From: Minisyncoccia bacterium
Lineage (GTDB): Bacteria > Patescibacteriota > Minisyncoccia > Phycocordibacterales > UBA9973
Direction of reading: 5' to 3'
Assembly (NCBI GenBank): GCA_041737125.1
Contig: JBGSSJ010000003.1
Span: 15,718-79,717 of the forward strand
DNA: 64,000 nucleotides
Shown: one piece after another, positions 1 through 64,000 of the stretch
How the letters are laid out: every line of letters begins with the position of its first letter
How positions within the stretch are numbered: the stretch's first letter is position 1
Position numbers and translations under genes: made by a program
Notes under the pieces: model-generated
Database searches by the model: none
Seen by the model: only the letters and a program-made list of their open reading frames with translations
Told to the model about the DNA's origin: nothing

Positions 1-468
1 TCCAGTATCAGTAAGCACATCACTATCACTACCTAGTAATGGTGTGAGCTTTTCAGCGGTATTACCTGTATACCACTTCGCTGAGTGGAAAGTCAAAGTC
101 TGAGATGAAGATATAGTCGCATTAACTGGTGATAGTGAGACACTACCATTATCTGACATTATTCTACCTGTGAAAGAGTGACTTGTAGAATTGTTGTTGT
201 GAGAACGTCTCACAGAGACACTAGCGTTCTTCGCTGTCTCATTACCAGTATTGTGGTAATAAATTCTAACATTTATCATATCTCCTCCTTTTGCAGACAC
301 GCTAGAAAGAGGCCAACAAGGATTAATATATCCTTGATTTGTTGTGGCATTAACTATACTTATACCTTTACATTCATTTGATGCTTGATTCCAAGTCACC
401 GCTGCAAAAGCACTCTGTGCTACGAAAAGCAAAGCGAAGCTAAATATACCGACTATTATTTTTTTCAT
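1..468 (-). CDS. Partial CDS (N-terminal 156 aa; C-terminus lies beyond the window start). Secreted hypothetical protein with a signal peptide MKKIIVGIFSFALLFVAQSAFA|A
   Basis: Hand translation of the minus strand: ATG at 468-466, and the frame stays open to position 1 with no stop. Classic N-region, hydrophobic core and AxA cleavage site. Absent from the ORF track, presumably because it has no stop in the window. Confidence 0.55.
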   Translation of the reverse strand, partial: MKKIIVGIFSFALLFVAQSAFAAVTWNQASNECKGISIVNATTNQGYINPCWPLSSVSAKGGDMINVRIYYHNTGNETAKNASVSVRRSHNNNSTSHSFTGRIMSDNGSVSLSPVNATISSSQTLTFHSAKWYTGNTAEKLTPLLGSDSDVLTDTG

Positions 469-625
469 AAAATTTTTCTTCATATGATTAATCTAAATTA
501 TTATTACTATTTACAATTTTAAACCTTCAACTATTGGATAAGTTAAAGACTTAAAAAAGCAAGGAATGTTTATCGGTTAGATATAACATTCCGTACTGAT
601 GTTTAAAGGTTTAAAGAACAAATTC

Positions 626-1345
626 TTAATCCGGTGTTGTGGGTGCACCACCTGGTCCACCACTTTGATTACCACCTCCTCCTTTGAGAAGAATTGCTGC
701 AAGAGTTCCCAACACAATACCAGTACCGATACCGATAAGTAACCCTTTTCCATTTTTTTTCTTCTTTTCTGCGGGTGCTGCAGGAGGACGATTGTTTGGA
801 ATTTGTAGGTTTGACACTACAAACGGTTTTGGGGTTTCAAACTTCTGGAACGGATCCAGGCGAATGAATTCGGTTTTGGCTGGTGGGGGTGTATCAACAA
901 CTGGTGGTGGAGATGGTGGCACATAAGTTGTGCAACACATTGCAGGTGGCGTGTTTACCTTTTCAGGTATCCTGGCTACCTCTTCTAGAACAAGAAGATT
1001 TTTGCAGGCTTCTGCGTAAACGCAGCCACCTTCCTTGGTTATCCTAACCGCTCCATCAAGCTCAGTTAGATGAGCCTTCTTGGAATCGAAATTCCAAAGC
1101 AAACCTGACCCTTTAGTGCCCATTTGAGGGAATGCATCCCCCAACAAAATAACTTGATTATTATTTTGTGTCGCGTGGAAAGGGCATCCTTCCGCCAACT
1201 TTTTTGCTTCCACAGATCCAACAGATCCGTAAAAGCCTCTATTTTGCCCCACGAGAACCTTGGTTCCCTTAAGCTTATAAGAGTATTGAGCTTGTGCCGA
1301 AAAGCTCATAAATACGATAACGGCAAATGTAAGTAACTTTTTCAT
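626..1345 (-). CDS. Hypothetical secreted, membrane-anchored protein with a Pro-rich linker and a Gly-rich tail
   Basis: 239 aa ORF with N-terminal signal peptide (MKKLLTFAVIVFMSFSAQA), a PPSPPPVVDTPPP linker, a C-terminal TM helix (LLIGIGTGIVLGTLAAILL) and a GGGGNQSGGPGG tail. Confidence 0.5.
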   Translation of the reverse strand: MKKLLTFAVIVFMSFSAQAQYSYKLKGTKVLVGQNRGFYGSVGSVEAKKLAEGCPFHATQNNNQVILLGDAFPQMGTKGSGLLWNFDSKKAHLTELDGAVRITKEGGCVYAEACKNLLVLEEVARIPEKVNTPPAMCCTTYVPPSPPPVVDTPPPAKTEFIRLDPFQKFETPKPFVVSNLQIPNNRPPAAPAEKKKKNGKGLLIGIGTGIVLGTLAAILLKGGGGNQSGGPGGAPTTPD

Positions 1346-1526
1346 TTTCGGTAGTTTGATGTTTGTTTATATCTAAACCCTATGTAAATCAAGGTCAAGA
1401 TATAAACAAACACAAACTTCCCTTTATTCAGATAGTATCATACTTTGCTATAAATGTCAAGGTATATTAAATGGCCTACCCTGTTAAGGTGTAGGCCATA
1501 ATTAAGACGTTCGACAGTGGAAAAAC

Positions 1527-2075
1527 TTACTGACTCCAACCAGTAGCTACTTTCGTGGCTTGGTTAGTGGTTTCCTTCAGGTTGAATTGAAGCCAACACT
1601 TTGAGTCAGGCTTACCCCCTAAGTAAAATCTGTTATCCGAAGCAAGAATAAAGGTAAGTTCAAATGTTTTGTCCTCCATGTCGAAAGAGATTTTCATTTG
1701 TGTAACTTTACCTGCAGTGTTTTTTGCAACTGATATCAGCTTGCCTGCTGTCATCTTTTTAACACTCCGGGCAATCTTGTCACTGTTTACGGAAATAGAT
1801 CCATCGGGGTCATATACTGTTTCTTGATCTGAATTTCCTCCCGCAATCCCCATATCTATTGCTGCGGTGTTGTAAAACAATGTAGGAGCGCTCTTCATTT
1901 TTGTGAGATCAAAGTTTGCAAAGTAAGGCTCAAACCAATCTTCAAGCCCTGGTTTTGATTCAACATCTATCTGAGCTGTTGCTTGAGGTTCAGCCACAAC
2001 AACTTGAGGGGCTTTGCAAGCAAAACCAAAAATAACTGCAAGCGCTACTACAAGCGCGGTGATTTGATTTTTCAT
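1527..2075 (-). CDS. Putative lipoprotein (hypothetical)
   Basis: 182 aa. Signal peptide followed by a lipobox-like GFAC (MKNQITALVVALAVIFGFAC). No recognisable catalytic motif. Confidence 0.5.
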   Translation of the reverse strand: MKNQITALVVALAVIFGFACKAPQVVVAEPQATAQIDVESKPGLEDWFEPYFANFDLTKMKSAPTLFYNTAAIDMGIAGGNSDQETVYDPDGSISVNSDKIARSVKKMTAGKLISVAKNTAGKVTQMKISFDMEDKTFELTFILASDNRFYLGGKPDSKCWLQFNLKETTNQATKVATGWSQ

Positions 2076-2254
2076 AAGAACTGTTTTTTTATAAAGATTA
2101 TTGAATATATGAGATATTTACACCCAAAATACTAGATAGTTTAGAGGCAAATATCACATATCAATAATCTCGCATTTCATCATATATTGGCATATTTTTT
2201 GTTATTTGTCAAGCCCACATCCGGTTCACTTTGTAAATAATTACCACACCCTCT

Positions 2255-2292
2255 TGGCTGCTAATTCCCGCATATGCGGGAATTAGCAGCCA
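2255..2292. repeat. 38 bp perfect palindrome tggctgctaattcccgcatatgcgggaattagcagcca, centred on CATATG
   Basis: Read directly; its reverse complement is identical. It is more GC-rich than its surroundings. It lies in the divergent intergenic region between the lipoprotein gene and the GIY-YIG ORF. Confidence 0.8.
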
Positions 2293-2386
2293 TATAGAAA
2301 ATGTTTTTATTAATATTAGTGTCTTATATACCCACAAGTAGTGGGGTATCGTATTATTTATTAAATAAGCTATAATAATAAACATG

Positions 2387-2666
2387 ATCCCGTTAGAGAT
2401 CAGTTATGTTTTATTACACATATATATTAAGAAGCAAAAAAGACGGTAAGTGCTATACTGGTTATACACATGACCTACGGAAGCGCCTTGTGCAACACAA
2501 CAAAGGTTTATCCACTTATACGAAAGGTAGAGGCCCATTTGTTATTATTTATTACGAAGCATGTTTATCAGAGCAAAAAGCTCGGTCGAGAGAATTATAT
2601 TTAAAATCGGGAATGGGCAAGCGTTATCTAAAGAACAGATTAGGCGCTTCCTATCTCTAACGGGAT
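2387..2666. repeat. 14 bp perfect inverted repeats (atcccgttagagat at 2387-2400, atctctaacgggat at 2653-2666) that exactly bracket the GIY-YIG ORF
   Basis: Read directly. The right repeat contains the GIY-YIG stop codon and overlaps the ATG of the downstream pilB-like gene (2665). Confidence 0.8.
2406..2660 (+). CDS. GIY-YIG nuclease-domain protein (small standalone, UPF0213-like)
   Basis: 84 aa. Begins YYTYILRSKKDGKCYTGYTHDLRKRLVQHNKG, which fits the GIY-(10-11 aa)-YIG motif followed by the conserved Arg. Confidence 0.7.
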   Translation: MFYYTYILRSKKDGKCYTGYTHDLRKRLVQHNKGLSTYTKGRGPFVIIYYEACLSEQKARSRELYLKSGMGKRYLKNRLGASYL

Positions 2667-4365
2667 GACTATCCAATTTGACGAAGATAAAGAAGAGAAG
2701 AATCTATCCGACCTAAGGAAGCAAGAAGAAGAGGACCTGATACAAATGTTATCAGAATCCAAGTACGGTATACCTGCTATTAACCTCAGTTCCATGCCCA
2801 TCGACAACGATGCTCTCCGTTCTATCCCCGAGAAAGAAGCTATCAATGAGAAAATTGCTCCTTTCAAGGTGCTTGGTCATGATCTACATATCGCAGTTCA
2901 ATCTCCCCACAAAGAAAAGTTGGAAAGCCTCACTGAATACTTCAAAAGTCATGGCTTCACTCCCCACTTCTACATGGCATCTATGGCAAGCTTGCAGAAA
3001 GCTTGGGATAGATACAAAGAGATATCGTACGCTTCCGAATCGAAAGCCGGTAGTATCGCTATATCCGGTGATGCACTGAAGAAAATAATGGCAGATATCA
3101 AAAACATTGAAGATATCAAAGCCGCCATAGTAGAAACACAGAAAGACAAGAGCCACACTACTTCACACATACTTGAGATTGCACTTGCAGGTGCTATCGC
3201 TATAAATGCCTCTGACCTTCACTTCGAACCTGAGCAGGATACTGTGCGTCTGCGTTTCCGACTAGACGGAGTACTACATACGGTTATGGAAATAGATCAT
3301 ACGATTCATAAGTTTATAAACTCTAGAATAAAATTACTCTCCGGACTCAAAATTACAACTGCAGCCATAGCTCAAGACGGGCGCTTCAGCATATACCTTG
3401 ATGAAGATGAGATAAGTCTGCGTGTCTCTCTTATTCCTGGAGCTTATGGTGAGTCTATCGTGATGCGTATACTTAATCCAAAATCTATCCAAGTAAAACT
3501 AGAAGATATGGGTATAGAACCGAAGCTTTTTGAAATATTCATGCGCGAAATCAAAAAGCCGAACGGCATGATCCTACTTACAGGTCCAACTGGTTCCGGT
3601 AAGACTACAACTTTATACTCTTTCCTTCAGAAAATATATTCCACTGAAATAAAAATAATCACTATAGAAGACCCTATCGAGTACCACCTACCTGGTATTA
3701 CTCAGACACAGACCGATAGTGAGAAGGGCTATACATTCCTAGAAGGTTTGCGCTCTGCGCTCCGCCAGGACCCAGATGTAATAATGGTGGGAGAAATCCG
3801 CGATAGTGAGACAGCCAAAATAGCCGTCGAGTCTGCACTCACCGGTCACCTTGTGTTCTCTACTCTCCATACGAATAATGCAGCCGGGGTCATCCCCCGT
3901 CTTATAGACCTCGATGTAAATCCAAAGATTCTTGTCTCTGCATTATCTTTATCTATTGCACAGCGTCTTGTTCGTAAGCTATGTACTCACTGCAAGAAAG
4001 AGAGGGTGATAAGTGAAGAAGAAACAAAAATTATAAAAACAGTAAGCGAGAATGCGAAGGCTCATAATAAAGATTTCAATAGTTATGGAGTCGATATGAA
4101 TGCACCTTGGAAGATATATGAAGCTGTCGGCTGTATGGAGTGTAACAACACTGGCTACAAAGGCCGTATGGGAATATTCGAAGCCATTCATAATGATGCC
4201 CAAATAGAAAAAATAATTCCGAACAATCCAAGTGAGCGCGATATTATGGAAGTTGCTCAAAATCAAGGATCACTCAATATGAAAGAAGACGGAATAGTAA
4301 AAATACTAAAAGGTATAACTTCTTATGAAGAAGTAGGTTCTGTCGTAGACTTCTACGCAGATTAG
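2665..4365 (+). CDS. pilB: GspE/PilB-family secretion ATPase (type IV pilus assembly ATPase type)
   Basis: 566 aa. Walker A LTGPTGSGKTTT, Asp and His boxes (LRQDPDVIMVGEIRD, TGHLVFSTLHTN) and a C-terminal tetracysteine (CTHC...CMEC). PilT is excluded by length; in an organism lacking an outer membrane PilB is more likely than T2SS GspE. Confidence 0.85.
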   Translation: MTIQFDEDKEEKNLSDLRKQEEEDLIQMLSESKYGIPAINLSSMPIDNDALRSIPEKEAINEKIAPFKVLGHDLHIAVQSPHKEKLESLTEYFKSHGFTPHFYMASMASLQKAWDRYKEISYASESKAGSIAISGDALKKIMADIKNIEDIKAAIVETQKDKSHTTSHILEIALAGAIAINASDLHFEPEQDTVRLRFRLDGVLHTVMEIDHTIHKFINSRIKLLSGLKITTAAIAQDGRFSIYLDEDEISLRVSLIPGAYGESIVMRILNPKSIQVKLEDMGIEPKLFEIFMREIKKPNGMILLTGPTGSGKTTTLYSFLQKIYSTEIKIITIEDPIEYHLPGITQTQTDSEKGYTFLEGLRSALRQDPDVIMVGEIRDSETAKIAVESALTGHLVFSTLHTNNAAGVIPRLIDLDVNPKILVSALSLSIAQRLVRKLCTHCKKERVISEEETKIIKTVSENAKAHNKDFNSYGVDMNAPWKIYEAVGCMECNNTGYKGRMGIFEAIHNDAQIEKIIPNNPSERDIMEVAQNQGSLNMKEDGIVKILKGITSYEEVGSVVDFYAD

Positions 4366-4373
4366 AATATATA

Positions 4374-4478
4374 AAAAATAGTCTTGTGAAAGGGGCTCGA
4401 GAGCGCGACGGCGCAAACGATTGAACAAATTTTGAGCTTCAAAATTTGTGTGCCCTTTCACAAGACTATTTTTTTTGA
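4374..4478. terminator. Long bidirectional terminator-like hairpin: 17 bp outer stem (tagtcttgtgaaagggc / gccctttcacaagacta) flanked by an A-run and a T8-run, enclosing a ~55 nt insert with its own sub-hairpin
   Basis: Read directly. Lies downstream of pilB. The insert contains caaattttgagcttcaaaatttg, which is self-complementary. Confidence 0.55.
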
Positions 4479-4770
4479 CCTAAAAAGAAAAAAACATAAA
4501 TCTCTAAACAATCCTTTGATAACGTAAAGCTTCCAAAGTAACATAAGGTTACAGGATAGCCCCAGTAAATATTAAATATAACCAAGACGTCCTACGCGCA
4601 TACATAGAGCACGTGGCCGATTGCTTAGAGATTTATGTCCTCTTCGCGAAAATGCTATAATTGATTTGTAAAAACTCCTTCTAAATTTCTGAAGAGAGTA
4701 TAGCATAAGTCTGTTGTAATGTCAAGTAGAATACAGGTAGGTCCTTAAAGGCCCAAAAATAGAAAAATTT

Positions 4771-5760
4771 ATGGATAATAAAAAAAATAACGAAAATAAC
4801 GAAAATTTCTTAGATCAAACACTTCGTCCCAATGCCTGGAATGAGTATATTGGCCAAGAGAACATAAAGGCTAATTTGAAAATTCTCCTAACTGCAGCAG
4901 AAGAGCGAGCGCATCCGGCAGAACACATACTCTTCTACGGTCCTCCAGGGCTCGGGAAGACAACTCTTGCCCACCTAATAGCCAAAGAGACACGTAGGCA
5001 GATAAGAATCACCTCAGGTCCAGCCATAGAGAAGGTAGGAGACCTTGCTTCTATACTTACGAACCTCTCTTCCGGTGATATTGTATTCATAGATGAGATT
5101 CATAGACTAAACAAAATGGTAGAAGAAATACTCTACCCTGCGATGGAGAGTGGTGTACTTGATATTATTATCGGCAAAGGTCCATCAGCCCGGACTATAC
5201 AACTTGAGCTTCCTCCATTCACACTAATTGCAGCAACAACACGTATTGCATTACTATCCTCCCCACTTCGGTCTAGGTTCTCTGGTGGAGTATTCCGACT
5301 GGAGTTCTATAAACATGATGAGATTAAAAAAATATTAAAAAGATCAGGCGTTATACTTGGAATAACACTTGAGGATGATGCATTAGATGAGATAGCTAAA
5401 CGTGCACGATTTACACCACGTACAGCGAATTACTTCCTCAAACGTTGTCGCGACTATGCGCAAGTCCACAAGCTTCCACTATCCAAAGACGCAGTAAGGA
5501 AAGCTCTTGCCCTACTAGAAATCGACGAGCTTGGACTCTCTTCTTCAGATAGAAGGATACTCGAAGTTATAATATCGAAATTCGGTGGTGGACCAGTAGG
5601 ACTCAAAACTATTGCAGCTGCTACATCAGAAGAAGAAGCCACAATAGAAGAAGTGGTAGAACCGTACCTTATACAACTAGGATTACTCGAACGTACAGTG
5701 CGCGGAAGAATAGTTACCAAGATGGGTTATGAGCATTTGGGTTTTGATTATAATAAATAA
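4771..5760 (+). CDS. ruvB: Holliday junction branch-migration helicase RuvB
   Basis: 329 aa. LRPNAWNEYIGQE, Walker A GPPGLGKTTLA, Walker B DIVFIDEIHRL and a C-terminal winged helix; full-length collinear with RuvB. Confidence 0.93.
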   Translation: MDNKKNNENNENFLDQTLRPNAWNEYIGQENIKANLKILLTAAEERAHPAEHILFYGPPGLGKTTLAHLIAKETRRQIRITSGPAIEKVGDLASILTNLSSGDIVFIDEIHRLNKMVEEILYPAMESGVLDIIIGKGPSARTIQLELPPFTLIAATTRIALLSSPLRSRFSGGVFRLEFYKHDEIKKILKRSGVILGITLEDDALDEIAKRARFTPRTANYFLKRCRDYAQVHKLPLSKDAVRKALALLEIDELGLSSSDRRILEVIISKFGGGPVGLKTIAAATSEEEATIEEVVEPYLIQLGLLERTVRGRIVTKMGYEHLGFDYNK

Positions 5761-5769
5761 TTAAACATA

Positions 5770-6255
5770 ATGAGAATACTTGCTGTAGATCCAGGATTCG
5801 AAAGAATCGGAATAGCTATTCTAGAGAAATTACCCAAAGAGAAAGAATCTTTGGTTTATTCAGATTGCTTTAAGACTTCGGCTAAAATACCTTTTCACGA
5901 AAGATTAACTGCTATAGGTGGAGAACTTGAGAAGATTATAAAGAAGTATAAACCAGAAGCTCTCGCAATAGAAAAGCTATACTTCACTACTAATCAGAAG
6001 ACAGTTATGGGTGTATCTGAAGCACGTGGTGTAATAGTATACTCTGCATCACGTAATGGGTTATCTGTCTATGAATATACTCCCCCGCAAATTAAAGTAG
6101 CCGTTACAGGTTATGGTAAGGCAGATAAAAATCAAGTTATATCTATGGTGGGTAAACTCATAGACGTTAAGAAGGACACTAATTCAGATGATGAGCTCGA
6201 TGCTATAGCTATAGGGCTTACATGTCTTGCTAGCATAAGACCTGCATATAAGTAG
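5770..6255 (+). CDS. ruvC: Holliday junction resolvase RuvC
   Basis: 161 aa. MRILAVDPGFERIGIAILE carries the catalytic Asp/Glu N-terminus of the RNase H fold; typical ruvC length. Confidence 0.88.
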   Translation: MRILAVDPGFERIGIAILEKLPKEKESLVYSDCFKTSAKIPFHERLTAIGGELEKIIKKYKPEALAIEKLYFTTNQKTVMGVSEARGVIVYSASRNGLSVYEYTPPQIKVAVTGYGKADKNQVISMVGKLIDVKKDTNSDDELDAIAIGLTCLASIRPAYK

Positions 6256-6345
6256 GGTGGTTTTCCACAGCGTGTGGGCTATTGCAAAGAAAATAATATT
6301 TTGTTACAAATAATTCATTATAATAAGGTTATAAACTATTTACAT

Positions 6346-6519
6346 ATGAGTTACAACGACGACGAAGAATTACAAATTGGTGAATTTAAAGAAGAGGATG
6401 TCCTCGATCTTGATTTAGAGTTAGATGAACCATTAGACCCAATAGAAGAATTAGATTTAGGAGATGATGAAGAAGAGGCAGATGATGAGTTCGCAAGTAT
6501 TGATGGATCAATATATTAA
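6346..6519 (+). CDS. Small highly acidic hypothetical protein (start chosen at MSYNDDEEL)
   Basis: The tracked ORF is 6274..6519. An internal ATG at 6346 gives a 58 aa Asp/Glu-rich product, followed by a hairpin and T-run. Confidence 0.3.
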   Translation: MSYNDDEELQIGEFKEEDVLDLDLELDEPLDPIEELDLGDDEEEADDEFASIDGSIY

Positions 6520-6525
6520 ATAAAA

Positions 6526-6556
6526 ATACCCTCCGACCAAGATCGAAGGGGATTTT
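6526..6556. terminator. Imperfect hairpin (accctccgacc...atcgaagggg) followed by T7; convergent terminator between the acidic ORF and tyrS
   Basis: Read directly. Confidence 0.4.
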
Positions 6557-6557
6557 T

Positions 6558-7742
6558 TTATATAACCTCTATTTTACAAAATCTTTTCTTACCTATCCTA
6601 TACACAACAGATTCAACTTTAATATTTGGATTGGAAACTTTTTCTTCATTGTCTAAGTTTGTTATTGCATGCTCAGCAACCAAACGCCTGAAATCTGTTT
6701 TCGAAGAAATTATTTTCTCCTCTAGCAGTACGTCCATCAACAAGGAATCCTTGGGAGCTTTAATTGTTTTAATATCTTGGGGTATTTCATTCTGTTGGAA
6801 AACTTTCCCCCAATTATCTTGTGCATTTTGAGCTTTGGTCTCACCATAATATAAACTTACGACAAAGAAAGCCAATTTCATTTTTAAATCTCTTGGATTT
6901 ACAGTATTTGATGCCATATCACGCGCAATTCCTTCTATCTCATTCATAGATAAATCTGTACAGAGCTCAAATGCAGGTATAATTAACGAATCATTCCAAC
7001 TCATTATCTTACCAAACATTTCTTCTGGCGTATCAGAAAGTGCCACCATATTACCTTCTGTCTTGCCCATCTTTTTACCATCATTATCTTCTAAAAGCTT
7101 GAGTGTAATAACGAATTTTTCTTTATTCTTATATACTTTCATTAGGTTACGACCTTGAAGCATATTAAATGTCTGGTCATTACCACCAATCTCACCATCT
7201 ACATCCATAGCCACAGAATCATATCCTTGCATTAGGGGATACATAAATTCGTGTATTGATATTGGCTTACCTTCCTCCATCCTTTTTTTAAACATGTCGC
7301 GCTCAAGCATTTGCTGAACAGTCATGTGTGAAGCGAGGTTTATTACATCCTCAAAATTCATTTTGCCTAACCACTTGGAATTAAATTTTATCAAAGCTGC
7401 ATTTTTACCAGAGAAAGAAAGCAGTGAACTTGCTTGTTTTTTGTAATTCTTCAGATTAGCCATCACCTGCTTGTGAGTCAGAGGCACCCTTGCTGTAGTC
7501 TTATCTGGGTCACCAATCATAGCAGTAAAGTCACCCATTAAAAGTATCACCTTGTGACCGGCTTTCTGAAACTCGGACAACTTTTTTATAGCAATAGCAT
7601 GACCCAAATGTAATGTTGGGCCGGTGGGATCTATACCAAGATATATTGTAAGCTTCTCTTTTTTAGCAATTTTTGAAGCCAAAAAATCTTTGGATGGGTA
7701 TATATTAGCTATGCTTCTATTTAATAATTCATCTTTTATCAT
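6558..7742 (-). CDS. tyrS: Tyrosyl-tRNA synthetase
   Basis: 394 aa. IDPTGPTLHLGH (HIGH), KMGKTEGN (KMSKS), GDFTAMIGDP, and a C-terminal S4-like domain (SKTDFRRLVAEHAITNLDNEEKV). Confidence 0.85.
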   Translation of the reverse strand: MIKDELLNRSIANIYPSKDFLASKIAKKEKLTIYLGIDPTGPTLHLGHAIAIKKLSEFQKAGHKVILLMGDFTAMIGDPDKTTARVPLTHKQVMANLKNYKKQASSLLSFSGKNAALIKFNSKWLGKMNFEDVINLASHMTVQQMLERDMFKKRMEEGKPISIHEFMYPLMQGYDSVAMDVDGEIGGNDQTFNMLQGRNLMKVYKNKEKFVITLKLLEDNDGKKMGKTEGNMVALSDTPEEMFGKIMSWNDSLIIPAFELCTDLSMNEIEGIARDMASNTVNPRDLKMKLAFFVVSLYYGETKAQNAQDNWGKVFQQNEIPQDIKTIKAPKDSLLMDVLLEEKIISSKTDFRRLVAEHAITNLDNEEKVSNPNIKVESVVYRIGKKRFCKIEVI

Positions 7743-7812
7743 AATGAATGTATTTTAACACAAAAGGAAGGCTTTGTCCGTAAATTAAATAATTGTGATA
7801 TGATTATCAAAT

Positions 7813-10356
7813 ATGCAAGATATCAATAAATATTCAAAAAAATTAGCTAGGGATTTAGCCCGTTTTTTAAATAAAACAACAAATAATATAGGTAGGTGGT
7901 TCGTAAAAACCTTTAATCTGACTTCTATAAAAAATTACTTTCTGTTCTTTCTAGGTTTGGGAATAGTGATATTGAGTATGATTCTTATTTGGGTAAGCAC
8001 ACTACAATTACCGGACTTTAAAGCCTTTAATGACCGAAAAGTTCAAAGTTCTACTAAGATATATGATCGTACCGGTGAGATAATTCTTTATGATGTTCAC
8101 CAGGACATTAAACGTACAATTATTCCATATGAAGATATGGGGGTTAATATAAAGAATGCAACGGTTGCTATAGAGGACTCTGAGTTCTACAACCATAAAG
8201 GTATAAGAATTAACGCTATTATTAGAAGTACAGTATGGGCCAAACTAACAGGAAGGAAAATTGCAGGGGGTTCTACAATAACTCAGCAGCTAATAAAAAA
8301 TACATTATTAACCCAAGAGCGTACTATTACTAGAAAAGTAAAAGAGTGGATACTGGCTATAAAACTAGAGAAAATGCTAAGTAAAGATGAGATATTGGCA
8401 CTTTACTTAAACGAAGCTCCTTATGGGGGAAACCTTTATGGTATAGAGGAAGCATCTAAAGCATTCTTCGGCAAAGGCCCTGCGGAACTTACACTGGCTG
8501 AAAGTGCATACATGGCTGCTATTCCTAACGCTCCCACAAGATACTCACCTTATGGTAAGAATAAGAAAGATTTAGATACTAGAAAGAACATAGTTCTAAA
8601 CAGGATGCTTGAACTTCAATTTATAAATCCTGATGAACACAAAAAAGCAAGAGAAGAAGTTGTAGTATTCCTACCCTACCAGCCAGCAAATATTGCGGCC
8701 CCTCATTTCGTATTTTTTATTAAAGAATACTTAGAAAATAAATATGAAACAGAGATTCTAGATAAGGGAGGACTTAAAGTTGTAACTACTATTGATTATG
8801 AATTACAGAAGAAAGCTGAAGAATCAGCTTTCAAACATGCTAAAGAGAATGAGAAGAATTGGAAAGGTGAGAATGCCTCCGTTGTGGCAATAGACCCGAA
8901 GACAGGTCAGATACTTGCTATGGTGGGTTCTCGTGACTACTTTGACAAGACTATTGATGGTAACTTCAATGTAGCTACTGCTTTACGTCAACCTGGGTCA
9001 TCTTTCAAGCCTATAGTTTATGCTCTTGCATTTAAGGAAGGCTACACAGCTGATACTGTCTTGTTCGACACTAAAACAGAATTTAACTCATCTTGTAGCC
9101 CGCTTGGAAGACCATTACCCAACAGTAGAAATGCTGACTGTTATATGCCAAATAACTATGATAATGCTTTCCGTGGACCAATGACACTTAAAAATGCCTT
9201 AGCACAATCTATTAACGTGGTCGCTGTAAAATTATCCTACTTAGTTGGTATAAAAGATTCCATCAAAATGGCTCATGATTTAGGTGTTAGTAGTCTAAAC
9301 GATCCTGATAGATATGGGTTATCTTTAGTAATAGGAGGTGGGGAGACAACACTACTTGATATGACTTCTGTTTATAGTGTATTTGCTAATGATGGTATTC
9401 GTAATCCTTACCAAGGGATACTTTCCGTAGAAGATGCAAATGGTGTAGTTCTTGAAAAATTTAAAGAGAATTCTTACCAAGTACTAGATAGCAATATAAC
9501 AAGAACTCTTTCTGATATATTATCTGACAACATAGCTCGCACACCAACTTTTGGCGCAAATTCTATTCTGATAGTGCCAGGGAAAGATGTAGCTGTGAAA
9601 ACAGGTACTACAAACAGCAATAGAGACGCGTGGACTATTGGTTACTCTCCCAATCTTGCTGTTGGTGTGTGGGTAGGTAACAATGATAATACTCCGATGG
9701 GTAAGGGTGGTGCTGCTCTTGCTGGTCCTATATGGAATGAAGTTATATCTTTTGGTTTAAGAGATAGACCGCTTGAGAATTTTGAAGAACCGGATATTAT
9801 TGACCCAAGTACCCCACCTATACTTCGTGGGTTTTGGCAAGGAGGGGAAACATTTTTTGAAAACGGTGTGGAACAATCAATAACAAATGTACATACTATA
9901 CTTTATTGGATAGATAAGAATAATCCATTTGGTGGAAAGCCTTCAAATCCAGGCAATGATCCTTTATATGAAAACTGGGAATATGGTGTACAAAAATGGT
10001 GGGAAATTAACAGGTTTAACTATAAAAATAATAATAAGCCTATTGATTATGATTTAAATCAAGGTGAAGTTGTATTACCTATTCTTACTGCAAGTGGAAT
10101 AAAAACTACCCCTTATCTAAAGAATGAGGATGTAGTGTCTTTTATACAGATAACTAATGGAGTTATTTTAAAGAAAGTAGATGTTTTCGTAAATGATACA
10201 TATCTTACTTCTATAAAAATACTTCCACATAATCTTACCTTTACCCCAGCAGAAGTGGATAATATATCGGGCGAGAATACTCTACGTATTATAGGATACG
10301 ATCAAAGAGGTAATAGTGGTGAAGTAACACAGACATTTCTAGTTAGTGATATTTAA
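7813..10356 (+). CDS. Class A penicillin-binding protein (bifunctional GT51 glycosyltransferase / transpeptidase, PBP1A type) with a ~150 aa C-terminal extension
   Basis: 847 aa. N-terminal TM. GT51 motifs EDSEFYNHKGI and GGSTITQQL. Transpeptidase motifs SSFKP (SxxK), SIN (SxN) and KTGT. Confidence 0.9.
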   Translation: MQDINKYSKKLARDLARFLNKTTNNIGRWFVKTFNLTSIKNYFLFFLGLGIVILSMILIWVSTLQLPDFKAFNDRKVQSSTKIYDRTGEIILYDVHQDIKRTIIPYEDMGVNIKNATVAIEDSEFYNHKGIRINAIIRSTVWAKLTGRKIAGGSTITQQLIKNTLLTQERTITRKVKEWILAIKLEKMLSKDEILALYLNEAPYGGNLYGIEEASKAFFGKGPAELTLAESAYMAAIPNAPTRYSPYGKNKKDLDTRKNIVLNRMLELQFINPDEHKKAREEVVVFLPYQPANIAAPHFVFFIKEYLENKYETEILDKGGLKVVTTIDYELQKKAEESAFKHAKENEKNWKGENASVVAIDPKTGQILAMVGSRDYFDKTIDGNFNVATALRQPGSSFKPIVYALAFKEGYTADTVLFDTKTEFNSSCSPLGRPLPNSRNADCYMPNNYDNAFRGPMTLKNALAQSINVVAVKLSYLVGIKDSIKMAHDLGVSSLNDPDRYGLSLVIGGGETTLLDMTSVYSVFANDGIRNPYQGILSVEDANGVVLEKFKENSYQVLDSNITRTLSDILSDNIARTPTFGANSILIVPGKDVAVKTGTTNSNRDAWTIGYSPNLAVGVWVGNNDNTPMGKGGAALAGPIWNEVISFGLRDRPLENFEEPDIIDPSTPPILRGFWQGGETFFENGVEQSITNVHTILYWIDKNNPFGGKPSNPGNDPLYENWEYGVQKWWEINRFNYKNNNKPIDYDLNQGEVVLPILTASGIKTTPYLKNEDVVSFIQITNGVILKKVDVFVNDTYLTSIKILPHNLTFTPAEVDNISGENTLRIIGYDQRGNSGEVTQTFLVSDI

Positions 10357-10616
10357 TTTATATCTTTAAAATTTTTGTCTAAAAGTAAATCTTTTAGATC
10401 TTTCAAAATACCTTCTTTATGAATTAAAATTTCATTTTTAATTATAGGAGAACTTTGTATGGTTATAATACTGCCTTTAATTTTAATTAATTTTACATTT
10501 ATAACTAAACCAATATGTCGCTCAACAATACTAGCAATAATTTCGTAATACTCTCTGTTTTTAAAGAGGTTTTTCTTGATACCCGAGAGAAAACTAGAGA
10601 TGTGGTTATAATCCAT
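10353..10616 (-). CDS. Small DUF721 (DciA-like)-type protein downstream of dnaN
   Basis: 87 aa. Position immediately 3' of dnaN matches the usual placement of this family; weak pattern match only (IGLVINVKLIKIKGSIITIQSSPIIKNEILIHKEGIL). Confidence 0.35.
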   Translation of the reverse strand: MDYNHISSFLSGIKKNLFKNREYYEIIASIVERHIGLVINVKLIKIKGSIITIQSSPIIKNEILIHKEGILKDLKDLLLDKNFKDIN

Positions 10617-10617
10617 A

Positions 10618-11715
10618 TTACCTATTCATTGGCATTATTAGATACATAAAAGAAGCATCCCCTACTGGTTTTATTATCATAGGCTTATTATTACCATTTA
10701 GTTGTAAATTTAAACTATCAGCTCCTATGGACTGGAAGCAATCTATTATATATTTATAATTAAAATTAGCGGATACATTTTCTCCAGAGAGTGCACCTGA
10801 CATAAAAGTGGTATTTTCTCCTACATCTATATTCTTAGCTTCAATTTCAAAAACTTTTTCTATTGGTTTTACTGTGATCGTTATCTGATTAAATTTATCT
10901 GAAAATATATTAGATACTTTTAGGGAAGATATAAATTCTTGTTTCAAAACAACTGCTTCTGTCAGCGCTGTTTTAGGAATTATTAATTTGTAGTCAGGGA
11001 AATTTCCATCGACAACCCTTGAAGTAAGGTATGTATCGCTGGTTGAAAAAGATATTTGGTTATTTTGTAGTGTTATATTTATATCTTCATCAATACTCTC
11101 AAAAACTTTCATTATCTCTGTTGTATTTTTATAAGGTATGAGTATTCCAGTAAAAGATAATTTTTGTTTTATTTTAATTTTCTTCTCTGCTAACCTAAAT
11201 GAGTCTGTTGATACAAAAACTAACATATCGTCTTCTGGGTATATATAAACACTACCTATTTCTGGTTTTATCTCAGAAATTGATGCACTATAATAAACAG
11301 ATTTCAAACCTTCTATTAGTTTTTTACTAGGTAAAATAAAACTATCCCCTTTAATTATAGGTATAGTAGGAAAATCCTCATAAGGTGTGCTTTTAAGTAA
11401 TATTGTGTTTGATTTAGTTTTAACAGATAAATTATTATTTATTAATTCAAAGGACACATTTCCATCCCCTGATAGTACAGAGAAGAGAGATGATAATATA
11501 TCTCCCCTAATAGCAACAATACCTTCTTTCTCTATTTTTGCAGGAATTTTAATTTCAATACCAATACTAAGATTTGTTGCTCTTAATTTTAATGTTTTCT
11601 CTGTTGCGATCCATAGTATAGAACTAAGTACAGGTAATGTAAGATTCTTACCAGTTAATCGATCAACCGATATTAACGCATTCTTTATTTTATTTATAGA
11701 GCATTCTATTTTCAT
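10618..11715 (-). CDS. dnaN: DNA polymerase III beta sliding clamp
   Basis: 365 aa, three-domain length. N-terminus MKIECSINKIKNALISVDRLTGKNLTLPVLSSILW is typical. Located directly downstream of dnaA. Confidence 0.88.
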   Translation of the reverse strand: MKIECSINKIKNALISVDRLTGKNLTLPVLSSILWIATEKTLKLRATNLSIGIEIKIPAKIEKEGIVAIRGDILSSLFSVLSGDGNVSFELINNNLSVKTKSNTILLKSTPYEDFPTIPIIKGDSFILPSKKLIEGLKSVYYSASISEIKPEIGSVYIYPEDDMLVFVSTDSFRLAEKKIKIKQKLSFTGILIPYKNTTEIMKVFESIDEDINITLQNNQISFSTSDTYLTSRVVDGNFPDYKLIIPKTALTEAVVLKQEFISSLKVSNIFSDKFNQITITVKPIEKVFEIEAKNIDVGENTTFMSGALSGENVSANFNYKYIIDCFQSIGADSLNLQLNGNNKPMIIKPVGDASFMYLIMPMNR

Positions 11716-11921
11716 ATTGTTTATATTATCTATTAATAATTTATTATTACTACTATGGCTGTTGATATGTGGATTAAATTTAAAACGATGTTTATTAATA
11801 CTATTTTAAGGAATATAAAATTTTAACTATTTTTTAAAATCTTATAATCAAACATAATTTATTAAAATTAAAAGTTTTCCCCACTTTCATTTTTCTATAA
11901 ACACATCTTATCCACATACTT
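11716..11921. promoter_or_regulatory. oriC-type region in the dnaA-dnaN intergenic region: perfect DnaA box TTATCCACA (11908-11916), a near-consensus box (tgtggatta, ~11768-11776) and a very AT-rich unwinding-element-like tract
   Basis: Read directly; conserved rpmH-dnaA-dnaN origin context. Confidence 0.6.
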
Positions 11922-13286
11922 TTACTTAAACATAATTCTAATCTTTTCTATTTCTTGTAATAAAGAAGGGTCGGTTTTTAAATCATCTCTTATTTTTAAA
12001 TGGGAATGGATTACTGTTGTGTGATCCCGACCACCTAGCTTCTGCCCTATTAATGGATAAGAGATATTAAAGTCTTCTCTTAGCACATACATAGCTACTT
12101 GACGAGCTCTTACTATTTCCTTTCTTCTAGTCTTCTCGTATATTATTTCTTCTGAAATTCCATAATGGTCTGCGATTATACGAACTATATCTTTGATTGC
12201 TACGGTTTTTTTCGGTTTAATATTGTTTTTAATTAATGCCTTTACTTCAACAAGACCCAATGATTTATTTTTAAGTTGAGATTGGCATATAATAGTGTTC
12301 AGACTACCCTCTAATTCACGTATATTACCCTCTAGGGCTTGCGCTAGGTAATCAACGACATCTTCTGTCGCAATACAGTTTGTAGACTCAAATTTAGCCT
12401 TTATGATAGCAACACGCGATTCATAATCCGGCTCAACTATCTGTACTGTCATACCAGATGCGAACCTTGATTGTAGTCTATCTTCTAATCCTTGGATAAA
12501 GTTAGGGTGTTTGTCTGAAGAAAAGATAATTTGTTTATTACTTTCGTAAAGTGTATTAAACAAATGGAATAATTCTTCCTGTGTTTTGTCCTTACCAGAA
12601 ATAAATTGTATATCATCCATGATAATTACATCGTATTTTCTGTACTTTTCTTTGAAAGCATTTGGGTTTTTATTTTGTATTGAGTTTATATAATCTATAG
12701 CGAAACGCTCAAGACTGACATAGTAGACTCTTTTATTTGGATACTTTATTTTTATTGTATTCCCTATTGCTTGTATCATATGTGTCTTACCTAAACCAGT
12801 ACCACCATATATAAAGAAAGGATTATAGTTTTGACCAGGGTTTGTGATAATAGCTTGAGCAACAGCGTAAGCAAGTTCGTTAAAAGGACCCACTATAAAT
12901 GAATTGAATGTGTACTTAGGGTTTAGATTATCATCTTTGTTTAGATATAAATCATTTAAAGGAAGTTCTTTGTTTATGCTTATCTTAGTAGTAGGAGCTT
13001 CTGTTTTATCGTTTGATTTAGCTTGTTGATCATATTTATGTATTATGTACTCTATATTTCTTACACCTTCTTCGTGGCTTATTAGTGTTTTTAGTATAAG
13101 TTTATGAAATTTATTATATAACCAGTCTTTTACAAATTCATTAGGTACCCCTATGTACAAGGTACCAGTGTCCTCTTTTACAATAGATGTGTTCTTAAAC
13201 CACGTAGTAAAATTAGCCTTAGATATACTTAACTCAATTTCAGACAAACAATTATTCCAAAGCTCTTTTGTGTTCATAGTGCGCAT
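11922..13286 (-). CDS. dnaA: Chromosomal replication initiator DnaA
   Basis: 454 aa. Walker A GGTGLGKTHMIQAIGN, Walker B VIIMDDIQFISGK, and the C-terminal DNA-binding signature GGRDHTTVIHSHLKI. Confidence 0.95.
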   Translation of the reverse strand: MRTMNTKELWNNCLSEIELSISKANFTTWFKNTSIVKEDTGTLYIGVPNEFVKDWLYNKFHKLILKTLISHEEGVRNIEYIIHKYDQQAKSNDKTEAPTTKISINKELPLNDLYLNKDDNLNPKYTFNSFIVGPFNELAYAVAQAIITNPGQNYNPFFIYGGTGLGKTHMIQAIGNTIKIKYPNKRVYYVSLERFAIDYINSIQNKNPNAFKEKYRKYDVIIMDDIQFISGKDKTQEELFHLFNTLYESNKQIIFSSDKHPNFIQGLEDRLQSRFASGMTVQIVEPDYESRVAIIKAKFESTNCIATEDVVDYLAQALEGNIRELEGSLNTIICQSQLKNKSLGLVEVKALIKNNIKPKKTVAIKDIVRIIADHYGISEEIIYEKTRRKEIVRARQVAMYVLREDFNISYPLIGQKLGGRDHTTVIHSHLKIRDDLKTDPSLLQEIEKIRIMFK

Positions 13287-13410
13287 TATACTATTTTTTA
13301 AAGTTGGCCCATAATTTAATACCTGGATTAACCTGTGAACAATGTGTGGATATGTTTATAACCATAGAAACATTGCATTATTCTTGATTATAGTATATAT
13401 TTTCTTTATG
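13287..13410. promoter_or_regulatory. Divergent rpmH/dnaA promoter region carrying a DnaA box (tgtggatat at 13346-13354, the reverse complement of ATATCCACA)
   Basis: Read directly. Confidence 0.5.
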
Positions 13411-13548
13411 TCTCAAACATACCAACCAAATAAAAGAAAAAGAGCCAAAACACACGGTTTTTTGGTAAGAGCTAAAACTCCAGGTGGTAAAAGGGTTACT
13501 CAAGCTCGTCGCCGCAAGGGTCGTGCAAAAGTTTCTATTAAGAAATAG
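13411..13548 (+). CDS. rpmH: 50S ribosomal protein L34
   Basis: [46 protein letters not shown] matches the L34 family. The tracked ORF 13342..13548 has a spurious N-terminal extension. Confidence 0.9.
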
Positions 13549-13559
13549 TAGCAAAAGCT

Positions 13560-13880
13560 ATGCTTTCAAAGAAAAAAAGAGTCACAAAACAACTTTTCCT
13601 AGATATAATGAAAAATGGGAAAGTTATAAATGACCCTTTTTTTCTTTTTAGGTATGTAAAGTCAGGGAACCCTCAATATGCTGTAGTAGCACCTAAAAGT
13701 GTTGCAAAACAAGCAGTTTCAAGGAATAAATTACGTCGCCAGGGTTACTACGTATTTAATCAATACACCAAACTACCCTCAATTTCGGGCATATTTTTTT
13801 ATAAAAAAGAAGCAAAAAATATAGATTTTAAGGATATAAAGAAGAGCATATACTCTGTTCTTGGTAAAATAAACCCATAA
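13560..13880 (+). CDS. rnpA: RNase P protein component
   Basis: 106 aa, basic. Contains the AVVAPKSVAKQAVSRNKLRRQ motif. Sits immediately after rpmH. Confidence 0.85.
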   Translation: MLSKKKRVTKQLFLDIMKNGKVINDPFFLFRYVKSGNPQYAVVAPKSVAKQAVSRNKLRRQGYYVFNQYTKLPSISGIFFYKKEAKNIDFKDIKKSIYSVLGKINP

Positions 13881-13883
13881 AAT

Positions 13884-14090
13884 ATGGATAAAATGTTAGT
13901 TAGATTAATAAATATTTACCAGAAAACACCCACAAAAATGCATTATTCTTGTGTTTTCTTGCCCACATGTTCTGAGTACACCAAAGAAGCCATAATAAAA
14001 TATGGCAGCTTAAAAGGGGTATATCTCGGTATTAGGAGGATTTTGCGTTGCCACCCATGGCAGAAAAACCATTACGACCCATTAATATAA
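13884..14090 (+). CDS. yidD: Membrane protein insertion efficiency factor YidD
   Basis: 68 aa. CVFLPTCSEYTKEAIIKYG...RILRCHPW matches the YidD C-x-F-x-P-x-CS-x-Y signature. Confidence 0.85.
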   Translation: MDKMLVRLINIYQKTPTKMHYSCVFLPTCSEYTKEAIIKYGSLKGVYLGIRRILRCHPWQKNHYDPLI

Positions 14091-14152
14091 GAATATTTAA
14101 ATATTTCTGCCAAAATTTTCTTGTTTACCCATAATTCTGCTACAATAGAGAA

Positions 14153-14896
14153 ATGCAATCATTATGGAACACAATTTTCTACGAGCCCATTTACAATGGT
14201 CTCATTTTTATTATAAATAATATAACTTTCGGAGATGTCGGTTTTGGTATTATTATACTTACCATTATAGTTAAATTCATCCTATTCCCTCTTACAAAGA
14301 AGTCTATTAAAAGTCAGATTTTAATGAAAAAGGTTGAGCCAGAACTCAAGAAGCTAAAAAAAGATTTTCCAAACAAAGAAGAACAAGCAAAGAAAACATT
14401 TGAACTATATAAAAAGTACGGAGTTAATCCATTCTCAGGATGTTTGGTTTTATTACTTCAGCTCCCTGTGATATTTGCCCTATACTATGTTTTCTATAAA
14501 GGGTTATCTATTGAAACAGGACCACTATATTCTTTCATCCAGAACCCAATTGAGATGACTACAAATTTTTTGGGTATTTTTGATCTACATGCCAAAAGCA
14601 TAGTACTTGCTCTACTTGCAGGTATAACTCAATTCATTCAAGGTTACTTGGCACACCCTGCGAAGCCTAAAGTAGAAGTGGTAAAGTCTATGTCAGAGCC
14701 AGAGCCTAAAACTTTCCAAGATCAAATGTCAGAAAGTATGCAATTAAATATAAAATATTTCTTACCAGTTTTTGTGGCCATTATTGCTTATACTATATCA
14801 GCAGCAGTTGCATTATATTGGATTACAAGTAATATATTTACTATAGCTCAAGAATGGCATGTAAGAAGGTCTCTCGCTCGCCAAAATATCATATAA
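14153..14896 (+). CDS. yidC: YidC/Oxa1-family membrane protein insertase (short Gram-positive type)
   Basis: 247 aa with multiple TM helices; operon position rpmH-rnpA-yidD-yidC-jag. Confidence 0.85.
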   Translation: MQSLWNTIFYEPIYNGLIFIINNITFGDVGFGIIILTIIVKFILFPLTKKSIKSQILMKKVEPELKKLKKDFPNKEEQAKKTFELYKKYGVNPFSGCLVLLLQLPVIFALYYVFYKGLSIETGPLYSFIQNPIEMTTNFLGIFDLHAKSIVLALLAGITQFIQGYLAHPAKPKVEVVKSMSEPEPKTFQDQMSESMQLNIKYFLPVFVAIIAYTISAAVALYWITSNIFTIAQEWHVRRSLARQNII

Positions 14897-14903
14897 AACC
14901 CTT

Positions 14904-15365
14904 ATGAATCAAGACCAAATCAAAACTATAATCGAAGATATATTCAAACACACAGCATGTACTATTTCCAAATGCGAATTTTCTGAAGAAGGAAATATGT
15001 TGTGGTGTCATATAGATACACCAGACTCTCGCTTCATGATTGGTCGTGATGGTGAGACATTGCGCTCACTCAATCACCTTGTGCGTATGATGGTGGAGAA
15101 GAATATGACACCAGAAGAGACAAACAAAATTTTTATTGATATAAATGGATACCAAAAGAAAAGATTTGATAGCCTAAAGACCATCGCTCACATGATGGCT
15201 GAGCGTGCTCGATACTTCAAAAGTAATATAGAGATAGACCCTATGCCTGCATATGAGAGGCGAATAGTACACATGTTCTTAGAAGGATCCCCAGATATAA
15301 AAACAGAATCAGAAGGCTATGGACCAAACAGACGTGTAGTTATAAAATACGTAAATAATAGTTAG
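14904..15365 (+). CDS. jag: Jag/KhpB-like RNA-binding protein (KH + R3H)
   Basis: 153 aa. C-terminal R3H motif (YERRIVHMFL); conserved position after yidC. Confidence 0.8.
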   Translation: MNQDQIKTIIEDIFKHTACTISKCEFSEEGNMLWCHIDTPDSRFMIGRDGETLRSLNHLVRMMVEKNMTPEETNKIFIDINGYQKKRFDSLKTIAHMMAERARYFKSNIEIDPMPAYERRIVHMFLEGSPDIKTESEGYGPNRRVVIKYVNNS

Positions 15366-15427
15366 TACCTGCCTGCCGGTAGGCAGGATTACCTCAGATC
15401 AAGATTCCACAGTGTGGAATCTTTTTT
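15364..15427 (+). terminator. Two consecutive hairpins after jag: cctgcctgccggtaggcagg (15370-15389) and gattccacagtgtggaatc followed by T6 (15403-15427)
   Basis: Read directly. The second is a canonical intrinsic terminator. The first belongs to a recurring CCTGCCT-hairpin motif (see findings). Confidence 0.6.
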
Positions 15428-16714
15428 GTTTATGAAGAATATTTGCTCACCATTTTTATCCAAGAATAATTTAGTAGCATCTACTGACTCACTACTATAA
15501 GAATCGATATTTGTATTTTCTCCAGTCTTGGCATCAATCATTACAAAATTATCATCGAAAGAAACTAATCCTTGATACCAATTATCAGGCTGACTGCCGT
15601 CTATATTACTAGGAATGGCACAATATATTGTTACATTGTCTATATCCCAAACACACTTTTCTGGCAGAGAGTAAAGATTCAAATCCACAACACTCCTGTC
15701 TTTGGTATTAAATACATTTAATCTAGGTATACCAGAGAGTGATGAGCTGTATAGAATAAGAGAACCGTCATTACTTGCAAGTGTCGTCAATCCTTTAATT
15801 TCACCGAAAACTTTAGACAGTGTCCCATTTGCTGTATTTAAGCTGAAGATACTACCATTAACCCCTGAAGAAGCCTTAGTTGTGAGGAATATCTTATTAT
15901 TCCCTACCCACTGTGCTATCCACTCAGTGTACGGCGAGGCGAAGACTTGGGAGGACTTAGTTTCATTAAAAGACCGGATTGTGCCAGTAACACCACTACC
16001 AGACTTCGTAATATAAAAGTATCTATTTTTCTCTGGGGAAACTGCTATGTTTATAATATTTGATGGCAAGAATTCACTTTTTGTAGAGCCTAGCGATGCG
16101 ATGAAGCTACTAATAGAATTATTGTCAGCCGATAGATATCTATAAATTACTGATTTTGCGCTACCATCAAATATAACTTCATAAATACTTGGTATAGTCG
16201 AGTTCGATACTTTGCCTGATACTTTTGTATCTAGATACATCTGAAATATGTGCCCTGTGGCACGCTCTACGTATCTGATAGATGGAACAACTTCAAACTT
16301 GGGAGCTGTAGGCTTCGTAGCTTTAATAGTAGTTTTATTTATGACCGGTGGGGTGGTTTCACCGCCTTCTTTGACTTCTGTTGCGACAACAGCCTCAGGG
16401 ATGATTCTGGTGTCATCAAAGTAAGTAGCACCAGCTACTGCGAACTCTGTAATCTTGTGGAATTTCTGGCTTGCCTCGGGTTCTTTTACTAACTCACCAC
16501 GAGGAATATCCTCTGTTGGTGTTTCTATTTCTTCTCCCTCTATTTCTGTCTCTACGTCTTCACTTCCAAAAGGATTAAATATACTGTAGTCGGACTTCGG
16601 AGCCTCCCCTGTTGTATTAGTAGTCGTTTGATTCTTGTAATAGTAAAAACCAAACATCGCTCCACCGACGAGTATGAATACAGTTATGAAAATAATTATT
16701 GTTTTTCGAGGCAT
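15389..16714 (-). CDS. Hypothetical secreted protein (N-terminal signal anchor, large extracytoplasmic domain)
   Basis: 441 aa. N-terminal TM (IIIFITVFILVGGAMFGFYYY). Ser/Thr/Asn-rich. No catalytic motif recognised. Confidence 0.55.
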   Translation of the reverse strand: MPRKTIIIFITVFILVGGAMFGFYYYKNQTTTNTTGEAPKSDYSIFNPFGSEDVETEIEGEEIETPTEDIPRGELVKEPEASQKFHKITEFAVAGATYFDDTRIIPEAVVATEVKEGGETTPPVINKTTIKATKPTAPKFEVVPSIRYVERATGHIFQMYLDTKVSGKVSNSTIPSIYEVIFDGSAKSVIYRYLSADNNSISSFIASLGSTKSEFLPSNIINIAVSPEKNRYFYITKSGSGVTGTIRSFNETKSSQVFASPYTEWIAQWVGNNKIFLTTKASSGVNGSIFSLNTANGTLSKVFGEIKGLTTLASNDGSLILYSSSLSGIPRLNVFNTKDRSVVDLNLYSLPEKCVWDIDNVTIYCAIPSNIDGSQPDNWYQGLVSFDDNFVMIDAKTGENTNIDSYSSESVDATKLFLDKNGEQIFFINKKDSTLWNLDLR

Positions 16715-16761
16715 ATAATTTAGTTTATCTCACCTTTTTTATTGATTCATTTATTTGTTAA

Positions 16762-17754
16762 TTATATACTTAATCTTATTTGGCCACTTGCACTTTGGAA
16801 GTATGTGCTCATATTTTCCATTACTAACCTGATGGTAGCATACCCACCTCTAGAATTTGGGCGGACAGTAAGCTCTGTTTTCTTCGAAGGAGTATCTATG
16901 GCTTTATTATTTATCTGCCAGTTATATGTGAACCGAGATTCATTACCCACCACACCGAGGAAGTAAGGCACAGCTACGACTGTCATCTCTTCTTTCTCCA
17001 TATAAGTCCCATCTGTTAATGCAGAATTATACATGATGCCTTCAGTTGGGGACTTCTCGTAGAAGACAATCTTCGGATCCGTCATCGGTATGTTCACTGT
17101 CTTTGTCGCATTATAAGATCCATCTATAGAGGACACGGTGACTGTGATGCTGTCACTACTATTCATCTCACTATTGGTAAATACATAAGAATCTTTCCCA
17201 TAACCCGAAGCATTTGGTACTGTCTTGCCATTATTCTTCCATGTGTAGGTTAGATTCTTATTAGATTTGATAGAACTATTGTTCGGTATAGCTACTACAC
17301 GAATTAAGCTCTCGGATGAAGGGAAAGATTTACCTTTATAGAATGGTGGCGTGTATGCACTGACACCCTCCCAAAGTAGCTCTATATCAGTAGGGCTTAT
17401 AACTATCTGCTTCGTAATCTTAGATAGTGACCCATATGGAGTAATGGATATCTTGATAATTGTACTAGTATTTGGCCCCAATGCTTTGAAGGAGTAGCTT
17501 GTGCGACCTATACCAGAGAGCACTATACTTGATCCACTCTGCCACTCTATCTGAGCCTTGTTCAAGTCCGCCCCATAACTCTTCAGATTAATAGTGACGT
17601 TCTGGTATGGCTCAGGATTAGCGGGCACTGTGGTCGCTTCTATGTCGTAATCTTGTATTTGGAGCTCATCTATGGCTACACCTAGTTTCGGTAAAGATAC
17701 TACGACAAGTAGTATGATTAGTATAAAAAGGAGTTTTATTTGAGATTTCATCAC
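16762..17754 (-). CDS. Hypothetical secreted protein
   Basis: 330 aa. Signal peptide (MMKSQIKLLFILIILLVVVSLPKLGVA). Ser/Thr/Asn-rich with a beta-rich composition. Confidence 0.55.
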   Translation of the reverse strand: MMKSQIKLLFILIILLVVVSLPKLGVAIDELQIQDYDIEATTVPANPEPYQNVTINLKSYGADLNKAQIEWQSGSSIVLSGIGRTSYSFKALGPNTSTIIKISITPYGSLSKITKQIVISPTDIELLWEGVSAYTPPFYKGKSFPSSESLIRVVAIPNNSSIKSNKNLTYTWKNNGKTVPNASGYGKDSYVFTNSEMNSSDSITVTVSSIDGSYNATKTVNIPMTDPKIVFYEKSPTEGIMYNSALTDGTYMEKEEMTVVAVPYFLGVVGNESRFTYNWQINNKAIDTPSKKTELTVRPNSRGGYATIRLVMENMSTYFQSASGQIRLSI

Positions 17755-17796
17755 CCTTATATTATATGATAATTAAGGGTTATTAACAAACTAAAT

Positions 17797-19641
17797 CTAC
17801 TTACCATTGAATGACCAATGCCAAGGTTCTTTATCTAGATTTTGGAATCCATATTTAGATGCATTCGACTTAAGCCAAATGAAGCATTTACTATTTTTAC
17901 CACCTGAGGCCATCATTTTTTGACCATTACATGTAAAGTCTACAGCCCCTCCACCTTCATGATTTGAGTGGCCAGGTCTTGCTGTTGGAGGTTTGCAACT
18001 ACTTGATGGAGAGTTGTAGATATCCGGAGTACACCTATTCCTTTTTCTTAGAATAACTTGAGTTTGGTAGCTTCTAGATCCACTACCAGACAATATTATT
18101 CCATTCTTTTTGGCATCATCAAGCATTCTTTGAAGGTTAGAAGCTATAGGGATGCCACCAATAGAATTACAAACATTTATTTTATTCGGAGTACCGTATG
18201 TAGTTACATCTTTGTAACCAGTTGTACATAGATTTGCACCTTTCCCTGTAGGGGCCCCACCTCCTTGACTGTATATTGCATCAGGTTGTTCTAGTTCCAC
18301 TTCTTCATCTATCACACCCTGCACCCCCTCCACACTCAACCCATCCTTCCCTGTAAGCGCTGGATCTATGGTATTTAGTAATGCAAATGCACCAAGTGCT
18401 ATAAAGAGTCCTAGTAATGCAGCTTTTATCTTACTCTTCGCTTCTGTCTTACCGAATATTGACTCATCCCCTATATACTGTATACCAGCTATAATTATCA
18501 TTATCACAGCTAGTGCTCCAGCGAGTCCTATGCCTAGCTGGAACATTATATTAAAGTAATCCCCTATATTATCAGTCCTTATCTCTTTCAGTTTCCCTAT
18601 TGGTGCCAGTAATTCATATGTCATCTTGTTTACAAAAGATTGTTGATTCTCTGCATCTATACTGACGGCTTCGTCACCTTCCGGTATTATTTTGACTAAT
18701 TTACCATTATCAAGACAAAGACCAAAACAGTCATACCATAACCACCCAGTATTATTACTATTATTAGCAGAGCTATATGTAGTATTGTTGCCCTGATTTA
18801 TCTTAAAATACAAATCACAATTAAATCCAATAGAAGGTTTTTCACAATCTTCTTCACCTAGTAGTATTCTTATCTTGAAATTATCACTAGGAACTTTTAT
18901 GGGTTCATCATATATACCAGATTTATCCCAACCATCATCAGTTAATCTTGTTAAACCATCGGATTCATGAATAGTCAGTTTTATCCCAGTCCTACCCACA
19001 CAATCTTTTGACTTCACTACAATATCTGCATGAGTTAATCCTTCTACAAACCAAGCTCCTTTATGTTCTCCTGATGGATCCCAGTATGCGGACTCTATTT
19101 TACATGGAGATGATGTGTTCGTTGTATTTGTAGTTACTGTGCTACCTGTTACTGTTAGGTCGGTAATTTTTATTTCCTGAAATTTAAAGCTTTTGTCTAT
19201 CTTCTCTGATTTAGTGAGTCCATCTTTTGTTGTCGTTATTCTATTTACAATATTTACTGTCAGTATATAGTTCCCTTTTGTTACTTTGAATTGTCCACTC
19301 GCTAAAGTATTATCATTCTTATAATTAGTATTCATAGCCGCAGAATTGGATATAAGCAAAGGTTTCGTCGTAGTCCCCTTGGTGTTATTATAGCCATATG
19401 TAGTAGAAGGGTTAGCTTTCAAATTAAGAGTTATGCCATATGTTACATCTTTATTATCTCCATTTACGGCTGTATTTGCAGCTCCGAAGTTTATAAAGGG
19501 TCCGTTGATTGTATAATTTACTTTTAGGTCCGGAACTGATGGTAATCCTGCAGTAGTAATTGTCTCAGCATTAGTTATGCTTGGGATAATATAGATTAAA
19601 GAAAGTAGGAATATAAGTATGTATCTAGAGAATTTTTTCAT
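17797..19641 (-). CDS. T4SS-associated cell-wall hydrolase: a large secreted N-terminal domain, then a two-TM pilin-like hairpin, then a C-terminal peptidase M15 (VanY-like) domain
   Basis: 614 aa. Signal peptide. TM pair FQLGIGLAGALAVIMIIIAGIQYI / ALLGLFIALGAFALLNTI. M15 zinc-site motifs SRSYQTQ, HSNHEGGGAVDF and EPWHW. Gene sits adjacent to the VirB4 gene. Confidence 0.6.
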   Translation of the reverse strand: MKKFSRYILIFLLSLIYIIPSITNAETITTAGLPSVPDLKVNYTINGPFINFGAANTAVNGDNKDVTYGITLNLKANPSTTYGYNNTKGTTTKPLLISNSAAMNTNYKNDNTLASGQFKVTKGNYILTVNIVNRITTTKDGLTKSEKIDKSFKFQEIKITDLTVTGSTVTTNTTNTSSPCKIESAYWDPSGEHKGAWFVEGLTHADIVVKSKDCVGRTGIKLTIHESDGLTRLTDDGWDKSGIYDEPIKVPSDNFKIRILLGEEDCEKPSIGFNCDLYFKINQGNNTTYSSANNSNNTGWLWYDCFGLCLDNGKLVKIIPEGDEAVSIDAENQQSFVNKMTYELLAPIGKLKEIRTDNIGDYFNIMFQLGIGLAGALAVIMIIIAGIQYIGDESIFGKTEAKSKIKAALLGLFIALGAFALLNTIDPALTGKDGLSVEGVQGVIDEEVELEQPDAIYSQGGGAPTGKGANLCTTGYKDVTTYGTPNKINVCNSIGGIPIASNLQRMLDDAKKNGIILSGSGSRSYQTQVILRKRNRCTPDIYNSPSSSCKPPTARPGHSNHEGGGAVDFTCNGQKMMASGGKNSKCFIWLKSNASKYGFQNLDKEPWHWSFNGK

Positions 19642-19671
19642 GTTATATTTTTAATTAAAATTATTAAAATT

Positions 19672-21513
19672 TTACTGATTCGCCTCTTGTGCAGCTAATT
19701 CATCCTTCGCTTTCTTGATAGAAAGTATCTGTGATGGGTCTGAAGTTATAATCTGGTCTTCGGTGTAGGAAGCGATTGTTTTCACAGCGACGTGCTTGAG
19801 CCCTGCGAAGAATATACCCTCTCCGACATTCGCTTCGAGGAGCAGATACTTCTCTTCGTCTGTCAGGTTGAATGTCTTCTGTAGTACATCTATGGTTGAT
19901 GGGGATTGCTTCAATAGTATCTGGATAGAAGAGTTCGTGATTATCGGCACACCATATGGACTCTTCATGAAGTCGCCCACGTCTTGGGTAATAGTAGCAA
20001 GTCCTAGGTAGTATTTACGCCCACGCTTTGCGATAGAGTATAGGAATGAAGCAGTATCTTCAGACTTCATCATCCACCAAGCCTCATCGACTACAAGTAG
20101 TCGCTTCTTTATATTCTTGCGCACAGCATTCCATATCTGATGGATAACTATGTACATAGCGACTGGTTTGAGTTCATCTTCCATGTCGCGGACAGAGAAC
20201 ACCACGAATTTACGATTAATATCCACGTTCGTCGGCTGGTTTAGGAATGAAGACCATGAACCGTGGGTATACTTCGCTAGTCTTTGTATAAGGGATTCAC
20301 TACCATCCATACCCGCTAGGACCATTTCGAAGTCCATCAGTAGTGGTGGCTCTATGTTTGCAAAGTTGGATTCTGCTGTTATGTCCTTCAGTGCATAAGT
20401 CTCTGTGATGGCTCGGTCGATAATAGAATCTTCCTCTGGAGTAAGTCCTCCGAGCATGATGCGGAAGAGCCCCACTAGGTGTATGGTATTAGCGCGTAGT
20501 ACATCGGCTGGAGTCTCGTCGGATGTGGGTATAGGCAAGTCGAAAGGATTGATATGGTGATCAGAAGAAAGAGCGATATTGAAGTATCTACCCCCTACTG
20601 CTTCAGAGAGGTATTCGTACTCACGCTCTGGGTCGATGACGATGACTTCTGTGTCGAACATAAGTGTGCGAACAATCTCAAGCTTCGTTGCATAAGATTT
20701 ACCAGCACCAGAAGTAGCGAATGTAATAGAGTTATAGTTCGGCAAGGAGAACCTATCAAAGATTATCAGACTAGAGTTGTGGCGGTTCACTCCATAGAGT
20801 ATTCCTTTGTCAGAAGTAAGGTCGAAAGATACAAATGGGAACAGGCTAGATAGTGGCTCCGTATCAAGCTTCTGATTTATGTTTATGATGTCTGTCCCTG
20901 TAGGGATGACACTCTTGAAAGCTTCATCTTGCTGGAAGAGCGCTGGCTTCAGATAGATGAGTTTCGATTCAAGTAGTGACTTGATCTCACTCTCTACTTT
21001 GAATAAATCATTCTCATTATCGGCATAGATAGTAATATATAGACCCACATCGAACATTTTCGCTTGGGCCTGCATCAGGTTGTCGCGTAGGCCTTCGAGG
21101 TCGCGGTAGGCGGTGTCGAGCATCGGGTCGCGCACCAGGCCTTTCGACTCACGGATCGATATCTGACTTTGGACTTCAGCTACTTTCTTCTGGAAAGATT
21201 TCAATACTTCGCTTGTATCGATAGGGTGTATAAAAATAGAGACATCGAAAACTTTGTCCAAGTTGATAATCGGAGAGAACCAGTTGTCGGTAAGATAGCG
21301 GGGATAAGATATAACGAAGAAGGTACGGGCTATCTTGTCGCCTAGGTTTAGAACTTTCGGTGTAATCTGTAATGCTGATGGTGCGATAATATCCTGTAGT
21401 TCGAGAGTAGCCGCATGATATATTTCGGAAGGTATAACAGGCATCACCGTGCTCTTCGGCTTCGGATTGTTGTTGCTATTCCCTCCTCCAAATATTGATG
21501 AAAAAATTCCCAT
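19672..21513 (-). CDS. virB4: VirB4/TrbE/CagE-family T4SS ATPase, C-terminal ATPase portion
   Basis: 613 aa. Walker A FATSGAGKSYATKLEI. Walker B LLVVDEAWWMMK (the DEAW motif typical of VirB4). Arg-finger-like region KRGRKYYLGLATITQ. Confidence 0.85.
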   Translation of the reverse strand: MGIFSSIFGGGNSNNNPKPKSTVMPVIPSEIYHAATLELQDIIAPSALQITPKVLNLGDKIARTFFVISYPRYLTDNWFSPIINLDKVFDVSIFIHPIDTSEVLKSFQKKVAEVQSQISIRESKGLVRDPMLDTAYRDLEGLRDNLMQAQAKMFDVGLYITIYADNENDLFKVESEIKSLLESKLIYLKPALFQQDEAFKSVIPTGTDIININQKLDTEPLSSLFPFVSFDLTSDKGILYGVNRHNSSLIIFDRFSLPNYNSITFATSGAGKSYATKLEIVRTLMFDTEVIVIDPEREYEYLSEAVGGRYFNIALSSDHHINPFDLPIPTSDETPADVLRANTIHLVGLFRIMLGGLTPEEDSIIDRAITETYALKDITAESNFANIEPPLLMDFEMVLAGMDGSESLIQRLAKYTHGSWSSFLNQPTNVDINRKFVVFSVRDMEDELKPVAMYIVIHQIWNAVRKNIKKRLLVVDEAWWMMKSEDTASFLYSIAKRGRKYYLGLATITQDVGDFMKSPYGVPIITNSSIQILLKQSPSTIDVLQKTFNLTDEEKYLLLEANVGEGIFFAGLKHVAVKTIASYTEDQIITSDPSQILSIKKAKDELAAQEANQ

Positions 21514-21514
21514 A

Positions 21515-22168
21515 TTATTGTAATTTAATTCCTTGGCTTATATCACCAGGATTGAATGTTTTATAAAAAAGTTCTACAACTTCATCTGTTTTCAGTTGGG
21601 AGCTGCGCACACCAAGCCCTCCAAGGCCAGAGATGATCACGCCCACTCTCTCGTCGAGCTGGCTACGCTTCTCCTCGAAGTCGGCCATATCCATAGCCTT
21701 CTTCGTATTCTCTATCTGCTTCTTTGGTGCAGAGGATCCGAGCAACTTCTCTATAGCATCTCCGCTTGATTTTATAACATTAGAACTATAAGGCACAACA
21801 ATGAAGAAAGTCTTTGTCATGATGTTCACTTCATCGGTGAACGACTTGATGAATTCTATATACTCTTTTGTTTGTATCTTCAGAAGCTTCTCTGTCTGCT
21901 CGCGTTCACGGGCCTCTAGAGTAAGTAAGTAAGGGCGGATATCTAGTCTACGAGACTGTACAACTATCTGTATAGAGAAGTCGAGTCCATTTAAGAAAGA
22001 TTGGAATTGATTGATGATGGCCATCTGCTCATCGGAAGATTTAAGTGATAGGTTGATGGATGATGCTATGAGGACAGCACGAAGACCGCCATCTTTAAGT
22101 ATGATGACTCCATTGCGGACTTCTTTTATTGGAACGAATTCTTGAGCAGCGCGTGCATTTATAGCCAT
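21515..22168 (-). CDS. VirB4 N-terminal domain encoded as a separate ORF
   Basis: 217 aa. FVPIKEVRNGVIILKDGGLRAVLIASSINLSLKSSDEQ resembles the N-terminus of Gram-positive VirB4 homologs. Its stop is 1 nt before the ATG of the ATPase ORF (TAAtATG). 217+613 = 830 aa, a typical full VirB4 length. Confidence 0.6.
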   Translation of the reverse strand: MAINARAAQEFVPIKEVRNGVIILKDGGLRAVLIASSINLSLKSSDEQMAIINQFQSFLNGLDFSIQIVVQSRRLDIRPYLLTLEAREREQTEKLLKIQTKEYIEFIKSFTDEVNIMTKTFFIVVPYSSNVIKSSGDAIEKLLGSSAPKKQIENTKKAMDMADFEEKRSQLDERVGVIISGLGGLGVRSSQLKTDEVVELFYKTFNPGDISQGIKLQ

Positions 22169-22214
22169 AATATAATTACAAATTAGAATACATAATCATT
22201 ATACTATATTCCAT

Positions 22215-22248
22215 TAGTAATTCGTAATCCTGCCTACTGGTAGGTGGG
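22215..22248. repeat. Intergenic motif tagtaattcgtaat followed by the hairpin cctgcctactggtaggtggg (a G-U tolerant stem), sited between the VirB3-like and VirB4-N ORFs
   Basis: Read directly. The motif is shared with the 15364-15394 site; the core TAATTCGTAAT recurs at 22677-22687 (opposite orientation) and twice at 23757-23786. Confidence 0.6.
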
Positions 22249-22250
22249 TA

Positions 22251-22667
22251 TTAATTACCTACATTATCGTCTTTCACATCTAGACTCCAGGATAAATCCT
22301 TCAAAGAATTTGCAGACGACATAGGAACGATAGAAGTCATACTGTTCGGTAGCTGATCAGGAGCGACTTCGCCTTGTTTGGGCTTTACTAGACGCTGCTT
22401 CCAGACATATAGCTTGCTCGACATTACATAGTTGAGGGCTGCTTGTAAGTAGTATATAAAAGGTTTTTCATTTATGCGGTAGAAAACAAGGAGTAGGGTG
22501 AGGCCTCCTATAAGTAATATAGGTAGAACAGCTACCCAGAATGGTAGCATACGGTATAGAACGAATATCATTCCTCCCCCACCGAGCATATATGCGAATT
22601 GCTTGAAGGTAAAAGGTCCAAATAACTTGTCCTCAACATCTATAAATTGTGGAACTTTGAATTGCAT
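22251..22667 (-). CDS. VirB3/PrgI-like small membrane protein of Gram-positive-type T4SS
   Basis: 138 aa. Two TM helices (MLGGGGMIFVLYRMLPFWVAVLPILLIGGLTLLLVFY) after a short cytoplasmic N-terminus. Lies immediately upstream of the VirB4 ORFs. Confidence 0.5.
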   Translation of the reverse strand: MQFKVPQFIDVEDKLFGPFTFKQFAYMLGGGGMIFVLYRMLPFWVAVLPILLIGGLTLLLVFYRINEKPFIYYLQAALNYVMSSKLYVWKQRLVKPKQGEVAPDQLPNSMTSIVPMSSANSLKDLSWSLDVKDDNVGN

Positions 22668-22693
22668 AGAAGGGTAATTACGAATTAAAATTA

Positions 22694-23716
22694 CTAAATT
22701 GACTCATGATAAGGATCATGGATGACTTTACTTGTAGCTTGTGGAGGTGGAGTACTAATAGGAGCTTCTGCTTTAGGTGTAGGTGTAATTTTCGACATTG
22801 ATTGGTCGGTGACAACATTCTTACTCATAACCATCTGATTTAATTTGTTGGCGAATATATCTACACTAGGGTTCGCAGATGATGCGCTACTTGTATTAAT
22901 AGGCAGACTACTTCTACTCTCAGACATACTCGCACGCATATTTGGAGCAGGTGTTGTATTTATAGAGCTCTTTACTGCACTACGCAACTCTTCTATATAA
23001 GGTGGAAGTGGTACTTCATCATCCATAGAGCTAGGTGCGGATGGACCTTCATTCCCCCAGTTGGATTTCAATATTTCACGAATAGGAAGTAGAATTTTCT
23101 CATTCACGCTCTTTACTACCATGGCCACTTTGTCCGCCGTTATTGGTAGCTTGCCCTGTAGTTCTATCTCATATTTGTCGGGGTGGATAATACCAAGGAG
23201 GACTTTGTTCGTCACTTCTTCGAGGCTACCCATTTGCTCTATATTTAATTTATTCTCAGTTCCTATACTAAATAATACATTCTGATAGTCAGACTGCATT
23301 ATAGCCACTTGCACTTCTTGGGGGAGCTTGGCAAATCGCTCGTCGAGCTTGCTTAGGTCTCCATACTTCTCTTCTACTAGGCTTGCGACATGTGTGTCAT
23401 AAGCATCTGCAAGCAATGGCTTGATGTTATTAAATACAGTATTGTCTATCTCCTCCATCATCTTCGCTAGTATTGCGTCTTGCATACCGAGCTCTTTCTT
23501 CAAATTATCCTCATACTCTTCTGTGCGGATGATGCCGAGTAAAGCGAGAGTCGTCTCGGTAGCCAGGGTCTCAATTTGTGCATTATTTAGATTGTATTTG
23601 ATACTAATAGTCTTGAGGGTCTCCATCCATATCATATTAGAAAATACTTGCTGCGCATCAGGCGGAAGCTTAGAGTAAGAGAGAGCTATTTGTTGTTGTA
23701 ATTGTTCTGGATTCAT
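22694..23716 (-). CDS. Hypothetical soluble protein with a Ser/Pro/Thr-rich C-terminal third (T4SS-cluster member)
   Basis: 340 aa. No TM. Low-complexity tail SMSESRSSLPINTSSASSANPS...PTPKAEAPISTPPPQATS. Confidence 0.5.
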   Translation of the reverse strand: MNPEQLQQQIALSYSKLPPDAQQVFSNMIWMETLKTISIKYNLNNAQIETLATETTLALLGIIRTEEYEDNLKKELGMQDAILAKMMEEIDNTVFNNIKPLLADAYDTHVASLVEEKYGDLSKLDERFAKLPQEVQVAIMQSDYQNVLFSIGTENKLNIEQMGSLEEVTNKVLLGIIHPDKYEIELQGKLPITADKVAMVVKSVNEKILLPIREILKSNWGNEGPSAPSSMDDEVPLPPYIEELRSAVKSSINTTPAPNMRASMSESRSSLPINTSSASSANPSVDIFANKLNQMVMSKNVVTDQSMSKITPTPKAEAPISTPPPQATSKVIHDPYHESI

Positions 23717-23786
23717 TGTGATTTTATTTTTTCCTATTAATCCTTCCTAGCTCATTAGTAATTCGTAATTATAAATTCGTAATTGT

Positions 23787-26174
23787 TTAATGGTGTCCTC
23801 CCCCCCCTCCACCATGTCCTGCGTCCGCCTTCGCATGACCACCCCCTCCACCCGAACTCACTTCGATTTTCATACCTTTTAGGGTAGTTTCAAGTGTGTT
23901 TCCCAAATCCTTTAAGAAATCTTTTTGTGCAGTCCCTGTGTTTACCTTTAGTCCACTCTTGAGCCCCATACGCACCCCACCCGCAACTACAGCAGCTAAA
24001 CCTACACCTACATTCGGTATAAATCCTTTTGATTTTACTTTTGTGTCTGGAAGATTTCTTAGATCATAACTTCCTTTTCTGAGAGCGTTAACAAATTCAC
24101 TAACAGCTGTCGCTTTTTTTGTATCTCCGACCATATCTGTAGATGTATGAACATGCTCACCTCTAGTTGCTGCTATTTGTTTATTAGCTTCTGCGGCATC
24201 AGCCCACTCACCATTTGGATTAATTGGATTTCTATTGGTATCAATAACACCTCTTTGTGCTTGATCAAGTTTTTCGTAGGGCTTATTATATTGTTCTTTT
24301 GATACGATATCTCTATCAATTCTATCTCGAACAGTTTTTTGCTGATCTTCTCCGAGATCTTTATACTTCATTTCTTTATTACCTGTAACAGCTTGGGCCT
24401 TTTCATCTAGTACATGTTCTGAGTGCTCCTTAGCCCCCAACTTCTTGCTCTCTCTTTGGATCCAACTCGTTTCTTGCCCTGTGTGGGGATCTGCTTTTCT
24501 TCCTATTCTAGATATTCCATGTGCAACACCCGCCGCCGCCGCCTTACCTGTACCTTGTACAGCTTCTTTTGCTAATTTGGTGTAAGCAAGTGGATTTATA
24601 ACATTCCAACCCTTTATTTTCTTAGCAGCTTCTTTGGTGTCTTTATAGTTAAGAGCATTTTCTCTGGCTCCATCGTTTTGTGCGTATTTAGATACTGAAC
24701 CCATGGTCTGTCTTCCTAGTGCCGCCGCACCAAGAGCTGCACCACCGAGAGCAAGTCCACCCATAGCCATACCGACATTCGTGACTGTAGAGCCGATGGT
24801 ACCAGCTAATTTGGAAGCGATAGATTTTGCTTGCCATAGAAGCACCATGATGAAAATGAAAGGCACTATGGTGGCGAGGATAAACGCCGCACCGTTCTCA
24901 GAGTTCACAGGCACTAGGCTTTCTAGGCTTACGAACTTGATTATCATATACATGAAGAACATGAATACTGGGGCGAGGAATGCCATCTTGATGGTTTCTG
25001 ACCACCATTTCTTGTAGCCGACCATTTCCATGTCTGCCATGGCGGGTACTGTATAAGAGAAGAATGCAAAAGGTACGAGTATCATAGCGAGCCACAGTCC
25101 GATAACCCGAGCGACAAATAGTAGTCCGACAGTAAGGAACACTATGAACCCGATAACATTGATAGCTATAGCAAGAACAGTTACAAGTATGTATACACCA
25201 GCTCCGTCATTTGTTTCTGTTAATTGCTGTGTGGTCATTACAGTCGTCTCTGAGTTTGATTTATTTATCTTACCCACTTTGCCCAATCCCTCACTTATAA
25301 GCTTTTGAGGATTTACTTTTGATACTATAACCTCAGACATAGGTATAGGCTTACCAGAATCTGTGTCAACGGCTTTACCATCTTTAGTCACACTAATAGT
25401 CTGTGAGTTATAGAAGACTCGCGCCAAGATGTTCGAAGTGTCGATGATGATTTGTGTAGCAAATAAGCTGAAGTTTATCAACAGTCCTATGATGACTACC
25501 TTTACTATCATATCCTTCGGGCCTGAGCCATGCCCACCACCGACGCCGAGTATAGTAGTAAATGCCACATACAAGAGTACGAATATGAAGAACATATTCA
25601 CTATGTCGCGCACTAATCCCCAACCCTCGAGTACAAAAGTAGAGCGATAAGAGTCATCATTAATAGAGTATGCGAACATATTATCGAAAAATATTCCAGC
25701 AAGACCGAACAAAGCAGATGTTAAGCTAAATAACATGTCGAATAATTGAGCAACACACCCCAAGAATGTTCCAGTGGCTCCTACCTTAAACATAGTAGCA
25801 AAAACACAATTCGGTACCACATCTACTTTTGGTTCTGATGCATTCACAGAAAGACCAGCCGCAGCACGAGCCTCTTGTAATACATTAAGTAAATTTTCTA
25901 CTTGTATTCTAAGTGCAATTATTTCTTCGGCGGTATAAGAACTACCATCTGCCTTTGTTCCTCCCGCGAGGGCTTTATTATAGATATCGATTGCAGCATC
26001 ATGCGCTTTCTTCGCATCATCTATCGCTTTCTGTTTCTCTTCAGGGGTTAGGTCTGCATTTACTATATTTGCGCGGACTTCTAATCCCCTCTCGATATTC
26101 CTTGCTACGCTAAAAGGCGCGAACAAGTTCACGAGTATGACTAATAAGAGGATTGTAGGGAGGAACTTTTTCAT
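23787..26174 (-). CDS. Large polytopic membrane protein, VirB6/TrbL-like channel candidate, with a long cytoplasmic tail ending in a Gly/His-rich tract
   Basis: 795 aa. Signal peptide. At least 7 hydrophobic helices between aa ~150 and 480. Charged ~300 aa C-terminal region ending SSGGGGGHAKADAGHGGGGGGHH. No catalytic motifs. Genomic context with VirB4/VirB3-like genes. Confidence 0.5.
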   Translation of the reverse strand: MKKFLPTILLLVILVNLFAPFSVARNIERGLEVRANIVNADLTPEEKQKAIDDAKKAHDAAIDIYNKALAGGTKADGSSYTAEEIIALRIQVENLLNVLQEARAAAGLSVNASEPKVDVVPNCVFATMFKVGATGTFLGCVAQLFDMLFSLTSALFGLAGIFFDNMFAYSINDDSYRSTFVLEGWGLVRDIVNMFFIFVLLYVAFTTILGVGGGHGSGPKDMIVKVVIIGLLINFSLFATQIIIDTSNILARVFYNSQTISVTKDGKAVDTDSGKPIPMSEVIVSKVNPQKLISEGLGKVGKINKSNSETTVMTTQQLTETNDGAGVYILVTVLAIAINVIGFIVFLTVGLLFVARVIGLWLAMILVPFAFFSYTVPAMADMEMVGYKKWWSETIKMAFLAPVFMFFMYMIIKFVSLESLVPVNSENGAAFILATIVPFIFIMVLLWQAKSIASKLAGTIGSTVTNVGMAMGGLALGGAALGAAALGRQTMGSVSKYAQNDGARENALNYKDTKEAAKKIKGWNVINPLAYTKLAKEAVQGTGKAAAAGVAHGISRIGRKADPHTGQETSWIQRESKKLGAKEHSEHVLDEKAQAVTGNKEMKYKDLGEDQQKTVRDRIDRDIVSKEQYNKPYEKLDQAQRGVIDTNRNPINPNGEWADAAEANKQIAATRGEHVHTSTDMVGDTKKATAVSEFVNALRKGSYDLRNLPDTKVKSKGFIPNVGVGLAAVVAGGVRMGLKSGLKVNTGTAQKDFLKDLGNTLETTLKGMKIEVSSGGGGGHAKADAGHGGGGGGHH

Positions 26175-26186
26175 TACTAATTTACT

Positions 26187-27008
26187 TTACCAAATCTTGA
26201 ACAGCTCTTCTAGTATCTCGTATGTAGGGACATAAGGTGTGATGCTATCTACTGCTGTGTTGTAGTAAGGATTAGACTTTATAGTCTTCGGTCCACTGTA
26301 CCTGTAGTCGGCCTTCTGTGCTATACACTGAGTGTTCAGGGTCTCTGCTCGGGCTACTAGGTCAGTGTTCGTCTTCAAGTCACCTTGTAGTAACTCTATA
26401 TCATCTTCTGTTTTTAGTAGATAAGATATAGCGTAGTAATCTTTAAGTAATGCTTCAAGCTCAGTCTTCTCGGCATCGGTGAATACAAGTGGGTCATCGC
26501 TCGGACAGTATGCTTCGACTATAGGTCGTGGCGTATTATCGACAGGTCGAATAGGGTCCCTGATAGGGTCACCTAGGCCACCTCCATTATTTCCTTCCCA
26601 TCCGTCATCTTCATCAGGAACTGTAATAGGGTCAAGTGGCGGTGTAATACCAAATCCTCCACCACTACCCAAGCCCCCACCTGAGCCGAATTCGCCAGTA
26701 CCAAACCCTCCGCCAGTATTACCTCCTGTACCACCGTTAGGATCTGTAGGGTCTACTGGTGTCTGTCCACCTGTACCAGGATTCACAGTTCCACCAGGTT
26801 CAGTGCCAGTATCTACCGGAGTAAGCTCCTTTGGCTTCTTGGTGCCGAATAATGATTCGAATATTTTGTTCGAGCCACCTTCCTCTGTACTCTTGGTCTC
26901 GGACTTCTTCATATTACGGAACAGGAAAAAGCCTATCAATAATAATATCAGTACTATTATGAATGTTATGAGGAACGCTTTGCTTTTTCTTGGGTTATGA
27001 TCATCCAT
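26187..27008 (-). CDS. Hypothetical bitopic protein with a Gly/Pro/Thr-rich low-complexity segment
   Basis: 273 aa. N-terminal TM (FLITFIIVLILLLIGFFLF). Tract GGTGGNTGGGFGTGEFGSGGGLGSGGGFG. Confidence 0.5.
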   Translation of the reverse strand: MDDHNPRKSKAFLITFIIVLILLLIGFFLFRNMKKSETKSTEEGGSNKIFESLFGTKKPKELTPVDTGTEPGGTVNPGTGGQTPVDPTDPNGGTGGNTGGGFGTGEFGSGGGLGSGGGFGITPPLDPITVPDEDDGWEGNNGGGLGDPIRDPIRPVDNTPRPIVEAYCPSDDPLVFTDAEKTELEALLKDYYAISYLLKTEDDIELLQGDLKTNTDLVARAETLNTQCIAQKADYRYSGPKTIKSNPYYNTAVDSITPYVPTYEILEELFKIW

Positions 27009-27012
27009 ATAA

Positions 27013-29259
27013 TTATTTTAATACACCATTATCATCTAAATACGTAATCTTCTCCACAGCTAGACATATAGCTTTCATCGCAGGCTTACCCTTGGCTACT
27101 CTTTCGGCTGTGCGTCTCTTCTGTGCTGCGTCTATTATCTTGTTTACTTTATCTTTGATTACATTGAGGCGTGTGATGCTTGTTGTCGTGTCTGCTACTG
27201 CTTGCTTGTATTCATCTTTTGCTTCCTTGATGGCTTCATCGTAAGAGGCTAAGTCTTTCGTAATATTTAATCCCTCCACAGACATTTTTAGATAGTTTGG
27301 ATTGGTTAGTGACTGTGTCTGCATAGGGCTGTCAGGTCCGTATGTTTTACTCACTTCTAATTCGTAAGCATTTACAGTTTTTTGTATATCCTCTAGTTTT
27401 ATTGGAGGGGGAACTAAAGAACCTTCCTCCGCTTTCTTAAGGGCATCAAGCAATTCTTGGGTAACTAGGTTTTCTCCCAATTCATTACCTTGATAGTAGA
27501 GATCGGCAATCATTTCCCTAAGCATTATTTTTTGCTTTTCATTTTCTGCATACAAACTAACTGTACCAGAATATTCATCTATAACATCTGTTGAATTAGT
27601 AAACCAATTTGGATTTGGTCCAGGGATACAATAGTCTAGTTTACCTATAGTGGGGACGACTTTATCGAGCACAACCTGAGCATCTTTTAGGAGCTTGATA
27701 TAGTCATACTGTACTTGTAGTATACCCCTCTTCTCTATCACAAGCTTACCTTTTAATGATGCATCTGTATATTTATTCCCTATATCACTCGTTAGGCTGA
27801 AGTATCCTACATTTGTTGTAAATGCATTTCCGGTATTAGCAGTTAGACTGTTGCCGTCTGCATCAAATATCTGATTAATGCCGAACCCCCCACTTCCGCT
27901 ACCAGAGAAGTCGTTGTCAGCCGAGCGCAAGCCATACAGTCCTTGCGTGGTGAACTTATTTAGAAGAACAGCGAACAGGCTATTTAGAGCATCGTCTATA
28001 GTCTTTACTAGTTCTATCTGGCGCTCAGGTGTATTTAAGTGTGTATCTACCTTTGTCTTTATATTACTACCTGGAGTCACTGTCTTCCATTGGAGGCATT
28101 TTGGTGATCCGTCTGGGTTCTGAGTATCGTCTTCTCCTGCCCACTCTGCACACTCTTTCTGGTCTAAGTAGCCTCCATTACGAGCTATCTCATCCGCAGT
28201 TTGCTGGACTGCTTCATTCCTCTTCCTACCTATGAGCTCTGTTGCCTTGATAGTGAATCCTAGCGGATTATTCTCCGGCTTTTGGGTGAAGGCGAACCAT
28301 CCATCCCAGCCACCTTCGGAGAAGTCTTCAGAGAAGCTCTCGGGTGTAGCCCCTGGCTTTAGGTAGTCAGTTAAATCTTGCCGGAGAGCATTGTTTATAT
28401 TACCTTTATATCTTTGAGCTAGTATTTGTGAACGAGCAAAGTCTCTGCCGTAAGGGTGGTCTATAGATCCTTCCTCACCAAGTTTTGCAAGCTCATTCTG
28501 AAGTATCTCCCCACTGACACTGTCTAGTAATGAAGTTACATTCGTCACATACATAGGGTCACCGTTGAATCCACTATTTACCCAGTTCATAGTCTGCTTT
28601 GTCATAAGGGTGAGCTGCCTCTTCGCTAGAGCTACAGCGATACCGTTGAAGCATTTTTCTTGCTGTTCTTTCAGTTCTTTCTTGTTATCATCCTCTACTT
28701 TTTGTTTTGCATCTCTTTCTAGTTCTGCTAATAATGAATCATCATATACTTCTTTAGGAGCTGCATCGGTTTCGAATTTATCAGCATTATCAATACCTGT
28801 TTGTATACCAGTAGCTATACCAGCTCCAACTCCTTGAGGTATCCATCCCACAGCTATTGCTGCTGTTGATAAGGCACTAGTGATTGTTTTTTTTATTTTT
28901 TCGATTTCGTCATTTATTGCTTTTGTTTTGTTTTTGCTTTTTAGTAGGTTTTTTAATTTATCTTCCAATTTGTTTGTTAAATTATTAAGTTTTTTCTTAA
29001 AAAGATCGTTTACTTGGAGAAGTTTACCTGCAAGCGTATTTGTAATACCCGTACAACTAAGTACAGATGTAAGTAGTTCGGGACTATCTTTTAGAGATTT
29101 CAATGATAATTGATAAGGATTTTTACCGTTCGCACCAGGATTATTGTAATTAAGTAAGTTATTATCAGCCAGAAGTTGCAAAGGCAGAATAACTTGCGAA
29201 GCAAGTATAGCCACTACGAGTATTATAGGAATTATTTTTTGACTTAGTAACTTACTCAT
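27013..29259 (-). CDS. Large hypothetical extracytoplasmic protein (N-terminal signal anchor) within the T4SS-like block
   Basis: 748 aa. N-terminal TM (IIPIILVVAILASQVILPLQLL). No recognisable motif. Gly-rich patch GWIPQGVGAGIATGIQTGIDNADKFETD. Confidence 0.5.
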   Translation of the reverse strand: MSKLLSQKIIPIILVVAILASQVILPLQLLADNNLLNYNNPGANGKNPYQLSLKSLKDSPELLTSVLSCTGITNTLAGKLLQVNDLFKKKLNNLTNKLEDKLKNLLKSKNKTKAINDEIEKIKKTITSALSTAAIAVGWIPQGVGAGIATGIQTGIDNADKFETDAAPKEVYDDSLLAELERDAKQKVEDDNKKELKEQQEKCFNGIAVALAKRQLTLMTKQTMNWVNSGFNGDPMYVTNVTSLLDSVSGEILQNELAKLGEEGSIDHPYGRDFARSQILAQRYKGNINNALRQDLTDYLKPGATPESFSEDFSEGGWDGWFAFTQKPENNPLGFTIKATELIGRKRNEAVQQTADEIARNGGYLDQKECAEWAGEDDTQNPDGSPKCLQWKTVTPGSNIKTKVDTHLNTPERQIELVKTIDDALNSLFAVLLNKFTTQGLYGLRSADNDFSGSGSGGFGINQIFDADGNSLTANTGNAFTTNVGYFSLTSDIGNKYTDASLKGKLVIEKRGILQVQYDYIKLLKDAQVVLDKVVPTIGKLDYCIPGPNPNWFTNSTDVIDEYSGTVSLYAENEKQKIMLREMIADLYYQGNELGENLVTQELLDALKKAEEGSLVPPPIKLEDIQKTVNAYELEVSKTYGPDSPMQTQSLTNPNYLKMSVEGLNITKDLASYDEAIKEAKDEYKQAVADTTTSITRLNVIKDKVNKIIDAAQKRRTAERVAKGKPAMKAICLAVEKITYLDDNGVLK

Positions 29260-29283
29260 ATAATCAATAATAGTATATCACTT

Positions 29284-30180
29284 TTATTCTAATTTGGTTG
29301 ATAATTTATCGATATCAAGAACCAATGCCTGGCTATATCTGTTGTAATTAATAATACCTTTCATGCCCACGATAGGGTTCGAGAATAGCTTGGTCAGGTC
29401 GTATATAGACTGTGCCACCTTTTCATAATTATTGGCCAGACTAACATGTGCATCAACCATATCGAGCGGAACTGATAATTTTATTAAATCTTTACTATAA
29501 TTTCTATAAGAATCAGCAATTTTCGACACGAGAGCGAGTGCGGCCTTATCATTGTTGTTTAGTGCTGTTTCTACGAAGAATAATTCATCCCCAAGATTAC
29601 TTTTTGAATATTTTATATTTAAATTAGTGTAATCGGTAAAATAAGTTATAATTTCAAATCCATCCTCGTCTGCTTCTGCTATTTTTACCATATCTCTACT
29701 GTACACATCTGCTATGGGTTCCGCGACAATCTTCTGCCCTATTGCTTCGTTGACCGCATTTAGAGTCCCTTCATTTAGGTTCCCAGTCTGTTGGAGTGAC
29801 ATAATAACAGCGAAGAATTCTTTCGATAAAGCCTCATTCTCTTTCGAATCAATACCTTCATCTGTGAATAGGGGCACACTAGTATCCTTTTCTAATGCTT
29901 CTCTTTTCGCCAAGATAAATGCTTTATTCTCTGGGCCGTTTAGGTATGGGTCTAGTCCCCAGAGGGATTCCTCCCAGTCTGGAATACCGTTCGTGTTGCT
30001 ATCTTGGAGGACTAAGTCTTTGACTATGAGAGTATCTACTTCTCCTCTCTTGGTAGCTACCTTTTTCTTTATGAAGCGACTGATTTCTGTAATACCAAAA
30101 ACAAGCCCAATGATAATGAGGATAATAAGGACGCGGGCTCTAAATTGTGTACTCGGTAGATACTTCTTATCTATAGTCAT
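29284..30180 (-). CDS. Hypothetical bitopic membrane protein. Its topology and size are compatible with a VirB8-like component, which is speculative
   Basis: 298 aa. Single N-terminal TM (ARVLIILIIIGLVFGI), then a ~260 aa extracytoplasmic domain. First gene of the minus-strand block before rsmA. Confidence 0.45.
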   Translation of the reverse strand: MTIDKKYLPSTQFRARVLIILIIIGLVFGITEISRFIKKKVATKRGEVDTLIVKDLVLQDSNTNGIPDWEESLWGLDPYLNGPENKAFILAKREALEKDTSVPLFTDEGIDSKENEALSKEFFAVIMSLQQTGNLNEGTLNAVNEAIGQKIVAEPIADVYSRDMVKIAEADEDGFEIITYFTDYTNLNIKYSKSNLGDELFFVETALNNNDKAALALVSKIADSYRNYSKDLIKLSVPLDMVDAHVSLANNYEKVAQSIYDLTKLFSNPIVGMKGIINYNRYSQALVLDIDKLSTKLE

Positions 30181-30229
30181 AAATTGATTTACGACTTTAT
30201 TATACTATTTATTATTTAAATATACTAGA

Positions 30230-31030
30230 TTATCTATGTAGAAACTCAGTGATGCGGAGCCATGTGGGGAAAGGTAGGTCCTCGGCGCGGGCTTTCGCGT
30301 CTATAGAGAGCTCTTTGAACATGTCCTCTATCATATCCGCGTCCGCTACATCCTCTAAATTCTTCCGTAGGACTTTCCTTTTGTGTGCAAATGAAGCACG
30401 GATCACTTCGAAGAATTTATCTTCAAGCTTTTTGTCGCCCTGGAAATTGCTTTTCGATATATTATTTATAGCTATTATTGCGGAATCCACTTTCGGGCTA
30501 GGGGTGAAGAACCTCTTCCCTACTTTCATTACATACTTAGGATCTCCGTATGCTTTCACTGATAGGGATAAGATGCTTTCTTTATTGTCGCGGGCGACTA
30601 TGCGCATGGCGACTTCTTTCTGCACAAGAAGGACCATGGTTTTCGGTTGAATTGTTTCTGATAAGAATTTGCGAATGATAGAACCTGTTATATTGTAAGG
30701 GATGTTTGCGATTATTTTATACTCCCCCTCTTTCAATCCGTACTCTGCCCCATCGAATTCCAATATATCACCGTAGATTATTTTTAATTTATTACTCTCT
30801 ACTTCATCTTTGAATCTGTCTTTCAGTATATCTAAGAGATCACGATCCTTTTCGATTGCTATCACTGTCGCACCTTGCGCAAGTAGTCTCTCGGTAAGGG
30901 CTCCTTTACCTGGGCCTATCTCTACTATAGTGTCTGTATTTAGCACATTCCCCGAAGAGATCATAGCACGCAAAGCCTCCTCACTCTTGAGGAAATTCTG
31001 ACCTAAGGACTTTTTCGCTTTGTGAATCAT
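30230..31030 (-). CDS. rsmA: 16S rRNA (adenine1518/1519-N6)-dimethyltransferase RsmA/KsgA
   Basis: 266 aa. LGQNFL signature plus the SAM-binding VEIGPGKGALT motif. Confidence 0.9.
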   Translation of the reverse strand: MIHKAKKSLGQNFLKSEEALRAMISSGNVLNTDTIVEIGPGKGALTERLLAQGATVIAIEKDRDLLDILKDRFKDEVESNKLKIIYGDILEFDGAEYGLKEGEYKIIANIPYNITGSIIRKFLSETIQPKTMVLLVQKEVAMRIVARDNKESILSLSVKAYGDPKYVMKVGKRFFTPSPKVDSAIIAINNISKSNFQGDKKLEDKFFEVIRASFAHKRKVLRKNLEDVADADMIEDMFKELSIDAKARAEDLPFPTWLRITEFLHR

Positions 31031-31044
31031 AAATTTATATTAGC

Positions 31045-31420
31045 ATGTATGTTCCATAAAAACATTCTCAGATTTGCTCAAACAAAAATATTCACGAGCG
31101 AACCCTTTCGCAGACTGTCGAGGCGAGAAGAGCAAAAATTGAGCACAATTTTATGCGTGGTGAGCCCGTGAGTATTTTTGTGGTGAGCAGCAAAAAGAAA
31201 TAATAAAAACATTCTCAGATTCACCACGAATAATTTTCTGGTGAAAATTTTCTCTGCTCGGGTCGTCGCCCTGCGCAAGGGTTCGCTCACGAATACTTTT
31301 GCTCTGCTCTGTCTGGATAAAAAATAATACTTTTTTATTGAGCAGGTGTGGGCGCGCGCTCCGAGTATTCTCGGAGTAGGGATAAACGAAATAAAAAAGT
31401 ATTATTTTTTAGTAAGACAT
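31045..31420. repeat. Unusually long structured non-coding region: two direct copies of aaaaacattctcagatt (31052, 31207); imperfect ~35 nt inverted repeats (31090-31130 vs 31260-31300); an AT-rich 20 bp inverted repeat pair (aaaaaataatacttttttat / ataaaaaagtattatttttt, ~31318-31340 and ~31391-31412) enclosing a GC-rich hairpin (ctccgagtattctcggag)
   Basis: Read directly. No protein-like ORF: the tracked 70 aa ORF 31078..31290 is low-complexity. Candidate structured ncRNA (6S-like long imperfect duplex) or a MITE-like remnant. Confidence 0.4.
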
Positions 31421-31421
31421 T

Positions 31422-33386
31422 CTAAATGTATACTACTCTCTCCCCTCTACCACTCTCCCCTTGTTCGAATTCTACGAGATGCTCTGGTATGTCATTTATG
31501 AATTCACTTGGGTTATTGATCTGTCTATTACCATATATAGTACGAATAGATGCATAAGATAAATATAATTTATGCTCTGCTCGAGTGAGTGCCACATAGA
31601 ACAGTCTGCGCTCCTCTTCATTATCTTCTTTCCCTCTGTTACCCATGCGTGCATGAGGGAACAGGTCTTGCTCAAGTCCCGCAATGAAAACGTATTTAAA
31701 TTCAAGTCCTTTCGATGCATGGACTGTCATGAGTCTTACCCCACCCTTCTTCTCTTTGGGTTTATTCTCTTCGTGTATGAGTGTGTCTTGGTCAGATGCT
31801 AGGCTTGCATCTTCGAGCAATTTCTCCAATCCCTCGCCTTGTGGCATGGTGTCATACTTCGTAGCCAAAGTTACAAGCTCTTTCATGTTCTCTAGGCGCT
31901 CTATGTCATCTGTTGAGCCTTTTGCTAATTCTTCTTCAAGTCCGCTGTCGCTGATAACATACCGTATAGTTTCAGATGGAGTGTGGGTCTCTGCATAGAC
32001 TTTTATATTATCGAGTAGTCTGTAGAATTTACTAATTTTCACTTGCATGCTTGCAGGCAAGTCACCATATTGATCTGCGAAAAGTTTAAGTAGTGTGACT
32101 TTGCCTATACCACGAGTCGGTGTATTTATAATTCTTTTAATATCTGACAAGCTCTCTCTGTTGAAAGAAGCCCTGATATATGAAAGCAAATCTTTAATTT
32201 CTTTTCTTTCGAAGAACTTCACTCCTAGCACTTGGTAAGGGATATTTTTACCGAGCAATGCTTCCTCTAGTACTCTTGACTGGAAGTTCGCACGGTATAG
32301 TACAGCTATGTCTTCTGTCCTCGTGCCACTATCAATGAGTGCTTCTATGGTTCGTGCGACGAATTCAGCTTCACGGACTTCATCGTAGGCTTCATGAATT
32401 GTTATCATCTCACCTGTTTTGTTCTCAGTGAACAAAGTTTTATCTACTCTGTATTGATTCTTCTTGATTACATTATTGGCAGCTTCGATAATATTTTTCG
32501 TCGATCGATAATTCTGTTCGAGCATTATGATCTTCGTATTCGGATAATCTTTCTCGAAGTGAAGCATATTCTTGATATTAGCTCCGCGCCAACTATATAT
32601 ATTCTGATCAGTGTCACCCACCACGCATATGTTCTCTATGCCATCCGCATTCTGTCCTACGAGCAACTTTACGAGTTCATACTGCACTTCATTCGTGTCC
32701 TGATACTCATCTATATGTATGTACTTCCATTTGGTCTGGTACTTATGTTTCACTTCCGGATACTTCTTCAATATTAAAACAGTCTCGAGCAATAAGTCAT
32801 CGAAGTCGAGAGCTTTCTCCTTTTTCAATGTCCTTTCATAGTCGCGCCAGATGCGTGCGACTATACTTGTCATAGTACTACTAGCATCTTTGCTATAGGT
32901 ATCGACTGTGATGAAGTCACCTTTGGCTTTCGATATTATGCTTTTGATTTTCCTTGGCTCGAATTGCTTGGGATCTATGTCCGCTGCTTTCATAGCGTCT
33001 TTGATAATAACCATCGTGTCATGGTCATCGAGTATGGTGAAGTGCTTCGTCAGGCCGATAAGATGAGCATTCTCTTTGATAATGTACACACCGAGTGAGT
33101 GGAATGTGGATACGAACGGCACACTACCCCAACTCTGGTCTTGTCCACTATTCTCTACATCATGTAGTAAGTTTATAACTCTCTCCCGCATCTCCTTTGC
33201 GGCTTTGTTTGTGAATGTGACAGCAAGTATAGACGACGGATTAACACCTTGGTGTATGAGGTGAATAATGCGGTGGGTTATAGTCTTCGTCTTCCCTGCA
33301 CCAGCGCCAGCTACAATCAAAAGAGGCCCCTCTGTATAAAGTACGGCCTCTTTCTGTTTATCATTTAGTGAATCTAGGTATTTCAT
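31422..33386 (-). CDS. pcrA: UvrD/PcrA-family superfamily 1 DNA helicase
   Basis: 654 aa. Motif I AGAGAGKTKTITHRI, motif Ia AVTFTNKAAKEM, and later helicase motifs (VDEYQDTN-like HIDEYQDTN, GDTDQNIY-like VVGDTDQNIYSWRGA). Confidence 0.88.
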   Translation of the reverse strand: MKYLDSLNDKQKEAVLYTEGPLLIVAGAGAGKTKTITHRIIHLIHQGVNPSSILAVTFTNKAAKEMRERVINLLHDVENSGQDQSWGSVPFVSTFHSLGVYIIKENAHLIGLTKHFTILDDHDTMVIIKDAMKAADIDPKQFEPRKIKSIISKAKGDFITVDTYSKDASSTMTSIVARIWRDYERTLKKEKALDFDDLLLETVLILKKYPEVKHKYQTKWKYIHIDEYQDTNEVQYELVKLLVGQNADGIENICVVGDTDQNIYSWRGANIKNMLHFEKDYPNTKIIMLEQNYRSTKNIIEAANNVIKKNQYRVDKTLFTENKTGEMITIHEAYDEVREAEFVARTIEALIDSGTRTEDIAVLYRANFQSRVLEEALLGKNIPYQVLGVKFFERKEIKDLLSYIRASFNRESLSDIKRIINTPTRGIGKVTLLKLFADQYGDLPASMQVKISKFYRLLDNIKVYAETHTPSETIRYVISDSGLEEELAKGSTDDIERLENMKELVTLATKYDTMPQGEGLEKLLEDASLASDQDTLIHEENKPKEKKGGVRLMTVHASKGLEFKYVFIAGLEQDLFPHARMGNRGKEDNEEERRLFYVALTRAEHKLYLSYASIRTIYGNRQINNPSEFINDIPEHLVEFEQGESGRGERVVYI

Positions 33387-33432
33387 GAGTTCCTATTATA
33401 TCACTTTTATTATTTTTATTTATTTTTCTATT

Positions 33433-33738
33433 TTAACCTATCTGGCTCATGATATTCTGCGCATCATCTGCGATCTTTTGAGCCTCTTCCTTCACAATAG
33501 TATCAAGCTCAGGCACCTTCTCGGCAAGGTAGCCGAACATTACTTCTGGAGTAGGGTTCGTCTCGAGTAATTTCTCGAATGCTTCACCTTCCTTGTCATC
33601 CATGATATCAAGCACACGAAGCATGACTTCCTGGTAAACTATAGAGCCCAACTTCTCCATAACTTCCTGTTGCTGTTCTACAGGAAGCTTATCTATACCT
33701 AATATTGTAACTACATTTTTATTTATTTCATCAAACAT
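33433..33738 (-). CDS. Small acidic hypothetical protein (last gene before the helicase in the operon)
   Basis: 101 aa. Glu/Asp-rich. No TM. Confidence 0.45.
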   Translation of the reverse strand: MFDEINKNVVTILGIDKLPVEQQQEVMEKLGSIVYQEVMLRVLDIMDDKEGEAFEKLLETNPTPEVMFGYLAEKVPELDTIVKEEAQKIADDAQNIMSQIG

Positions 33739-33773
33739 ATTTTTGTCGCCAATGGCGTATTAATTATTAATTT

Positions 33774-36700
33774 CTAACGACGATACCAACCATAACCCCC
33801 TACTGGAACAGTCCACCTATTATTTGCAGCAATTACATCTACACCCCTAAGCGCTCTCCTAACTGTTTCTGGACTGTAGTCATACATAGGATTCTGGTAA
33901 TTACTTTGTCTTACGCTGTAACTTTGTCTTTGCATTCCGCGAGATGTGCGATCACCTTCTCTAAATTCATTACGATCAAGAGCTGTCTCACTTATATCTG
34001 CATCTTTCTTGAGAGCGTAGAGTGTGTTGTCTTCTGTTCTGTGTATATCGCGTGTGATACGAGTTATATACTTCTCTAGTGGTTCATCCCCTATTGGCTT
34101 TGCATTTAGAGGGTCAATCTTCTCGTATAATTTCGACATTCTTACTAGCTCTTCTTCATTCTTGAATGAAAGGTCAGTTATGGCACCGGCAGAGTTTTGT
34201 GTACCTACTACTATGCCTTTATTGATAAGTGTCTGCATTTCTTCTGTAGAAACTTGGGCATTATTCATATCGAAGAAATCTTTCGCAGGAATCTTGTTCA
34301 CAATCTTCCATTCTGGCTGTTCACGATAGTAGTCTAATGCTGTAGCTTCTACTACCTTATCTAGTTCTTTGTCGTACATATTACCTGTTTGTCCATTACC
34401 TAGAAGAGTCTGCATTGTCCTCTCTTTCTCGTATTCGTCATATGAAGCGAAATCTAGCTTCTTCTGTTCGAAAGTATTATCAACTGCATTGTTCCATTTA
34501 TTATTCTCTACTCCATTTGTTTCGACATATGTCGGCTTATCTATAACTACATTGGAGCGACCGAATGTGTCGCGGACTTCTTTCGCATCTTCTAGGTGTC
34601 TTGCATCTGCCTCTATCTTATTCATAGAGACTTCTTTGTTGCCACCTACGTTCTCTATATTATTTTGCCCTGCATTTGCTGCAGCCTCATTTTCTCTAAG
34701 TGTTTCGAGCATTCTCTCGCGTGCTTCTATCTCTGCTTGGGCTACATTGGTCATAGGTATTGGACCTTTTGTGAAGCCATTACCTTGTATTTGAGACTGG
34801 CCACTGTCGCCTGCTCTATATATAGTCTCACCTCCACCAGTGGTATTGAATCCACCACTATTCGGAGATACCATTTCAGTGTTTGTGCCATTACTATTGT
34901 CCCACTTACCTTCAAGGGGAGCTATGTCTTCATTCCTACCTTGAGTTAAGTTTGACTTAAGACCATCATTTTCTCCTGGAGTTATAGCTTGCTCATCTAC
35001 TTGTATATTTTGATTTATCTTTTCCGGAGCATCTCCTCCATTTAGTGGTTGCTCATCTACTTGTATATTTTGATTTATTCTCTCTGGTGCATCTCCTTCT
35101 AGTCCTGTCTGAGAATTACTTGCTTCAAATTCAGAAACTTTCTCTGGTGATACCATTCTACTACCAGATCGATCAGAGTCGAACATCTTACCATCATACT
35201 TACCTGAAGGTGCCTCCGCGTCTCCTTTTGCGAGCTCTATAGGAGTACCACCTTCACTCTGACTGTATGATACATTGCCACTCTCATCTACATTAAATCT
35301 TCCACCGAGCTGTAGCATTGCACTCTCTGCGTCTTTACTAGGATCGAACATGCCGTACTCTATAGCAAGCTTGTCTGCTTTCGTATCTAGGATATGTTGC
35401 ACACTCGCAGGTCTGGTCGCTTCATCAGGATATTCTGCCTCCAACTTTTCTTGAAGTTCTTGTATTGTCTGTATTGCTCCATGACCTTTCGCAACTTCGA
35501 CACTTACTGCTTCTGGTTTCTCTTCATTTTGTTCTTGCTCAGTTTCCTCTTCTTTTTCTTCAACCTTCTCTTCCTCTTCCTCATTTGCCTCTTCTTGTTC
35601 CTCTTCATTATTTTCACTTTCTTCCTTTTCTTCAGCTTCATTGTCTTCCTTCGACTCTTCTTCCTCTACAGTTCCGTTATCATTATTTCCAGCCTCTTCT
35701 ACCTCAGGAGCTGGGCCAACTTCATCAGGACCTAGGCTTCTACCTGGATAATTATTAAAACCAAACAACCTTTTAAAGAATCCAGGTTTACTCTCTGCTT
35801 GATCTGCGACTTCTCCTGCTACTGGAGCAGCTACTTCTGGCTTCTCTATATTGTCTCCACCTAGGTTTATACCTAATTGTCCGGAAGCCAGTAACTCAGT
35901 TCCACCACCAAGTACAGCACTCATAGTTAGACCCACTGCCATTTTGGCGCGAGCTCTATTCCTTAATCTTTTCTTCTCGGCTTCATCGAGCTTCAGCATC
36001 TCCTCATCGTATTTCTTCAGATCGATACTATTGGCAGCGAACTGGTTGCCCAGGACTTCCATTTGAGCTTTCTGGTATTCTGCAAATGCCTCATCTTTCT
36101 TTTTATTTTTAAGATCTATGCCTTGGACAGCAAGAGCAGTTCCTTGACCTATTGTGTAGCTTCTTGCTAAACCTTTTGTAAATTTATAACCTGCATATGC
36201 TCCAGCACCTGCTGCTCCGACAATCCCAAAACTTACGGCACCTATCGTAAAAATACCAGTATTTAGAGCAATTCTTGCGGGCTTCGGTAGTTTTACATAC
36301 CAGTTTAGAGCCTGCTTCCAGTAAGGCTTTACAGGTGAACCCTCTGTCTTTTGTTTAGCTAATTTCCTCTTTTCTTCTACATAGACTTTCCCGAGGACTT
36401 CTGTTGCTTTGTATTTTAGGAAAGCTTCTTGTACTTGTTGGTAAGAAAGACTAGGATCTCTGTCCAACTCTCGCATCTTTTCATGGCAAAGTTTACGTTC
36501 TAGTGCTTGCCTTGCTTGGTCGTAAGATTCCTTAGTATTTTTGTATTCTTGTGAAAAGTAGTCCTCTTCTGCGATTTTCTTTGATATCCCAAGGCTAGCT
36601 TTAACCTTATCAATATTTAATTTCAGTTTATGTTCCTTTTTATTCTTTTTGTATTGCTCTACATATTCTCCGCGAGCGATATGTAATGCGATCTCTTCGC

Positions 36701-36938
36701 CATCCATGCCAAGCTCACGTCTAAGCTCGTCTAGCACATATGGAGATGCGTTCTCTGCGACAGCTTCTTGATACAACTTTATTTTATCTTTCAAAAGCTT
36801 GTCCTTCTCGTCCTCTATAGTCGCCGCATTCTTAATAGCCAGCTTTTTGTCAGCTTCTATTTCCTTCGCAAGCTTTTTCGCATCGGCTGGGGTTGGAGGA
36901 ACTATCGGAGCTATTGGGGGTACATCAACGTTTGTCAT
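33774..36938 (-). CDS. Very large hypothetical membrane protein with a poly-acidic (Glu-rich) region and an internal 20 aa tandem repeat
   Basis: 1054 aa. Hydrophobic helices (IALNTGIFTIGAVSFGIVGAAGAGAYAGY; MAVGLTMSAVLGGGTELLASG). Tract EEEESKEDNEAEEKEESENNEEEQEEANEEEEEKVEEKEEETEQEQNEE. Repeat APERINQNIQVDEQPLNGGD x2. Confidence 0.6.
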   Translation of the reverse strand: MTNVDVPPIAPIVPPTPADAKKLAKEIEADKKLAIKNAATIEDEKDKLLKDKIKLYQEAVAENASPYVLDELRRELGMDGEEIALHIARGEYVEQYKKNKKEHKLKLNIDKVKASLGISKKIAEEDYFSQEYKNTKESYDQARQALERKLCHEKMRELDRDPSLSYQQVQEAFLKYKATEVLGKVYVEEKRKLAKQKTEGSPVKPYWKQALNWYVKLPKPARIALNTGIFTIGAVSFGIVGAAGAGAYAGYKFTKGLARSYTIGQGTALAVQGIDLKNKKKDEAFAEYQKAQMEVLGNQFAANSIDLKKYDEEMLKLDEAEKKRLRNRARAKMAVGLTMSAVLGGGTELLASGQLGINLGGDNIEKPEVAAPVAGEVADQAESKPGFFKRLFGFNNYPGRSLGPDEVGPAPEVEEAGNNDNGTVEEEESKEDNEAEEKEESENNEEEQEEANEEEEEKVEEKEEETEQEQNEEKPEAVSVEVAKGHGAIQTIQELQEKLEAEYPDEATRPASVQHILDTKADKLAIEYGMFDPSKDAESAMLQLGGRFNVDESGNVSYSQSEGGTPIELAKGDAEAPSGKYDGKMFDSDRSGSRMVSPEKVSEFEASNSQTGLEGDAPERINQNIQVDEQPLNGGDAPEKINQNIQVDEQAITPGENDGLKSNLTQGRNEDIAPLEGKWDNSNGTNTEMVSPNSGGFNTTGGGETIYRAGDSGQSQIQGNGFTKGPIPMTNVAQAEIEARERMLETLRENEAAANAGQNNIENVGGNKEVSMNKIEADARHLEDAKEVRDTFGRSNVVIDKPTYVETNGVENNKWNNAVDNTFEQKKLDFASYDEYEKERTMQTLLGNGQTGNMYDKELDKVVEATALDYYREQPEWKIVNKIPAKDFFDMNNAQVSTEEMQTLINKGIVVGTQNSAGAITDLSFKNEEELVRMSKLYEKIDPLNAKPIGDEPLEKYITRITRDIHRTEDNTLYALKKDADISETALDRNEFREGDRTSRGMQRQSYSVRQSNYQNPMYDYSPETVRRALRGVDVIAANNRWTVPVGGYGWYRR
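34989..35108. repeat. 60 bp tandem repeat x2 (ttgctcatctacttgtatattttgatttat...), encoding the 20 aa INQNIQVDEQ repeat of the 1054 aa protein
   Basis: Read directly; the two units are about 90% identical. Confidence 0.8.
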
Positions 36939-36939
36939 A

Positions 36940-38484
36940 TTATTGTTTGTTAACTAAATTATTGAATTCTTCTTCGACCTGTTTTATATACTCATTTGTC
37001 CTTTCTATATAAATTTTCTTGGCTGCTTGATAGCCTTGTACCTCGTACATTATTCTACCATTCTGGTCTGCTATTTTATATATCTCATTGTTGTCGTTAT
37101 TATCATCAACTTCAAAATGGTATCCACCGTAGTCACCCACATTCTTTGGGTTAGGTTCTGATATTCGAAGACTAAAGCCAGCTGTGTTGAAATCTACACA
37201 AAAATCTTCGTCACCATATATACTTGTCCTAGACTTGTTCTTATAAATAGCTTGTATGTATTCAACAGTTTCATCGAAAGATTTGTAAAAATAATAACCC
37301 GCATCTATTCCAGTTAAGCTGATATATTCCTCTCCTTCTTCTTTATGGTCACTACGATCACGTAGGTACCCATCAATAATTGGATCAGTTACCTTACGTG
37401 CTAGAAAGTAAGGTAATGGGAATGTTTTCTTCATGTTTAATTCTAGAGATTCTTTTAGGTCCTCAAGCTTAATGAATTTTTTTTGTCTTTCTAGAAGGAG
37501 TTTGTCTTCTTCTTCTTTTAATACTTTCTTCTGAGCATCGTTCGCTACCTTAATCTGTTCCCGCACAGCTTCTATTTGTTTGTATATCTCACTTCTTTGT
37601 GAAGTTATTTCATTAAAATCCCTTACACCCTTCTCGAAATTCTCCTTCGCTTCCTGTTTTCCTTTTGGGCTTACATTTATCCATCTATCCATATTCTCTT
37701 CTTCACGCTTTGTTCTTTCGATTGTTCTCTTGATTTCTTTTCTTCTGTCTCCATTTTTGAAATACTTCCATACCTTTGGGAATGTTTTTCCGAAAGAAAG
37801 TTCACCCAATTGTTCTTTTAGAATCTCAGTCTTATTGCTCGGACCTACATTTTTCTTCTGTGCATCTGGAGTAACACCAGGCGCGGTATTCACAGCTGCT
37901 GGTGCTGGGTTAACAGTCGCAGGTTCCACAGTCTTTTTAGTGTTCTCTCCTTTCTTCTGTTCTAGCCCACGCAAGATGAGCTCATTTGCTCTGATCTTCT
38001 CACGTAATGCATAATTACCTTTCTCTTCTTGTTCTAACCACTTTTCTTTATTCAATAAAGATTGCATCTTATCTCTGAATGCACCATCTACCTTCCCCTG
38101 CTGTTCAGGGGTTCTAGATTTAGGTTCTTTTGTTTCTTTCTTCTCATTGTCATTATCTAGATCAAGAGGCCCAAGCTCATCAGGCTCAGGAGCTGCCACC
38201 TTTGCTGGTTCAAGTTCGTTGTCTTTGTCATCCAAATTATGAGGTCTTAATTTATCATCTTCAGCTTCTTCTTCCACCCCAAATGCTTTCCTGGTTTGAG
38301 CCAGCTGGTCTGCGGTCAGAGTTTGGCCTGCTATGAATTCATTAAATTTTCTTAAAGCTTCTGCCCTTTGGTTTGATTTTTCTTCAGCTATTTTAGCCTC
38401 TATTGCATCGGCTTTTGCCTGCAGAGCTTGCTTCTCTTTTTCTATTTCCTCTTTAGTTTGTGTTGGGGGGTAATCTTTTGTCAT
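36940..38484 (-). CDS. K/E-rich coiled-coil hypothetical protein, paralog 1 of a tandem pair
   Basis: 514 aa. No TM. C-terminal domain shares collinear motifs with the next ORF: PLPYFLARKV/PFAYYLVDKI, EYISLTG/QYVSLKG, GFSLRI/GFSMKI, YIKQVEEEFNNLVNKQ/YINKVEKEFNKLTNK. Confidence 0.6.
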   Translation of the reverse strand: MTKDYPPTQTKEEIEKEKQALQAKADAIEAKIAEEKSNQRAEALRKFNEFIAGQTLTADQLAQTRKAFGVEEEAEDDKLRPHNLDDKDNELEPAKVAAPEPDELGPLDLDNDNEKKETKEPKSRTPEQQGKVDGAFRDKMQSLLNKEKWLEQEEKGNYALREKIRANELILRGLEQKKGENTKKTVEPATVNPAPAAVNTAPGVTPDAQKKNVGPSNKTEILKEQLGELSFGKTFPKVWKYFKNGDRRKEIKRTIERTKREEENMDRWINVSPKGKQEAKENFEKGVRDFNEITSQRSEIYKQIEAVREQIKVANDAQKKVLKEEEDKLLLERQKKFIKLEDLKESLELNMKKTFPLPYFLARKVTDPIIDGYLRDRSDHKEEGEEYISLTGIDAGYYFYKSFDETVEYIQAIYKNKSRTSIYGDEDFCVDFNTAGFSLRISEPNPKNVGDYGGYHFEVDDNNDNNEIYKIADQNGRIMYEVQGYQAAKKIYIERTNEYIKQVEEEFNNLVNKQ

Positions 38485-38488
38485 TTTA

Positions 38489-40072
38489 TTATTTGTTAGT
38501 TAATTTATTGAATTCTTTTTCGACCTTATTTATATATTTTTGTGTAGCTTCTTCGTATATAGCTAGAGCATTATTGTAATCGACTTGCTCTATAATTTTC
38601 TTTCCATCAGGATTCATAACTTCATATCTGGCTTTAGGGTCAGATAATTTAACCCGTTCATTCGCATCCTTACTCAATTCTTCAAGGTTAACTATCTTCA
38701 TACTAAAGCCAGATAAATTATATTTAACAATATTGTCGAGTTCCTTTATGAAGCTCTCAAATGTAAGGGTAGTTATTTCTGAATGAGCCAACGGATTCTC
38801 TGCAAAATTTGAATAATAGATCTTGTTTCCTTTTAAAGATACATATTGCTCCCCACTTTGCGTCTCATTTGTTAAGAGATTTTTAATTAAAGGATTTTTA
38901 ATTTTATCTACTAAGTAGTAGGCGAAAGGGTATTCTTTCTTTTTAATTTGCTCATATGATTTTTCAATTTCATCTTGCTCAGCAGTTAATAACCTCCTTT
39001 TTGTATATAAATTGTCCCATTCAACATCCTCTGGTTCATATTCTTCCATTTGTAAATGACACTCTTCAATTTTTTTGTCTATATCATTGTATTTAGATTT
39101 GAGCCCAAATAGCTTTTCTTGATTCTCTTTTGAAGCTTCTATTTTAGCCTCTTCTTGTTTTGCTTTTTCTATTTTCTTTTCTAATTGCCACTGTTTTATA
39201 GCATAGATAGTTCCTCTAAATACATTCCATCCAGGTGTATTCCTTATCTTTTCATTTATAGTGTCTAATTCTATTTGTAATTCTTCGCTCTCTTTTATTG
39301 GGATATTTTTTTCTTCTGTTAGTGTCACAGGAATAACCACAGGTTCATCTGTGTTATTTTCTATTTCTTCTGTTGGTTCTTTGTCTTCTGTCTCAGCATC
39401 CTCTCCTTCTGAGCTCTCTTCCCCTGCTATTGTTTCCCCCGTTTCTTTATCTTGTAGCCTCTTTATGTCTTCTGGTCCAGGATCTATTATCAAAGGTACG
39501 TCGTCTTCTGGTTTAGCTTCTATTTCTGGTATAGGATTCTCTCCTGTTGGCACCTTAGCTTCAGTTTCTGTTGAAGAAGATGGTGTAAAGATAAATTCTT
39601 TAGCTTTCTCTGCTTCAGCTTCTTTAGCGATTCTTTGTCGCTCCATTTCATCCTTCTCAAGCTCTTCTATGAATTTATTTTTCTCTTCTATTTCTTTCTT
39701 TATTACATCGAGCTCTTGTTGATAACCTGCTAGCCTTGCATTCCTTTCCTCTGTAGCTTGCTTCACGGAAGCTAGTAAACTTTGGAAAAAGTCATCATAG
39801 GCTTTTTGTTCGTCTTCTTTACTACTCTCGTCTACTGCATTTTGTGTGTTTTCTGGAGCTTGTGTGTTTGTTATTGAGTCACCCACTATTTTTACCCCCC
39901 TTAAATCTATATTTTTTAGGTTTGGGTTTTGGCTATCAAGATACATACTGATTTCTTCATCGGTCATAGTCTCGAAGCCGGGCTTCTTCTTCAGATCTGC
40001 TATTAACTTAGCTTTTTTTTCTCCTTTCTTTTTTGCTATTTCTTCTGTTGTTAGAGGTTTACTTTCAGGCAT
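38489..40072 (-). CDS. K/E-rich coiled-coil hypothetical protein, paralog 2 of a tandem pair
   Basis: 527 aa. Same C-terminal domain as 36940..38484. Acidic Ser/Glu-rich middle region. 4 nt gap to the downstream paralog. Confidence 0.6.
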   Translation of the reverse strand: MPESKPLTTEEIAKKKGEKKAKLIADLKKKPGFETMTDEEISMYLDSQNPNLKNIDLRGVKIVGDSITNTQAPENTQNAVDESSKEDEQKAYDDFFQSLLASVKQATEERNARLAGYQQELDVIKKEIEEKNKFIEELEKDEMERQRIAKEAEAEKAKEFIFTPSSSTETEAKVPTGENPIPEIEAKPEDDVPLIIDPGPEDIKRLQDKETGETIAGEESSEGEDAETEDKEPTEEIENNTDEPVVIPVTLTEEKNIPIKESEELQIELDTINEKIRNTPGWNVFRGTIYAIKQWQLEKKIEKAKQEEAKIEASKENQEKLFGLKSKYNDIDKKIEECHLQMEEYEPEDVEWDNLYTKRRLLTAEQDEIEKSYEQIKKKEYPFAYYLVDKIKNPLIKNLLTNETQSGEQYVSLKGNKIYYSNFAENPLAHSEITTLTFESFIKELDNIVKYNLSGFSMKIVNLEELSKDANERVKLSDPKARYEVMNPDGKKIIEQVDYNNALAIYEEATQKYINKVEKEFNKLTNK

Positions 40073-40256
40073 ATTTATATATGTTTAATTAGTATGCAAA
40101 TTATACCACAATTTAATAAAAAAGCAAGTATTTACACGAGTGAACATTTTACTCTTTTATTATACTATAGCTTTTCTTTTTTAGGTAATAAAAATGCTCG
40201 GAACTTGCGTTCCGAGCGGTTTTTTGTGTTTAGGTTTCTCATGATCCATTTTGGAT

Positions 40257-40865
40257 CTAATTTACTGTGTGGGGGTGTGCCATGTTTGCAGCAGAAGCTG
40301 GGTTAGGTATCGTCACTGGCTGTGCAGCCAAAGCTTTTCTCTTGGCCCTGTGTGAGAGTAGCATCAAAGTAAGGATTCCAACTGTTGTTACTAAGAATAA
40401 CAGCATCCCAACTTTGGATTTGATCTTTTGATCCTGTAACACAACAGCCTCCTTAAAAGTAGTTTTAGGTTCTGACACAATTTTACCTGCAGTGTCTTTA
40501 ATGGGTTTCTGTGGGTATAGCTTTGCAGCTATTTCGTCCAGGCTTTGGAGTTGTTGTTTGCTTGTGGCGGCATTTTCTGCCACCAAGCTCAAAACTTCCT
40601 TCACCTTTCTTACGCTGTCGTCAACAAGATCTGCGTAATGCCAAGCATCATCTGCTCTGGTTTGTGCTGTGGATACCTGATTCTGCAGGTTCTGCTTGTC
40701 CTTTTTTTGGGCCTTTTCAAGCTCAGCTAACTTTTGGGTTAGTGCCTGAACTTGTTCATCTAGGCCTTGTGCCTGTGTGTCCAAGTTGAAGATAAACAGA
40801 ATTGCGAGGGTGGCCACTATGGCCGATGTTACCTTTTTCATGGTTGTAAATTGATTTATACCCAC
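40257..40865 (-). CDS. Hypothetical secreted coiled-coil protein with a C-terminal TM anchor and a basic tail
   Basis: 202 aa. Signal peptide (MKKVTSAIVATLAILFIFNLDTQA). Heptad-like Q/L/A region. C-terminal TM (VGMLLFLVTTVGILTLMLL) plus HRAKRKALAAQP. Confidence 0.5.
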   Translation of the reverse strand: MGINQFTTMKKVTSAIVATLAILFIFNLDTQAQGLDEQVQALTQKLAELEKAQKKDKQNLQNQVSTAQTRADDAWHYADLVDDSVRKVKEVLSLVAENAATSKQQLQSLDEIAAKLYPQKPIKDTAGKIVSEPKTTFKEAVVLQDQKIKSKVGMLLFLVTTVGILTLMLLSHRAKRKALAAQPVTIPNPASAANMAHPHTVN

Positions 40866-41034
40866 CTTTTTATTTTAGGTGAGCTTGAGTGAATAGATAA
40901 ATAGTACCACCTCAATTTCCAATAACTTGAAAAGCAAAGTGGTACTCTCAATATATCCACACAATATTTCAAAGAGCTAATACTGTGCATATACTAGCAT
41001 ATTTATACCCTTCTGTCAAGGGGTATTTTGTATA

Positions 41035-43521
41035 TTACTCTTCGTTTTCTACAAATTTAACCTTCGGCTTTTTGATTATATCCCAAGAACCATCGCTGTT
41101 CTTCTTTGCCTCCCCTTCTTCTACAAGTTCCATTTTAGTTATACCTCTTACTGGGTTATTCATGAGCTCAAATCCGTCTATATAATTTTTCCAATCAGTT
41201 ACACTTACATAATATTTCTGCGCAGATATATTACTGTTTAAAGATATTGTCGCAGTGCCATCACCATGATCTTTTAACTCAAAAACCTGTTCACCATTTT
41301 CAGTTTCACTAACCATGTCTTTCTTAAATATAAGATCACCGTCTATATTGGCTCCTTTAGGCCAAGCGAATTTCGCATAATAAGTTTTCACTACTTCTTT
41401 ATTCTCTATCGGCATTGATTGTTCAGGGTTTGATTTATTAAATTCTTCCAGCAAGACTCTAATTACCTCCTCATCTGAAGAATTCCTGAATTTTATGTTC
41501 TCATCGAAATCTTTTATTTTAGGAAGGTGTTTTATGTATTCTTGATTAAAGAAAACTTTGTCTGTCTTCAACAAATTTTCATATTCTTCTATGTTGTTTG
41601 GAACCTCTATTCCTCTATTCTTATTCTCGTTTTCTTCTGCTTGCATTGCATTCATACTCGCTTCTACATTCTCTACACCTAGAAGATCCATCATATCTGC
41701 TGTAGCCGGAGAATTTTTTTTCAGTTCATCCATATCTATTTTTATCTCAGGTTCTTCTTCGGGTTGTAGTGCCGCTAATTCCGCATCGTATTTTGCGTTG
41801 ATCTCTAAATAAGATTTCAGTGCTTTTTTGTGTTTGTCTATACTATCTACATAACCTTGATTATCTCCATTCAAATATTTCCCCTCCTCTCTACCCTTCA
41901 GTGTATATTCTCCTGTATCAATCCAGTCTTTTAAAATTTTATCAAAAATTTTAGTATTATCAGGTCGATAGTCTCTTTCATATCGGTATCCATCAACATT
42001 TTTAATTAAATCTTCCTCCCTTCTTTTTTCTATATCAGCTATTTTTTCTTCCAGTTCTTCTAGTTTCGCCATCTCTGCCCAGTATTGTGCTATTAATTCA
42101 TCTACAGTCATTTCTGCTTCTTTATCCTCTACTAAAGATTCAGGAATATCTTCACCTACTTCCTTTGGTGCTTGCTCTATTTCTACTACAGGCTGTGGTT
42201 GCGTCTTCTGATAGGCTTCATATTCTTCAAGGAGTTTTTCTGCTCCTTCTTTTTCTATTTTTATACCCCTTAATTTGAATTCTCTAGGTAGCATTGCAAC
42301 ATTCACATATCCCAGTTCATTTGCAATATCAATAACCATCTGTAAGTTTTTAGGAAGTTCTGGTTTCTGTTCTGTATTTAATTCGGGTTTTACTGGCTCA
42401 TCGTTCAGTTTAGGTTCTTTGTTGATATCTTCATTATATTTATTGAGCACAAAGTCTATTCCTGGAGCAAAAAGAAATAATTTCATCTGATCTGGTGTCA
42501 TAGAACCCCTTGTTCCGTCTGTAAGGTTATCGAAAGGTATTTTATCTCCTTTTTTCTTCCCAATTTTATAAACTATGTTCCTTTTAACGCCAGTCCTTTT
42601 GACGATGACTATCGTACCCTCCTCTATAAGATTAAATTTTCTTTCCTTGTCACTTTCTTTTATTTCAGTATTTGTTTTTTCTTCTACTATAACTTTATCA
42701 AATTTAAGCGGTAAATTTCTTGCAATTGCTAACTCTAAATCTTTTAAATTTTTTTCATTTATTTGTATTTTTCTTCTTATCTCTCTTCTCTCTTCGTCAG
42801 TTTTTGCATTAGATAATTCTTCATTTCTCCTTCTGATACTGTTATTTATCGCTGTTTTTATCCATAAAACAGGACCTTGGTTGAAGTCTTTTAAATCCCT
42901 CTTGTTTCTTTCTTGAGCTTCTTTGCTCTGGGGTATCTCTATGAGTATACTTTTCCAGTAATTATATTGCCTCTCTACTATATCAGCTAATTCTCTGTCA
43001 TCTAAGATCTTTTCTTTTTGAGCACCAGTGGGTTTTCCTCGCACTTCTTTAACATCTTCAAATGGTATAGTTTCACCAATCGTTTTCAAATTCCAACCCT
43101 TTTTAGGTTTATCTGGAATATTTGTTAATTTTAGATTTGGTCCTGGCATATCTTGTTCCTCAATTGTATCATAATTATCTGTCTCAATCTCAAATACTCC
43201 GTCCATAAGACTCCCCTTTTCGTTGGGATTTTCTCTTCTTTTGATTTGATCTGCTGATAAGTAGAACCCTACTTCATCATTATTTTTGTTTGACTCCGGC
43301 TTATAACTACCCATAAGCTGGTACCTAGTTTTCTTTTTTGCTTCCTCTTTAGGTGTTGCCTTGTTGTTGTTTTGTCCTTCTTCGAACTTGATAGCTTCTT
43401 CTTTTTTGAATTTCCATCCTTTCTTTTTATTCTTCGCATCTTTCTTCTTCTCGATTCCTGGGAATGTTCCTCCACCTAGGTCAGCTAGGTTTTTTGAATA
43501 GAATTTTTGTCCTTCAGGCAT
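41035..43521 (-). CDS. Large K/E-rich hypothetical protein (first gene of the 33.4-43.5 kb minus-strand operon)
   Basis: 828 aa. No TM. Extensive Lys/Glu-rich, predicted coiled-coil sequence. No catalytic motif found. Confidence 0.55.
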   Translation of the reverse strand: MPEGQKFYSKNLADLGGGTFPGIEKKKDAKNKKKGWKFKKEEAIKFEEGQNNNKATPKEEAKKKTRYQLMGSYKPESNKNNDEVGFYLSADQIKRRENPNEKGSLMDGVFEIETDNYDTIEEQDMPGPNLKLTNIPDKPKKGWNLKTIGETIPFEDVKEVRGKPTGAQKEKILDDRELADIVERQYNYWKSILIEIPQSKEAQERNKRDLKDFNQGPVLWIKTAINNSIRRRNEELSNAKTDEERREIRRKIQINEKNLKDLELAIARNLPLKFDKVIVEEKTNTEIKESDKERKFNLIEEGTIVIVKRTGVKRNIVYKIGKKKGDKIPFDNLTDGTRGSMTPDQMKLFLFAPGIDFVLNKYNEDINKEPKLNDEPVKPELNTEQKPELPKNLQMVIDIANELGYVNVAMLPREFKLRGIKIEKEGAEKLLEEYEAYQKTQPQPVVEIEQAPKEVGEDIPESLVEDKEAEMTVDELIAQYWAEMAKLEELEEKIADIEKRREEDLIKNVDGYRYERDYRPDNTKIFDKILKDWIDTGEYTLKGREEGKYLNGDNQGYVDSIDKHKKALKSYLEINAKYDAELAALQPEEEPEIKIDMDELKKNSPATADMMDLLGVENVEASMNAMQAEENENKNRGIEVPNNIEEYENLLKTDKVFFNQEYIKHLPKIKDFDENIKFRNSSDEEVIRVLLEEFNKSNPEQSMPIENKEVVKTYYAKFAWPKGANIDGDLIFKKDMVSETENGEQVFELKDHGDGTATISLNSNISAQKYYVSVTDWKNYIDGFELMNNPVRGITKMELVEEGEAKKNSDGSWDIIKKPKVKFVENEE

Positions 43522-43794
43522 ATGTGAAATTATACAACACTTATGCCAAAAGTGTCAAAATTTGGCTCCATACTTCATTTTTAAAGGTTTAAATGGACCT
43601 GTTCATAAGATGTGAATTACTCGGTTGACTAACTTTTCTATATGGGATACCCTTGTACTTGTAGGGTTGGTGACCAAATGCCCCATAACTCCCGAATAGA
43701 AGACTTGCTTTATATCATAGAGCTTTCCCGACCGTCCAAACCTCTTATGCAATTACAACAAACCCCAAAAGATTCTAGCGATCCATCTATTAAA

Positions 43795-44976
43795 ATGGGT
43801 CAAAAGATGAAAATATCGTTATTTATCAAGCCTATTACTGTAAAGGCTTGTTTCTCTCTAGTCGTGTTTATGTATGTTTTCGCGCAATCAAGCCCTGCCT
43901 ATGCTGGGTTTTTCTCTGATTTGGTAAGAAGTGTCATGGGTAATGAGACTCAAGCATCTGAAGTAGAGACTATAAAAGGTGAAGTCATTCATAACTCTCA
44001 GAACGTCCCTCTCCTTGAGTCCTCTATCAACCCAGATCTTAAGAATATAAAGAGAGATGAAGTAGTTATTCTAGAAGAAGAAGGCTTATTGTCTACTAAT
44101 GGGGCACTTGATGTAGATTCTGAGCTTGAGAAATATGATCCAACGGTCAAAATTACGACTTATGTAGTGCAAAAAGGTGATACTATAGAAGGCATAGCAA
44201 AGAAGCTTGGTATTACGAAGGCAGCAATTATAGACTCAAATGCAGACTTGAAAGAGGACGATATGATAAAAGTAGGAGAATCCCTTGTAATTCTAGGACT
44301 TAAGGCTGAGAAAGCTAAAGAATTAGCAAATAAGGAAGATGTGAAGGTAGCTACTCCTACAAAGAAAGAGGAGCCAAAGAAGAAAGAAGAAGTAAAAATA
44401 GCAAAAGTCGCCCCAGAACCTAAAAAAGAAGCTCAAAAAACAGAAGTAAAGAAAGAGGTCATAGCGCAAGTTCAAGCTCCAGTCGTAAACACACCAGTAG
44501 TGGAAGTACAAGCAAGTAAAAAAGTAGAGCTAAAGAGTGAGGAAGCTCCTACTCCGACTGGCCAACCAGATGGTGATATAGATGGAGGCTACATCTGGCC
44601 ATTCCCGAAAGGAGTCGGCCGAGTATCACAAGGCTTACATGCTGACCAAGCTTACGACTTCGCTGCACCGAAAGGCACACCTATATATGCAGTAAATAGT
44701 GGTACGGTGGTTGTAGCGAAACCAACTGGTTATAATGGAGGATATGGTTTGTATGTCGTTATAAACTTTGATGATGGTAGACAAGCAATATTCGGCCACA
44801 TGAGTAAAGTACAGGCGAAAGCTGGTCAAGTAGTGAAGAAAGGTGAAGTTATAGGTTATGTAGGTACGACAGGCAAGTCTACAGGTAACCACTTACACCT
44901 CGGCTTCCGTGGCGCGCTTCGCAACCCTTATATAGGATTAAAAGTTAATGATAAAGATTTTATAAACCATGAATAA
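43795..44976 (+). CDS. LysM-domain peptidase M23 (murein endopeptidase type). Start chosen at MGQKMKISLF; the tracked ORF begins at 43642
   Basis: Signal peptide ending SSPAYA|G. LysM (YVVQKGDTIEGIAKKLGITKAAI). Lys/Glu/Pro-rich linker. M23 motifs HxxxD-like HADQAYDF and GNHLHLGF (HxH). Confidence 0.8.
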   Translation: MGQKMKISLFIKPITVKACFSLVVFMYVFAQSSPAYAGFFSDLVRSVMGNETQASEVETIKGEVIHNSQNVPLLESSINPDLKNIKRDEVVILEEEGLLSTNGALDVDSELEKYDPTVKITTYVVQKGDTIEGIAKKLGITKAAIIDSNADLKEDDMIKVGESLVILGLKAEKAKELANKEDVKVATPTKKEEPKKKEEVKIAKVAPEPKKEAQKTEVKKEVIAQVQAPVVNTPVVEVQASKKVELKSEEAPTPTGQPDGDIDGGYIWPFPKGVGRVSQGLHADQAYDFAAPKGTPIYAVNSGTVVVAKPTGYNGGYGLYVVINFDDGRQAIFGHMSKVQAKAGQVVKKGEVIGYVGTTGKSTGNHLHLGFRGALRNPYIGLKVNDKDFINHE

Positions 44977-45355
44977 ATTTATTTTATATTTAGTTATAGC
45001 TTCATTTTTAGTTGTGAGTCCTTCTGTAGTAAATGGAGAGCGATTAATAGCGGTACCTAGTATTATCACGCCAGAGACTGCCCCATACTCAGCGAAACCC
45101 AAAGCCAAAGCAAAAGCGAAGGTTGCTACAGTGAGGAACTTGAAGTTCGGCATGGTTGGGAATGACGTGACGGTATTACAGAACTTTTTAATAAAGAAGA
45201 ATGTAGGTCCTGCAGCTCAAGCACTAGCGAAACACAAAGCTACTGGCCGCTATGGAGAGCTTACAAAAGCTGCCCTTATCGAATATCAGAAAGCCAAAGG
45301 TCTAACTGCCGATGGTATAGCTGGTCCGAAGATGAGAGCTGAATATAAAAAATAA
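44969..45355 (+). CDS. Secreted peptidoglycan-binding (PG_binding_1-like) domain protein
   Basis: 128 aa. Signal peptide. GNDVTVLQNFLIKKN...GRYGELTKAALIEYQKAKGLTADGIAGPKM matches the PGBD consensus. Confidence 0.65.
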   Translation: MNKFILYLVIASFLVVSPSVVNGERLIAVPSIITPETAPYSAKPKAKAKAKVATVRNLKFGMVGNDVTVLQNFLIKKNVGPAAQALAKHKATGRYGELTKAALIEYQKAKGLTADGIAGPKMRAEYKK

Positions 45356-45360
45356 TTCAT

Positions 45361-45400
45361 AAAATAAAATCCCTCGAGTGTACTCGAGGGATTTTATTTT
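45361..45400. terminator. Perfect bidirectional intrinsic terminator aaaataaaatccctcgagtgtactcgagggattttatttt
   Basis: Read directly: 13 bp stem (including a palindromic CTCGAG) flanked by an A-run and a T-run; sits between convergent genes. Confidence 0.75.
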
Positions 45401-47081
45401 ATGAGACTTCTTGCTGATAGCAGGATTCACAATATATAATATCCGGTTTGTCTTTGCTGTAAGTTGTTTGAAATTTTTCGATACAATTATCTGTATGATT
45501 ATTGTGATTACTCTTGTCACACATGCATGACCTCTCATGTAGAGTACGAGGGTTTCTCCTTCGTATTCTGTCTTGATGCCTGCATTCGAAATCTTTATGA
45601 GGTAGTGGCAAGTTCATCTTCTTATAGAAGGCAAGCTCAGCTTCCACAATTTTATAATTCTTATTACATTCTTCGCACACCAGAATTTCTTGTAGGATAT
45701 TATCACTAACATTTTCTATTGTGTTTGGTGTATTACCTTTTGCTATTGTTTCTTTACTATATGTTCCAGTAACCTGCTCTTGCCATTTGTAACCTCGCTT
45801 CAGTGCTTCCTCTTTTGATAGTGGGAAGAAGTCACAAGCGAGTGTCTCATTATATCCGAATGGTGCAATGTGTGAAGGGAAGAATTGGTCAGCATCTTCT
45901 TCTTTCTTTATCTCTTCCAAAACTTTCTTTTTTAATTCTAGGTATTCTTCTTTTTCATATTCTTTATTGAGAATCATATGATTACCTTTTCTTATCGCGA
46001 TACAACCTATAGCATCAGATAAGTGGTAGGAACTTTCGCAATACATAATGTCATTACAGTAGAAGACGAAAGCAGAATTGCGGAGTTTATTTCCCTCGAG
46101 TGCGCCCATAATATTGTACCCATAACTTGGTCTGTAGTAATAATTATTGCAATCCATGCTGTCTATAGGGCTCTCTGAATCAGTCATATAAGAACAATTC
46201 TTTGCATCATAAGTATCAAAAAGCATAACTCCGTCATGACAGTTGTGCAAATAGTTCCCTGTTACGTTGTGGCATTTTGTCTGTGAAGAATATTTCTTCA
46301 CAGTTTCGTTCTTTAACTTCTCAAATTCTTTTTTCGCCTGTTCTATACTCTCATAACTTGCGAGTATTTCTTTCTTTTTATTTTCAAATTCTTCTTTACT
46401 ATATTTAACATTGAGAATTGCATTTGATAAGTGTCTTCCGTTTGAGCATAGAATGCAATTCTGTGAATCACGTATGTTGTAGCAGAAGAGTAAATCACTA
46501 GACGATTGGCATTGCTCGGAATACATACACTTGAAGCATTGCCTACAATCTATGCATTCATAACAAAGTTCTGATTCATGTAAGAACGCGCAGTCCACAC
46601 ATTGCTTGTCCCTCTGAAGGAGTCTGCCATACATACAGTCTTCATTATAGTCAGCAGCAAATATTAGATAGCAGTCTTTATTCTCCGCAGATCCATTCGT
46701 GTAATCACTACGGACATTATTGAAAGCCATGAGCCCCAGCCTAGGCACTTCCATTTGTAATTCTTTGTATTGCTTAAAGAAAGATTTGTTGAAATCATAT
46801 TCTCTGCCATAATCTTTCGGATTCCAATCATCGCTCCACCAGCAATCATGACAGTAAACTTTGTAAGGTGATGTCGGTGCATATACAGTAATGATATCTT
46901 TTTCGCAAAGGTCACAGGCCCTTTTGTAGAAAGTTCTTTCGTTTCGGAAAACCAATCTCCTTGCCATTCTACAATCTGGACAATATATAGGAGGAAGCAC
47001 ACTCATCTGCTCGTAGAAGACCATATCTTCGTCTTTAATAACGAACTCCTTTTCACATGTTTTACAGGTCTTGTTTAACAT
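45399..47081 (-). CDS. Cys-rich predicted multi-zinc-binding protein, paralog A (family not recognised)
   Basis: 560 aa. N-terminal CxxC...CxxC zinc-ribbon pairs (CKTCEKEF...CPDCR; CDLCEKD...CHDCWW). Central Cys-ladder (CVDCAFLHESELCYECIDCRQCFKCMYSEQCQ). C-terminal CEECNKNY...CESCYQQEVS. Collinear with 58290..59987. Confidence 0.65.
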   Translation of the reverse strand: MLNKTCKTCEKEFVIKDEDMVFYEQMSVLPPIYCPDCRMARRLVFRNERTFYKRACDLCEKDIITVYAPTSPYKVYCHDCWWSDDWNPKDYGREYDFNKSFFKQYKELQMEVPRLGLMAFNNVRSDYTNGSAENKDCYLIFAADYNEDCMYGRLLQRDKQCVDCAFLHESELCYECIDCRQCFKCMYSEQCQSSSDLLFCYNIRDSQNCILCSNGRHLSNAILNVKYSKEEFENKKKEILASYESIEQAKKEFEKLKNETVKKYSSQTKCHNVTGNYLHNCHDGVMLFDTYDAKNCSYMTDSESPIDSMDCNNYYYRPSYGYNIMGALEGNKLRNSAFVFYCNDIMYCESSYHLSDAIGCIAIRKGNHMILNKEYEKEEYLELKKKVLEEIKKEEDADQFFPSHIAPFGYNETLACDFFPLSKEEALKRGYKWQEQVTGTYSKETIAKGNTPNTIENVSDNILQEILVCEECNKNYKIVEAELAFYKKMNLPLPHKDFECRHQDRIRRRNPRTLHERSCMCDKSNHNNHTDNCIEKFQTTYSKDKPDIIYCESCYQQEVS

Positions 47082-47120
47082 ATTATGTTTGATGATTATA
47101 TCAATAATATTATTCTGATG

Positions 47121-48692
47121 CTATGAATTCGTTCTTGGTCTGTACTGCAACGCTTCTAATACATGTGAAGAGGTTATGTCTTTACTCCCTTCAAGGTCGG
47201 CGATGGTGCGGGCGAGCTTGATGGTGCGATGGTATGCCCGAGCGGAGAGCGAAAGTCGCTCGGCACTTTGATTTAAGAGATTTTTTATTTCTGGTGTCAG
47301 TGGTGCGTATATGGCCAAATCTTTCACATTCATTTCACTATTGGTATTTATTTTCCTCGAAGCACCTTTAAATCTCCTGCTCTGTATATCACGAGCCCTC
47401 TCTACTCGCTCTTTGATTGTGTGAGTCTTCTCTCCACTTTGCTCAGTGCTTGATAGCTTGTCATAGTCCACTGCTCCAACTCCAACCCATATATCAATAC
47501 GATCCATAATAGGGCCGGACAACTTCCTAGAATATTTATCCAGATCACTTGGTTTGCAAATGCAGGCTTTCTGCTTGTTGCCTTTGTTCCCACAAGGGCA
47601 AGGGTTCATTGCTGCTACAAGAATAAAATTCGATGGGAATATAGCAGAGCCCCGAGCACGTGATATCGATACTACATTGTCTTCAAGTGGTTGGCGGAGT
47701 GACTCGAGAACTTTCTTCTCGAACTCTGGGAATTCGTCGAGGAAGAGCACTCCTCTATGCGCTAGTGTTACTTCCCCTGGTTTGGGATTTGCTCCGCCTC
47801 CTATCATCGATACATAGCTTGCAGTATGGTGCGGTGCGCGGAATGGCGCATTGGTGATGAGTTCACCATCGAGTAATCCTACGACAGAGTGTATGCCAGT
47901 TATTTCTAATATTTCATCATTGCCCAAGTCCGGCAGTATATGCGAGAAGACCCGAGCAAGCATCGTCTTCCCTGTGCCTGGAGGTCCGGACATGGCTATA
48001 TTGTGCCCACCTGCAGCTGCTATCTCGAGCCCTCTCTTGGCCCCTTCTTGTCCGCGAATATCCGAGAAGTCGATAGGGTTCTCTTTGCGAGTATTTTTTA
48101 TCTCAGTTCTTGGTGTTGGTGTTATCTTCGGCCTCTCTTTCTCTATAGGGTTACCTTTCTTATCTAATCTTACTTTATAAACATGATCTATCACTTCGCG
48201 AAGTGTGCGTGCTCCGTAAACTACAATCCCATCTATAAGCGAAGCTTCCACAGCATTGTCTATCGGTAAAAATATCTCTTTGTAGCCGAGCTTCTTGGCT
48301 TCCTGAGTTAGTGGCAGTGCACCTTTTATAGGTTGGAGCTCACCGTTGAGCGAGAGCTCACCTAGGAATACTCTACCTGCTGGATCGAAATCTATCTCGC
48401 CCGCCGAGAGTAAGTATGCAAGTGCAATAGCCAAATCAAAATACGGACCCTCTTTTTTAAGGTCCGCAGGCGAAAGGGAGATAACTATTTTCTGGTTTTG
48501 ATTCTTTGGAGAGTTGAAGCCGGAGTTCTTCAGGGCAGAAGACATTCTGTCCTTAGATTCATCGACAGCTTTGTCTGGTAATCCGACTAGGGTAAATGCA
48601 TGTAAGGTGTTCTTTGTAATGTCTACTTCGACAGTTACAATTTTGCCTTTTAGTAAGTGTGTTTGCGCAGAATATATTCTAGCAAATGACAT
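47121..48692 (-). CDS. comM: Mg-chelatase-like AAA+ ATPase YifB/ComM
   Basis: 523 aa. N-terminal Lon-protease-like domain. Walker A GPPGTGKTML. Walker B VLFLDEFPEF. C-terminal Mg_chelatase region. Confidence 0.85.
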   Translation of the reverse strand: MSFARIYSAQTHLLKGKIVTVEVDITKNTLHAFTLVGLPDKAVDESKDRMSSALKNSGFNSPKNQNQKIVISLSPADLKKEGPYFDLAIALAYLLSAGEIDFDPAGRVFLGELSLNGELQPIKGALPLTQEAKKLGYKEIFLPIDNAVEASLIDGIVVYGARTLREVIDHVYKVRLDKKGNPIEKERPKITPTPRTEIKNTRKENPIDFSDIRGQEGAKRGLEIAAAGGHNIAMSGPPGTGKTMLARVFSHILPDLGNDEILEITGIHSVVGLLDGELITNAPFRAPHHTASYVSMIGGGANPKPGEVTLAHRGVLFLDEFPEFEKKVLESLRQPLEDNVVSISRARGSAIFPSNFILVAAMNPCPCGNKGNKQKACICKPSDLDKYSRKLSGPIMDRIDIWVGVGAVDYDKLSSTEQSGEKTHTIKERVERARDIQSRRFKGASRKINTNSEMNVKDLAIYAPLTPEIKNLLNQSAERLSLSARAYHRTIKLARTIADLEGSKDITSSHVLEALQYRPRTNS

Positions 48693-48700
48693 AGTATTGT

Positions 48701-49057
48701 TTACTCCTTATTAATACATTCCATACAAGTTCTCGCACTTGCATTCGCCTCTAGGCGTTCTTCTTCGATTGGTTTATTACAGAATTCACACATGCCGTAA
48801 GTTCCATCTGCAATCTTACCCAATGCTTTATCTATATCATCGAGTCTCTTGTTGAGCACATCTGTAGTGCTTGATCTCTCTTGATAATCCTCGGCGCGGT
48901 CAGCCATATCGTTCTCGTCTGATTCAGGAGAGCTTTGTTCCTCTGGAGTTGCTTCCCAGTCGCCTGTCTCTTTATCTTGTTTGCCCATTCCATTAAGTTC
49001 GTTTTCTACTAACTTTTTCTCCTCTTCTAATTTAGCTTTATAGATATCTGTTTTCAT
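48701..49057 (-). CDS. DksA/TraR-family C4-type zinc-finger protein
   Basis: 118 aa. Acidic coiled-coil N-terminus. C-terminal CEFCNKPIEEERLEANASARTCMEC. Confidence 0.7.
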   Translation of the reverse strand: MKTDIYKAKLEEEKKLVENELNGMGKQDKETGDWEATPEEQSSPESDENDMADRAEDYQERSSTTDVLNKRLDDIDKALGKIADGTYGMCEFCNKPIEEERLEANASARTCMECINKE

Positions 49058-49102
49058 TTTATTATCATAACATTATTACAATATCAATGGCAATTTATAC
49101 TA

Positions 49103-50038
49103 TTATATAGGCTTCGTCTCTTTTGCTCGCAATCTCGCTGTCACTTCTTTGATGGCTTGTTTGCTATCTGTTATGAGCAAGGTGTCCTTACTTGTAAATA
49201 TATAGAATAGTATGTCTTTACCATCCTTGTCGTAGAGTATGCGAGCGTCCTTATTATCAAGGATGATATCTTTCCAGGGTTTATCGAATAGTACACTCCT
49301 TTCTCCTGCGACATCTGTATCAAATAATACAAACATGTCGTTTAATAGCAGATCTTCCCAGGCAAGCATCGAAGCATAAGCTTGGTTATAATCTTTGATT
49401 TTGAATATTAAGAATGGGTGCGTCTCTGCGACTACTTGCTCCTCTCCTTCAGCGTTTGTTGTTGTGGTTGATTTGGCTACGTAGGATCCTATCATGTAGT
49501 CTGTATCGAAAGTACGAACAAGTGCTTGTGGAGCATCAAGATCAAATAATGTGAGGAACTTTTCTATAGATATTGGCGTCTCTACTTCGCCCACTTTTTC
49601 TTGCAAAAGAATTGATTTAATTTGACCCTTCGCGAGAGGCTTCTTTGTTTCTTCTTTTATCAAAGTCCCTAGTTCTATGTCTGTGTTTATGTTGCTAGTA
49701 TCAAGAGCAACTTCTTCGTCATAAGATATGAGTGCTTCGGTTCTTATTTTTACTTCTGGTGCTATACTTGCACTTTTATTTTTCTGATAGAGGAAGTATC
49801 CTCCGACAAGAGAACCCGCGATGAAAATAATTCCTCCTAGTACCCAGAAGAATTTATTCACACCAGATCCACTTGCTTCCTGGTATATTTCTTCTCTTTC
49901 GCGCTTCTCTTTTTCGGCAAGAGCAATCTTGATAACTGACATCTCATTCTCACGAACAGCATCAGCCATATCTGATGTGTAAGTGTGAATAGTTTTCAAA
50001 TTATTCTTTGTATTGTTTTGTATTTCTTTCTCGTCCAT
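49103..50038 (-). CDS. Hypothetical membrane-anchored protein
   Basis: 311 aa. One TM (FFWVLGGIIFIAGSLVGGYFLY) after a charged N-terminus. No motif recognised. Confidence 0.5.
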   Translation of the reverse strand: MDEKEIQNNTKNNLKTIHTYTSDMADAVRENEMSVIKIALAEKEKREREEIYQEASGSGVNKFFWVLGGIIFIAGSLVGGYFLYQKNKSASIAPEVKIRTEALISYDEEVALDTSNINTDIELGTLIKEETKKPLAKGQIKSILLQEKVGEVETPISIEKFLTLFDLDAPQALVRTFDTDYMIGSYVAKSTTTTNAEGEEQVVAETHPFLIFKIKDYNQAYASMLAWEDLLLNDMFVLFDTDVAGERSVLFDKPWKDIILDNKDARILYDKDGKDILFYIFTSKDTLLITDSKQAIKEVTARLRAKETKPI

Positions 50039-50050
50039 TTTTATTTTTTA

Positions 50051-52174
50051 CTATGCTTTTGGTTTAAAGAAATTCTCATCCGCTTCTTTGATTGATAGGT
50101 TCAGACGTCCTTTCTCATCCACCTTTATTATCTTCACTGGCACCTTATCCCCTTCCTTAAGAATATCAGAAACTTTCTCTACACGGAACGGTGTAATTTC
50201 AGAAATGTGTACAAGTCCTTCTGTTCCATTTGATAGTTTCACAAACGCACCGAAATCCATGAGCTTCACAACTTCCGCATCACTAGTATCACCTACTTTG
50301 TATTCATGTGTCATGTCATCGATTATCTTCTTCGCTTTCTCTGCGCCCCCATTCTTACCTGTGATGAATACTGTTCCATCTTCTTCGATTGTGATCTCTG
50401 TGCCTGTCTCTTCACGAATTGCATTTATGTTCTTGCCTCCAGGTCCGATGATCATTCCGATCTTCTCTTTATCTATTTTAGTCACTACTATCTGTGGAGC
50501 ATTTGGTGAGATATTTGCGCGTGGAGTTGGGATCTCTTTCGTGATGGCTTCTAGTATTTGAAGTCGAGCAGTTTTCGCACGAGTGAGTGCTTCCTTTAGT
50601 ATGACGACTGGGATGCCATCTACTTTCACATCGAGTTGTATCGCTGTGATGCCATCTTTCGTTCCTGCAACTTTGAAGTCCATATCACCGTAGTGATCTT
50701 CTGGTCCTTGAATGTCAGTGAGTAGGACATATTTATTTTTATTTTTCTCATCTATCATTACTCCTACAGATATACCTGCGACTGGAGTCTTAATCGGCAC
50801 GCCTCCGTCCATAAGTGCGACTGTGGATGCACAGATAGATGCTTGTGAAGTGGAACCATTCGATGCAACAGATTCAGATACTACTCGGATAGTGTAAGGG
50901 AAATTTATTTTCTCAGGTATGACTGGAGTGAGAGCTTTCTCTACGAGGAAGCCGTGGCCCATCTCTCTGCGGTTGAGTCCTCCGACGCGGCCCGTCTCAC
51001 CTCCTGAGTATGGAGGGAAGTTGTAGTGATGCATGAAACGCTTCTTGAATGAGTTCTCCACTCCGTCTATCGCATGCATGTCCTCTGGTCCACCGAGAGT
51101 GAGCACAGAGAGCACGTGTGTTTCGCCACGATAGAAAATACCAGAACCGTGTAACACTGGTGAAATACCCCCAGCTTTTGCATAAAGACCTCGGACTTCA
51201 TCGACAGCTCTGCCATCTGCGCGTTTGTTTTCAAGGAGGGATGCTGTGTGAAACATAGAGTCTAAGTAGTGATGTATGTAATCTTGTGCCACATACTTGT
51301 CTTCATCAGTGTAGTCAGGGTAAGTTTCTTTGATAAGAGTCTTCCATAAAGCTTCTGCTTCACTTGTGACTTCTTTACTCTTGGCACCGAATAGTCCTCC
51401 ATCGATAATTGGCTTCACTTTGTTATTAAAAAGTTCTATGACGTCAGTCGGAGTCTCTTTCTTTGGGAAAGAAAGTTTAGCTTTACCAAATTCTGCTCGT
51501 AGCTTGTTCTGGAATTCTTCCCACTTTGTTATCTCTGCTACTGCCATATCGAAGCACTTACTCATCTCTTCTTCACTAAGCTCATATGCCATAGACTCGA
51601 TCATGTTGATAGTCTGCTCTTTACCGCAAACTAGTAGATCAAGTGCGTAGACTGCTTCATCGGAATTCGGAATGTAATTATTTATTTTGATCTCAGTCTC
51701 ACCATGGGCCTTACTTATGTGTACTGCTCCTACCGGACCGTTCCAAGGAATGTCGGACATTGATAGAGCGATAGATGAAGCATTGATTCCCAAAGTTTTC
51801 GGATCAGCACCACCGACTGCGATAACTGTGATGATTACTTGAACTGCGTTCTTGATATGGTGATCAAAGAGTGGGCGAATAGTTCGGTCTGTCATGCGGG
51901 CTGCAAGTATTGCTTGCTCAGAAGGTCTGCCTTCTCTCTTACTAAATTGTCCACCAAGAATTTTCCCTGCGGCATAATACTTCTCCAAGTACTCGACAGT
52001 CAGATTAAAGAATCCAGGATTATCTTCCCCACTTTTTGATATTACCGCTGTCGCCATAACAACTGTGCCGTCGCATTTGAGCATGACGGAACCATTCGCT
52101 TGATTTGCTAAGTCGCTAAAAACGGCCGTAATTTTCTTACCACCAATCTCTACTTCATATTCTTTACTTTGCAT
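50051..52174 (-). CDS. pnp: Polynucleotide phosphorylase
   Basis: 707 aa. Two RNase PH-like domains, then KH (IGMIIGPGGKNINAIREETG), then S1 (VGDTSDAEVVKLMDFGAFVKL). Full-length collinear with PNPase. Confidence 0.95.
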   Translation of the reverse strand: MQSKEYEVEIGGKKITAVFSDLANQANGSVMLKCDGTVVMATAVISKSGEDNPGFFNLTVEYLEKYYAAGKILGGQFSKREGRPSEQAILAARMTDRTIRPLFDHHIKNAVQVIITVIAVGGADPKTLGINASSIALSMSDIPWNGPVGAVHISKAHGETEIKINNYIPNSDEAVYALDLLVCGKEQTINMIESMAYELSEEEMSKCFDMAVAEITKWEEFQNKLRAEFGKAKLSFPKKETPTDVIELFNNKVKPIIDGGLFGAKSKEVTSEAEALWKTLIKETYPDYTDEDKYVAQDYIHHYLDSMFHTASLLENKRADGRAVDEVRGLYAKAGGISPVLHGSGIFYRGETHVLSVLTLGGPEDMHAIDGVENSFKKRFMHHYNFPPYSGGETGRVGGLNRREMGHGFLVEKALTPVIPEKINFPYTIRVVSESVASNGSTSQASICASTVALMDGGVPIKTPVAGISVGVMIDEKNKNKYVLLTDIQGPEDHYGDMDFKVAGTKDGITAIQLDVKVDGIPVVILKEALTRAKTARLQILEAITKEIPTPRANISPNAPQIVVTKIDKEKIGMIIGPGGKNINAIREETGTEITIEEDGTVFITGKNGGAEKAKKIIDDMTHEYKVGDTSDAEVVKLMDFGAFVKLSNGTEGLVHISEITPFRVEKVSDILKEGDKVPVKIIKVDEKGRLNLSIKEADENFFKPKA

Positions 52175-52373
52175 ATTGTGTGTAGCTAATCCAGAGACCC
52201 TAGTTTTGAAATTTTGGCCCTTAGGCTATTTCAACGCTATCCGTCTTTGGATTAACGAATTTACTTATTAATACTAGAAGCATAGCAGAAAATGTGAGTT
52301 TTATGAAGAGCCAAATTATCCTTTGACTTAAAATTTTATCTAGTATAGAGTGTAGAAAAAAAGGAGTGTTTAT

Positions 52374-53087
52374 ATGAGAAACATAGAATTCTCTGGGTAC
52401 GAAAATGTGTCCAGATTACAACTTGTAAATTTTTCCCCAGGATATTTGGGAATGCTTACTGATTTAAGGTTAAATATCCGTGAGAACCAGACAATGAATT
52501 TGTGTTTGGTGAGAATCACAGATGTTGGTGTGTCCGTAAGTCCACCAATAAATTTTAGCAATCTAAGTATGGAGGGTAATTTCATCAAAGGGACTTACTT
52601 CGATGATCATTACCAGACTGACGAAGGGCAAAAGATTCCCCAGACAAAGACCATCCGCTTAGACAATCCATTCGGTGAAGTTCCGATCATTCCGGGGTGG
52701 CAAGCTTCCAAGCTTTTTATTTTCGGTGAAGGGTTGGATGAATACCAATCATTCATTGAAGAAGCCAGGAATGGATTATTGACTGAGCTTGGGAAGCCGA
52801 TTCAGCTGACCTACAAAAACGATGACGGAAGTTTTTCTGTTGTTGGAGGTTTGCTGAATATAGTGAATAGAGGGAATATTGATGTTCAGGACTACTATGA
52901 AATACTGGTAGTAGAGAACAAAACTGTTTCTGCAAATTCGCTTGACCGCAGGAAGAACCACCGGTTTATTTCTGAAAATGGTTTTCTGGTAATGGTTGGC
53001 CCTGCATTTGCAAAACCTAATTCTATGGACACCGGAGAAGTTTTCGGTATCGAGAAGTTCTGGAATTTCAAACCCCACAAAGGTTAA
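52374..53087 (+). CDS. Hypothetical protein
   Basis: 237 aa. Strong RBS AAAGGAG 10 nt upstream of the ATG, and a -35-like TTGACT upstream. No recognisable domain. Confidence 0.5.
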   Translation: MRNIEFSGYENVSRLQLVNFSPGYLGMLTDLRLNIRENQTMNLCLVRITDVGVSVSPPINFSNLSMEGNFIKGTYFDDHYQTDEGQKIPQTKTIRLDNPFGEVPIIPGWQASKLFIFGEGLDEYQSFIEEARNGLLTELGKPIQLTYKNDDGSFSVVGGLLNIVNRGNIDVQDYYEILVVENKTVSANSLDRRKNHRFISENGFLVMVGPAFAKPNSMDTGEVFGIEKFWNFKPHKG

Positions 53088-53119
53088 AGAAAATTTTAAA
53101 GTTATTAAAAAATAACAAC

Positions 53120-53155
53120 AATGGCGTTGCTTGAATGCAACGCCATTTTTATTTT
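53120..53155. terminator. Intrinsic terminator aatggcgttgc-ttgaa-tgcaacgccatt followed by a T-run, with an A-run on the other side (bidirectional)
   Basis: Read directly. Confidence 0.65.
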
Positions 53156-53161
53156 ATATTT

Positions 53162-53689
53162 TTAATATATCAAATACTTTTTTGGGTTTACGGAGAGGTC
53201 GAGGAAGTCATCGGCTGTCTCTTTGAGCTTCATTGATGAGCTTTTGCCGAAAGATACGACTTCTATCTGGACACCATAAGTACTCTGCAAGTATTCTACC
53301 AAGGGCACGAAGTCCCCATCCCCTGCCACGAGCACTACTGCGTCGAGCTTCGGTGCCATCTTTACCGCGTCTATGGTGATACCGACATCCCAGTCGCCCT
53401 TCTTCGCCCCACCAGCGAATACTTGTAAATCTTTTGTCTTTGTTTCTATGCCAAGCTTAGTTAGTGCATCGAAGAAGTTCTTCTCATCACCTCCTTCACT
53501 AGTGATAACATATGCGACTGCACGCACTAGCTTCCTACCTGCAACTGCGTCGCGAAGTACTGCCCCGAAGTTCACCTTCCTTTTATATAGATTCTTCGCA
53601 CTATGATATAGATTGGATGTATCTATGAACACCCCTACTCTCTGTTCTTTATGTTTGATTATGCTCATATATGTATTGTACCAAAACAA
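53162..53689 (-). CDS. NYN-domain (LabA-like) protein
   Basis: 175 aa. VGVFIDTSNLYHSAKNL and VVLVAGDGDFVPLVEYL match the NYN/PIN-like acidic motifs. Confidence 0.7.
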   Translation of the reverse strand: MFWYNTYMSIIKHKEQRVGVFIDTSNLYHSAKNLYKRKVNFGAVLRDAVAGRKLVRAVAYVITSEGGDEKNFFDALTKLGIETKTKDLQVFAGGAKKGDWDVGITIDAVKMAPKLDAVVLVAGDGDFVPLVEYLQSTYGVQIEVVSFGKSSSMKLKETADDFLDLSVNPKKYLIY

Positions 53690-53723
53690 AACGTCCTCCG
53701 ACAGGGGTCGGAGGGCATTTCGA

Positions 53724-53984
53724 TTAAGCTTTTATTAATTTAGTCTGAGTCGCATGTCTTACCTTGTCTGTCTTCTCCAAGTATTTAAGGTGACCTCTAC
53801 GATCAGCAACCATTTTTATCAATCCTCTGCGTGAATGGTTATCTTTCTTGTGTTCCTTTAGGTGGCTTGCAAGTTCATCGATTTTCTTACTCAATATAGC
53901 AATCTGTACTTCAGGACTTCCAGTATCTTTCGCGTGTAACTGGCTCTTTTTTATAATATTTTGTTTTTTCTTTGTTGTTAACAT
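53724..53984 (-). CDS. rpsO: 30S ribosomal protein S15
   Basis: 86 aa. [50 protein letters not shown] matches the S15 family signature. Confidence 0.9.
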
Positions 53985-54122
53985 CGTGGCTCAATATTAG
54001 CACATATTATAAAAAATTGCAAGACCCACTGAATATACTGATTATTCACCCTCTTAGTAGTCATTATTGACGAAAAGCATTTAAAGTGGTAGTTTGGAAT
54101 AAACTTATTAAATTAAAAAACT

Positions 54123-54587
54123 ATGACAAAGAAGCTTCTTAGTATACTCCCCATTAATTGCGAGTATCGACACGGTGATGAATTAGTAGTAGGACTATCT
54201 TCTTTCTATTTAAATTTATTAAATAAAGGAGAAGAATTCGAGGACCAGCAGGTTTATTTTGAGGATGGTTTTGGTAAAGTTTGTAAACTGTTCTTCAAAC
54301 ATGAAACTAACTTAGCATGCCGGTTGCAAATGCTTGGTGAGAAACCTAGTGACCATGATTGTGATTTACGCATCAAGCCAGCGATTGTGAACAACTTCAC
54401 TCTAATGGCTCAAAAACCCTTTCATTATGATGGAGACACATCAACAGGTTATATAAGCAACATAATGGTTACCACTGGGATTTCCATAAAGGAGATGCCC
54501 CTTCAATCTTCAGAATACCCGGATGCTTTTTTGATTACACAATTTGAGGAAAGGTGGAACAAAAAAGCCCATGCCTTGTACCCCTAA
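54123..54587 (+). CDS. Hypothetical protein
   Basis: 154 aa ORF with a clean promoter-distal position. No recognisable domain. Confidence 0.45.
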   Translation: MTKKLLSILPINCEYRHGDELVVGLSSFYLNLLNKGEEFEDQQVYFEDGFGKVCKLFFKHETNLACRLQMLGEKPSDHDCDLRIKPAIVNNFTLMAQKPFHYDGDTSTGYISNIMVTTGISIKEMPLQSSEYPDAFLITQFEERWNKKAHALYP

Positions 54588-54799
54588 TAAGTACAAAACC
54601 TACTTACCAGAACGTTCGACAAAACCCGAACGTTCTGGTATTTTTTATTATGTTATAATTATTGTGCGACCCTCCTTTTTACTATAGGGGGCACACTTGT
54701 CCCGTACTAAATTTTTGATTATTTATTTTAAAGATTTAGAAAGATAAGGAAAATTTATTTAGAGAAAGATAATTATTAATATTAAAATTTTAGTATGGG

Positions 54800-55723
54800 A
54801 TGGCTACACAATTAGAACAACTTAAAAGAGAATTCCTTGAGCATATCGAGATAGAGAAAGGCAGAAGCCTGAAAACGGTAGAGAATTACGATCACTACAT
54901 TACTCGCTACTTCGACTTCTCGAAAGTGAAGAATCCAGAGGATATAGACAGCACTTCTGTGCGTGAGTTCAGGCTTTGGCTTAATCGTCAGTCGATGGGT
55001 AACAATAGAGCCACAGGGAAAACAGTCTCGAGGAAGACTCAGAACTACTACATGATAGCTCTGCGGGTATTCCTGAAATATCTAACAAGGAAGAAGATTA
55101 AATCCATGTCCGCCGATGAGATAGACTTGGCGAAAGTCCCCGAGCGCCACCTCGACCTCATATCTACGAACGAGCTTGGCCGATTACTGAAGTCGTCCGA
55201 AGGTGGTGATATAAAGTCACTCCGTGATAAAGCGATACTCGAGCTACTATTCTCGACTGGGCTTCGTGTATCCGAGCTGTGTTCACTTACAAATGATATA
55301 GATTTCGAGACTGGGGAATTCTCTATCCGTGGTAAAGGTGGGAAGATAAGAGTCGTATTCATATCCGATGAAGCGCGCACGACACTGAAGAAGTACCTCG
55401 CTTTGCGGAAAGATATGTCCGATTCCCTATTCGTTCAGATAGGTAGCGAGAAGAAAGATGGCATGGATATAAAGCCACTAACTAGGCGCTCAGTAGAACG
55501 CATTGTGAAACAGTGCGCGGTTAAAGCCGGTATCTCGAAGAAGGTTACACCGCACGTCATCCGCCACTGCTTCGCCACTGATTTACTTTCAAATGGTGCA
55601 GACATACGCTCTGTCCAGACTATGCTCGGCCATGCCAACATAGCCACAACGCAGATATACACACACGTAACTGATGCACAGCTTCGCGAAGTCCATAAAA
55701 AGTTCCATGGGAAACGGGAATAG
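54800..55723 (+). CDS. xerC: Tyrosine recombinase, XerC/XerD type
   Basis: 307 aa. N-terminal core-binding domain. Catalytic R...HxxR...Y: RVSELCSL, HVIRHCFAT, GHANIATTQIYTHV. Confidence 0.85.
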   Translation: MATQLEQLKREFLEHIEIEKGRSLKTVENYDHYITRYFDFSKVKNPEDIDSTSVREFRLWLNRQSMGNNRATGKTVSRKTQNYYMIALRVFLKYLTRKKIKSMSADEIDLAKVPERHLDLISTNELGRLLKSSEGGDIKSLRDKAILELLFSTGLRVSELCSLTNDIDFETGEFSIRGKGGKIRVVFISDEARTTLKKYLALRKDMSDSLFVQIGSEKKDGMDIKPLTRRSVERIVKQCAVKAGISKKVTPHVIRHCFATDLLSNGADIRSVQTMLGHANIATTQIYTHVTDAQLREVHKKFHGKRE

Positions 55724-55886
55724 ACCACCCCACAAAAATTAAAATAATCTCATTCCAGAGTCCGGAAATTTCTTACTAGAAATTTCCTCATTGTTCGCGC
55801 CGTCGCACTTACCAGCCTCTTCCATGAGGTTATTTTAATTTCTGTGTTCACTCGATAATACTTTTATTTCGTGATATATTTTCTAT

Positions 55887-56666
55887 ATGAAAATTATTTC
55901 TTGGAATACGAATGGTTTGCGAGCGACAGTGAAGCAAGGGAACTTCGATCCCCTCTTCTCTAAATACAAGCCCGACATAGTTTGCCTACAAGAGACGAAA
56001 GCAGAAGCTGAACAGCTTCCAGAAGATGTCCGTAATAAGAAAGGCTATTACTCGTACTTCTCGCATTCACGTAAGAGAAAGGGCTATAGCGGTGTAGCTA
56101 TATACTCGAAGATAAAACCCGATAAAGTGACAGAGCTTGGTATCCCGCACTTCGATGATGAGGGTCGCACTTTGGTTGCTTACTATAATATAGACGGCGA
56201 AGAAGTCGTCCTCATTACATGCTACTTCCCGAATGGTGGTTCTGGTCCTGATAGGCTCGAATATAAACTAGAATTCTATGATGCATTCCTCAAGTTCATA
56301 AATAATTTGAGGAAGAAAGGAAGGAAAGTCATCTTCTGTGGGGATGTGAATACTGCGCATACGGCAGTCGATCTTGCCCGCCCGAAGGCCAATGAAGAGA
56401 ACACAGGCTTCCTCCCTATCGAGCGTGCTTGGATAGATAAAGTCGTAAAGCATGATTACGTAGATACATTCCGCTACCTTAATCCCAACACGAAAGACAT
56501 GTATACATACTGGGATCAGAAAACTGCCAGTAGGGATAGGAATGTGGGCTGGCGCATCGACTACTTCTTCGTATCGAAAGAATTAGAGAAGAAGGTGAAG
56601 AGGTCTACAATGCTCACTGACTATATGGGCTCTGACCACTGCCCTATCTTGCTTGAACTTAAATAA
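55887..56666 (+). CDS. xth: Exodeoxyribonuclease III (AP endonuclease family 1)
   Basis: 259 aa. MKIISWNTNGLRA, CLQETK, GDVNTAH, and a C-terminal SDHCP motif. Confidence 0.9.
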   Translation: MKIISWNTNGLRATVKQGNFDPLFSKYKPDIVCLQETKAEAEQLPEDVRNKKGYYSYFSHSRKRKGYSGVAIYSKIKPDKVTELGIPHFDDEGRTLVAYYNIDGEEVVLITCYFPNGGSGPDRLEYKLEFYDAFLKFINNLRKKGRKVIFCGDVNTAHTAVDLARPKANEENTGFLPIERAWIDKVVKHDYVDTFRYLNPNTKDMYTYWDQKTASRDRNVGWRIDYFFVSKELEKKVKRSTMLTDYMGSDHCPILLELK

Positions 56667-56705
56667 CTTGCATGTTTCACTTTTTGTGTTATAATAGTTT
56701 CAAAT

Positions 56706-56894
56706 ATGAGTTTCAGAAAATTTTTATCAAAATATTCCGGAGGGATAATTTTGATAGTGATGTCTTTTATCGTTTTTTACGGTGGTGGCCCAATATTCGG
56801 GCTACTAACTACAAATGTAGTGAGTATCATAGGCTTCCTAGGAGGGTTCTGTGTTATTTTTTCTACTGAGTTAAAGAACAAGACTTCAGAATAG
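56706..56894 (+). CDS. Small putative membrane protein
   Basis: 62 aa with two hydrophobic segments; weak. Confidence 0.3.
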   Translation: MSFRKFLSKYSGGIILIVMSFIVFYGGGPIFGLLTTNVVSIIGFLGGFCVIFSTELKNKTSE

Positions 56895-57010
56895 GATCCA
56901 GTTCCACGCTGTAAAGTGGTCGTCGCGTCACTCTTGTGTATGCGGCTTTTTTTATTTTTACACTATTCATGTATAATAGGAAAACATTATAAATTAATAA
57001 AATAAAAAAT

Positions 57011-57616
57011 ATGAAAACAATTATAACAATCCTTATTATTATCGCTGTTGGTGCTGGTATATGGTATGCCGTACAGACGAAGCCTGATGCAAATGTGCCT
57101 CAAGCAATAGTAAGTGATGTGAATACAAATACAACAGAAGAAGTGAAAGTAGAGAATACAACAACAGAGGCTGACTTTATTACAGGCAAGACGGTAGACA
57201 ATACAAATGTAAAAATTGGGTTTAAAGGTTTCGGTCCAGGTAAAGAGCACATAGGTTCATTTGCTAAGATTGATTCTAAGCTCGCAGTAGATGGAGCAAG
57301 TATCAAAGGTACAGTAGTCGCAGATCTTAATTCTATCAGTACAGACACTGAGAAAGTTACAGCTCATTTGAAAACAGCAGACTTCTTCGACACTGCGAAG
57401 TACCCAAATGCTACATTTAATCTAACTTCAATTATAGATGGTAAAGCTATGGGTAAGCTCACTGTCCACGGTGTTACGAAAGATATATCATTCCCTGTCG
57501 TAGCAAGTGCTACAGAAGTGAAGGCGACATTCAACATAGATATGAAAGAATTTGGTATAAACCAGAAGTTCGCGAACGAAGTCATCGAGCTTACAGTCAC
57601 AGTGCCCCTTAAATAG
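57011..57616 (+). CDS. YceI-family periplasmic / polyisoprenoid-binding protein
   Basis: 201 aa. Signal anchor. HLKTADFFDTAKYPNATF and LTVHGVTKDISFP match the YceI signature. Confidence 0.75.
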   Translation: MKTIITILIIIAVGAGIWYAVQTKPDANVPQAIVSDVNTNTTEEVKVENTTTEADFITGKTVDNTNVKIGFKGFGPGKEHIGSFAKIDSKLAVDGASIKGTVVADLNSISTDTEKVTAHLKTADFFDTAKYPNATFNLTSIIDGKAMGKLTVHGVTKDISFPVVASATEVKATFNIDMKEFGINQKFANEVIELTVTVPLK

Positions 57617-57621
57617 TATTT

Positions 57622-57661
57622 AAAATAAAACACCCCGACACAAGTCGGGGTGTTTTATTTT
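57622..57661. terminator. Perfect intrinsic terminator aaaataaaacaccccgacacaagtcggggtgttttatttt
   Basis: Read directly: 9 bp GC-rich stem plus T-run. Confidence 0.75.
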
Positions 57662-57709
57662 GTATTTATATGTGTGATAATAAATGCATGAACAAAATAA
57701 TACTAAATA

Positions 57710-58285
57710 ATGAGGATTATAAAGTTACGACTAGTAAACCTACCCTACTTGGTTATCTATGGCGAGAAGTCCGGAGGATCACATTTTACTATTACGCTTA
57801 TGGTGGATCTATATAAGTCAGGGGACAAGATACTTTTCTTCACTGCTTTCCCTATGGCGAAAGATAATTTCTTGGAACAGATTGGAGGTGTGAATGGAGA
57901 TGTTGCTTTTGTTAACTCGGTGGAAGATTTGGAAAACCACAAAGAAAGTAGAGCGATAATACTTGATAGTGGAAATGAAAGTTTATTTACTGATGCAGTA
58001 AGATTACTCCCAGATGTAAATGAAAGAATAATATTAGTGAAAAATATAGAAGCATTCAGTGCTCGTGTATTTGAGGCATGTTTACCTTTGGATAATATTG
58101 TTCTATCTGGTTATATAGATGCTTGTGTATCGAAAGACGAAATTATGGAGAAGAAATACAATAGTATGGTTGTGTTTACTAAACCAGAGATTACGCTTCC
58201 ATTAGAAGTTCCCGAACTTCCTAAATGGACTGGATATTTATCAAGTGAAAATAAAAGTGGAATGATTAAGGTTCAAATAAATTAA
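57710..58285 (+). CDS. Hypothetical protein with a degenerate P-loop-like segment, co-transcribed with Cys-rich paralog B
   Basis: 191 aa. VIYGEKSGGSHFTITLMVDLY resembles a RecA/KaiC-like strand-loop-helix but lacks the canonical GKS/T. 4 nt gap to 58290. Confidence 0.45.
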   Translation: MRIIKLRLVNLPYLVIYGEKSGGSHFTITLMVDLYKSGDKILFFTAFPMAKDNFLEQIGGVNGDVAFVNSVEDLENHKESRAIILDSGNESLFTDAVRLLPDVNERIILVKNIEAFSARVFEACLPLDNIVLSGYIDACVSKDEIMEKKYNSMVVFTKPEITLPLEVPELPKWTGYLSSENKSGMIKVQIN

Positions 58286-58289
58286 ATAT

Positions 58290-59987
58290 ATGGAAACAAA
58301 GCTCTGCCAAAATTGCAAAAAGGATTTCATTATAGACGAGCGGGATGCTCTTTATTATAAGAAGATAAATGTCCCTCACCCTACTTGGTGCCCCCTGTGT
58401 CGATTTGAACGTAGAATGTCTACGCATAATGTATGGAGTGTGTATTGGCGTAATTGCGATAAGTGTGAGAAGAAAGTGCTTTCAATGTACAACAAAGATA
58501 ACTCTATTACCGTGTACTGTCCTTCGTGTTGGTGGGCAGATGATTGGGATGGCACAGAGTACGGTATGGATTATGATACAAGTAAGAATTTCTTTGATCA
58601 ACTCTATGAACTTTCACGCAAGACTCCGTGGGTGGCACAGGAAACTGTCGCTCCAACTATGATTAATTCAGAGTATTGTAACGGTGCATCATACTTGCGT
58701 AATTGCTATCTGACGTTTTGGGCAGATTATTCTGAGAACATTACACATTCATCTATGATGTTGGAATTTAAAGATTCATCAGATTGTCTGAGGACTCAAT
58801 ACTCTGAACTGTGTTACGAGTCTATAGGTATAAATAAATGTTATCAAACATTCTTCTCTGAAGAGTGTGATGCTTGTACTGACGTATGGTTCTCTCGGAA
58901 CTGTTATAACTGCACAAACTGTATAGGCTGTGCGAACTTGCGCGGTGAGTCATACTGTATCTTTAACCAGAAATATTCTAAAGAAGACTATGCTATTAAA
59001 ATAAAAGAACTAGGTCTCGATTCTTGGGATAAATTACAAGATCTTCAAAAAACTTCTCGTTCTTTCTGGCTTACTCTACCTTATAGAGAGTACAGTGGTA
59101 ACTCTTTGAACGTAAATGTGACCGGGGAGTATACCTATGAGTCAAAGAATTCTCTGGATATGTATATATGTAATAACGCTGAAGAGTGTCGTTACTGTCA
59201 GTTTATAACTGTACCTTCTTCTAAAGAGTGTTACGATTACTCGGGTTGGGGAGCGAATGTTGAGCTTATGTACGAATCTCATTCGAGTGGTGAGAACGCA
59301 AGTAATATTAAATTCTCATACTGTGCTTATACTAACTCGATGAATGTAGAATACTCTATGTGGACCATTGCAGGGAAAGATAACTTTGGTTGTGCGAATT
59401 TGAAACGCAAAAAGTATTGCATTCTGAATAAAGAATATACAAAAGAAGAATATGAAAAGCTCAAAGGACAGATTATAGAAGATATGAAGAAGAATCCATA
59501 CATAGACGAGCAAGGTCGCGTGTGGAGCTACGGGGAAACTTTCCCTCTGAAAATGAGTCTCTTCAGCTACAATGAGACAAGTGGCGCAAAATTCATTTCA
59601 AAAACGAAAGAGCAAGCACTTAAAGAAGGATATACTTGGTATGAAGGAGAAACTCCTAGTCATGCCATCACGATGGAAAATACAGATATACCAGACACTC
59701 TGTCTATTACCAAAGATACGATTACGGATGAAGTCATAGAGTGTGGCGAGTGTAAGCGTGGATACAAGATTGGTCCTCTAGAATATACACTTCTAAATAA
59801 AATGAGTATACCTATCCCCCACTCTTGCCCTAAATGTAGAGAGAATGCTCGCTTCGCTCGCCTCAATCCCCCAAAGCTTTGGAATCGTGCCTGCACCAAA
59901 TGTAGCAAAGATATAAATACAGCTTTCGCTCCGGATCGCGCGGAAATTATTTATTGTGAAAAGTGCTACCAACAAGAATTCGTATAG
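58290..59987 (+). CDS. Cys-rich predicted multi-zinc-binding protein, paralog B
   Basis: 565 aa. Collinear with 45399..47081 at both termini (CQNCKKDF...CPLCR...CDKCEKK...CPSCWW; CGECKRGY...CPKCREN...CEKCYQQEFV) and in the central Cys ladder (NCYNCTNCIGCANLRGESYC). Confidence 0.65.
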   Translation: METKLCQNCKKDFIIDERDALYYKKINVPHPTWCPLCRFERRMSTHNVWSVYWRNCDKCEKKVLSMYNKDNSITVYCPSCWWADDWDGTEYGMDYDTSKNFFDQLYELSRKTPWVAQETVAPTMINSEYCNGASYLRNCYLTFWADYSENITHSSMMLEFKDSSDCLRTQYSELCYESIGINKCYQTFFSEECDACTDVWFSRNCYNCTNCIGCANLRGESYCIFNQKYSKEDYAIKIKELGLDSWDKLQDLQKTSRSFWLTLPYREYSGNSLNVNVTGEYTYESKNSLDMYICNNAEECRYCQFITVPSSKECYDYSGWGANVELMYESHSSGENASNIKFSYCAYTNSMNVEYSMWTIAGKDNFGCANLKRKKYCILNKEYTKEEYEKLKGQIIEDMKKNPYIDEQGRVWSYGETFPLKMSLFSYNETSGAKFISKTKEQALKEGYTWYEGETPSHAITMENTDIPDTLSITKDTITDEVIECGECKRGYKIGPLEYTLLNKMSIPIPHSCPKCRENARFARLNPPKLWNRACTKCSKDINTAFAPDRAEIIYCEKCYQQEFV

Positions 59988-60219
59988 AAAATACCCACTT
60001 TTAGTATTTGCATTATTTCAATACATTAGCTATATTAAGTATATGAAAAATAATCAGTCAAAGTTTCTCATTCGTCTCATTCTCACACCATATTTGATGG
60101 CTGATTCTTGTGTTTAATCTCTCTCCTATAAAATGATTAAATCTAAAAATGAGCCATCAAATGGTTCATTTTTTGTTCTTTTTATTTTTTAACCCCGCTT
60201 GATTAAAAATTAAAAATTA

Positions 60220-60468
60220 ATGATCAAGCAACAAAATTTTCTAATTATGGAAATTGATCTAAATTTTGGTTCGACTCGTTTTGTAACTCAAAAGTCCACA
60301 GGAAAGGTGCTTGCAAGGTGTCCTAGTTGTCGCGGTTATCATGAGACTGATAAAAATGGCGACATACCTTCACACGATTATCTTGTGCCAGAGTCGGACG
60401 TTAATGATCCTGTGCTAAATTTACCGAAGGTAACAACTCAACCACAATCATTTGTCATGGTAAGTTGA
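60220..60468 (+). CDS. Small hypothetical protein with a CxxC pair
   Basis: 82 aa. CPSCRGYHE. Weak. Confidence 0.25.
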   Translation: MIKQQNFLIMEIDLNFGSTRFVTQKSTGKVLARCPSCRGYHETDKNGDIPSHDYLVPESDVNDPVLNLPKVTTQPQSFVMVS

Positions 60469-60533
60469 AATACATTTACCCCCTATCTTTTAACCCCCCA
60501 AGCATAATAATGCGAAAGGGGTTTTATTTTTTA

Positions 60534-62075
60534 TTACACTTTATGTTTCTTATGTAGCTTATCTACCTCTTCTTGTTCAAGTCTGTCTTTCTCTTCTTTT
60601 GCTTTCTCACCTAGGTTTCTGAGTTCTTCATCGGATAACTTGTTGAGCTCTAGGGCCTCACCCTTCAGATACTCTATTGTATTCTTCTTCGGATCTTCTA
60701 GTACAACTTCAAGTAATGCATGGAGAATCCACCCCATTCTTCTCGATGGTTTCATGTGTAACTCTTTTATTAATACTTCGCCATCGATTGCAAGCTGACT
60801 GACGGATAGCGGATCACGAAGCACTTCATCTATCATTGCGTGATACTTGCGGAGTCTGTATGGAGCCTCTGCTTTCTTCATGCCTACCCTGTCGCATTCG
60901 CGTATCTCCATGAGCTCCCATATATGCTCCTTCCCTACTTTTTGTACGATACGGCGCACAGCTGAAAGGCTAATCTGCTCTGTGTCAGAGAAGAACATAT
61001 GATTACGTACAAGGGATACTACTAGATCTATTGTTTTCCTTGGGTACTTTAACCTTTCCATTATTATCTTCACCATCCTTGCTCCTATAACTTCATGACC
61101 GTAGAAAGTATAAGCCTTTTTCGTGCCCGGCCTTCTACTGCGAGGCTTGCCTATGTCGTGGAATAGTGCGGCCAACCTTATCTCTGTGCTGTATCCTTTG
61201 TTTGTAGCATGGTCGAGTGCTCCTAGTAAATGCTCGAATACATCGTATATATGGGCACCACCTTGCTCGCAACCAATTCCCTCCTCTAACTCCGGAATTA
61301 TGTATTTGAGTAAATTAAATTTCTGTAGGAAGATTATCCCTTGAGTGCTATTCTTACTTTCAATTATTTTGGTGAATTCATCACGAATTCTCTCCATCGA
61401 GATGTTCTTGATAAGTTCAGAGTTTTCCACAATTGCAGTCATTGTGTCACTAGATATAGCAAACCCTAGTTGTGAGGAGAATCTAATGGCACGGAGCATG
61501 CGCAAAGCATCTTCATTGAACCTATCACTTGGTTCACCCACAGCCCTCACTATTTTGTCCTTTATGTCCTTTATTCCCTCATACAGGTCTATAATTTGTC
61601 CTTTATGAGGATTATAGGCTAAAGCATTAACTGTGAAGTCTCGTCTCTTAAGATCATCTTCTATTTTGTCGCTAAACTTTACTTGGTCCGGATGTCTGAA
61701 ATCACTATATTTAGCTTCAATTCTATAGGGCGTGACCTCAATTATCTCGTATTTTGTTACATGTGTAACACTCAAATCAGCGTTTTTAGCTGTTTCATGG
61801 GAAACATTAGGCATTTCAGCTTCTAGTTCTTCTGGAATCGGGATGCATACTCCCACTGTGCCAAAGTCATTTTCATATACAGTTTTCTCAAATAGAGGCA
61901 TTATTTCTTCTGGTTTGGCGTTAGTCGTTACATCCCAGTCTTTAGGATCTCTACCCATAATCAGGTCTCGGACACAGCCACCCACAAGAAAAACCTCAAA
62001 CCCTGCTTTCTCCAAGGTTTCTGTTACATGTGTAACACTTGATGGTATTTTTGAGTTTTCTATGTTTGGTTTCAT
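60534..62075 (-). CDS. cca: CCA-adding tRNA nucleotidyltransferase with a C-terminal HD domain
   Basis: Start chosen at MKPNIENSK (62075). Head-domain motif GGCVRDLIMGRDPKDWD...RRDFTVNA. HD motif LFHDIGKP. The tracked ORF extends to 62279 only because it reads through a duplicated non-coding repeat. Confidence 0.85.
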   Translation of the reverse strand: MKPNIENSKIPSSVTHVTETLEKAGFEVFLVGGCVRDLIMGRDPKDWDVTTNAKPEEIMPLFEKTVYENDFGTVGVCIPIPEELEAEMPNVSHETAKNADLSVTHVTKYEIIEVTPYRIEAKYSDFRHPDQVKFSDKIEDDLKRRDFTVNALAYNPHKGQIIDLYEGIKDIKDKIVRAVGEPSDRFNEDALRMLRAIRFSSQLGFAISSDTMTAIVENSELIKNISMERIRDEFTKIIESKNSTQGIIFLQKFNLLKYIIPELEEGIGCEQGGAHIYDVFEHLLGALDHATNKGYSTEIRLAALFHDIGKPRSRRPGTKKAYTFYGHEVIGARMVKIIMERLKYPRKTIDLVVSLVRNHMFFSDTEQISLSAVRRIVQKVGKEHIWELMEIRECDRVGMKKAEAPYRLRKYHAMIDEVLRDPLSVSQLAIDGEVLIKELHMKPSRRMGWILHALLEVVLEDPKKNTIEYLKGEALELNKLSDEELRNLGEKAKEEKDRLEQEEVDKLHKKHKV

Positions 62076-62081
62076 GAGAAA

Positions 62082-62400
62082 CGTTATTTTGTGGTCAGGC
62101 ATAGTTTTCTGCAGAAAACTTGCACGACCCTGGCTCGGCCCGTCGGCCTCCGCCTTGCACAAAATGCTCAGCATTTTGTGCACCCAGAGGGAATTTCGAT
62201 CATTACAGGATCTGTACACCTTTCGTATCGTACTTGCTTCGCTCCGTGCGATATACTCAAGGTTTTTCGAATCCCTCAAAAAACATGTCGTTTATTTTGT
62301 GGTCAGGCATAGTTTTCTGCAGAAAACTTGCACGACCCTGGCTCGGCCCGTCGGCCTCCGCCTTGCACAAAATGCTCAGCATTTTGTGCACCCAGAGGGA
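62082..62400. repeat. 113 bp direct repeat x2 (62082-62194 and 62289-62400, ~98% identical, 94 bp spacer). Copy 2 contains the last ~14 nt of tRNA-Arg plus ~95 nt of its downstream GC-rich, hairpin-containing sequence
   Basis: Read directly: cgtt(t)attttgtggtcaggcatagttttctgcagaaaacttgcacgaccctggctcggcccgtcggcctccgccttgcacaaaatgctcagcattttgtgcacccagaggga. Confidence 0.85.
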
Positions 62401-62458
62401 TTCGAACCCCCAATGACAGTTCCGAAGACTGTAGTGATATCCATTTCACTATGGGTGC
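62387..62458 (-). tRNA. tRNA-Arg (anticodon TCG)
   Basis: Hand fold of the reverse complement: acceptor GCACCCA/TGGGTGC; D-stem GTGA/TCAC; anticodon stem ACAGT/ACTGT with loop CTTCGGA; T-arm GGGGG-TTCGAAT-CCCTC (one G-U pair); discriminator A. No encoded CCA. Confidence 0.75.
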
Positions 62459-62601
62459 AATATTTATAATTTGAATATTTTACGACGTTTTAATTGTATA
62501 CTAAATAAATGTATTAGTAAATAACATTATAAAATAAGACTAGAATTAATTATTGCATTTTTGTTCAAAAACCATTATACTTTATAAGTTATTTTAATTT
62601 T

Positions 62602-62673
62602 GCGGGATTGGTTTAGTGGTAGAACACGTCCTTGCCAAGGATGAGACAGGAGTTCGATTCTCCTATCCCGCAC
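62602..62673 (+). tRNA. tRNA-Gly (anticodon GCC)
   Basis: Acceptor GCGGGAT/ATCCCGC (perfect); anticodon stem CGTCC/GGATG with loop TTGCCAA; T-arm AGGAG-TTCGATT-CTCCT (perfect). Confidence 0.85.
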
Positions 62674-62929
62674 AAATTTTAAGTCCAATAAAAAACATCT
62701 CTGACTTTTATTCGTCTTTTATACACAAAAATAAACCTTTAAAATTAAGAATTTTGTGGATAACTATGTGTGCATTGTTGATAAAAGACAAATTGATTAT
62801 TATTTAGCCTCATATTTTAACGGTCTAGTTTGGTAAATATGCTTGTTTTATAAGGTTACTATTGAAGGACAGAGTATTTTAGGTTTATCTGTGTCTTATA
62901 ATGTGAAATTTAGTTTCACGTGAAACAAT

Positions 62930-63367
62930 ATGAAGAAATTTACTTCAGATTCACAAAAAATTGGTCAATTAGGGGAGGATATAGCATGTAAGTTTCTCAT
63001 GAAACATGGTTTTGAAGTGCTAGAAAGAAATTATACTAAGAAATGGGGAGAGATAGATATAATTGCTCAGAAAGAAGACAAATTGTATTTTATAGAAGTT
63101 AAGTCTGTTTCCCGCCCATTAGAAAATGTTGGCGGACAGGCATGCTCCACAGATGGTAATGTTACACGAGAAACAAATCCGTTCACAAGTCGCCCAGAGG
63201 AAAATATGCATCCATGGAAGCTCAAAAGACTCTCAAGAACTATTCAGACTTATTTAATACATAAAAGAATAGGGAACACACCTTGGCAATTCGATCTATT
63301 GCTAGTTTATATAGATACGAAGAATAGGGTAGCAAGAGTAAGAAAAATAGAAAATATTATCTTATAA
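62930..63367 (+). CDS. yraN: UPF0102 / YraN-family endonuclease-like protein
   Basis: 145 aa. LGEDIACKFLMKHGFEVLERNYTKKWGEIDIIAQKEDKLYFIEVKSVSR matches the YraN signature (GE[IL]D[LI]IA ... [FV][IV]EVK.R). Confidence 0.75.
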   Translation: MKKFTSDSQKIGQLGEDIACKFLMKHGFEVLERNYTKKWGEIDIIAQKEDKLYFIEVKSVSRPLENVGGQACSTDGNVTRETNPFTSRPEENMHPWKLKRLSRTIQTYLIHKRIGNTPWQFDLLLVYIDTKNRVARVRKIENIIL

Positions 63368-63370
63368 GTG

Positions 63371-64000
63371 TTATATGGCTTTAGTTTGTGCCCACGCTAG
63401 TTCAAATATAATCTTTCTATAAAAATGAGCAATATCCACATTCTCTATGACTGTGCATGTAAGCTTTCCTTCTGTGAAAGATTGAATAGCTAGACTATCA
63501 TTCCAACTGAAGATGCCAGCCTTCCATTCCGCATCCTCTGGCATGAGGCGGACCTGGATTTTATACTCGCTCGACTTGGTATTTACTTTATTAGCAAAAT
63601 CGCATGGCGGGAAAATAAGCCTTGTACGTATACCTTTTTGGGATCTACGCTCAAAATATCCTTCTAGGTATTCTGGATCAAGGAGTTCAGAAAATAATTT
63701 AACATAGGTAAATACTAAGACCTCGCCTTTGGCAGTCAGTGTTTCCTCCAGCATTTTTTTGAATCCATCTACCCCCTCATACAACTTTACTAAGGGGATA
63801 CCCCCGTCACTTGGCTTGATAGTGTTCAGTAAATCTACTGCATAGTTGATATTACCTTTGAGTAACGCTAGATCGTTCTGCCGTAGTTGGAGGAGGCTAT
63901 AGAGCACACTTGGATTTTCAGCCCCTATGTACCTTTTCTTATTTTTCCTAGTTTCATATAGTAATCCTTTCTTAAGAAGTTGCTCTACTTCAGAATATAC
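63371..64000 (-). CDS. Partial CDS: TrmB/MarR-like winged-helix transcriptional regulator; its N-terminus lies beyond the window end
   Basis: The tracked ORF starts at a GTG (63907), but the frame stays open upstream to position 64000 (...VYSEVEQLLKKGLLYETRKNKKRYIGAENPSVL..., wHTH-like). The C-terminal ~175 aa domain is unassigned. Confidence 0.5.
   Translation of the reverse strand, partial: VYSEVEQLLKKGLLYETRKNKKRYIGAENPSVLYSLLQLRQNDLALLKGNINYAVDLLNTIKPSDGGIPLVKLYEGVDGFKKMLEETLTAKGEVLVFTYVKLFSELLDPEYLEGYFERRSQKGIRTRLIFPPCDFANKVNTKSSEYKIQVRLMPEDAEWKAGIFSWNDSLAIQSFTEGKLTCTVIENVDIAHFYRKIIFELAWAQTKAI

Follow-up and report, generated by a model that had tools for sequence, protein, structure and literature searches.

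Among the small repeated DNA elements of bacteria, the Correia elements of Neisseria are substrates of RNase III. Among the nucleases, Slx1 cuts branched DNA in the form of flaps, junctions and stem-loops, and the cellular genes for YhbQ and YazA are, so far as is known, of a single-copy, housekeeping type. Slx1, YhbQ and YazA are regarded as one family (PMC7017083). GIY-YIG genes are found among the horizontally transferred genes of Patescibacteria (PMC12455944), and GIY-YIG ORFs also occur in CPR rRNA genes, at several sites, within insertions other than group I or group II introns (Tsurumaki et al. 2024, PMC11270868). The element described here comes from the same phyla as those rRNA insertions, yet no inverted repeats, target duplication or start-codon location are reported for the latter. 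Full-text literature searches brought up neither the present family nor any GIY-YIG element with terminal repeats, nor any element that targets start codons.

The locus lies in a window of 64,000 nucleotides, the whole stretch of DNA that was analysed. Positions 2388-2665 are read here, with a probability of roughly three in four, as a 278-bp mobile element made up of 13-bp terminal repeats and one Slx1/YhbQ-type gene, selfish in nature, which traps promoters and start codons. The GC content of the window is low (38%), and the closest PilB loci are those of Paceibacteria/Nomurabacteria-type MAGs. Exact-protein look-ups of the GIY-YIG and PilB sequences of the window returned no record.

ATCCCGTTAGAGAT at positions 2387-2400 and its exact reverse complement, ATCTCTAACGGGAT, at 2653-2666 form a perfect 14-bp inverted repeat, which encloses an intact ORF of 84 aa (2406-2660). 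The TAA of this ORF (2658-2660) falls inside the right arm of the repeat, and the pilB ATG takes its AT from the final two bases of that arm (2665-2666). An earlier note, made from the sequence alone, had described precisely this arrangement, namely a GIY-YIG ORF enclosed by perfect 14-bp repeats, with the right repeat holding the stop codon and overlapping the pilB start; each of these points was confirmed, the nature of the ORF by its match to PF01541. The repeat by itself is suggestive, since about one in ten simulated windows has one: when the window was simulated 200 times with a first-order Markov model, the mean number of perfect inverted repeats of 14 bp or more, lying within 320 nt, was 0.12, and 20 simulations (~10%) contained any. 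Such figures might be taken to mean that an ordinary small gene has a chance inverted repeat around it, yet the same repeat is found at the same distance, with compensatory changes, in at least 60 homologues, which leaves this explanation with a virtually negligible probability. It is thus the comparison with other sequences that gives the 14-bp repeat its meaning. T-CCCG...CGGG-A (2388-2665, 278 bp) is probably the element proper, and the outermost bases of the repeat form part of a 4-bp direct duplication, ATGA, at 2384-2387 and 2665-2668. The features of the locus are collected in Table 1; the GCTATAAT box upstream of pilB probably now drives the element as well.

Table 1. Features of the element and of its host gene, with positions given in the window.
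Feature	Positions	Strand	Remarks
GCTATAAT, -10-like box of the pilB promoter	2369..2376	+	7 nt upstream of left ATG
Left ATGA of the target duplication, original pilB start codon	2384..2387	+	single copy in empty sites
21-codon ORF opened by the captured start codon	2384..2449	+	out of frame with the nuclease gene here
Left terminal inverted repeat TCCCGTTAGAGAT, 5' arm of stem S1	2388..2400	+	outer CCCGTTAGA near-invariant
84-aa GIY-YIG nuclease gene, UPF0213/YhbQ-Slx1 type	2406..2660	+	Pfam, PDB and fold matches
5' arm of stem S2, GGAAGCGCCT	2479..2488	+	within codons of the conserved LRKRL motif
3' arm of stem S2, AGGCGCTTCC	2642..2651	+	1 nt from the right repeat
Right terminal inverted repeat ATCTCTAACGGGA, 3' arm of stem S1	2653..2665	+	holds nuclease TAA 2658-2660
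Right ATGA, working pilB start codon	2665..2668	+	tblastn of PilB relatives begins here at residue 1
Host gene pilB/gspE, T2SSE ATPase, intact, 566 aa	2665..4365	+	PF00437, E=1e-117

An empty-site comparison, as suggested by the earlier note, covered 80 pilB orthologue loci from related Paceibacteria, with PilB identities of 51-88%. A direct scan of the 80 start regions found the element absent from 78 of them, and a GIY-YIG gene upstream of pilB occurs in none of the 80. The empty sites read TATAAT-N7-10-ATGAC, or, written out, ...GCTATAAT-N9-10-ATGACCATCCAA; in these relatives the TATAAT stands 9-10 nt ahead of the pilB ATG, and the start codon occurs once (...ATGAC/ATGGC...). The site in the window reads ...GCTATAAT-AATAAAC-ATGA/TCCCGTTAGAGAT...ATCTCTAACGGG/ATGACTATCCAA, and what remains after subtraction of the empty site is exactly the element and a second ATGA. 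At two loci, L012 and L016, the same pilB ATG bears differing insertions that have these ends but no ORF and measure about 143 and 116 bp, the duplicated bases being ATGAC and ATGTC; these are independent events on one pilB start codon. By this comparison, the unit in the window is an insertion relative to related genomes, which sits on the pilB ATG and duplicates ATGA. The compact selfish or excisable cassette which the earlier note had envisaged 5' of pilB is borne out by the empty loci and by copies at many other genes. Its description of a cassette abutting the pilB start holds as far as adjacency is concerned, but the element sits on the start codon itself and duplicates it. No second copy of the repeat or of the GIY-YIG ORF lies within the 64-kb window; homologous copies with the same repeats are present at many other genes.

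The element belongs to a large, Paceibacteria-wide family located at the start codons of unrelated genes and flanked by a duplication of 4-6 bp, made up of ATG and 1-3 bases specific to the gene. One architecture, found at many unrelated genes, recurs with hardly an exception in 80 metagenome loci with homologues, and can be written as (-10 box)-ATGNN(N)-T/CCCGTTAGAGAT-N4-9-ATG...GIY-YIG...TCCTATCTCTAACGGG/ATGNN-long ORF, with ATCTCTAACGGG as the right end. The terminal repeats of the family are (T)CCCGTTAGAGAT and ATCTCTAACGGG(A), and the ends may also be given as CCCGTTAGAG. A catalogue over all loci (1.09 Mb) comprises 86 distinct elements, 64 of which bear the GIY-YIG gene and 22 of which are ORF-less; nearly all of the former measure 272-278 bp, and the latter 63-131 bp. 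An ATG or GTG opening an ORF of at least 40 codons adjoins 62 of the 86. The host genes are unrelated (CYTH, FtsH, PrgI, Fic, HAD phosphatase, RecJ, MurG, glycosyltransferase, Nramp and, in the window, PilB), and the insertion sites, in at least ten unrelated genes, have only (A)TGRA in common as a target. The motif GTTAGAG/CTCTAAC resembles the GTTRRRY core of integron attC sites, but an attC-like cassette was rejected as an identity for the element, which occurs singly at chromosomal start codons and has its arms at opposite ends of the ORF.

A perfect direct duplication of 4-6 bp flanks 38 of the 64 GIY-bearing elements, with a mode of 5 (ATGNN), and takes in bases specific to the gene concerned, as in ATGCAAT, ATGTTT, ATGAAAT and ATGTC. 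It is missing in the other 26, and the length of the duplication is variable (3-6 bp), which is atypical for an insertion sequence or MITE. In place of a duplicate of the start codon, some left flanks (ACTTGT, TTTAC) have a sequence that is wobble-complementary to it. Duplications also occur away from the start codon itself, namely ATAAA at locus L136, ATATG two bases upstream of an ATG at L081, and TTGA in a -35-like box at L115. Tandem copies with one ATGAA-T between them were found at two loci (L153, L139), and at another (L118) one element is nested within a second. The target duplications, together with the tandem and nested copies, point to insertion as DNA. On a 672-kb contig four elements lie in one 20-kb stretch, and one of them is missing from a syntenic contig. 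At the DNA level, elements from different genes share 90-92% identity, which is as high as for orthologous ones; among different-site pairs the best reach 92%, and no near-identical pair was seen. The right-end 19-mer is absent from IMG/VR viral contigs, so that there is no sign of a phage vector.

The exact border of the element is indicated by one subfamily (L129, L148) which ends in C...G and not in T...A, and in which the right start codon is GTG and the left copy ATG. Since this subfamily regenerates GTG, the outermost T/A (or C/G) is probably part of the repeat. On this comparison of sequences, the element probably supplies the first base of the regenerated start codon, the duplication then being TG plus 1-3 bases.

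The ends of the element are conserved as paired structures. In a covariation alignment of 60 ORF-bearing elements, the outer nine bp of the terminal repeat (CCCGTTAGA) are nearly invariant, and the inner pairs of stem S1 change on both sides together (GAT/ATC, AAT/ATT, GGT/ACC, GAC/GTC). The internal stem S2 exhibits compensatory changes of the same kind (GC39/AT19, CG45/TA10/AT3, TA31/CG29). Across both stems 98.9% of cells are paired, with double-sided change in 10 of the 23 pairs and in 83 cells; none of 500 shuffles reaches the observed pairing, and slid registers drop to 31-49% paired. This covariation shows that the terminal ends and the internal stem have been kept complementary by selection. 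The 3' arm of S2 and the right repeat make up a continuous 3' strand of 24 nt, for which a quasi-continuous helix of 24 nt is predicted. The nucleotides of this strand are read in two frames by two subfamilies (...RLGASYL* versus ...RLKRFLSLTG*), which implies that it is the nucleic acid and not the peptide that is conserved there.

Whether these stems act in RNA bears upon a further reading, in which the unit is a domesticated 5' regulatory module, the S1+S2 RNA structure controls the translation or stability of the downstream gene, and mobility is a matter of history; RNase III processing of the 24-nt helix may, in such a case, regenerate a short-leader mRNA. As the RNA fold suggested by the earlier note now shows, both stems are contained in the MFE structure of the window element (z = -3.4), and long hairpins are predicted for ORF-less copies (z = -4.2 to -5.7). 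The host AUG marks the end of the stem, and the orientation matches that of the host gene in all GIY-bearing elements and in 9 of 9 orientable ORF-less copies, despite the symmetric ends. The GIY-YIG non-intron insertions in CPR rRNA genes similarly need RNA-level tolerance or removal (PMC11270868). However, the sporadic presence of the unit, as seen in the 78 empty pilB loci, and the functional disparity of the host genes are at odds with a regulatory module, and the duplications, tandem copies and nested copies speak for insertion as DNA. Mismatches within the stems carry no RNA-specific signature, G-U and A-C being equally rare (10 versus 14 cells), so that G-U is not in excess; the counts do not separate folding as RNA from folding as DNA, the latter being at most slightly favoured. 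Rfam returned nothing on an ORF-less element and no intron match, and a neighbouring palindrome gave sub-threshold miRNA/snoRNA noise only. A regulatory module is thus quite improbable as the main explanation, and it may coexist with a mobile element, as the means by which the host tolerates it. A pilB-specific riboregulator was rejected, the stems belonging to a mobile element found at many genes. The long-range stem proposed in the earlier note as sequestering the pilB ribosome-binding region accordingly survives as a structure, which covaries and is joined by a second stem, but it is a property of the mobile element and not a regulator specific to pilB.

The single protein of the element matches the Pfam family GIY-YIG (PF01541) over residues 3-69, with 59.5 bits against a cut-off of 22.6 (E=4e-16). 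It has more than 1200 homologues, with 82-90% identity among the 120 matches listed, which are annotated from Nomurabacteria, Paceibacterota, Woesebacteria and Minisyncoccia, and some of which are mislabelled 'excinuclease ABC subunit C'. Among solved structures, the UPF0213 proteins BH0048 and EF2693 come nearest to it in sequence (1zg2, E=5.6e-10; 1ywl, 6e-5). The AF2 model of the 84-aa protein has a pLDDT of 91, and a Foldseek search with it ranks 1zg2 (BH0048) first, followed by the nuclease domains of Slx1 (7cq3, 6seh and 4xm5; TM 0.64-0.73, 26-30% identity), with the catalytic domain of I-TevI far behind. Sequence and modelled fold alike place the protein in the UPF0213/YhbQ-Slx1 branch of structure-specific nucleases. 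Twenty homologues show no variation at residues Y6, Y17, G19, R27, H31, E51, E63 and N77, and conservation at the Y, Y-x-G, R, H, E and RE positions extends to 57 diverged copies; by analogy with I-TevI, the invariant residues are those expected for catalysis. Among these 57 copies the median dN/dS is 0.13 and dS is near saturation, which indicates that the nuclease has long been kept functional. Purifying selection of such duration could also be compatible with a benefit to the host.

The fold and the domain content of the protein bear directly on the homing cassette named in the earlier note, read here as a classical free-standing GIY-YIG homing endonuclease gene which cuts a long, specific site of 14-40 bp in empty alleles and is copied in by recombination. 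Filled and empty alleles of the same gene do exist, and HMM searches give weak matches to homing endonucleases of group I introns and phages (TIGR01453 of NCBIfam, group I intron endonuclease, 3e-5 and below the cut-off; phrog_314, 6e-7; PADLOC HEase, 1e-3). The 84-aa protein is, however, a bare nuclease domain with no DNA-binding module, the Rfam search revealed no intron, the target genes share only the short motif given above, and neither short target duplications nor terminal inverted repeats are products of homing. Homing is thus a highly improbable origin for the element, and that part of the earlier note was given up.

A weightier alternative is a MITE-like shell, moved in trans by a transposase encoded elsewhere, in which the GIY-YIG gene is carried as cargo, such as a repair or defence nuclease of benefit to host or element. 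The same ends are found on ORF-less elements whose interiors are unrelated, GIY-YIG enzymes are not known transposases, and the strong purifying selection and saturated dS would suit a useful gene. Yet GIY-YIG is the sole protein found between these ends, and a recognised transposase (DDE, HUH, serine or tyrosine recombinase) is absent. No longer element with these ends was found in the 1.09 Mb, where pairing of end motifs was limited to 400 bp and unpaired matches were at noise level. At locus L098, moreover, a GIY-YIG paralogue of 50% identity lies between the arms of another repeat, CCCGTAGTAGA, and ATGGA-T is followed by one more left end of this type; that the divergent protein has a correspondingly different repeat fits co-evolution of protein and ends. 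The nuclease ORF is also physically interlocked with both stems and with the right end. A shell moved in trans is therefore considered rather unlikely, and a mobile element served by its own nuclease is the reading followed below.

The position of the element relative to the promoter and start codon of its host gene suggests how it may be expressed. In the window, Shine-Dalgarno sequences are rare and a -10 box is often found 5-10 nt ahead of the ATG. Over 62 insertion sites, hexamers of the -10 type are most frequent at 18-19 nt ahead of the element end, which corresponds to 6-7 nt before the left ATG. A sigma-70 consensus scan in which a -35 box was required did not call the TATAAT before the element, where the -35 is absent. 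Because of these upstream -10 boxes, and because no obvious promoter was seen within the element, the left ATG, or a point close to it, is the probable start of transcription. The nuclease shares its reading frame with the captured ATG in 13 of 60 aligned elements, and likewise in 92-aa database forms (MNPVRD.../MDPVRD...), the in-frame forms being ATG-NA-T followed by CCCGTTAGAGAT. At the other end, the nuclease stop in the subfamily of the window lies 4 nt before the regenerated host ATG (UAACGGGAUG), and in the other subfamily the nuclease ORF overlaps the host ATG as AUGA in most copies. Such a stop-start geometry is classical for termination-reinitiation and suggests that translation of the two genes is coupled; it would also explain why ATGAA is the commonest target.

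These observations may be combined into a scheme for the life of the element. A copy that lands just behind a -10 box would be transcribed from the host promoter, and the captured host ATG would open either the nuclease ORF itself, in the in-frame forms, or a short overlapping ORF. The host gene would then be translated by termination-reinitiation from the regenerated ATG, which would render the insertion nearly harmless. For movement, the strand of the element would fold into a branched structure in which S1 and S2 stack on their shared 24-nt 3' strand. The structure-specific nuclease may recognise this fold through the conserved CCCGTTAGA base of the stem and cut at its foot; the nuclease or host repair would open (A)TGRA targets with a short stagger, and repair of the gap would yield the duplication. 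The chemistry of transposition, and movement driven by the nuclease, are thus put together from the structure and distribution of the copies. Strand transfer is beyond a hydrolytic GIY-YIG enzyme acting alone, which depends on the host for ligation and repair; the cuts of characterised GIY-YIG enzymes have short 3' overhangs, from which a 4-6-bp duplication does not naturally follow. Against the nuclease model stand this hydrolytic chemistry, the variable length of the duplication, the 26 of 64 elements without a perfect one and the lack of near-identical copies. It is proposed tentatively, with odds somewhat short of even, that the family represents a new class of prokaryotic transposable element, in which a Slx1/YhbQ-type GIY-YIG nuclease recognises the folded, branched element, and in which the host promoter and start codon are captured and a regenerated start codon is handed back by translational coupling.

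If this proposal is true, the family would be a type of transposon for which neither the enzyme nor the target, the start codon, has a precedent. It would exemplify the persistence of a parasite in streamlined genomes of about 0.6-1 Mb, obtaining transcription and translation for free while the host gene remains working, and would provide a first, testable function for the widespread Slx1/YhbQ/UPF0213 nucleases. Gene calling in Patescibacteria is affected by false N-terminal extensions (MDPVRD...) and by 'excinuclease ABC subunit C' mis-annotations. The elements also offer a natural system for studies of leaderless initiation and of termination-reinitiation, and a self-contained insertion module of 278 bp with a defined short target may be of practical interest.

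Comparison with known systems places the family among several kinds of small mobile DNA and of nuclease. Insertion sequences and MITEs, such as the Correia elements, RUP and ERIC, are alike in having terminal inverted repeats, a short target duplication, many loci, ORF-less derivatives with the same ends, a location by gene starts and hairpin transcripts. They differ in that here the sole ORF is an 84-aa GIY-YIG protein, the whole unit amounts to ~278 bp, the target is the start codon itself, the orientation is constant and the length of the duplication varies. As a prokaryotic transposable element it would, to our knowledge, be the smallest that bears an ORF. The IS200/IS605 elements share the small size, the apparently essential folded DNA ends and insertion by a short, specific tetra- or pentanucleotide; yet they make no target duplication, their pairing is subterminal and they employ a Y1 HUH transposase with covalent intermediates, whereas in the present family one end pairs with the other and the target is duplicated. 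The Rickettsia palindromic elements are likewise small, palindromic, selfish DNA in a reduced genome, with the function of the gene preserved, but they lie in frame within coding sequence and encode nothing, whereas the present element regenerates a start codon and carries a nuclease.

On the side of the enzyme, the homing endonucleases I-TevI and Seg similarly have a GIY-YIG domain in a selfish element with filled and empty alleles, yet the element described here is without the DNA-binding domain, the long target and the intron, and has terminal repeats, duplications and many target genes. The Slx1/YhbQ/YazA (UPF0213) proteins provide the sequence match, to UPF0213, and the fold match, to Slx1, and the cutting of branched DNA by Slx1 would suit a folded element; Slx1 differs in its C-terminal RING/PHD zinc finger and its Slx4 partner, both of which the element protein lacks, and in that here the gene is embedded in a mobile unit. 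The kind of system is thus a known one, mobile DNA with inverted repeats and target duplications, and what is new are the enzyme, the size, the target and the proposed translational hijack.

The left flanks of the insertion sites of the GIY-YIG element were compared among loci from metagenomes and relatives (L-numbers, with the position in the locus after a colon). The most frequent left junction is ATGGA-T, and GGAT lies directly 5' of the left ATG copy, the original host start codon, at 8 of the 62 sites, far above chance (L005, L110, L158, L112, L089, L091, L082:2229 and L016; e.g. ATGGAT|ATGAAT-CCCG). This GGAT might be a footprint that an earlier element left behind, what remains of a right end (CGGGAT), or else an odd ribosome-binding motif. 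Across all gene starts in the window, most genes are devoid of a Shine-Dalgarno sequence and many exhibit a TAnnnT box at a distance of 5-10 nt upstream of the ATG. In this organism, mRNAs seem as a rule to be leaderless or to have a very short leader.

Some left flanks without duplication read A[CT][CT]TGT or TTTA[CT] (L086, L097, L100, L102, L104, L112, L012:609 and L145, L151, L157, L160). Judged by base complementarity, G-T wobbles included, they could pair with the right-hand AUGAA/GUGAA, and such pairing would lengthen the terminal stem, formed by the two terminal repeats of the element, across the host start codon.

The element is also reflected in the annotation of its homologues in the databases. 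They include 92-aa forms that begin with the residues MDPVRD (P0002, P0060, P0071; in P0115, MSPVRD), and these residues are translated from the captured start codon of the host together with the terminal repeat; P0046 is annotated as "excinuclease ABC subunit C", although it is a member of the same GIY-YIG family. These starts and this name are either artefacts of annotation or results of the element's presence.

Additional repeats occur in the window, both around pilB and at a distance from it.

Repeats and palindromes in the window other than the terminal repeats of the element
Feature	Position	Strand	Location
Perfect palindrome without loop, 38 nt	2255-2292		upstream of the pilB element
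Perfect 22-bp stem, 58-nt loop	4373-4394 / 4453-4474		directly 3' of the pilB stop codon
Inverted repeat CATAAATCTCTAAAC ... GCTTAGAGATTTATG	4494-4507 / 4625-4638		
Long inverted repeat, arms ~22 nt, ~58 nt apart	31318-31339 / 31398-31419		intergenic
Direct repeat, ~108 nt per copy	62083-62190 and 62293-62400	minus	

The 38-nt palindrome (TGGCTGCTAATTCCCGCAT followed directly by ATGCGGGAATTAGCAGCCA) occurs once in the window and in none of the compared loci. It may be a second insertion, unrelated to the GIY-YIG element, since it sits within ~140 nt that are missing upstream of pilB in the relatives. The 22-bp stem, possibly a terminator or a further hairpin element, lies in the 405-nt spacer between pilB and ruvB. 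The CATAAATCTCTAAAC repeat includes the core of the element's own repeat (TCTCTAA / TTAGAGA) in reversed order, and may be a decayed relative of the element or a coincidence. Further away, the ~108-nt direct repeat brackets the start region of the ORF at 60534-62279(-), and both of its copies hold internal palindromes (tgcacaaaatgctgagcattttgtgca; ttttctgcagaaaa).

Related GIY-YIG genes may have other ends or targets. In L077 (38-350), the end of a 45% identical ORF directly abuts a tRNA-Lys gene on its 5' side, and a tRNA-5'-like sequence is repeated in the upstream flank of the ORF (GGGCAGGTAGCTCAG); this unit is possibly a related element with a tRNA gene start as its target. L098 (440-800) carries a second GIY-YIG gene, 50% identical and with a different terminal repeat (CCCGTAGTAGA...), after which another left end of the same type appears behind ATGGA-T. 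This second gene looks like the representative of a sister family that has ends of its own.

Follow-up and report, generated by a model that had tools for sequence, protein, structure and literature searches.

Much of the uncultivated bacterial world belongs to the Patescibacteria (CPR), which seem to subsist on other microbes. In the one cultivated relative that has been tested, Southlakia epibionticum, growth on the host depends on a type IV secretion system (T4SS) in which neither a relaxase nor a coupling protein can be recognised (Wang et al. 2023, PMC10633639): the S. epibionticum ML1 cluster, SEML1_0004-0019, was shown by Tn-seq to be essential for host-dependent growth, and it lies beside dnaA and dnaN and has, downstream of virB4, genes for a DD-peptidase and lysozymes. 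Quinonero-Coronel et al. (2025, PMC12102498), who surveyed 3,035 genomes, described a Patescibacteria VirB4 clade with TrsD, PrgI, VirB6 and VirB2-like components, derived from MPF_FATA systems and encoded near dnaA, dnaN, rnpA, ksgA and rpmH. According to the same work, relaxases are rare (103 of the 3,035 genomes), VirB8 is rarely detectable, and VirD4-like genes occur in most Patescibacteria genomes, far from virB4. The T4SS of this group has also been reviewed (PMC12857230). Conserved and origin-proximal, it belongs to the small number of machines whose essentiality for such a lifestyle has been shown.

The gene block analysed here, within a 64-kb window (the whole stretch of DNA that was studied), is this already published, vertically inherited T4SS that ultrasmall Patescibacteria keep beside dnaA, in its Paceibacteria form. 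A preliminary description of the same DNA had proposed a domesticated, non-conjugative T4SS of Gram-positive type rather than an ICE, and the assignments of the core proteins, the synteny across 80 genomes and the missing mobility genes all support that proposal. The domesticated, non-ICE reading is not new, as it matches published conclusions for Patescibacteria.

Chromosomal setting and the question of mobility

The block runs from 15389 to 30180 and consists of eleven consecutive minus-strand ORFs between jag and rsmA, numbered here g1 to g11 from the jag side; coordinates and strand were confirmed for all of them, and the spacing between neighbouring ORFs is 1-82 bp. Both flanks are core housekeeping genes, as previously described: dnaN (10618-11715, minus strand), dnaA (11922-13286, minus), rpmH (about 13410-13548, plus), rnpA (13560-13880, plus), yidC (14153-14896, plus) and jag/KhpB (14904-15365, plus) on one side, rsmA (30230-31030, minus) and pcrA/UvrD (31422-33386, minus) on the other. 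The block had also been said to adjoin the replication origin; this stands in so far as dnaA, dnaN and a few DnaA boxes are found there, which is its sole basis, the origin itself being inferred only, as the skew over 64 kb tracks gene orientation and did not locate oriC. The GC content of the block is close to that of its flanks. A promoter scan returned promoter-like sites at chance level, terminator-like sites numbered 24 against 12.3 expected (19 of the 24 on the strand opposite the operon), and a hairpin formed by the intergenic heptamer repeat ATTACGA did not exceed shuffled sequence in stability (z -1.3). The region 33774-43521 holds five large charged ORFs, which were considered as members of the system and rejected, since none of the related loci contains a homologue of them and they carry no export signals. 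A PilB-like ATPase is encoded elsewhere in the window.

The comparison set comprised 80 related species-level genome loci, all from CPR MAGs. The order rsmA-g11-g10-(g9)-g8-g7-PrgI-TrsD-VirB4-g2/g3-g1-jag-yidC-rnpA-dnaA-dnaN recurs in nearly all 80 species genomes, so that the conservation beside dnaA/dnaN for which the preliminary description had suggested a search is indeed present, and the same order between the same flanks implies that the block is not a mobile element. The location near dnaA, dnaN, rnpA, ksgA and rpmH, with no associated relaxase, is thereby seen both in the window and, as a context, in the related loci. Median identity across the loci is 79% for VirB4 compared with 65% for DnaA, 59% for PcrA, 57% for DnaN and 51% for RsmA, which points to strong purifying selection on a core function.

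Genes for DNA processing and mobility were sought throughout the 64 kb. A Pfam scan of all ORFs of at least 100 aa and one of 84 aa revealed no relaxase or coupling protein, and tblastn with PcfC and PcfG gave no match in any frame of the window or in the 1.39 Mb of the 80 related loci. A Walker A motif could not be made out convincingly in any of the Pfam-negative ORFs (the ORF h514 has a single match resembling one, within a charged segment, which was judged to be chance), and a second VirB4/VirD4-like P-loop protein was not found in the 64 kb. There is no tRNA near the block, no convincing flanking direct repeat, and no flanking integrase or att repeat at the block borders within the window. 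Of the features that characterise MPF_FATA conjugative elements, the relaxase and the VirD4/TcpA coupling ATPase were not found in the window, nor an integrase with att repeats at the borders of the block, as the first description had noted for the near surroundings of the block.

These data bear directly on the idea that the block is an ICE, or a decayed remnant of one near the origin, whose relaxase, coupling protein and integrase were recently lost or are encoded beyond the window. VirB4, TrsD, PrgI, a VirB6-like protein and a wall hydrolase are genes of monoderm conjugative elements, and a tyrosine recombinase is encoded at 54800-55723; this, however, is a 307-aa protein of XerC/D type, 25 kb from the block among housekeeping genes. 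The identical housekeeping neighbours of the block in nearly all 80 species genomes, a VirB4 more conserved than DnaA, the GC content close to that of the flanks, the lack of tRNA, att repeats, relaxase and T4CP in 64 kb, and the scarcity of relaxases among Patescibacteria (PMC12102498) all speak against an ICE; synteny largely refutes it, and we regard it as very improbable.

A VirD4-like gene may nevertheless lie elsewhere in the source genome, beyond the 64 kb, and because such genes were found in most Patescibacteria in the 2025 survey, DNA transport by the block has to be considered. The machine could import DNA or nucleotide polymers, working in reverse like Helicobacter ComB or archaeal Ced and feeding a cell that is unable to make nucleotides. 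Patescibacteria lack nucleotide synthesis, import systems require no relaxase, and pcrA/UvrD is two genes from the block; in S. epibionticum growth requires the T4SS but not the comEC-based competence, and uptake of DNA or other macromolecules has been proposed (PMC12102498). Yet Pfam and NCBIfam recognise no DNA-binding or DNA-processing component in the block, and pcrA is a universal housekeeping gene whose adjacency is weak evidence; import of this kind is rather unlikely in our estimation.

Core components of the apparatus

Searches of all eleven proteins against Pfam and NCBIfam, a check that the preliminary description had proposed, matched VirB4, TrsD, PrgI, M15 and pilin families and left six proteins without a firm family. 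The VirB4-type ATPase (19672..21513, minus strand, 613 aa) matches P-loop_TraG (3.3e-26), AAA_10 and DUF87, has intact Walker A (ATSGAGKS) and Walker B (LLVVDEAW) motifs, and is 26% identical to PrgJ of pCF10 over 554 aa (E 1.6e-40). The 120 matches listed out of 8000 scored were 87-100% identical to the query and covered 96-100% of it, and wherever the source name stated an organism, this was Patescibacteria, Paceibacterota or Nomurabacteria; by these similarities the protein is assigned to the Patescibacteria VirB4 group. One base upstream lies the ORF of a TrsD-like protein (21515..22168, minus, 217 aa) homologous to the VirB4 N-terminal domain, with NCBIfam matches to VirB4_plasma (2.6e-10, profile positions 104-238), TrsD/TraD (2.2e-7) and CD1110-type VirB4 (9e-5), all of them below the curated cutoffs; it is present in 80 of 80 loci at a median identity of 60%. 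The next ORF (22251..22667, minus, 138 aa) encodes a PrgI/VirB3-like small membrane protein with a hydrophobic stretch at residues 43-61, which scores 28.7 bits with Pfam PrgI against a gathering score of 27, also matches TcpE (3.4e-4, Pfam), and occurs in 76 of 80 loci. A VirB4 with its N-terminal domain as a separate ORF, and a VirB3/PrgI-like neighbour, had both been proposed earlier and are upheld by these matches; TrsD and PrgI/VirB3 homologues directly upstream of virB4 are moreover a trait of the chromosomal T4SS of the Patescibacteria clade.

The large polytopic protein g8 (23787..26174, minus, 795 aa) resembles an "extended VirB6", with an N-terminal secreted region, a membrane core of 6-7 helices (residues about 137-470), a helical cytoplasmic domain at the C-terminal end and a conserved Gly/His tail. 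The earlier designation as a VirB6-like protein of about 800 aa holds at the level of fold only, in that the membrane core has a VirB6-like fold and is encoded beside VirB3 and VirB4: neither g8, nor 28 orthologues, nor 17 other family members gave a Pfam or NCBIfam match. A few homologues carry a precomputed match to PF19590, which was not reproduced and on which a literature search gave nothing. A search of 1.84 billion representatives with the family profile returned, among the 150 listed, only close family members and no annotated VirB6 that would form a bridge, and hhalign aligned g8 to Orf15 of Tn916 weakly (61% probability over 42 columns).

The hydrolase g3 (17797..19641, minus, 614 aa) comprises a signal peptide, a variable ectodomain, a VirB2-like two-helix membrane hairpin at residues about 366-425 (hydrophobic segments 369-387 and 407-425) and a C-terminal M15/VanY peptidoglycan peptidase domain at residues 499-613 (VanY 3.8e-14, Pfam), with both zinc-ligand motifs, HSNHEGGGAVD and EPWH, intact. 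The hairpin of the window protein matches T4SS_pilin at 1.5e-4 (22 bits, Pfam), and NCBIfam adds Mbov_0395 pilin-like (5e-4) and LdcB (5e-5). Among 42 orthologues, 38 match T4SS_pilin (best 9e-10) and five also match TrbC/VirB2, so the fusion of an M15 peptidase to a pilin-like hairpin of two membrane helices, as first described, is well founded. The C-terminal domain varies across the same orthologues between VanY, NlpC/P60, YkuD, M15_4, SLT and Amidase_5. Through g3 the block possesses the VirB2-like pilin domain near virB4 that is a trait of the Patescibacteria-clade T4SS, and the protein probably supplies a membrane-tethered, VirB1-type wall-opening function.

A VirB2-like hairpin could also suggest that the block mainly produces a filament or adhesive structure on the cell surface, a VirB2-type pilus or stalk, by which the cell attaches to its host without transfer of a substrate. 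The Saccharibacteria cluster contains essential arrays of VirB2-like pilins (PMC10633639), and the window block encodes several large extracellular proteins. However, its only VirB2-like hairpin is embedded midway in a 614-aa protein, with an ectodomain on one side and an enzyme domain on the other, which is hard to square with polymerisation into a pilus, and the gaps within the block, 82 bp at most, leave no room for a free pilin gene. Adhesion in the group is already served by type IV pili (PMC12206443), and a PilB-like ATPase is present in the window. A purely adhesive structure therefore seems improbable.

Six conserved proteins without a firm family

The preliminary description counted at least five components without a recognisable family and gave six coordinates for them; six proteins indeed lack a firm family. 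Two are encoded on the jag side. The first, g1 (15389..16714, minus, 441 aa), has an N-terminal membrane anchor, its single hydrophobic segment being at residues 5-23, and an extracellular domain that is possibly a TolB-like beta-propeller: weak matches to PD40 occur in 6 of 45 orthologues and to PG_binding_1 in 4 of 45. A homologue follows VirB4 in 67 of 80 loci (median identity 35%). The secreted protein g2 (16762..17754, minus, 330 aa), with an N-terminal hydrophobic segment at residues 8-26, occurs in 76 of 80 loci (median identity 34%) and has no match in Pfam, NCBIfam or PDB sequences; it directly follows VirB4 in all relatives, while g2 and g3 are swapped in the window.

The cytoplasmic protein g7 (22694..23716, minus, 340 aa) was detected in 46 of 80 loci and consists of two helical repeats of about 110 aa, a disordered tail and a C-terminal D-P-Y motif, in which D334, P335 and Y336 are invariant or nearly so among 32 orthologues. 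It has no hydrophobic segment and its tail is rich in S and P, in agreement with the soluble S/P-rich protein of the earlier account; no Pfam, NCBIfam or PDB match was found. An adaptor and a substrate are both candidate roles for this cytoplasmic protein. A relationship to a neighbouring DUF5663-like ORF was considered and dismissed, as comparison showed no similarity.

The remaining three lie towards rsmA. The bitopic protein g9 (26187..27008, minus, 273 aa) has an N-terminal TM segment (residues 12-30), a Gly/Pro-rich linker and a C-terminal domain of ~110 aa; it evolves fast, tblastn detecting it in only 8 of 80 loci, and the same slot holds an ORF in close relatives. The envelope protein g10 (27013..29259, minus, 748 aa) has an N-terminal anchor followed by a long extracellular region that is predominantly helical and in which Cys, Trp and Gly motifs are conserved. 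In the bitopic g11 (29284..30180, minus, 298 aa) the TM segment (residues 15-33) is followed by a conserved Asp-rich motif, D-x-D-G-D-G-I-x-D-W-E-E, and W69, L73, Y180 and N250 are invariant in 33 orthologues; it occurs in 37 of 80 loci, in each of them between g10 and rsmA, and has no Pfam, NCBIfam or PDB-sequence match.

Pfam and NCBIfam gave nothing for g2, g7, g8, g9, g10 and g11, whether with the proteins or with their orthologue sets, and profiles of g1, g2, g7, g8, g10 and g11 found nothing below E 0.07 among all PDB sequences. Seven orthologue profiles compared by hhalign with single pCF10 proteins from PrgC to PcfC gave no probability above 20%. A VirB8-like (NTF2) component was not identified in the block: g11 matched neither PDB sequences nor, by hhalign, PrgL or PrgD, and g9 had no match in Pfam or NCBIfam.

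Proposed function and relation to known systems

What was directly observed is the set of components, their conserved location and the lack of genes for DNA processing, and the core parts are confirmed by profiles and fold. We consider it probable that the block is the Patescibacteria chromosomal T4SS, descended from MPF_FATA, and that it serves the transfer of macromolecules between epibiont and host rather than conjugation. With neither a relaxase nor a dedicated coupling protein in the block, its likeliest cargo is proteins or other macromolecules, passing from one of the two cells to the other in either direction. In such a machine the VirB4 ATPase, with TrsD as its detached N-domain homologue, would dock via PrgI/VirB3 onto the VirB6-like polytopic channel protein of the cell membrane; the VirB2-like hairpin protein would hold the M15 peptidoglycan-cutting enzyme outside the membrane and so open the wall locally; g1, g2, g9, g10 and g11 would form the extracellular structure for reaching or binding the host, and g7 would act as a cytoplasmic accessory protein or substrate. 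The layout of the extracellular part is a guess, since six of the eleven proteins cannot be placed firmly in any family. We tentatively speculate that the system of Paceibacteria has no free pilin and uses the hairpin to tether an exchangeable wall-cutting cassette to the membrane, and that together with this the five conserved, family-less envelope proteins form an extracellular conduit without counterpart among solved T4SSs, serving the uptake of host macromolecules instead of DNA export, although we hold this to be doubtful.

The window is a further example that confirms the published picture and leaves it unchanged. With a complete operon, six conserved proteins without a firm family and a hydrolase-pilin fusion, it may serve as a clean Paceibacteria reference locus and as a possible starting point for structural or genetic work on CPR outside the Saccharibacteria.

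The block shares with the Patescibacteria-clade T4SS the VirB4, the adjacent TrsD, the PrgI/VirB3, a large VirB6-like protein, a VirB2-like pilin domain and exported Ig-like proteins; both are chromosomal beside dnaA/dnaN and have no relaxase or coupling protein in the cluster. As in S. epibionticum, wall hydrolases including a DD-peptidase fold lie directly downstream of virB4. The Saccharibacteria cluster differs in having six free pilin genes in an array, where the window block has one pilin-like hairpin inside a hydrolase fusion, and an NTF2-like (VirB8-type) protein, where the window block has no recognised VirB8; the block in turn has its own family-less set (g1, g2, g7 and g9-g11).

Monoderm MPF_FATA systems (pGO1 Trs, pCF10 Prg/Pcf, Tn916, ICEBs1 and the Mycoplasma ICE) have VirB4, PrgI and a wall hydrolase in common with the block, and monoderm conjugative T4SS share its compact order hydrolase-VirB4-VirB3-VirB6. 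TrsD is also found in pGO1, a polytopic VirB6-type protein in Tn916 (the weak match to Orf15), and the g3 hairpin weakly matches the Mbov_0395 family of the Mycoplasma ICE. In hhalign comparisons with Tn916 Orf13-17 only g8 against Orf15 scored, and no block profile matched PrgC/D/E/F/G/H/K/L/M, PcfA/B/C or Tn916 Orf13/14/17. Unlike these systems, the block, a fixed part of the core chromosome that surpasses DnaA in conservation, has no relaxase, VirD4/TcpA, oriT, integrase or PrgB-type surface adhesin. A functional analogy, for which PMC12102498 and PMC12857230 are the sources, exists with Bordetella Ptl, Brucella VirB, Helicobacter ComB and archaeal Ced, VirB4-driven channels without a relaxase that export protein or import DNA. 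These systems are diderm or archaeal and have other accessory parts, and none of them is a phylum-wide conserved feature of the core genome or essential for growth.

A conserved locus beside dnaA

Eleven successive ORFs, all on the minus strand and with intergenic gaps of 1-82 bp, occupy 15389-30180, flanked on one side by dnaN, dnaA, rpmH, rnpA, yidC and jag/KhpB and on the other by rsmA and a PcrA/UvrD helicase. Rechecking of the ORFs and a hydropathy scan found the coordinates, order and topology in the preliminary description of these genes to be accurate. The scan gave a single N-terminal anchor in each of g1 (15389-16714), g2 (16762-17754), g9 (26187-27008), g10 (27013-29259) and g11 (29284-30180), both a signal segment and a hairpin of two helices in g3 (17797-19641), 7-8 hydrophobic segments in g8 and none in VirB4, TrsD or g7.

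A one-genome-per-species scan yielded 585 confirmed loci, of which 80 were kept for comparison. Using tblastn with the window proteins, we found a single order wherever contigs were long enough: rsmA-g11-g10-(g9)-g8-g7-PrgI-TrsD-VirB4-g2-g3-g1-jag-yidC-rnpA-dnaA-dnaN. The synteny check proposed in the preliminary description finds the block kept at the same site in nearly all of the 80 related loci; the window order of VirB4, g3, g2 (16762-19641) is the reverse of that in all of them (VirB4, g2, g3). With a median identity to the window of 79% in these loci, VirB4 is better conserved than DnaA (65%), PcrA (59%), DnaN (57%), RsmA (51%) and YidC (49%); medians are 60% for TrsD, 47% for PrgI and 27-40% for the other block proteins. 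Among the 120 VirB4 matches listed, homologues are 87-100% identical, and the organism, where stated, is always Patescibacteria, Paceibacterota or Nomurabacteria. Many MAG records from third-party (TPA) assemblies, loci L001, L006 and L008 among them, carry a Paceibacteria/Nomurabacteria-type locus, with VirB4 75-92% identical, under the title ‘uncultured Candidatus Saccharibacteria bacterium’; these titles are probably mislabelled.

The absence of a relaxase, coupling protein, integrase or att site near the block, as first read from the DNA, is upheld by searches of the 64-kb window. A Pfam scan of all window ORFs of at least 100 aa and, among those of 80-99 aa, one of 84 aa revealed no relaxase or second VirB4/VirD4-type ATPase. 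The Pfam-negative ORFs contain no convincing Walker A motif, one motif-like match, in ORF h514, being judged a chance occurrence, and tblastn with PcfC and PcfG of pCF10 had zero matches in the window and in 1.39 Mb of related loci. Window tRNAs are confined to 62.4-62.7 kb, the block borders show no convincing direct repeats, and the sole recombinase is a XerC/D-type protein of 307 aa (54800-55723) amid housekeeping genes. Because the same core genes flank it in dozens of species and its ATPase is more conserved than DnaA, the block, judged by sequence comparison, represents a core system rather than a mobile element. That it is instead an ICE is effectively excluded by this fixed position and by window scans that found no relaxase, no coupling ATPase and no flanking tRNA or convincing repeats.

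GC content drops to 0.27-0.29 at 10000-12000, in dnaN and the region linking it to dnaA, whereas most other window DNA has 0.32-0.44. Near dnaA there is one perfect DnaA box at 11908, with one-mismatch boxes at 11768 and 13345; a denser cluster of three DnaA-box-like 9-mers, one perfect, lies within 66 bp at 62719-62784 (and 63432), intergenic and beside tRNA-Arg and tRNA-Gly. The strongest strand skew of the window is at 33774-43521, where the products of five minus-strand ORFs (1054, 514, 527, 202 and 828 aa) are very rich in Glu and Lys and for the most part coiled-coil-like. None has a Pfam family above threshold, and the flanks of the 80 related loci contain no homologue of any of them; those of 514 and 527 aa, with C-termini similar by eye, are apparent paralogues. 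So are two proteins of ~560 aa (45399-47081 and 58290-59987) with near-alike N-terminal double CxxC motifs (zinc-ribbon-like), one of which has a weak treble-clef zinc-finger match at its C-terminus.

ATPase and membrane components

VirB4 (19672-21513, minus strand) matches P-loop_TraG (3e-26), AAA_10 and DUF87 in Pfam, aligns with pCF10 PrgJ over 554 residues at 26% identity (E 1.6e-40) and has intact Walker A and Walker B motifs. The ORF immediately upstream (21515-22168, minus strand), previously described as a separate VirB4 N-terminal domain, corresponds to TrsD: it resembles the N-terminal region of the VirB4 of Mycoplasma ICEs (2.6e-10) as well as the TrsD/TraD profile (2.2e-7), both below curated cutoffs. 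PrgI/VirB3 (22251-22667, minus strand) scores above the Pfam PrgI threshold. Profile matches uphold both the VirB4 and the VirB3/PrgI calls.

The polytopic g8 (23787-26174, minus strand; 795 aa) had been called VirB6-like. Neither it nor 28 orthologues and 17 further family members match any Pfam or NCBIfam family. Its AlphaFold2 model, built with 76 homologues, has a mean pLDDT of 76, and ~90 in the membrane core. The sole non-trivial score in 133 hhalign comparisons set the family profile against Tn916 Orf15, at 61% probability over 42 columns. We accept the name for predicted fold, topology and position, but not for sequence family. The g8 C-terminus is a conserved Gly/His tail (consensus ...HGGGGHH). 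Cytoplasmic g7 (22694-23716) consists of two helical repeats and a disordered S/P-rich tail ending in an invariant D-P-Y; we speculate that a protein built in this way could serve as an adaptor, or be a substrate bearing a C-terminal signal. Attempts at fold assignment for g10 gave no match, and profile searches brought out no VirB8 equivalent in the block.

An ATTACGA-heptamer repeat lies at 22175-22228, 22677-22686 and 23753-23783 (also in loci L017, L052 and L038). Its exact 10-mer ATTACGAATT occurs four times against 0.19 expected, always between genes, in the three gaps that surround g7, PrgI and TrsD, and its inverted arms flank g7. The repeat is present in only 8 of the 80 loci; in a few relatives as many as 17 copies occupy the same places, flanking an inserted small ORF whose translation resembles, by eye, the four-helix-bundle proteins of rRNA intervening sequences. 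Some copies there fall within coding DNA. The local hairpin does not exceed shuffled sequence in stability.

A pilin-like hairpin with exchangeable enzymes

The preliminary description had an M15 hydrolase fused to a pilin-like hairpin in g3 (minus strand), and both halves are borne out. The C-terminal VanY/M15 domain (3.8e-14) contains the zinc motifs H-x6-D and E-x-x-H, and the hairpin gives a sub-threshold T4SS_pilin match. The hairpin assignment is sound because T4SS_pilin is matched by 38 of 42 orthologues from related genomes (best 9e-10) and TrbC/VirB2 by five. Across these 42 (alignment A6) the hairpin is constant and the C-terminal enzyme exchanged: VanY (8), NlpC/P60 (8), YkuD (4), M15_4 (3), SLT_2 (2), Amidase_5 (2) or SLT (1). 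The N-terminal ectodomain is variable too, with Ig-like or CBM domains (TIG, Big_1, Filamin, CBM_10).

Proposed mechanism and published parallels

The analysis establishes which parts are present, how well they are conserved and that recognisable DNA-processing genes are missing; the remainder of the mechanism we infer. A VirB4/TrsD motor would sit atop a PrgI-VirB6 membrane platform, the VirB2-like hairpin would tether a wall-opening enzyme, and the five proteins that are anchored or secreted (g1, g2 and g9-g11) may form the external part. The cargo may be protein exported to a host or macromolecules taken up from it, and a live rival is that the block imports DNA.

Using Tn-seq in the Saccharibacterium Southlakia epibionticum, Wang et al. 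(2023, PMC10633639) demonstrated that epibiotic growth requires an ‘apparent T4SS’ (SEML1_0006-0019). This system is like Gram-positive conjugative systems, with pilin genes present and coupling and relaxase proteins not recognisable, and their tables place it beside dnaA, dnaN and recF. Genes for an exported Ig-like, a lysozyme/NlpC-P60 and a DD-peptidase-fold protein come first, followed by VirB4, a TrsD-position gene and PrgI, then two large proteins of VirB6 type, one NTF2-like protein and six pilins. In a survey of 3,035 genomes, Quinonero-Coronel et al. (2025, PMC12102498) found Patescibacteria VirB4 to be a monophyletic clade nested in MPF_FATA, with TrsD, PrgI/VirB3, VirB6 and VirB2-like homologues widespread near virB4, relaxases in only 103 genomes, and VirD4-like genes common yet seldom near virB4. 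The neighbours of virB4, particularly in Paceibacteria, are dnaA, dnaN, rnpA, ksgA and rpmH, and the authors conclude that co-option gave the system a role other than conjugation, possibly import; a FEMS review from 2025 (PMC12857230) gives the same account.

These parallels, with the synteny, the VirB4 conservation and the lack of DNA-processing genes, support the domesticated, non-conjugative reading first proposed. The window block is the published system, so that reading is correct but duplicates known work. What the locus still offers is its conserved family-less components and its hydrolase-pilin modularity. Saccharibacteria have free pilin genes, whereas the window block has none; PMC12102498 makes no mention of a pilin-hairpin/wall-enzyme fusion, and this lack of a free pilin, the reversed order of g2 and g3 and the domain swapping of g3 are small additions beyond the literature compared.

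Follow-up and report, generated by a model that had tools for sequence, protein, structure and literature searches.

A VirB4 ATPase spread over two open reading frames raises the question of whether a cell makes this motor as two proteins or whether a single gene has been broken, either in the organism or in the assembly. We met such a case in a 64,000-nt stretch from a Minisyncoccia bacterium (contig JBGSSJ010000003.1, positions 15,718 to 79,717), which we refer to as the window. A first-pass annotation of the window had left four alternatives undecided for the locus: a genuine two-gene VirB4, translational coupling, a recent frameshift with pseudogenisation, and a sequencing error.

Two ORFs separated by a single base

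Both ORFs are on the minus strand and in different frames. The upstream one, ORF A (22168..21515), encodes 217 aa and ends in a TAA stop at 21517–21515, and the downstream one, ORF B (21513..19672), encodes 613 aa from an ATG at 21513–21511, so that the combined length is 830 aa. The junction TAA-T-ATG (21511..21517, minus strand) can be read directly from the sequence, with position 21514 as the single spacer base, and the letters around it are CAA TAA T ATG GGA; on inspection, the junction contains neither a run of Ns nor a homopolymer. The Walker A motif GAGKSYATK is at ORF B residues 269–277 (20683..20709, minus strand), and the Walker B region LLVVDEAWW, which contains VVDEAW, is at residues 472–480 (20074..20100, minus strand). 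The two ORF lengths and their total, the coordinates, the frames, the TAATATG junction and the placing of both Walker motifs in the larger ORF were all as first annotated.

A one-base spacing between ORFs is also found at 36940/36938 in the window, and the TAAnATG geometry is therefore not special for this genome. Tight gene packing is general in the window, and when the regions upstream of its genes were checked, a Shine-Dalgarno motif was absent from most of them.

ORF B is the VirB4 ATPase body

ORF B (19672..21513, minus strand) encodes a VirB4-type ATPase of type IV secretion systems (T4SS) that belongs to the CD1110 family and is without about the first 180 profile positions. It scores 376.5 bits against the CD1110-family profile NF045971, where the cut-off is 325, and the match covers positions 183–732 of 752. 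The Pfam domains P-loop_TraG (E=3.3e-26), AAA_10 and DUF87 are found in it, and in the PDB its sequence matches the C-terminal domain of Thermoanaerobacter VirB4 (4ag5, E=2.1e-37) as well as TrwK of R388. The complete N-terminal domain, profile positions 1 to ~180, is absent from ORF B, and it is ORF A that matches this part of the profile instead.

ORF A is TrsD-like, with the predicted fold of the VirB4 N-terminal module

We assigned ORF A (21515..22168, minus strand) as a TrsD-like protein, a detached VirB4 N-terminal module, from profiles, homologues and an AlphaFold2 fold. Among the NCBIfam models, it matches positions 104–238 of 894 in NF045975, the Mbov_0397 VirB4 model (E=2.6e-10), positions 2–132 of 752 in NF045971 (E=9e-5), and the standalone TrsD/TraD family NF041427 (E=2.2e-7). 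The last of these matches reaches 30.9 bits, far under the cut-off of 200, and ORF A is a distant relative of the TrsD/TraD family and not a member by the NCBI threshold. Its layout is that of TrsD/TraD, a standalone VirB4-N-terminus homologue of ~200 aa immediately upstream of virB4. Because both ORFs are matched by NCBIfam profiles, their domain assignments are not due to chance.

A local Pfam search gave no match for ORF A, although in the protein database every one of its homologues is assigned PF26593. Searched against the PDB by sequence, ORF A gave just a chance match to a proteasome subunit (E=0.78). The AlphaFold2 model, for which 89 diverse homologues were the input, has a pLDDT of 88.9, and TrwK/VirB4 chains of R388 take all of the first 14 places in its PDB fold search (probability 0.99–1.00, TMq 0.33–0.54), with noise below them. 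The relationship of ORF A to VirB4 is thus visible only by profile and by fold, and both bear out the earlier claim that the 217-aa ORF carries the VirB4 N-terminal region. From profiles and model together we conclude that ORF A is a TrsD-like protein predicted to have the fold of the VirB4 N-terminal module.

Homologues of ORF A are numerous, with more than 7,658 in the database. The best 120 of these are all 215–218 aa long and 79–100% identical to ORF A, and where they are given a source name it is Patescibacteria, Paceibacterota or Nomurabacteria. When 50%-identity representatives were searched exhaustively, 2,276 clusters matched, and standalone proteins make up nearly all of the best 150. 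Some homologues have long low-complexity C-terminal tails.

Together the two ORFs account for one VirB4

On NF045971 the two ORFs cover complementary segments, 2–132 by ORF A and 183–732 by ORF B, and when joined they align colinearly with the fused relatives P0207 (797 aa) and P0241 (898 aa). The region that corresponds to the gene boundary is short in one of these relatives and contains ~100 low-complexity residues in the other. Aligned with the fused homologues, ORF A and ORF B lack no conserved residues at the break, which answers the earlier suggestion that residues might be missing there.

When the two sequences were concatenated and modelled, pLDDT fell below 50 at residues 211–253, which are the end of ORF A and the first ~36 residues of ORF B. 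The concatenated model matches full-length TrwK (8rtd_O) end to end (E=5.9e-27, 831 columns, TMq 0.55, TMt 0.57), as a model that treats both ORFs as one chain and so cannot prove that the separate chains associate. From the colinearity, the low pLDDT at 211–253 and the TrwK superposition, we conclude that the gene boundary falls in a flexible linker within the N-terminal half of VirB4. This linker is variable among relatives and is predicted to be disordered. ORF A and ORF B each supply the part of VirB4 that the other lacks.

Fused forms are not confined to the two relatives used in the alignment. A search with P0207 gave more than 115 clusters of 775–807 aa, mostly from Ca. Colwellbacteria where a source is named, and in these proteins a PF26593 N-terminal domain, as in the ORF A homologues, is joined to the ATPase domains. 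In the fused lineages each part occurs once, and the order of the parts is unchanged. Split and fused VirB4 are thus both real within Patescibacteria. One member of the fused lineage, P0289, appeared to be a recent fission, and we rejected it as such because the apparent split was a run of Ns where the scaffold has a gap; that artefact is unlike the clean, conserved junction of ORF A and ORF B.

The split is conserved and both genes are under purifying selection

We compared the locus in 80 related species-representative genomes, whose ORF A homologues are 62–88% identical to ORF A. In all 80, the ORF A homologue ends in a stop and a restart follows for the ORF B homologue. ORF B starts at a conserved ATG of its own, after which come MGIFSS-like codons. 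In ~64 of the 80 loci the spacer is between −4 nt (an ATGA overlap) and +15 nt. Each of the three possible relative reading frames is represented, by roughly 33, 14 and 16 loci. The other ~16 relatives have long spacers of 38–288 nt, which are AT-rich and 38–114 nt long in 6 loci and contain an inserted element and are 119–288 nt long in 10. This variety of spacers and frames excludes a fixed frameshift site.

Between the window and its relatives, pS is 0.77–0.90 and thus saturated, while pN is 0.08–0.27 for ORF A and 0.04–0.14 for ORF B. Saturated synonymous sites, low pN and the conservation of the arrangement together indicate that the split is ancient and that both genes are under purifying selection.

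A hairpin-bounded GIY-YIG element inserts at start codons

The spacer insertions in the 10 relatives belong to a family of hairpin-bounded elements with the ends CCCGTTAGAG...CTCTAACGGG, and in some relatives the element sits exactly at the ORF A/ORF B junction. From their start, GGTCCCGTT, the 119–288-nt spacers were suspected to contain a tRNA, but ARAGORN detected none and the spacers proved to be the hairpin/GIY-YIG element. A version of ~276 nt encodes an 84-aa single-domain GIY-YIG protein (Pfam E=4e-16), and mini versions with no ORF are also found. The window itself has a full copy at ~2386–2664, abutting the ATG of a PilB-like ATPase gene.

In a metagenome scan whose search pattern did not include ATG, an ATG directly follows the right end of the element in 72 of 128 cases. 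The five nucleotides ATGNN are duplicated on both sides of the element in 54 of 57 testable cases, compared with a mean of 25 and a maximum of 36 after shuffling, and the ORF that follows the element has a median length of 196 codons versus 16 for random ATGs. We conclude that this mobile element inserts at start codons. No Rfam family matches it. Among described systems the Ssn family is the closest (PMC11893778); its GIY-YIG single-strand nucleases have hairpin repeats on their flanks. Start-codon targeting by such elements was found neither in that paper nor by a full-text literature search.

The neighbouring genes fit a chromosomal T4SS locus

Immediately upstream of ORF A is a gene for a small VirB3-like membrane protein of the PrgI family (22251..22667, minus strand; Pfam PF12666, E=1.9e-6, 28.7 bits with a cut-off of 27), and the same order is seen in a Pontibacillus plasmid locus (L081) and in locus L084. 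Further upstream, a 795-aa protein (23787..26174, minus strand) has no Pfam or NCBIfam match; it is syntenic with a 779-aa gene of the Pontibacillus T4SS locus, and from its position it may be a VirB6-like channel subunit. Directly downstream of ORF B, a 614-aa protein (17797..19641, minus strand) has a pilin-like segment and a VanY-type peptidoglycan peptidase domain. Its VanY match is at E=3.8e-14, and its matches to Pfam T4SS_pilin (E=1.5e-4) and to the NCBIfam Mbov_0395 pilin-like model (E=5e-4) are each under the cut-off. A peptidoglycan endopeptidase also follows VirB4 in L081 and in a second Bacillota plasmid, L082. The large ORFs that flank the pair carry no T4SS family names in NCBIfam or Pfam.

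The replication genes dnaA (11922–13286) and dnaN (10618–11715) lie in a range of ~3.5–8.5 kb from the cluster. Patescibacteria T4SS loci are often near dnaA (PMC12102498), and the window agrees with the published description of such loci in that TrsD and PrgI/VirB3 genes adjoin VirB4 and the locus is chromosomal and near dnaA.

A broken gene, a misassembly, a fused product or an unrelated partner

Were the locus the remnant of a once-fused VirB4 that had recently suffered a frameshift, the apparatus would be non-functional. A full-length fused VirB4 does exist in a related lineage, and a single base separates the two ORFs, whose frames differ. Against this, the split is present with varied spacers and frames in every one of the 80 related species-level genomes, synonymous sites are saturated and both ORFs are under strong purifying selection, ORF A keeps a constant length in its best 120 homologues, ORF B has its own conserved start, and no conserved residues are lost at the junction. 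Of the marks of a frameshift pseudogene (a split absent in relatives, relaxed selection, lost residues) none was found, and we regard recent pseudogenisation as refuted, with a probability close to nil. The chance that a single-base indel in the assembly artificially split one ORF is similarly vanishing. Such indels do occur in metagenome assemblies, and P0289 shows that an assembly can make a fused gene appear split, but the same stop and restart recur in independent assemblies from many projects and sequencing platforms, an exact copy of ORF A (P0001) is recorded with two different source labels, ncbi and lgn, in the protein collection, and the junction has no N-run or homopolymer. The conservation that speaks against pseudogenisation thus disposes of sequencing error as well, and of the four alternatives first listed it is the genuine two-gene VirB4, with the same split in all of the orthologous loci, that is supported.

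Two further explanations accept that both ORFs are intact. A programmed ribosomal frameshift or stop read-through could yield a fused VirB4 from the pair, since the ORFs are adjacent and in ~16 relatives they share a frame with a stop and one to a few codons between them. This is very improbable, as the frame relation is not conserved (all three occur, along with ATGA overlaps), the sequences around the junction in the 80 loci show no evident conserved slippery motif, and spacers of up to 288 nt are tolerated even when they include a mobile element. ORF A might also be an independent accessory protein, an adaptor or regulator that arose from a duplicate of the VirB4 N terminus, and not the missing piece of ORF B. 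The long C-terminal tails of some ORF A homologues would suit such a role, as would the report that trsD in Gracilibacteria often does not adjoin virB4 (PMC12102498). We consider it unlikely, because ORF B lacks exactly the profile segment that ORF A supplies, the fused lineages hold each part once and in the same order, and the modelled pair superposes end to end on full-length TrwK.

A VirB4 encoded by two cistrons

We conclude, with a probability of about 0.92, that this is a normal chromosomal T4SS locus of Patescibacteria, of the Paceibacteria/Nomurabacteria type, in which VirB4 is encoded by two cistrons that are both functional. In the arrangement that we propose, the TrsD-like 217-aa protein would be the first, membrane-proximal sub-domain of the VirB4 N-terminal domain, and the 613-aa protein would comprise what remains of that domain, together with the Walker-type ATPase domain. 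The genes would form a single operon in the order PrgI/VirB3-like, TrsD-like, VirB4, and pilin/peptidase gene. The products of ORF A and ORF B would be made together and may rebuild a complete VirB4 protomer by non-covalent association, and this protomer would then dock on VirB3/VirB6-like membrane components and power the machine.

Coupling of termination and reinitiation probably helps to keep the two products near equimolar. Such coupling is probable because Shine-Dalgarno motifs are mostly absent in the window and the stop and start are one base apart, and it is not obligatory because 16 of 80 relatives have spacers of 38–288 nt. Translational coupling as first suggested is therefore plausible for this locus but evidently dispensable in those relatives.

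A more speculative idea, to which we assign a low probability, is that the break in the linker is not neutral, and that with a separate membrane-proximal sub-domain the cell could adjust the stoichiometry of this sub-domain, or the order in which it is assembled, separately from the ATPase; a cap might, for instance, be placed on those VirB4 protomers alone that contact VirB3/VirB6. If this were true, the split form (Nomurabacteria/Paceibacteria) and the fused form (Colwellbacteria) would together offer a natural experiment on how VirB4 assembles in a T4SS that is essential and non-conjugative.

For annotation, we recommend that the locus be recorded as a functional T4SS that is intact, not decaying, and that the small ORF carry the name TrsD-like (VirB4 N-terminal module) in place of "hypothetical" or "VirB4 fragment". 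In a cultivated Patescibacterium, the T4SS is the one machine that has been shown to be indispensable for epibiotic life, and a two-chain motor matters for structural and genetic work on it.

Comparison with known systems

The pairing of TrsD with VirB4 is already known from Patescibacteria and from pGO1-type Gram-positive plasmids (PMC12102498). The first-pass annotation described the split correctly but missed both this published pairing and the placing of the small ORF in the named TrsD/TraD family.

In single-chain VirB4 proteins, such as CD1110 of Clostridioides ICEs and TrwK of R388 (PDB 7o41/8rtd), the full domain order and fold are those that ORF A and ORF B together are predicted to reproduce, the difference being that in the window the polypeptide is cut in the linker after about the first 200 residues. 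VirB3–VirB4 fusions in some conjugative systems (PMC12102498) likewise show plastic gene boundaries around the VirB4 N terminus, but they are fusions rather than a fission, and the PrgI/VirB3 of the window is a separate gene.

The pGO1/pSK41-type TrsD/TraD and TrsE/TraE proteins (MPF_FATA subclass, NF041427) also consist of a small VirB4-N-terminus homologue encoded immediately upstream of a VirB4 ATPase of ~620–670 aa. These are plasmid-borne Gram-positive conjugation machines with a relaxase, whereas the window locus is chromosomal, and ORF A reaches only 30.9 of the 200 bits required by NF041427. Similar pairs are found on other plasmids. In the Pontibacillus plasmid locus L081, the gene for a 274-aa protein shares 11 nt with that for a 621-aa "VirB4-like ATPase, CD1110 family", and the gene order is that of the window; in Halobacillus, an annotated TrsD is 12 nt ahead of a 622-aa DUF87 ATPase. 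On L081 and L082, both of them Bacillota plasmids, a VirB4 of 621–622 aa thus comes after a TrsD or a hypothetical protein, and a haloarchaeal plasmid matches the same layout more weakly.

The nearest relative is the TrsD and VirB4 pair described for Patescibacteria by Quiñonero-Coronel et al. 2025 (Microb Genom, PMC12102498), in which TrsD is the most abundant T4SS component and 1,664 TrsD genes adjoin virB4. That paper lists the TrsD copy of Ca. Southlakia epibionticum ML1 as essential, after Wang et al. 2023, and attributes the remote homology of TrsD with the VirB4 N terminus to Guglielmini et al. 2014, in the main text of which (PMC4027160) the word TrsD does not occur. The window shares with this pair the phylum, the two genes, their adjacency, the PrgI/VirB3 gene next door and the position near dnaA, and there is no essential difference between them. 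To that description our analysis adds the explicit finding that ORF A and ORF B complement each other on a single profile and a single fold, junction statistics over 80 genomes, and a fused sister lineage in Ca. Colwellbacteria.

A hairpin element at start codons

At 2386–2664 on the forward strand lies an element of ~276 nt that has inverted repeats at both ends (ATCCCGTTAGAGAT ... ATCTCTAACGGGAT) and contains an 84-aa single-domain GIY-YIG ORF (2406–2660, forward strand; Pfam PF01541, E=4e-16). The host gene 3′ of the element is a T2SSE/PilB-like ORF of 566 aa (2665..4365, forward strand) whose ATG at 2665 directly abuts the element, and the TAA stop of the GIY-YIG ORF sits within the right repeat, 4 nt ahead of this host ATG. 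Both flanks of the element carry "ATGA," as if the start codon had been duplicated as a target site. The window element had zero matches in Rfam.

Of the 80 relatives with split genes, 10 carry a member of the same element family exactly at the trsD–virB4 junction, after the stop codon of trsD and before the ATG of virB4. Seven of these loci have trsD–virB4 spacers of ~119–126 nt (L010, L015, L027, L038, L041, L042, and L067), and the spacers of the other three (L024, L032, and L039) are ~283–288 nt long and contain a 276-nt element. The junction insertions take two forms, hairpin minis that lack an ORF and the GIY-YIG version, and either ATGGG or ATGAG is duplicated on the two sides of them. 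The copy at L015 has a strong predicted hairpin fold (z=−4.8), and at a further locus, L077, a copy of the family precedes the starts of prgI and trsD. Because such elements are inserted in these 10 relatives, we conclude that long insertions are tolerated at the trsD–virB4 junction.

A scan of metagenomes with the pattern CCTATCTCTAACGGG, which yielded loci L085–L204, showed that the family is widespread. Directly after the right end of the element there is an ATG in 72/128 cases and a GTG in 7/128, and ATGNN is present on both sides of the element in 54 of the 57 testable cases (shuffled sequences gave a mean of 25 and a maximum of 36). The ORF downstream of the element has a median length of 196 codons, compared with 16 for random ATGs, and the recognised GIY-YIG ORFs at the scan loci are always co-oriented with the host gene. 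Judging from these sequence patterns, the element family appears to target start codons. The scan also contained a second element class, with GTTTAC/GTAAAC flanks. Full-text literature searches and PMC11893778 provided no description of start-codon targeting; the closest described system, reported in the latter, is the Ssn GIY-YIG nucleases, which have flanking hairpin repeats.

Split and fused forms of VirB4

A junction of a stop codon, one base, and an ATG recurs in the window at 36938–36940 on the reverse strand, between ORFs 38484..36940 and 36938..33774, and almost all genes in the window lack a Shine-Dalgarno-like motif in the 20 nt before the start. From these two observations, we conclude that tight junctions are a genome-wide style and not a peculiarity of virB4.

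A large sister lineage, which is Ca. Colwellbacteria wherever the source supplies a name, has a fused VirB4 of 775–807 aa with the same N-terminal domain (proteins P0207 and P0271–P0389; locus L084; none in the window). The junction residues are RQGMGG in the fused P0207 versus LQ*MGI in the window, which hints that the fusion may be secondary. P0289 was rejected as a split member of the fused lineage, as a scaffold N-gap makes the apparent split.

Three TrsD homologues of 391–443 aa (P0158, P0168, and P0189) extend at the C-terminus well beyond the conserved ~210-aa core, with long tails in which Pro, Ala, Gln, and Thr are abundant, and these tails could be either genuine extensions or mis-called stops. 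By length only, ~30 further homologues among the top 150 representatives measure 280–440 aa. In tblastn, the 217-aa TrsD-like protein of the window (ORF A) weakly matched (E=3e-5) a 367-aa hypothetical protein on the haloarchaeal plasmid NZ_CP089470.1 of Halobacterium noricense (L083). Since the gene that directly follows codes for an 838-aa "transfer complex protein," a TrsD-like module may also precede VirB4-like ATPases in archaea.

Neighbourhood of the T4SS cluster

Directly downstream of virB4 is the gene for a 614-aa protein (17797–19641, reverse strand) that has a weak T4SS pilin-like/Mbov_0395-like match at residues ~356–424 and, at the C-terminus of the same chain, a VanY-type D-Ala-D-Ala carboxypeptidase domain. 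Unlike other monoderm systems, which have a VirB1-type cell-wall hydrolase, the cluster has this pilin-like/VanY-type gene in its place. [quoted passage not shown]

Follow-up and report, generated by a model that had tools for sequence, protein, structure and literature searches.

Genes and transcription units of the locus

The window analyzed here, a 64,000-nt stretch of contig JBGSSJ010000003.1 from a Minisyncoccia bacterium (GenBank assembly GCA_041737125.1), contains six ORFs on the minus strand, which encode, in transcription order, proteins of 828, 202, 527, 514, 1054, and 101 aa, and a helicase gene that follows them (Table 1). The ORFs were found at the positions and with the lengths given in the original prediction, an earlier reading of the same DNA. 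Sequence homologues of five of them and a positional analogue of the sixth in related Patescibacteria/Saccharibacteria loci (given L numbers below) indicate that all six are real genes. The helicase scored 707.8 bits with full-length coverage against the PcrA equivalog model of NCBIfam (TIGR01073); because this is under the cutoff of 911 and the UvrD domains are strong, it is assigned to the UvrD/PcrA family rather than certified as an exact PcrA orthologue.

Table 1. Features of the six-gene region and its flanks (positions are those of the window)
Feature	Position	Strand	Remarks
UvrD/PcrA-family helicase	31422..33386	-	Conserved downstream neighbour; Pfam UvrD-helicase E 1e-88, UvrD_C E 6e-69
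101-aa protein	33433..33738	-	Acidic, helical, net charge -13; DUF5663 member by homology
1054-aa protein	33774..36938	-	Glycine-zipper membrane protein
Domain D2 of 1054-aa protein	33909..34571	-	Conserved, C-terminal
Repeat of 1054-aa protein	34977..35096	-	2 x 20 aa
Domain D1 of 1054-aa protein	35019..35519	-	Conserved
E-rich tract of 1054-aa protein	35496..35705	-	Residues 412-481
Hydrophobic segments of 1054-aa protein	35841..36284	-	Gly/Ala-rich, residues ~219-366
N-terminal coiled-coil region of 1054-aa protein			Before the hydrophobic segments
514-aa paralog	36940..38484	-	Architecture as 527-aa protein; divergent extra copy
CTD of 514-aa protein	36946..37542	-	Residues 315-513; CTD profile match E 1.4e-35
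527-aa protein	38489..40072	-	Cytoplasmic, orthologue-like copy; charged linker, short coiled-coil segments, then conserved CTD
CTD of 527-aa protein	38492..39022	-	Residues 351-527; CTD profile match E 1.6e-45
Extended -10 box TGgTATAAT	40100..40108	-	27 nt upstream of 527-aa gene; read directly from sequence
Intrinsic-terminator-like hairpin	40196..40217	-	GCTCGGAAC-GCAA-GTTCCGAGC then ATTTTTATTA; after 202-aa gene
202-aa membrane protein	40257..40865	-	Signal-like N-terminus, heptad-rich ectodomain, C-terminal TM segment (residues 147-174), basic tail
Promoter-like site TTGACA-17-TAGTAT	40991..41019	-	With upstream TG; before 202-aa gene
828-aa protein	41035..43521	-	Acidic, K/E-rich ORF; free-standing head-A protein; homologue in L006
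Head-A domain of 828-aa protein	42409..43011	-	Residues 171-371; helical bundle and small SH3-like beta-barrel
Promoter-like site TTGACA-18-TATAAT	43529..43558	-	12/12 sigma-70 consensus; -10 box ends 7 nt before ATG of 828-aa gene
LysM + M23 peptidoglycan endopeptidase	43642..44976	+	Secreted, divergently transcribed; Pfam Peptidase_M23 E 2.9e-25, LysM E 5e-12; signal-like segment
PG_binding_1 protein	44969..45355	+	Small, secreted; just downstream of M23 gene with 8-nt ORF overlap

The original prediction described the six genes as one operon with intergenic gaps of 1-35 nt. The gaps are 169 nt (828- to 202-aa gene), 184 nt (202 to 527), 4 nt (527 to 514), 1 nt (514 to 1054), and 35 nt (1054 to 101), with the predicted 46 nt between the 101-aa gene and pcrA; the short spacing thus holds only from the 527-aa gene onward, and the tightly packed genes are only 527-514-1054-101. 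Although the six genes and pcrA share a strand, they do not have the uniformly short gaps, free of internal terminators and promoters, of a single operon. The 202-aa gene is isolated by its two wide gaps, by promoter-like sites, and by a strong intrinsic terminator, a layout that recurs in one relative, L006. The terminator lies within the 184-nt gap, consists of a 9-bp GC-rich stem and a T-run, and is terminator-like on both strands; its equivalent in L006, with an 11-bp stem, follows a 176-aa gene. A 12/12 promoter-like site also precedes the L006 orthologue of the 828-aa gene, and the position of the -10 box in the window means that the 828-aa mRNA would be leaderless or nearly so. The extended -10 box upstream of the 527-aa gene is likely the start of a 527-514-1054-101 transcription unit, and pcrA has a TGaTATAAT box of its own (33395..33403), located 8 nt ahead of the start ATG. 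Two or three transcription units are therefore more likely than one six-gene operon, given the terminator in the 184-nt gap and the promoter-like sites before the 828-, 202-, and 527-aa genes.

The description of the products as K/E-rich coiled-coil proteins was correct only in part. Their K+E content is 21-29% for five of the six, compared with a mean of 16.5% (sd 3.7) for all ORFs in the window, the exception being the 202-aa protein (14%). Heptad-like segments cover just 8-22% of the 828-, 527-, 514-, and 1054-aa proteins and 47% of the 202-aa protein in a crude scan of limited specificity, which also marked 9% of PcrA, so the proteins are not mainly coiled coil. The 202-aa protein itself has the features predicted for a secreted coiled-coil protein with a C-terminal anchor, and its translation more likely begins at the ATG at 40841. 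The corresponding position in L006 (176 aa; E 0.002) and L015 (198 aa) is taken by proteins with this architecture.

A rare C-terminal domain and its partner proteins

As predicted, the 527- and 514-aa proteins share a C-terminal domain (CTD) roughly 175 aa long, with 26-29% identity and a BLASTP E-value of 8e-16 (1e-13 under SEG filtering). Both have a significant CTD profile match at the C-terminal end, and neither has a signal peptide or a TM segment. An exhaustive HMMER search found 49 CTD proteins among 1.84 billion representatives, restricted to Saccharibacteria-like genomes; in 44 of the 47 non-window proteins the best match ends <=6 residues from the C-terminus. The domain is absent from Pfam, NCBIfam, PDB, PHROGs, and PADLOC, and by these profile searches it is a real, rare, and previously unnamed family. 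The phylogenetic distribution and the structure of the domain had both been proposed as checks. AF2 gave an alpha/beta model for the CTD of the 514-aa protein (pLDDT 76.9, pTM 0.75), for which Foldseek returned no fold match in PDB or BFVD. Homology of the shared domain to SMC, phage tail, or S-layer families, which the original prediction had named as evidence against itself, was not found. There was a weak resemblance to LPD18 (PF18832), which occurs in the large polyvalent proteins of phages and conjugative elements: 4 of 38 CTDs matched it (best E 0.042), and in the one inspected, P0021, a beta-hairpin and helix at residues 162-201 aligned with profile positions 40-80 of 86 (E 0.069). However, its 13.7 bits are far below the cutoff of 26.8, which was not reached by the CTDs, neither window protein matches, and the CTD has no phage or plasmid association.

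The duplication had been taken as a sign of recent diversification. Identity between the two copies is only ~30%, whereas the 527-aa copy and its orthologue P0011 share 39%, and a neighbor-joining (NJ) tree does not group the two copies as sisters; the paralogs are therefore old rather than recent.

The region in front of the CTD varies. The 828-aa protein, which lacks a signal peptide and a TM segment, has a 939-aa homologue in the equivalent position of L006 (E 3e-13) and no family in Pfam, NCBIfam, PHROGs, PADLOC, or PDB. Its head-A domain matches the N-terminal regions of two CTD-bearing proteins, P0036 (E 4e-7) and P0017 (E 2e-4), and the head-A profile has matches in L006, L010, and L015. 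Head-A is thus fused to the CTD in P0036/L010 and in P0017 and is carried by a separate protein in the window. Its AF2 model (pLDDT about 78-88 over model residues 78-267) gave only generic SH3/Tudor-like Foldseek matches (E >= 0.04). Another head, DHH-like by a weak, below-threshold Pfam match (E 0.004), is fused to the CTD in L003 and L005 and encoded by a separate gene in L004.

Orthologues of the 1054-aa protein are encoded directly after the CTD gene in L001-L010, L012, L013, and L015. The hydrophobic segments expected of a membrane protein are present, but they are glycine/alanine-rich and just moderately hydrophobic. The predicted poly-Glu run of ~70 aa is a 70-aa tract that is 50% Glu, with a longest pure run of 5 residues, and the predicted 20-aa tandem repeat is present in two copies identical at 15 of 20 aa and 49 of 60 nt. 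In the L005 orthologue, an FtsK_gamma winged helix (PF09397; E 7.5e-13, 48.4 bits against a cutoff of 30.6) lies N-terminal to the hydrophobic segments, and that end should therefore be cytoplasmic; this match was found in 1 of about 11 orthologues, L005 only, and not in the window protein. The last hydrophobic segment in four orthologues has 4-7 K/R upstream and 0-1 downstream. We infer that the N-terminal coiled-coil region is cytoplasmic and that the linkers and D1/D2 lie outside the membrane, a topology drawn from a crude hydropathy scan in which the L010 orthologue had no segment above threshold. The predicted external part contains acidic and proline/threonine-rich linkers and the tandem repeat.

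The 101-aa protein is acidic, as predicted, and it can be placed in a named family through its orthologues. Against Pfam DUF5663 (PF18908) it scored 17.5 bits (E 0.0064), below the gathering cutoff of 23.7 bits, but it matched its orthologues in L001-L005 with phmmer E-values of 1e-15 to 2e-26, and a profile of the family matched all positional orthologues (E 1e-37 to 1e-46). DUF5663 matches at E <= 1e-5 were recorded for the orthologues in L006, L008, L012, and L014. Homology to proteins that match DUF5663 thus supports its membership, and homologues of ~100 aa occupy the same position in 10 other loci. No mention of DUF5663 was found in the literature searched.

Apart from this protein, the statement that no product matches a nameable family stood: no SMC, S-layer, phage-tail, or defence match was obtained. 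Searches of Pfam and NCBIfam revealed no SMC_N, hinge, or cytoskeletal family, in keeping with the low heptad content of the large proteins, and no SLH or adhesin family. Although a surface fibre was once suggested, the K/E-rich proteins are unlikely to form one, since those of 828, 527, and 514 aa have neither a signal peptide nor a TM segment; they also lack an N-terminal hydrophobic segment, which argues against an S-layer. Phage tail or tape-measure proteins were likewise rejected, as the six proteins yielded a single weak PHROGs match (202-aa protein, E 0.0035), tblastn gave no match in 50,697 phage and 72,556 plasmid records, and two IMG/VR scans contained no relatives. The two PADLOC matches among the six proteins, both to the 202-aa coiled coil, were at chance level (E 0.006-0.009, 12-13 bits), which speaks against a known anti-phage defence system.

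Conserved neighbours and rapid divergence

The CTD gene and its partner have a conserved setting. The 11 other distinct loci with enough sequence carry one CTD gene each, followed by the 1054-aa orthologue after a gap of 1-15 nt, often 1-5 nt, and DUF5663 comes next in 10 loci. In L011, L014, and L016, the gene after the CTD gene (gap 20-36 nt) encodes a coiled-coil/Gly-rich membrane protein that does not match the 1054-aa family profile and is a positional analogue only. PcrA lies downstream of the cluster in eight loci (L001, L002, L005, L006, L008, L012, L015, and L016).

In every one of the 11 other distinct loci with enough upstream contig sequence, a LysM-M23 gene lies upstream of the cluster and on the other strand, and its placement is kept in L011 and L016, where the wider context differs. 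The pairing of the M23 and PG_binding_1 genes recurs in L010. Between LysM-M23 and the CTD core is a variable slot that holds L,D-transpeptidase genes and small secreted coiled-coil anchors; the YkuD domains in L012 (27.3 bits) and L013 (24.1 bits) are above the Pfam cutoff. These conserved neighbours, namely the LysM-M23 peptidase, the PG_binding_1 protein, and the YkuD transpeptidases, support the envelope link made in the original prediction. In most loci the flanks are also collinear over long distances, with PNPase and ComM at one end and PcrA and KsgA at the other; many come from fairly close relatives, and the synteny may partly be inherited gene order rather than selection.

Global identity between the same genome pairs is 16-30% for the CTD and large proteins and 72-82% for PcrA and ComM, indicating that the core proteins diverge much faster than the flanking genes.

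Possible role in the cell envelope

The rare CTD family, the synteny, the constancy of M23, the wall genes in the variable slot, the domain fusions, the predicted topology, and the fast divergence together point to a module of adaptor, membrane protein, and wall enzyme. We tentatively favour the reading that the region is a lineage-specific (Saccharibacteria/Patescibacteria), fast-evolving trans-envelope scaffold linked to cell-wall remodelling, not a single operon, and we hold this to be possible rather than probable. As originally proposed, the gene set could form a cytoskeletal or envelope scaffold. The contacts and function of the module, as we infer them, would be as follows. The first part would be a cytoplasmic adaptor with a variable N-terminal head, a charged linker with short coiled coil, and the conserved ~165-aa alpha/beta CTD; the window has two copies, the 527- and 514-aa proteins. 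The CTD would dock the adaptor on the cytoplasmic part of the 1054-aa membrane protein, which is encoded immediately downstream and would be anchored by its glycine-zipper hydrophobic segments, with its coiled-coil N-terminus inside and its acidic and proline/threonine-rich linkers and two conserved domains outside. Different heads would thereby be displayed at the membrane: head-A, from the separate 828-aa protein, in the window and the DHH-like head in other genomes. The small acidic DUF5663 protein would be the usual third part and the divergently encoded, secreted LysM-M23 endopeptidase the fourth, and the assembly may tie cell-wall remodelling outside to events in the cytoplasm, perhaps ones that concern division or the chromosome. 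As a separately transcribed accessory, the 202-aa protein would be a membrane-anchored extracytoplasmic coiled coil.

The pcrA, 828-aa, and 202-aa genes have promoter-like sites of their own, which counts against such a module, as do the occurrence of FtsK_gamma in just one orthologue and the lack of resemblance of any component to a known regulator of cell-wall hydrolases.

FtsEX-EnvC and FtsEX-PcsB control peptidoglycan hydrolases. By analogy only, in the cluster, too, the gene for a wall hydrolase (M23-family or LysM) neighbours those for a membrane protein and its coiled-coil partners, and a possible shared logic would be the coupling of the cell inside to wall cleavage outside. It differs in having no FtsE-like ABC ATPase, no FtsX domain, and no sequence or fold similarity; an FtsEX-type regulator was rejected, as no cluster protein matched an ABC_tran or FtsX family. 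The Gram-positive division scaffolds DivIVA, GpsB, and EzrA offer a further parallel, in that proteins of the cytoplasm that contain coiled-coil segments would attach to membrane proteins near cell-wall genes, but the cluster proteins have no match to these families in Pfam or NCBIfam and the CTD fold has no PDB match.

Instead, the 202-aa anchored coiled coil and the 1054-aa protein, the latter through its external part, may form a rapidly diversifying surface structure for host attachment or feeding, with the cytoplasmic adaptors anchoring or regulating it. Cultivated members of the Saccharibacteria-like group, to which the family is confined, are described as epibionts (PMC10633639), and the very fast divergence relative to flanking genes, the modular swapping of heads, and the linkers and repeat of the predicted external part would suit such a host interface. 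However, the most variable parts are the heads of proteins that have no signal peptide and are hence cytoplasmic, the partner genes that are conserved encode wall enzymes of the cell itself (M23, YkuD) rather than adhesins, and no adhesin, pilin, or S-layer domain was detected with Pfam or NCBIfam. We consider this explanation unlikely.

More unlikely still is a membrane tether for DNA or the nucleoid, in which the module would anchor or process DNA with the downstream PcrA for segregation, repair, or the handling of imported DNA. The FtsK_gamma DNA-binding winged helix, which places the L005 orthologue above the threshold for the FtsK/SpoIIIE gamma domain, the weak DHH-like (RecJ/NrnA-type) heads of some CTD proteins, the recurrence of PcrA downstream even in the divergent L016, and the nearby ComM point in this direction. 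Yet the winged helix occurs neither in the window protein nor in the other orthologues, the cluster contains no FtsK motor domain at all, the DHH match falls short of its threshold, PcrA is a housekeeping gene with its own promoter-like box, and Pfam and NCBIfam revealed no nucleic-acid-binding domain in the six window proteins.

Similarly improbable is the absence of any joint function, the genes being fast-evolving, largely disordered, lineage-specific proteins that are adjacent only through inherited gene order among related genomes. The long collinear flanks, the large low-complexity charged stretches, and the probable division of the region into several transcription units would fit this; nevertheless, the M23/CTD/membrane-protein order survives in L011 and L016 despite their changed context, the 1-5 nt spacing between the CTD and membrane-protein genes recurs in most loci, and the finding that head-A and the DHH-like head are joined to the CTD in some genomes and separate from it in others speaks for a functional link. 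A mobile element, prophage, or anti-phage defence island, to which the modular, fast-evolving architecture and the weak LPD18 resemblance might point, is hardly credible and largely refuted already by the empty phage, plasmid, and IMG/VR searches, the lack of PHROGs or PADLOC families at meaningful scores, a chromosomal location that, in all the genomes seen, is fixed between housekeeping genes, and the absence of an integrase or transposase within the cluster.

An extension of the trans-envelope scaffold, which we regard as doubtful, is that an undescribed machine made of the CTD adaptor, the glycine-zipper membrane protein, and DUF5663 replaces missing canonical regulators in Saccharibacteria and related Patescibacteria; it would link the state of the cytoplasm or chromosome to the activity of LysM-M23 and L,D-transpeptidase enzymes as cells divide or bud on the host, and swappable heads would tune it in each lineage. 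Patescibacteria account for a sizeable part of bacterial diversity, and the majority of their genes have yet to be characterised; this cluster is among the few modules of unknown function here that can be delimited precisely. Should it govern wall remodelling or division in these ultrasmall epibionts, it would reveal how such reduced cells do without some of the standard machinery; otherwise, it still provides several new domain families and a clear case of very fast evolution within conserved gene order. The CTD, D1, D2, and DUF5663 are concrete targets for structural, interaction, and genetic studies in manipulable Saccharibacteria.

Gene anatomy and predicted transcription units

The six co-oriented ORFs of the original prediction, named here by the length of their products, were confirmed at their coordinates, all on the minus strand and with the helicase gene (pcrA) 46 nt further on (see the table). 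Richness in Lys and Glu, claimed for the whole set, held for five of the six proteins, which are acidic overall and contain 21-29% K+E against a window mean of 16.5% (sd 3.7), but not for the 202-aa protein, with 14% K+E and a net charge of +6. The latter showed the expected coiled-coil architecture with a C-terminal anchor, namely a signal-like segment at the N-terminus, a middle part rich in heptads, and, toward the C-terminus, a transmembrane (TM) segment followed by a basic tail. Coiled coils were estimated by a home-made heptad scan, which backs only the presence of some coiled-coil segments because PcrA was also flagged, at 9%. The 1054-aa protein contains two tandem copies of a 20-aa repeat, as described; its reported poly-Glu run of about 70 aa proved to be a 70-residue tract with 50% Glu, although the longest pure Glu run is 5. 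The 527-aa and 514-aa paralogs do have a conserved C-terminal domain (CTD) in common, and their similarity is confined to the last ~175 residues (E = 8e-16, 26-29% identity).

Genes of the cluster and the adjoining helicase gene
Feature	Coordinates	Strand	Description
828-aa protein	41035..43521	-	ORF
202-aa protein	40257..40865	-	ORF
527-aa protein	38489..40072	-	ORF
514-aa protein	36940..38484	-	ORF
1054-aa protein	33774..36938	-	ORF
101-aa protein	33433..33738	-	ORF
UvrD/PcrA-family helicase gene	31422..33386	-	46 nt after the 101-aa gene

From the 828-aa gene through pcrA, the gaps are 169, 184, 4, 1, 35, and 46 nt; intergenic distances of 1-35 nt, as first described, are therefore valid only from the 527-aa gene on, whereas 169 and 184 nt separate the 202-aa gene from its neighbors. 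A perfect TTGACA-18-TATAAT promoter-like site precedes the 828-aa gene, ending 7 nt short of the ATG, a TG-type promoter-like site lies upstream of the 202-aa gene, and an extended -10 box (TGgTATAAT) is located 27 nt ahead of the 527-aa gene. The 202-aa gene is followed by a 9-bp GC-rich hairpin with a T-run, and pcrA has a TGaTATAAT box of its own, 8 nt before its ATG. A similar pattern was found in L006, a related locus, in which the 828-like gene is preceded by a 12/12 promoter, and the gene for a small anchored protein is flanked by an upstream promoter-like site and a downstream 11-bp-stem terminator. The claim of a single six-gene operon thus conflicts with a predicted terminator behind the 202-aa gene and promoter-like sites before the 202- and 527-aa genes; the most likely predicted layout is [828] [202] / terminator / [527-514-1054-101], with pcrA reached by optional read-through.

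A Shine-Dalgarno (SD)-like 4-mer at -16 to -5 was present in only 4 of the 47 window ORFs, and a TATAAT-like box ended 5-12 nt before the start codon in 16 of the 47 (e.g., 43529..43558, 33395..33403, and 27260..27275). From these raw counts in AT-rich DNA, the genome looks SD-poor and rich in leaderless or short-leader starts. The 202-aa gene (GC 0.443, GC3 0.43) resembles pcrA and ksgA in GC values, which are higher than those of the 828-aa and 527-aa genes on either side (GC 0.34, GC3 0.27); frequent use of the codons AAA and GAA probably accounts for the low GC3 of the K/E-rich genes. Over their final 40 nt (38489..38530 and 36940..36980), the genes for the 527-aa and 514-aa proteins are identical at 33 of 40 positions, although the proteins are only ~30% identical, and both ends lead straight to the start codon of the gene that follows. 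This similarity may stem from the conserved end of the proteins (...EEFNxLxNK), from a signal for translational coupling, or from gene conversion.

The CTD family and its conserved gene order

An exhaustive HMMER search of 1.84 billion representatives with the aligned paralog CTDs as query returned a family of 49 proteins. In 44 of the 47 matches from outside the window, the CTD formed the very end of the protein, behind K/E-rich and highly variable N-terminal parts. Those loci that are named are labeled Candidatus Saccharibacteria or Patescibacteria. A narrow CTD alignment search yielded only four genome loci, from a collection that excludes the window's own genome, and one metagenome locus, and a word-index search with a 38-sequence CTD alignment returned one protein. 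Word-index searches with the 514-aa and 1054-aa proteins recovered only the queries themselves; poly-E and other low-complexity words probably swamped the candidate lists. The view that none of the products matches a nameable family stands for the 828-, 527-, 514-, and 1054-aa proteins, which had no match of meaningful score in Pfam, NCBIfam, PHROGs, or PADLOC, but not for the 101-aa protein, which is DUF5663 by homology. A resemblance of the CTD to LPD18 was kept as a weak lead.

Loci drawn from genomes, metagenomes, and assemblies revealed a recurring order: flanking housekeeping genes for PNPase and ComM, a LysM-M23 peptidase gene on the opposite strand, zero to four variable genes (the variable slot), one CTD gene, a gene starting 1-15 nt later for a glycine-rich membrane protein (805-1290 aa), and then the genes for a ~100-aa DUF5663 protein, PcrA, and KsgA. 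The LysM-M23 gene was upstream in all 11 other distinct loci with a sufficiently long contig, including L011 and L016, which keep it despite a different wider context. In L011, L014, and L016, a gene for a coiled-coil/Gly-rich membrane protein begins 20-36 nt after the CTD gene, and is a positional analogue only, because the large-protein profile misses it. Two CTD genes occur only in the window. The six genes are real and part of a conserved cluster.

The 828-aa and 202-aa proteins can also be linked to this cluster. The 828-aa protein has a homologue of 939 aa in the corresponding position of L006 (E = 3e-13). Its segment termed head-A (residues 171-371) gave matches to the N-terminal regions of the CTD proteins P0036 in L010 (E = 4e-7) and P0017 (E = 2e-4), as well as to the first gene of L015; some genomes thus encode head-A and the CTD in one protein, and others in two. 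The same holds for a DHH-like head, which is CTD-fused in L003 and L005 and encoded by its own gene in L004. In L006 (E = 0.002) and L015, the CTD gene is closely preceded by a gene whose product has the architecture of the 202-aa protein (signal peptide, coiled coil, TM, and basic tail). Single comparisons of the C-terminal, beta-rich portion of the 828-aa protein with the N-termini of P0052 and P0041 gave marginal E values (0.022 and 2.1), so that no similarity is claimed, and an FtsK_gamma-like segment suspected in the same protein was dropped when no such similarity was found.

Further recurrent heads of the family, absent from the window, include a 'WSFPNY...PYWEV' domain right before the CTD and the DHH-like domain with DxD and DHH motifs, the latter backed only by a weak Pfam DHH match (E = 0.004); examples are P0019, P0022, P0025, P0027, P0040, P0042, and P0052, and also P0016, P0025, and L004:3124-5094. 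P0043 (L012:1818-3707), P0025 (L003:4752-8003), L006:4545-7364, and L006:7376-9061 have in common a short region (BLASTP, 33-39% identity over 75-156 aa), in which a motif like 'AYHKAKxDGSNPELVxAVE' was seen by eye in P0043; no family could be assigned. Compared with the near-identical genes of L001, those for the CTD protein (8683-10447) and the large membrane protein (10526-13377) in L002 are each broken into two ORFs, reflecting either assembly frameshifts or pseudogenization. Unlike the window PcrA, the 1028-aa PcrA orthologue of a related Saccharibacteria MAG (L001:13623-16709) is interrupted by an intein (Pfam Intein_splicing, E = 6e-12), which lies between residues ~273 and ~629 of the helicase. 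The window also encodes two paralogs of ~560 aa (45399..47081, minus strand; 58290..59987, plus strand) with 34% identity over their full length and no Pfam family, the orthologues of which adjoin the cluster in L002 and are tandem copies in L006. Downstream of ksgA and a 298-aa gene, 27013..29259 (minus strand) encodes a 748-aa protein with heptad-rich segments, whose sole Pfam match is weak (Laminin_II) and which is kept in L008 and L009 (E = 5e-99); it is another uncharacterized conserved neighbor.

Predicted structure, topology, and possible function

An AF2 model of the 514-aa CTD, built from the 38-sequence alignment (pLDDT 76.9, pTM 0.75), predicts about six short strands, with helices at the N-terminal end and one long helix at the C-terminal end. 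Foldseek retrieved nothing for this model in the PDB (best E = 0.28, TM below 0.21) or BFVD (best E = 0.013, TM 0.18), and no significant match emerged when PDB sequences were searched by profile with the CTD alignment, the large-protein alignment, P0016, or the 828-aa protein. The model of head-A combines a helical bundle with an SH3-like barrel and matched only generic small barrels. No hydrophobic segments were detected in the CTD-bearing proteins (the putative cytoplasmic adaptors). The membrane-protein family has Gly/Ala-rich zipper-like segments, and in four orthologues of the 1054-aa protein the last hydrophobic segment has 4-7 K/R upstream and 0-1 downstream. The L005 orthologue (L005:10465-13383) carries an FtsK_gamma winged helix in its N-terminal part (residues 79-138; E = 7.5e-13, 48 bits), which is absent from the other orthologues. 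Together, hydropathy, the K/R skew, and this winged helix point to an N-in/C-out orientation, in which the conserved domains D1 and D2, together with the E-rich and proline/threonine-rich linkers, would lie on the outer side of the membrane.

In L012 and L013, the variable slot encodes YkuD L,D-transpeptidases whose scores exceed the Pfam cutoff, and a PG_binding_1 protein lies beside M23 in the window and L010. The best-supported reading, which we propose tentatively, is a lineage-specific trans-envelope scaffold tied to peptidoglycan remodeling, in which variable heads in the cytoplasm would be docked to the membrane protein through the CTD. That the products form a surface structure at the host interface seems unlikely to us. 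We give somewhat less credence still to a DNA or nucleoid tether acting with PcrA, to which the winged helix of L005 would be relevant, and equally little to the absence of any joint function. A mobile or defense island is largely excluded, given that PHROGs and PADLOC gave no match of meaningful score, tblastn gave none in phage or plasmid records, and two IMG/VR scans gave no relatives. The readings are partly compatible, since a scaffold linked to division could be in contact with DNA as well as with the cell wall.

CPR genomes abound in uncharacterized genes. No known kind could be assigned to the present cluster by sequence, fold, or gene context, and DUF5663, a domain of unknown function, is the sole component from a described family. 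The literature searched contained no mention of DUF5663, and none of the relevant terms was present in a Saccharibacteria Tn-seq paper.

Divergence within the cluster

When the same pairs of genomes are compared, identity is 72-82% for PcrA and ComM, 54-59% for DUF5663, and 16-30% for the membrane protein and the CTD-bearing proteins. The 527-aa copy and its orthologue in L006, P0011, group together, with CTDs that are 39% identical, and the 514-aa copy branches outside this pair, with about 30% identity to everything. Recent diversification of the paralogs, as first proposed, is therefore not supported; either the duplication is old or the extra copy is fast-evolving.
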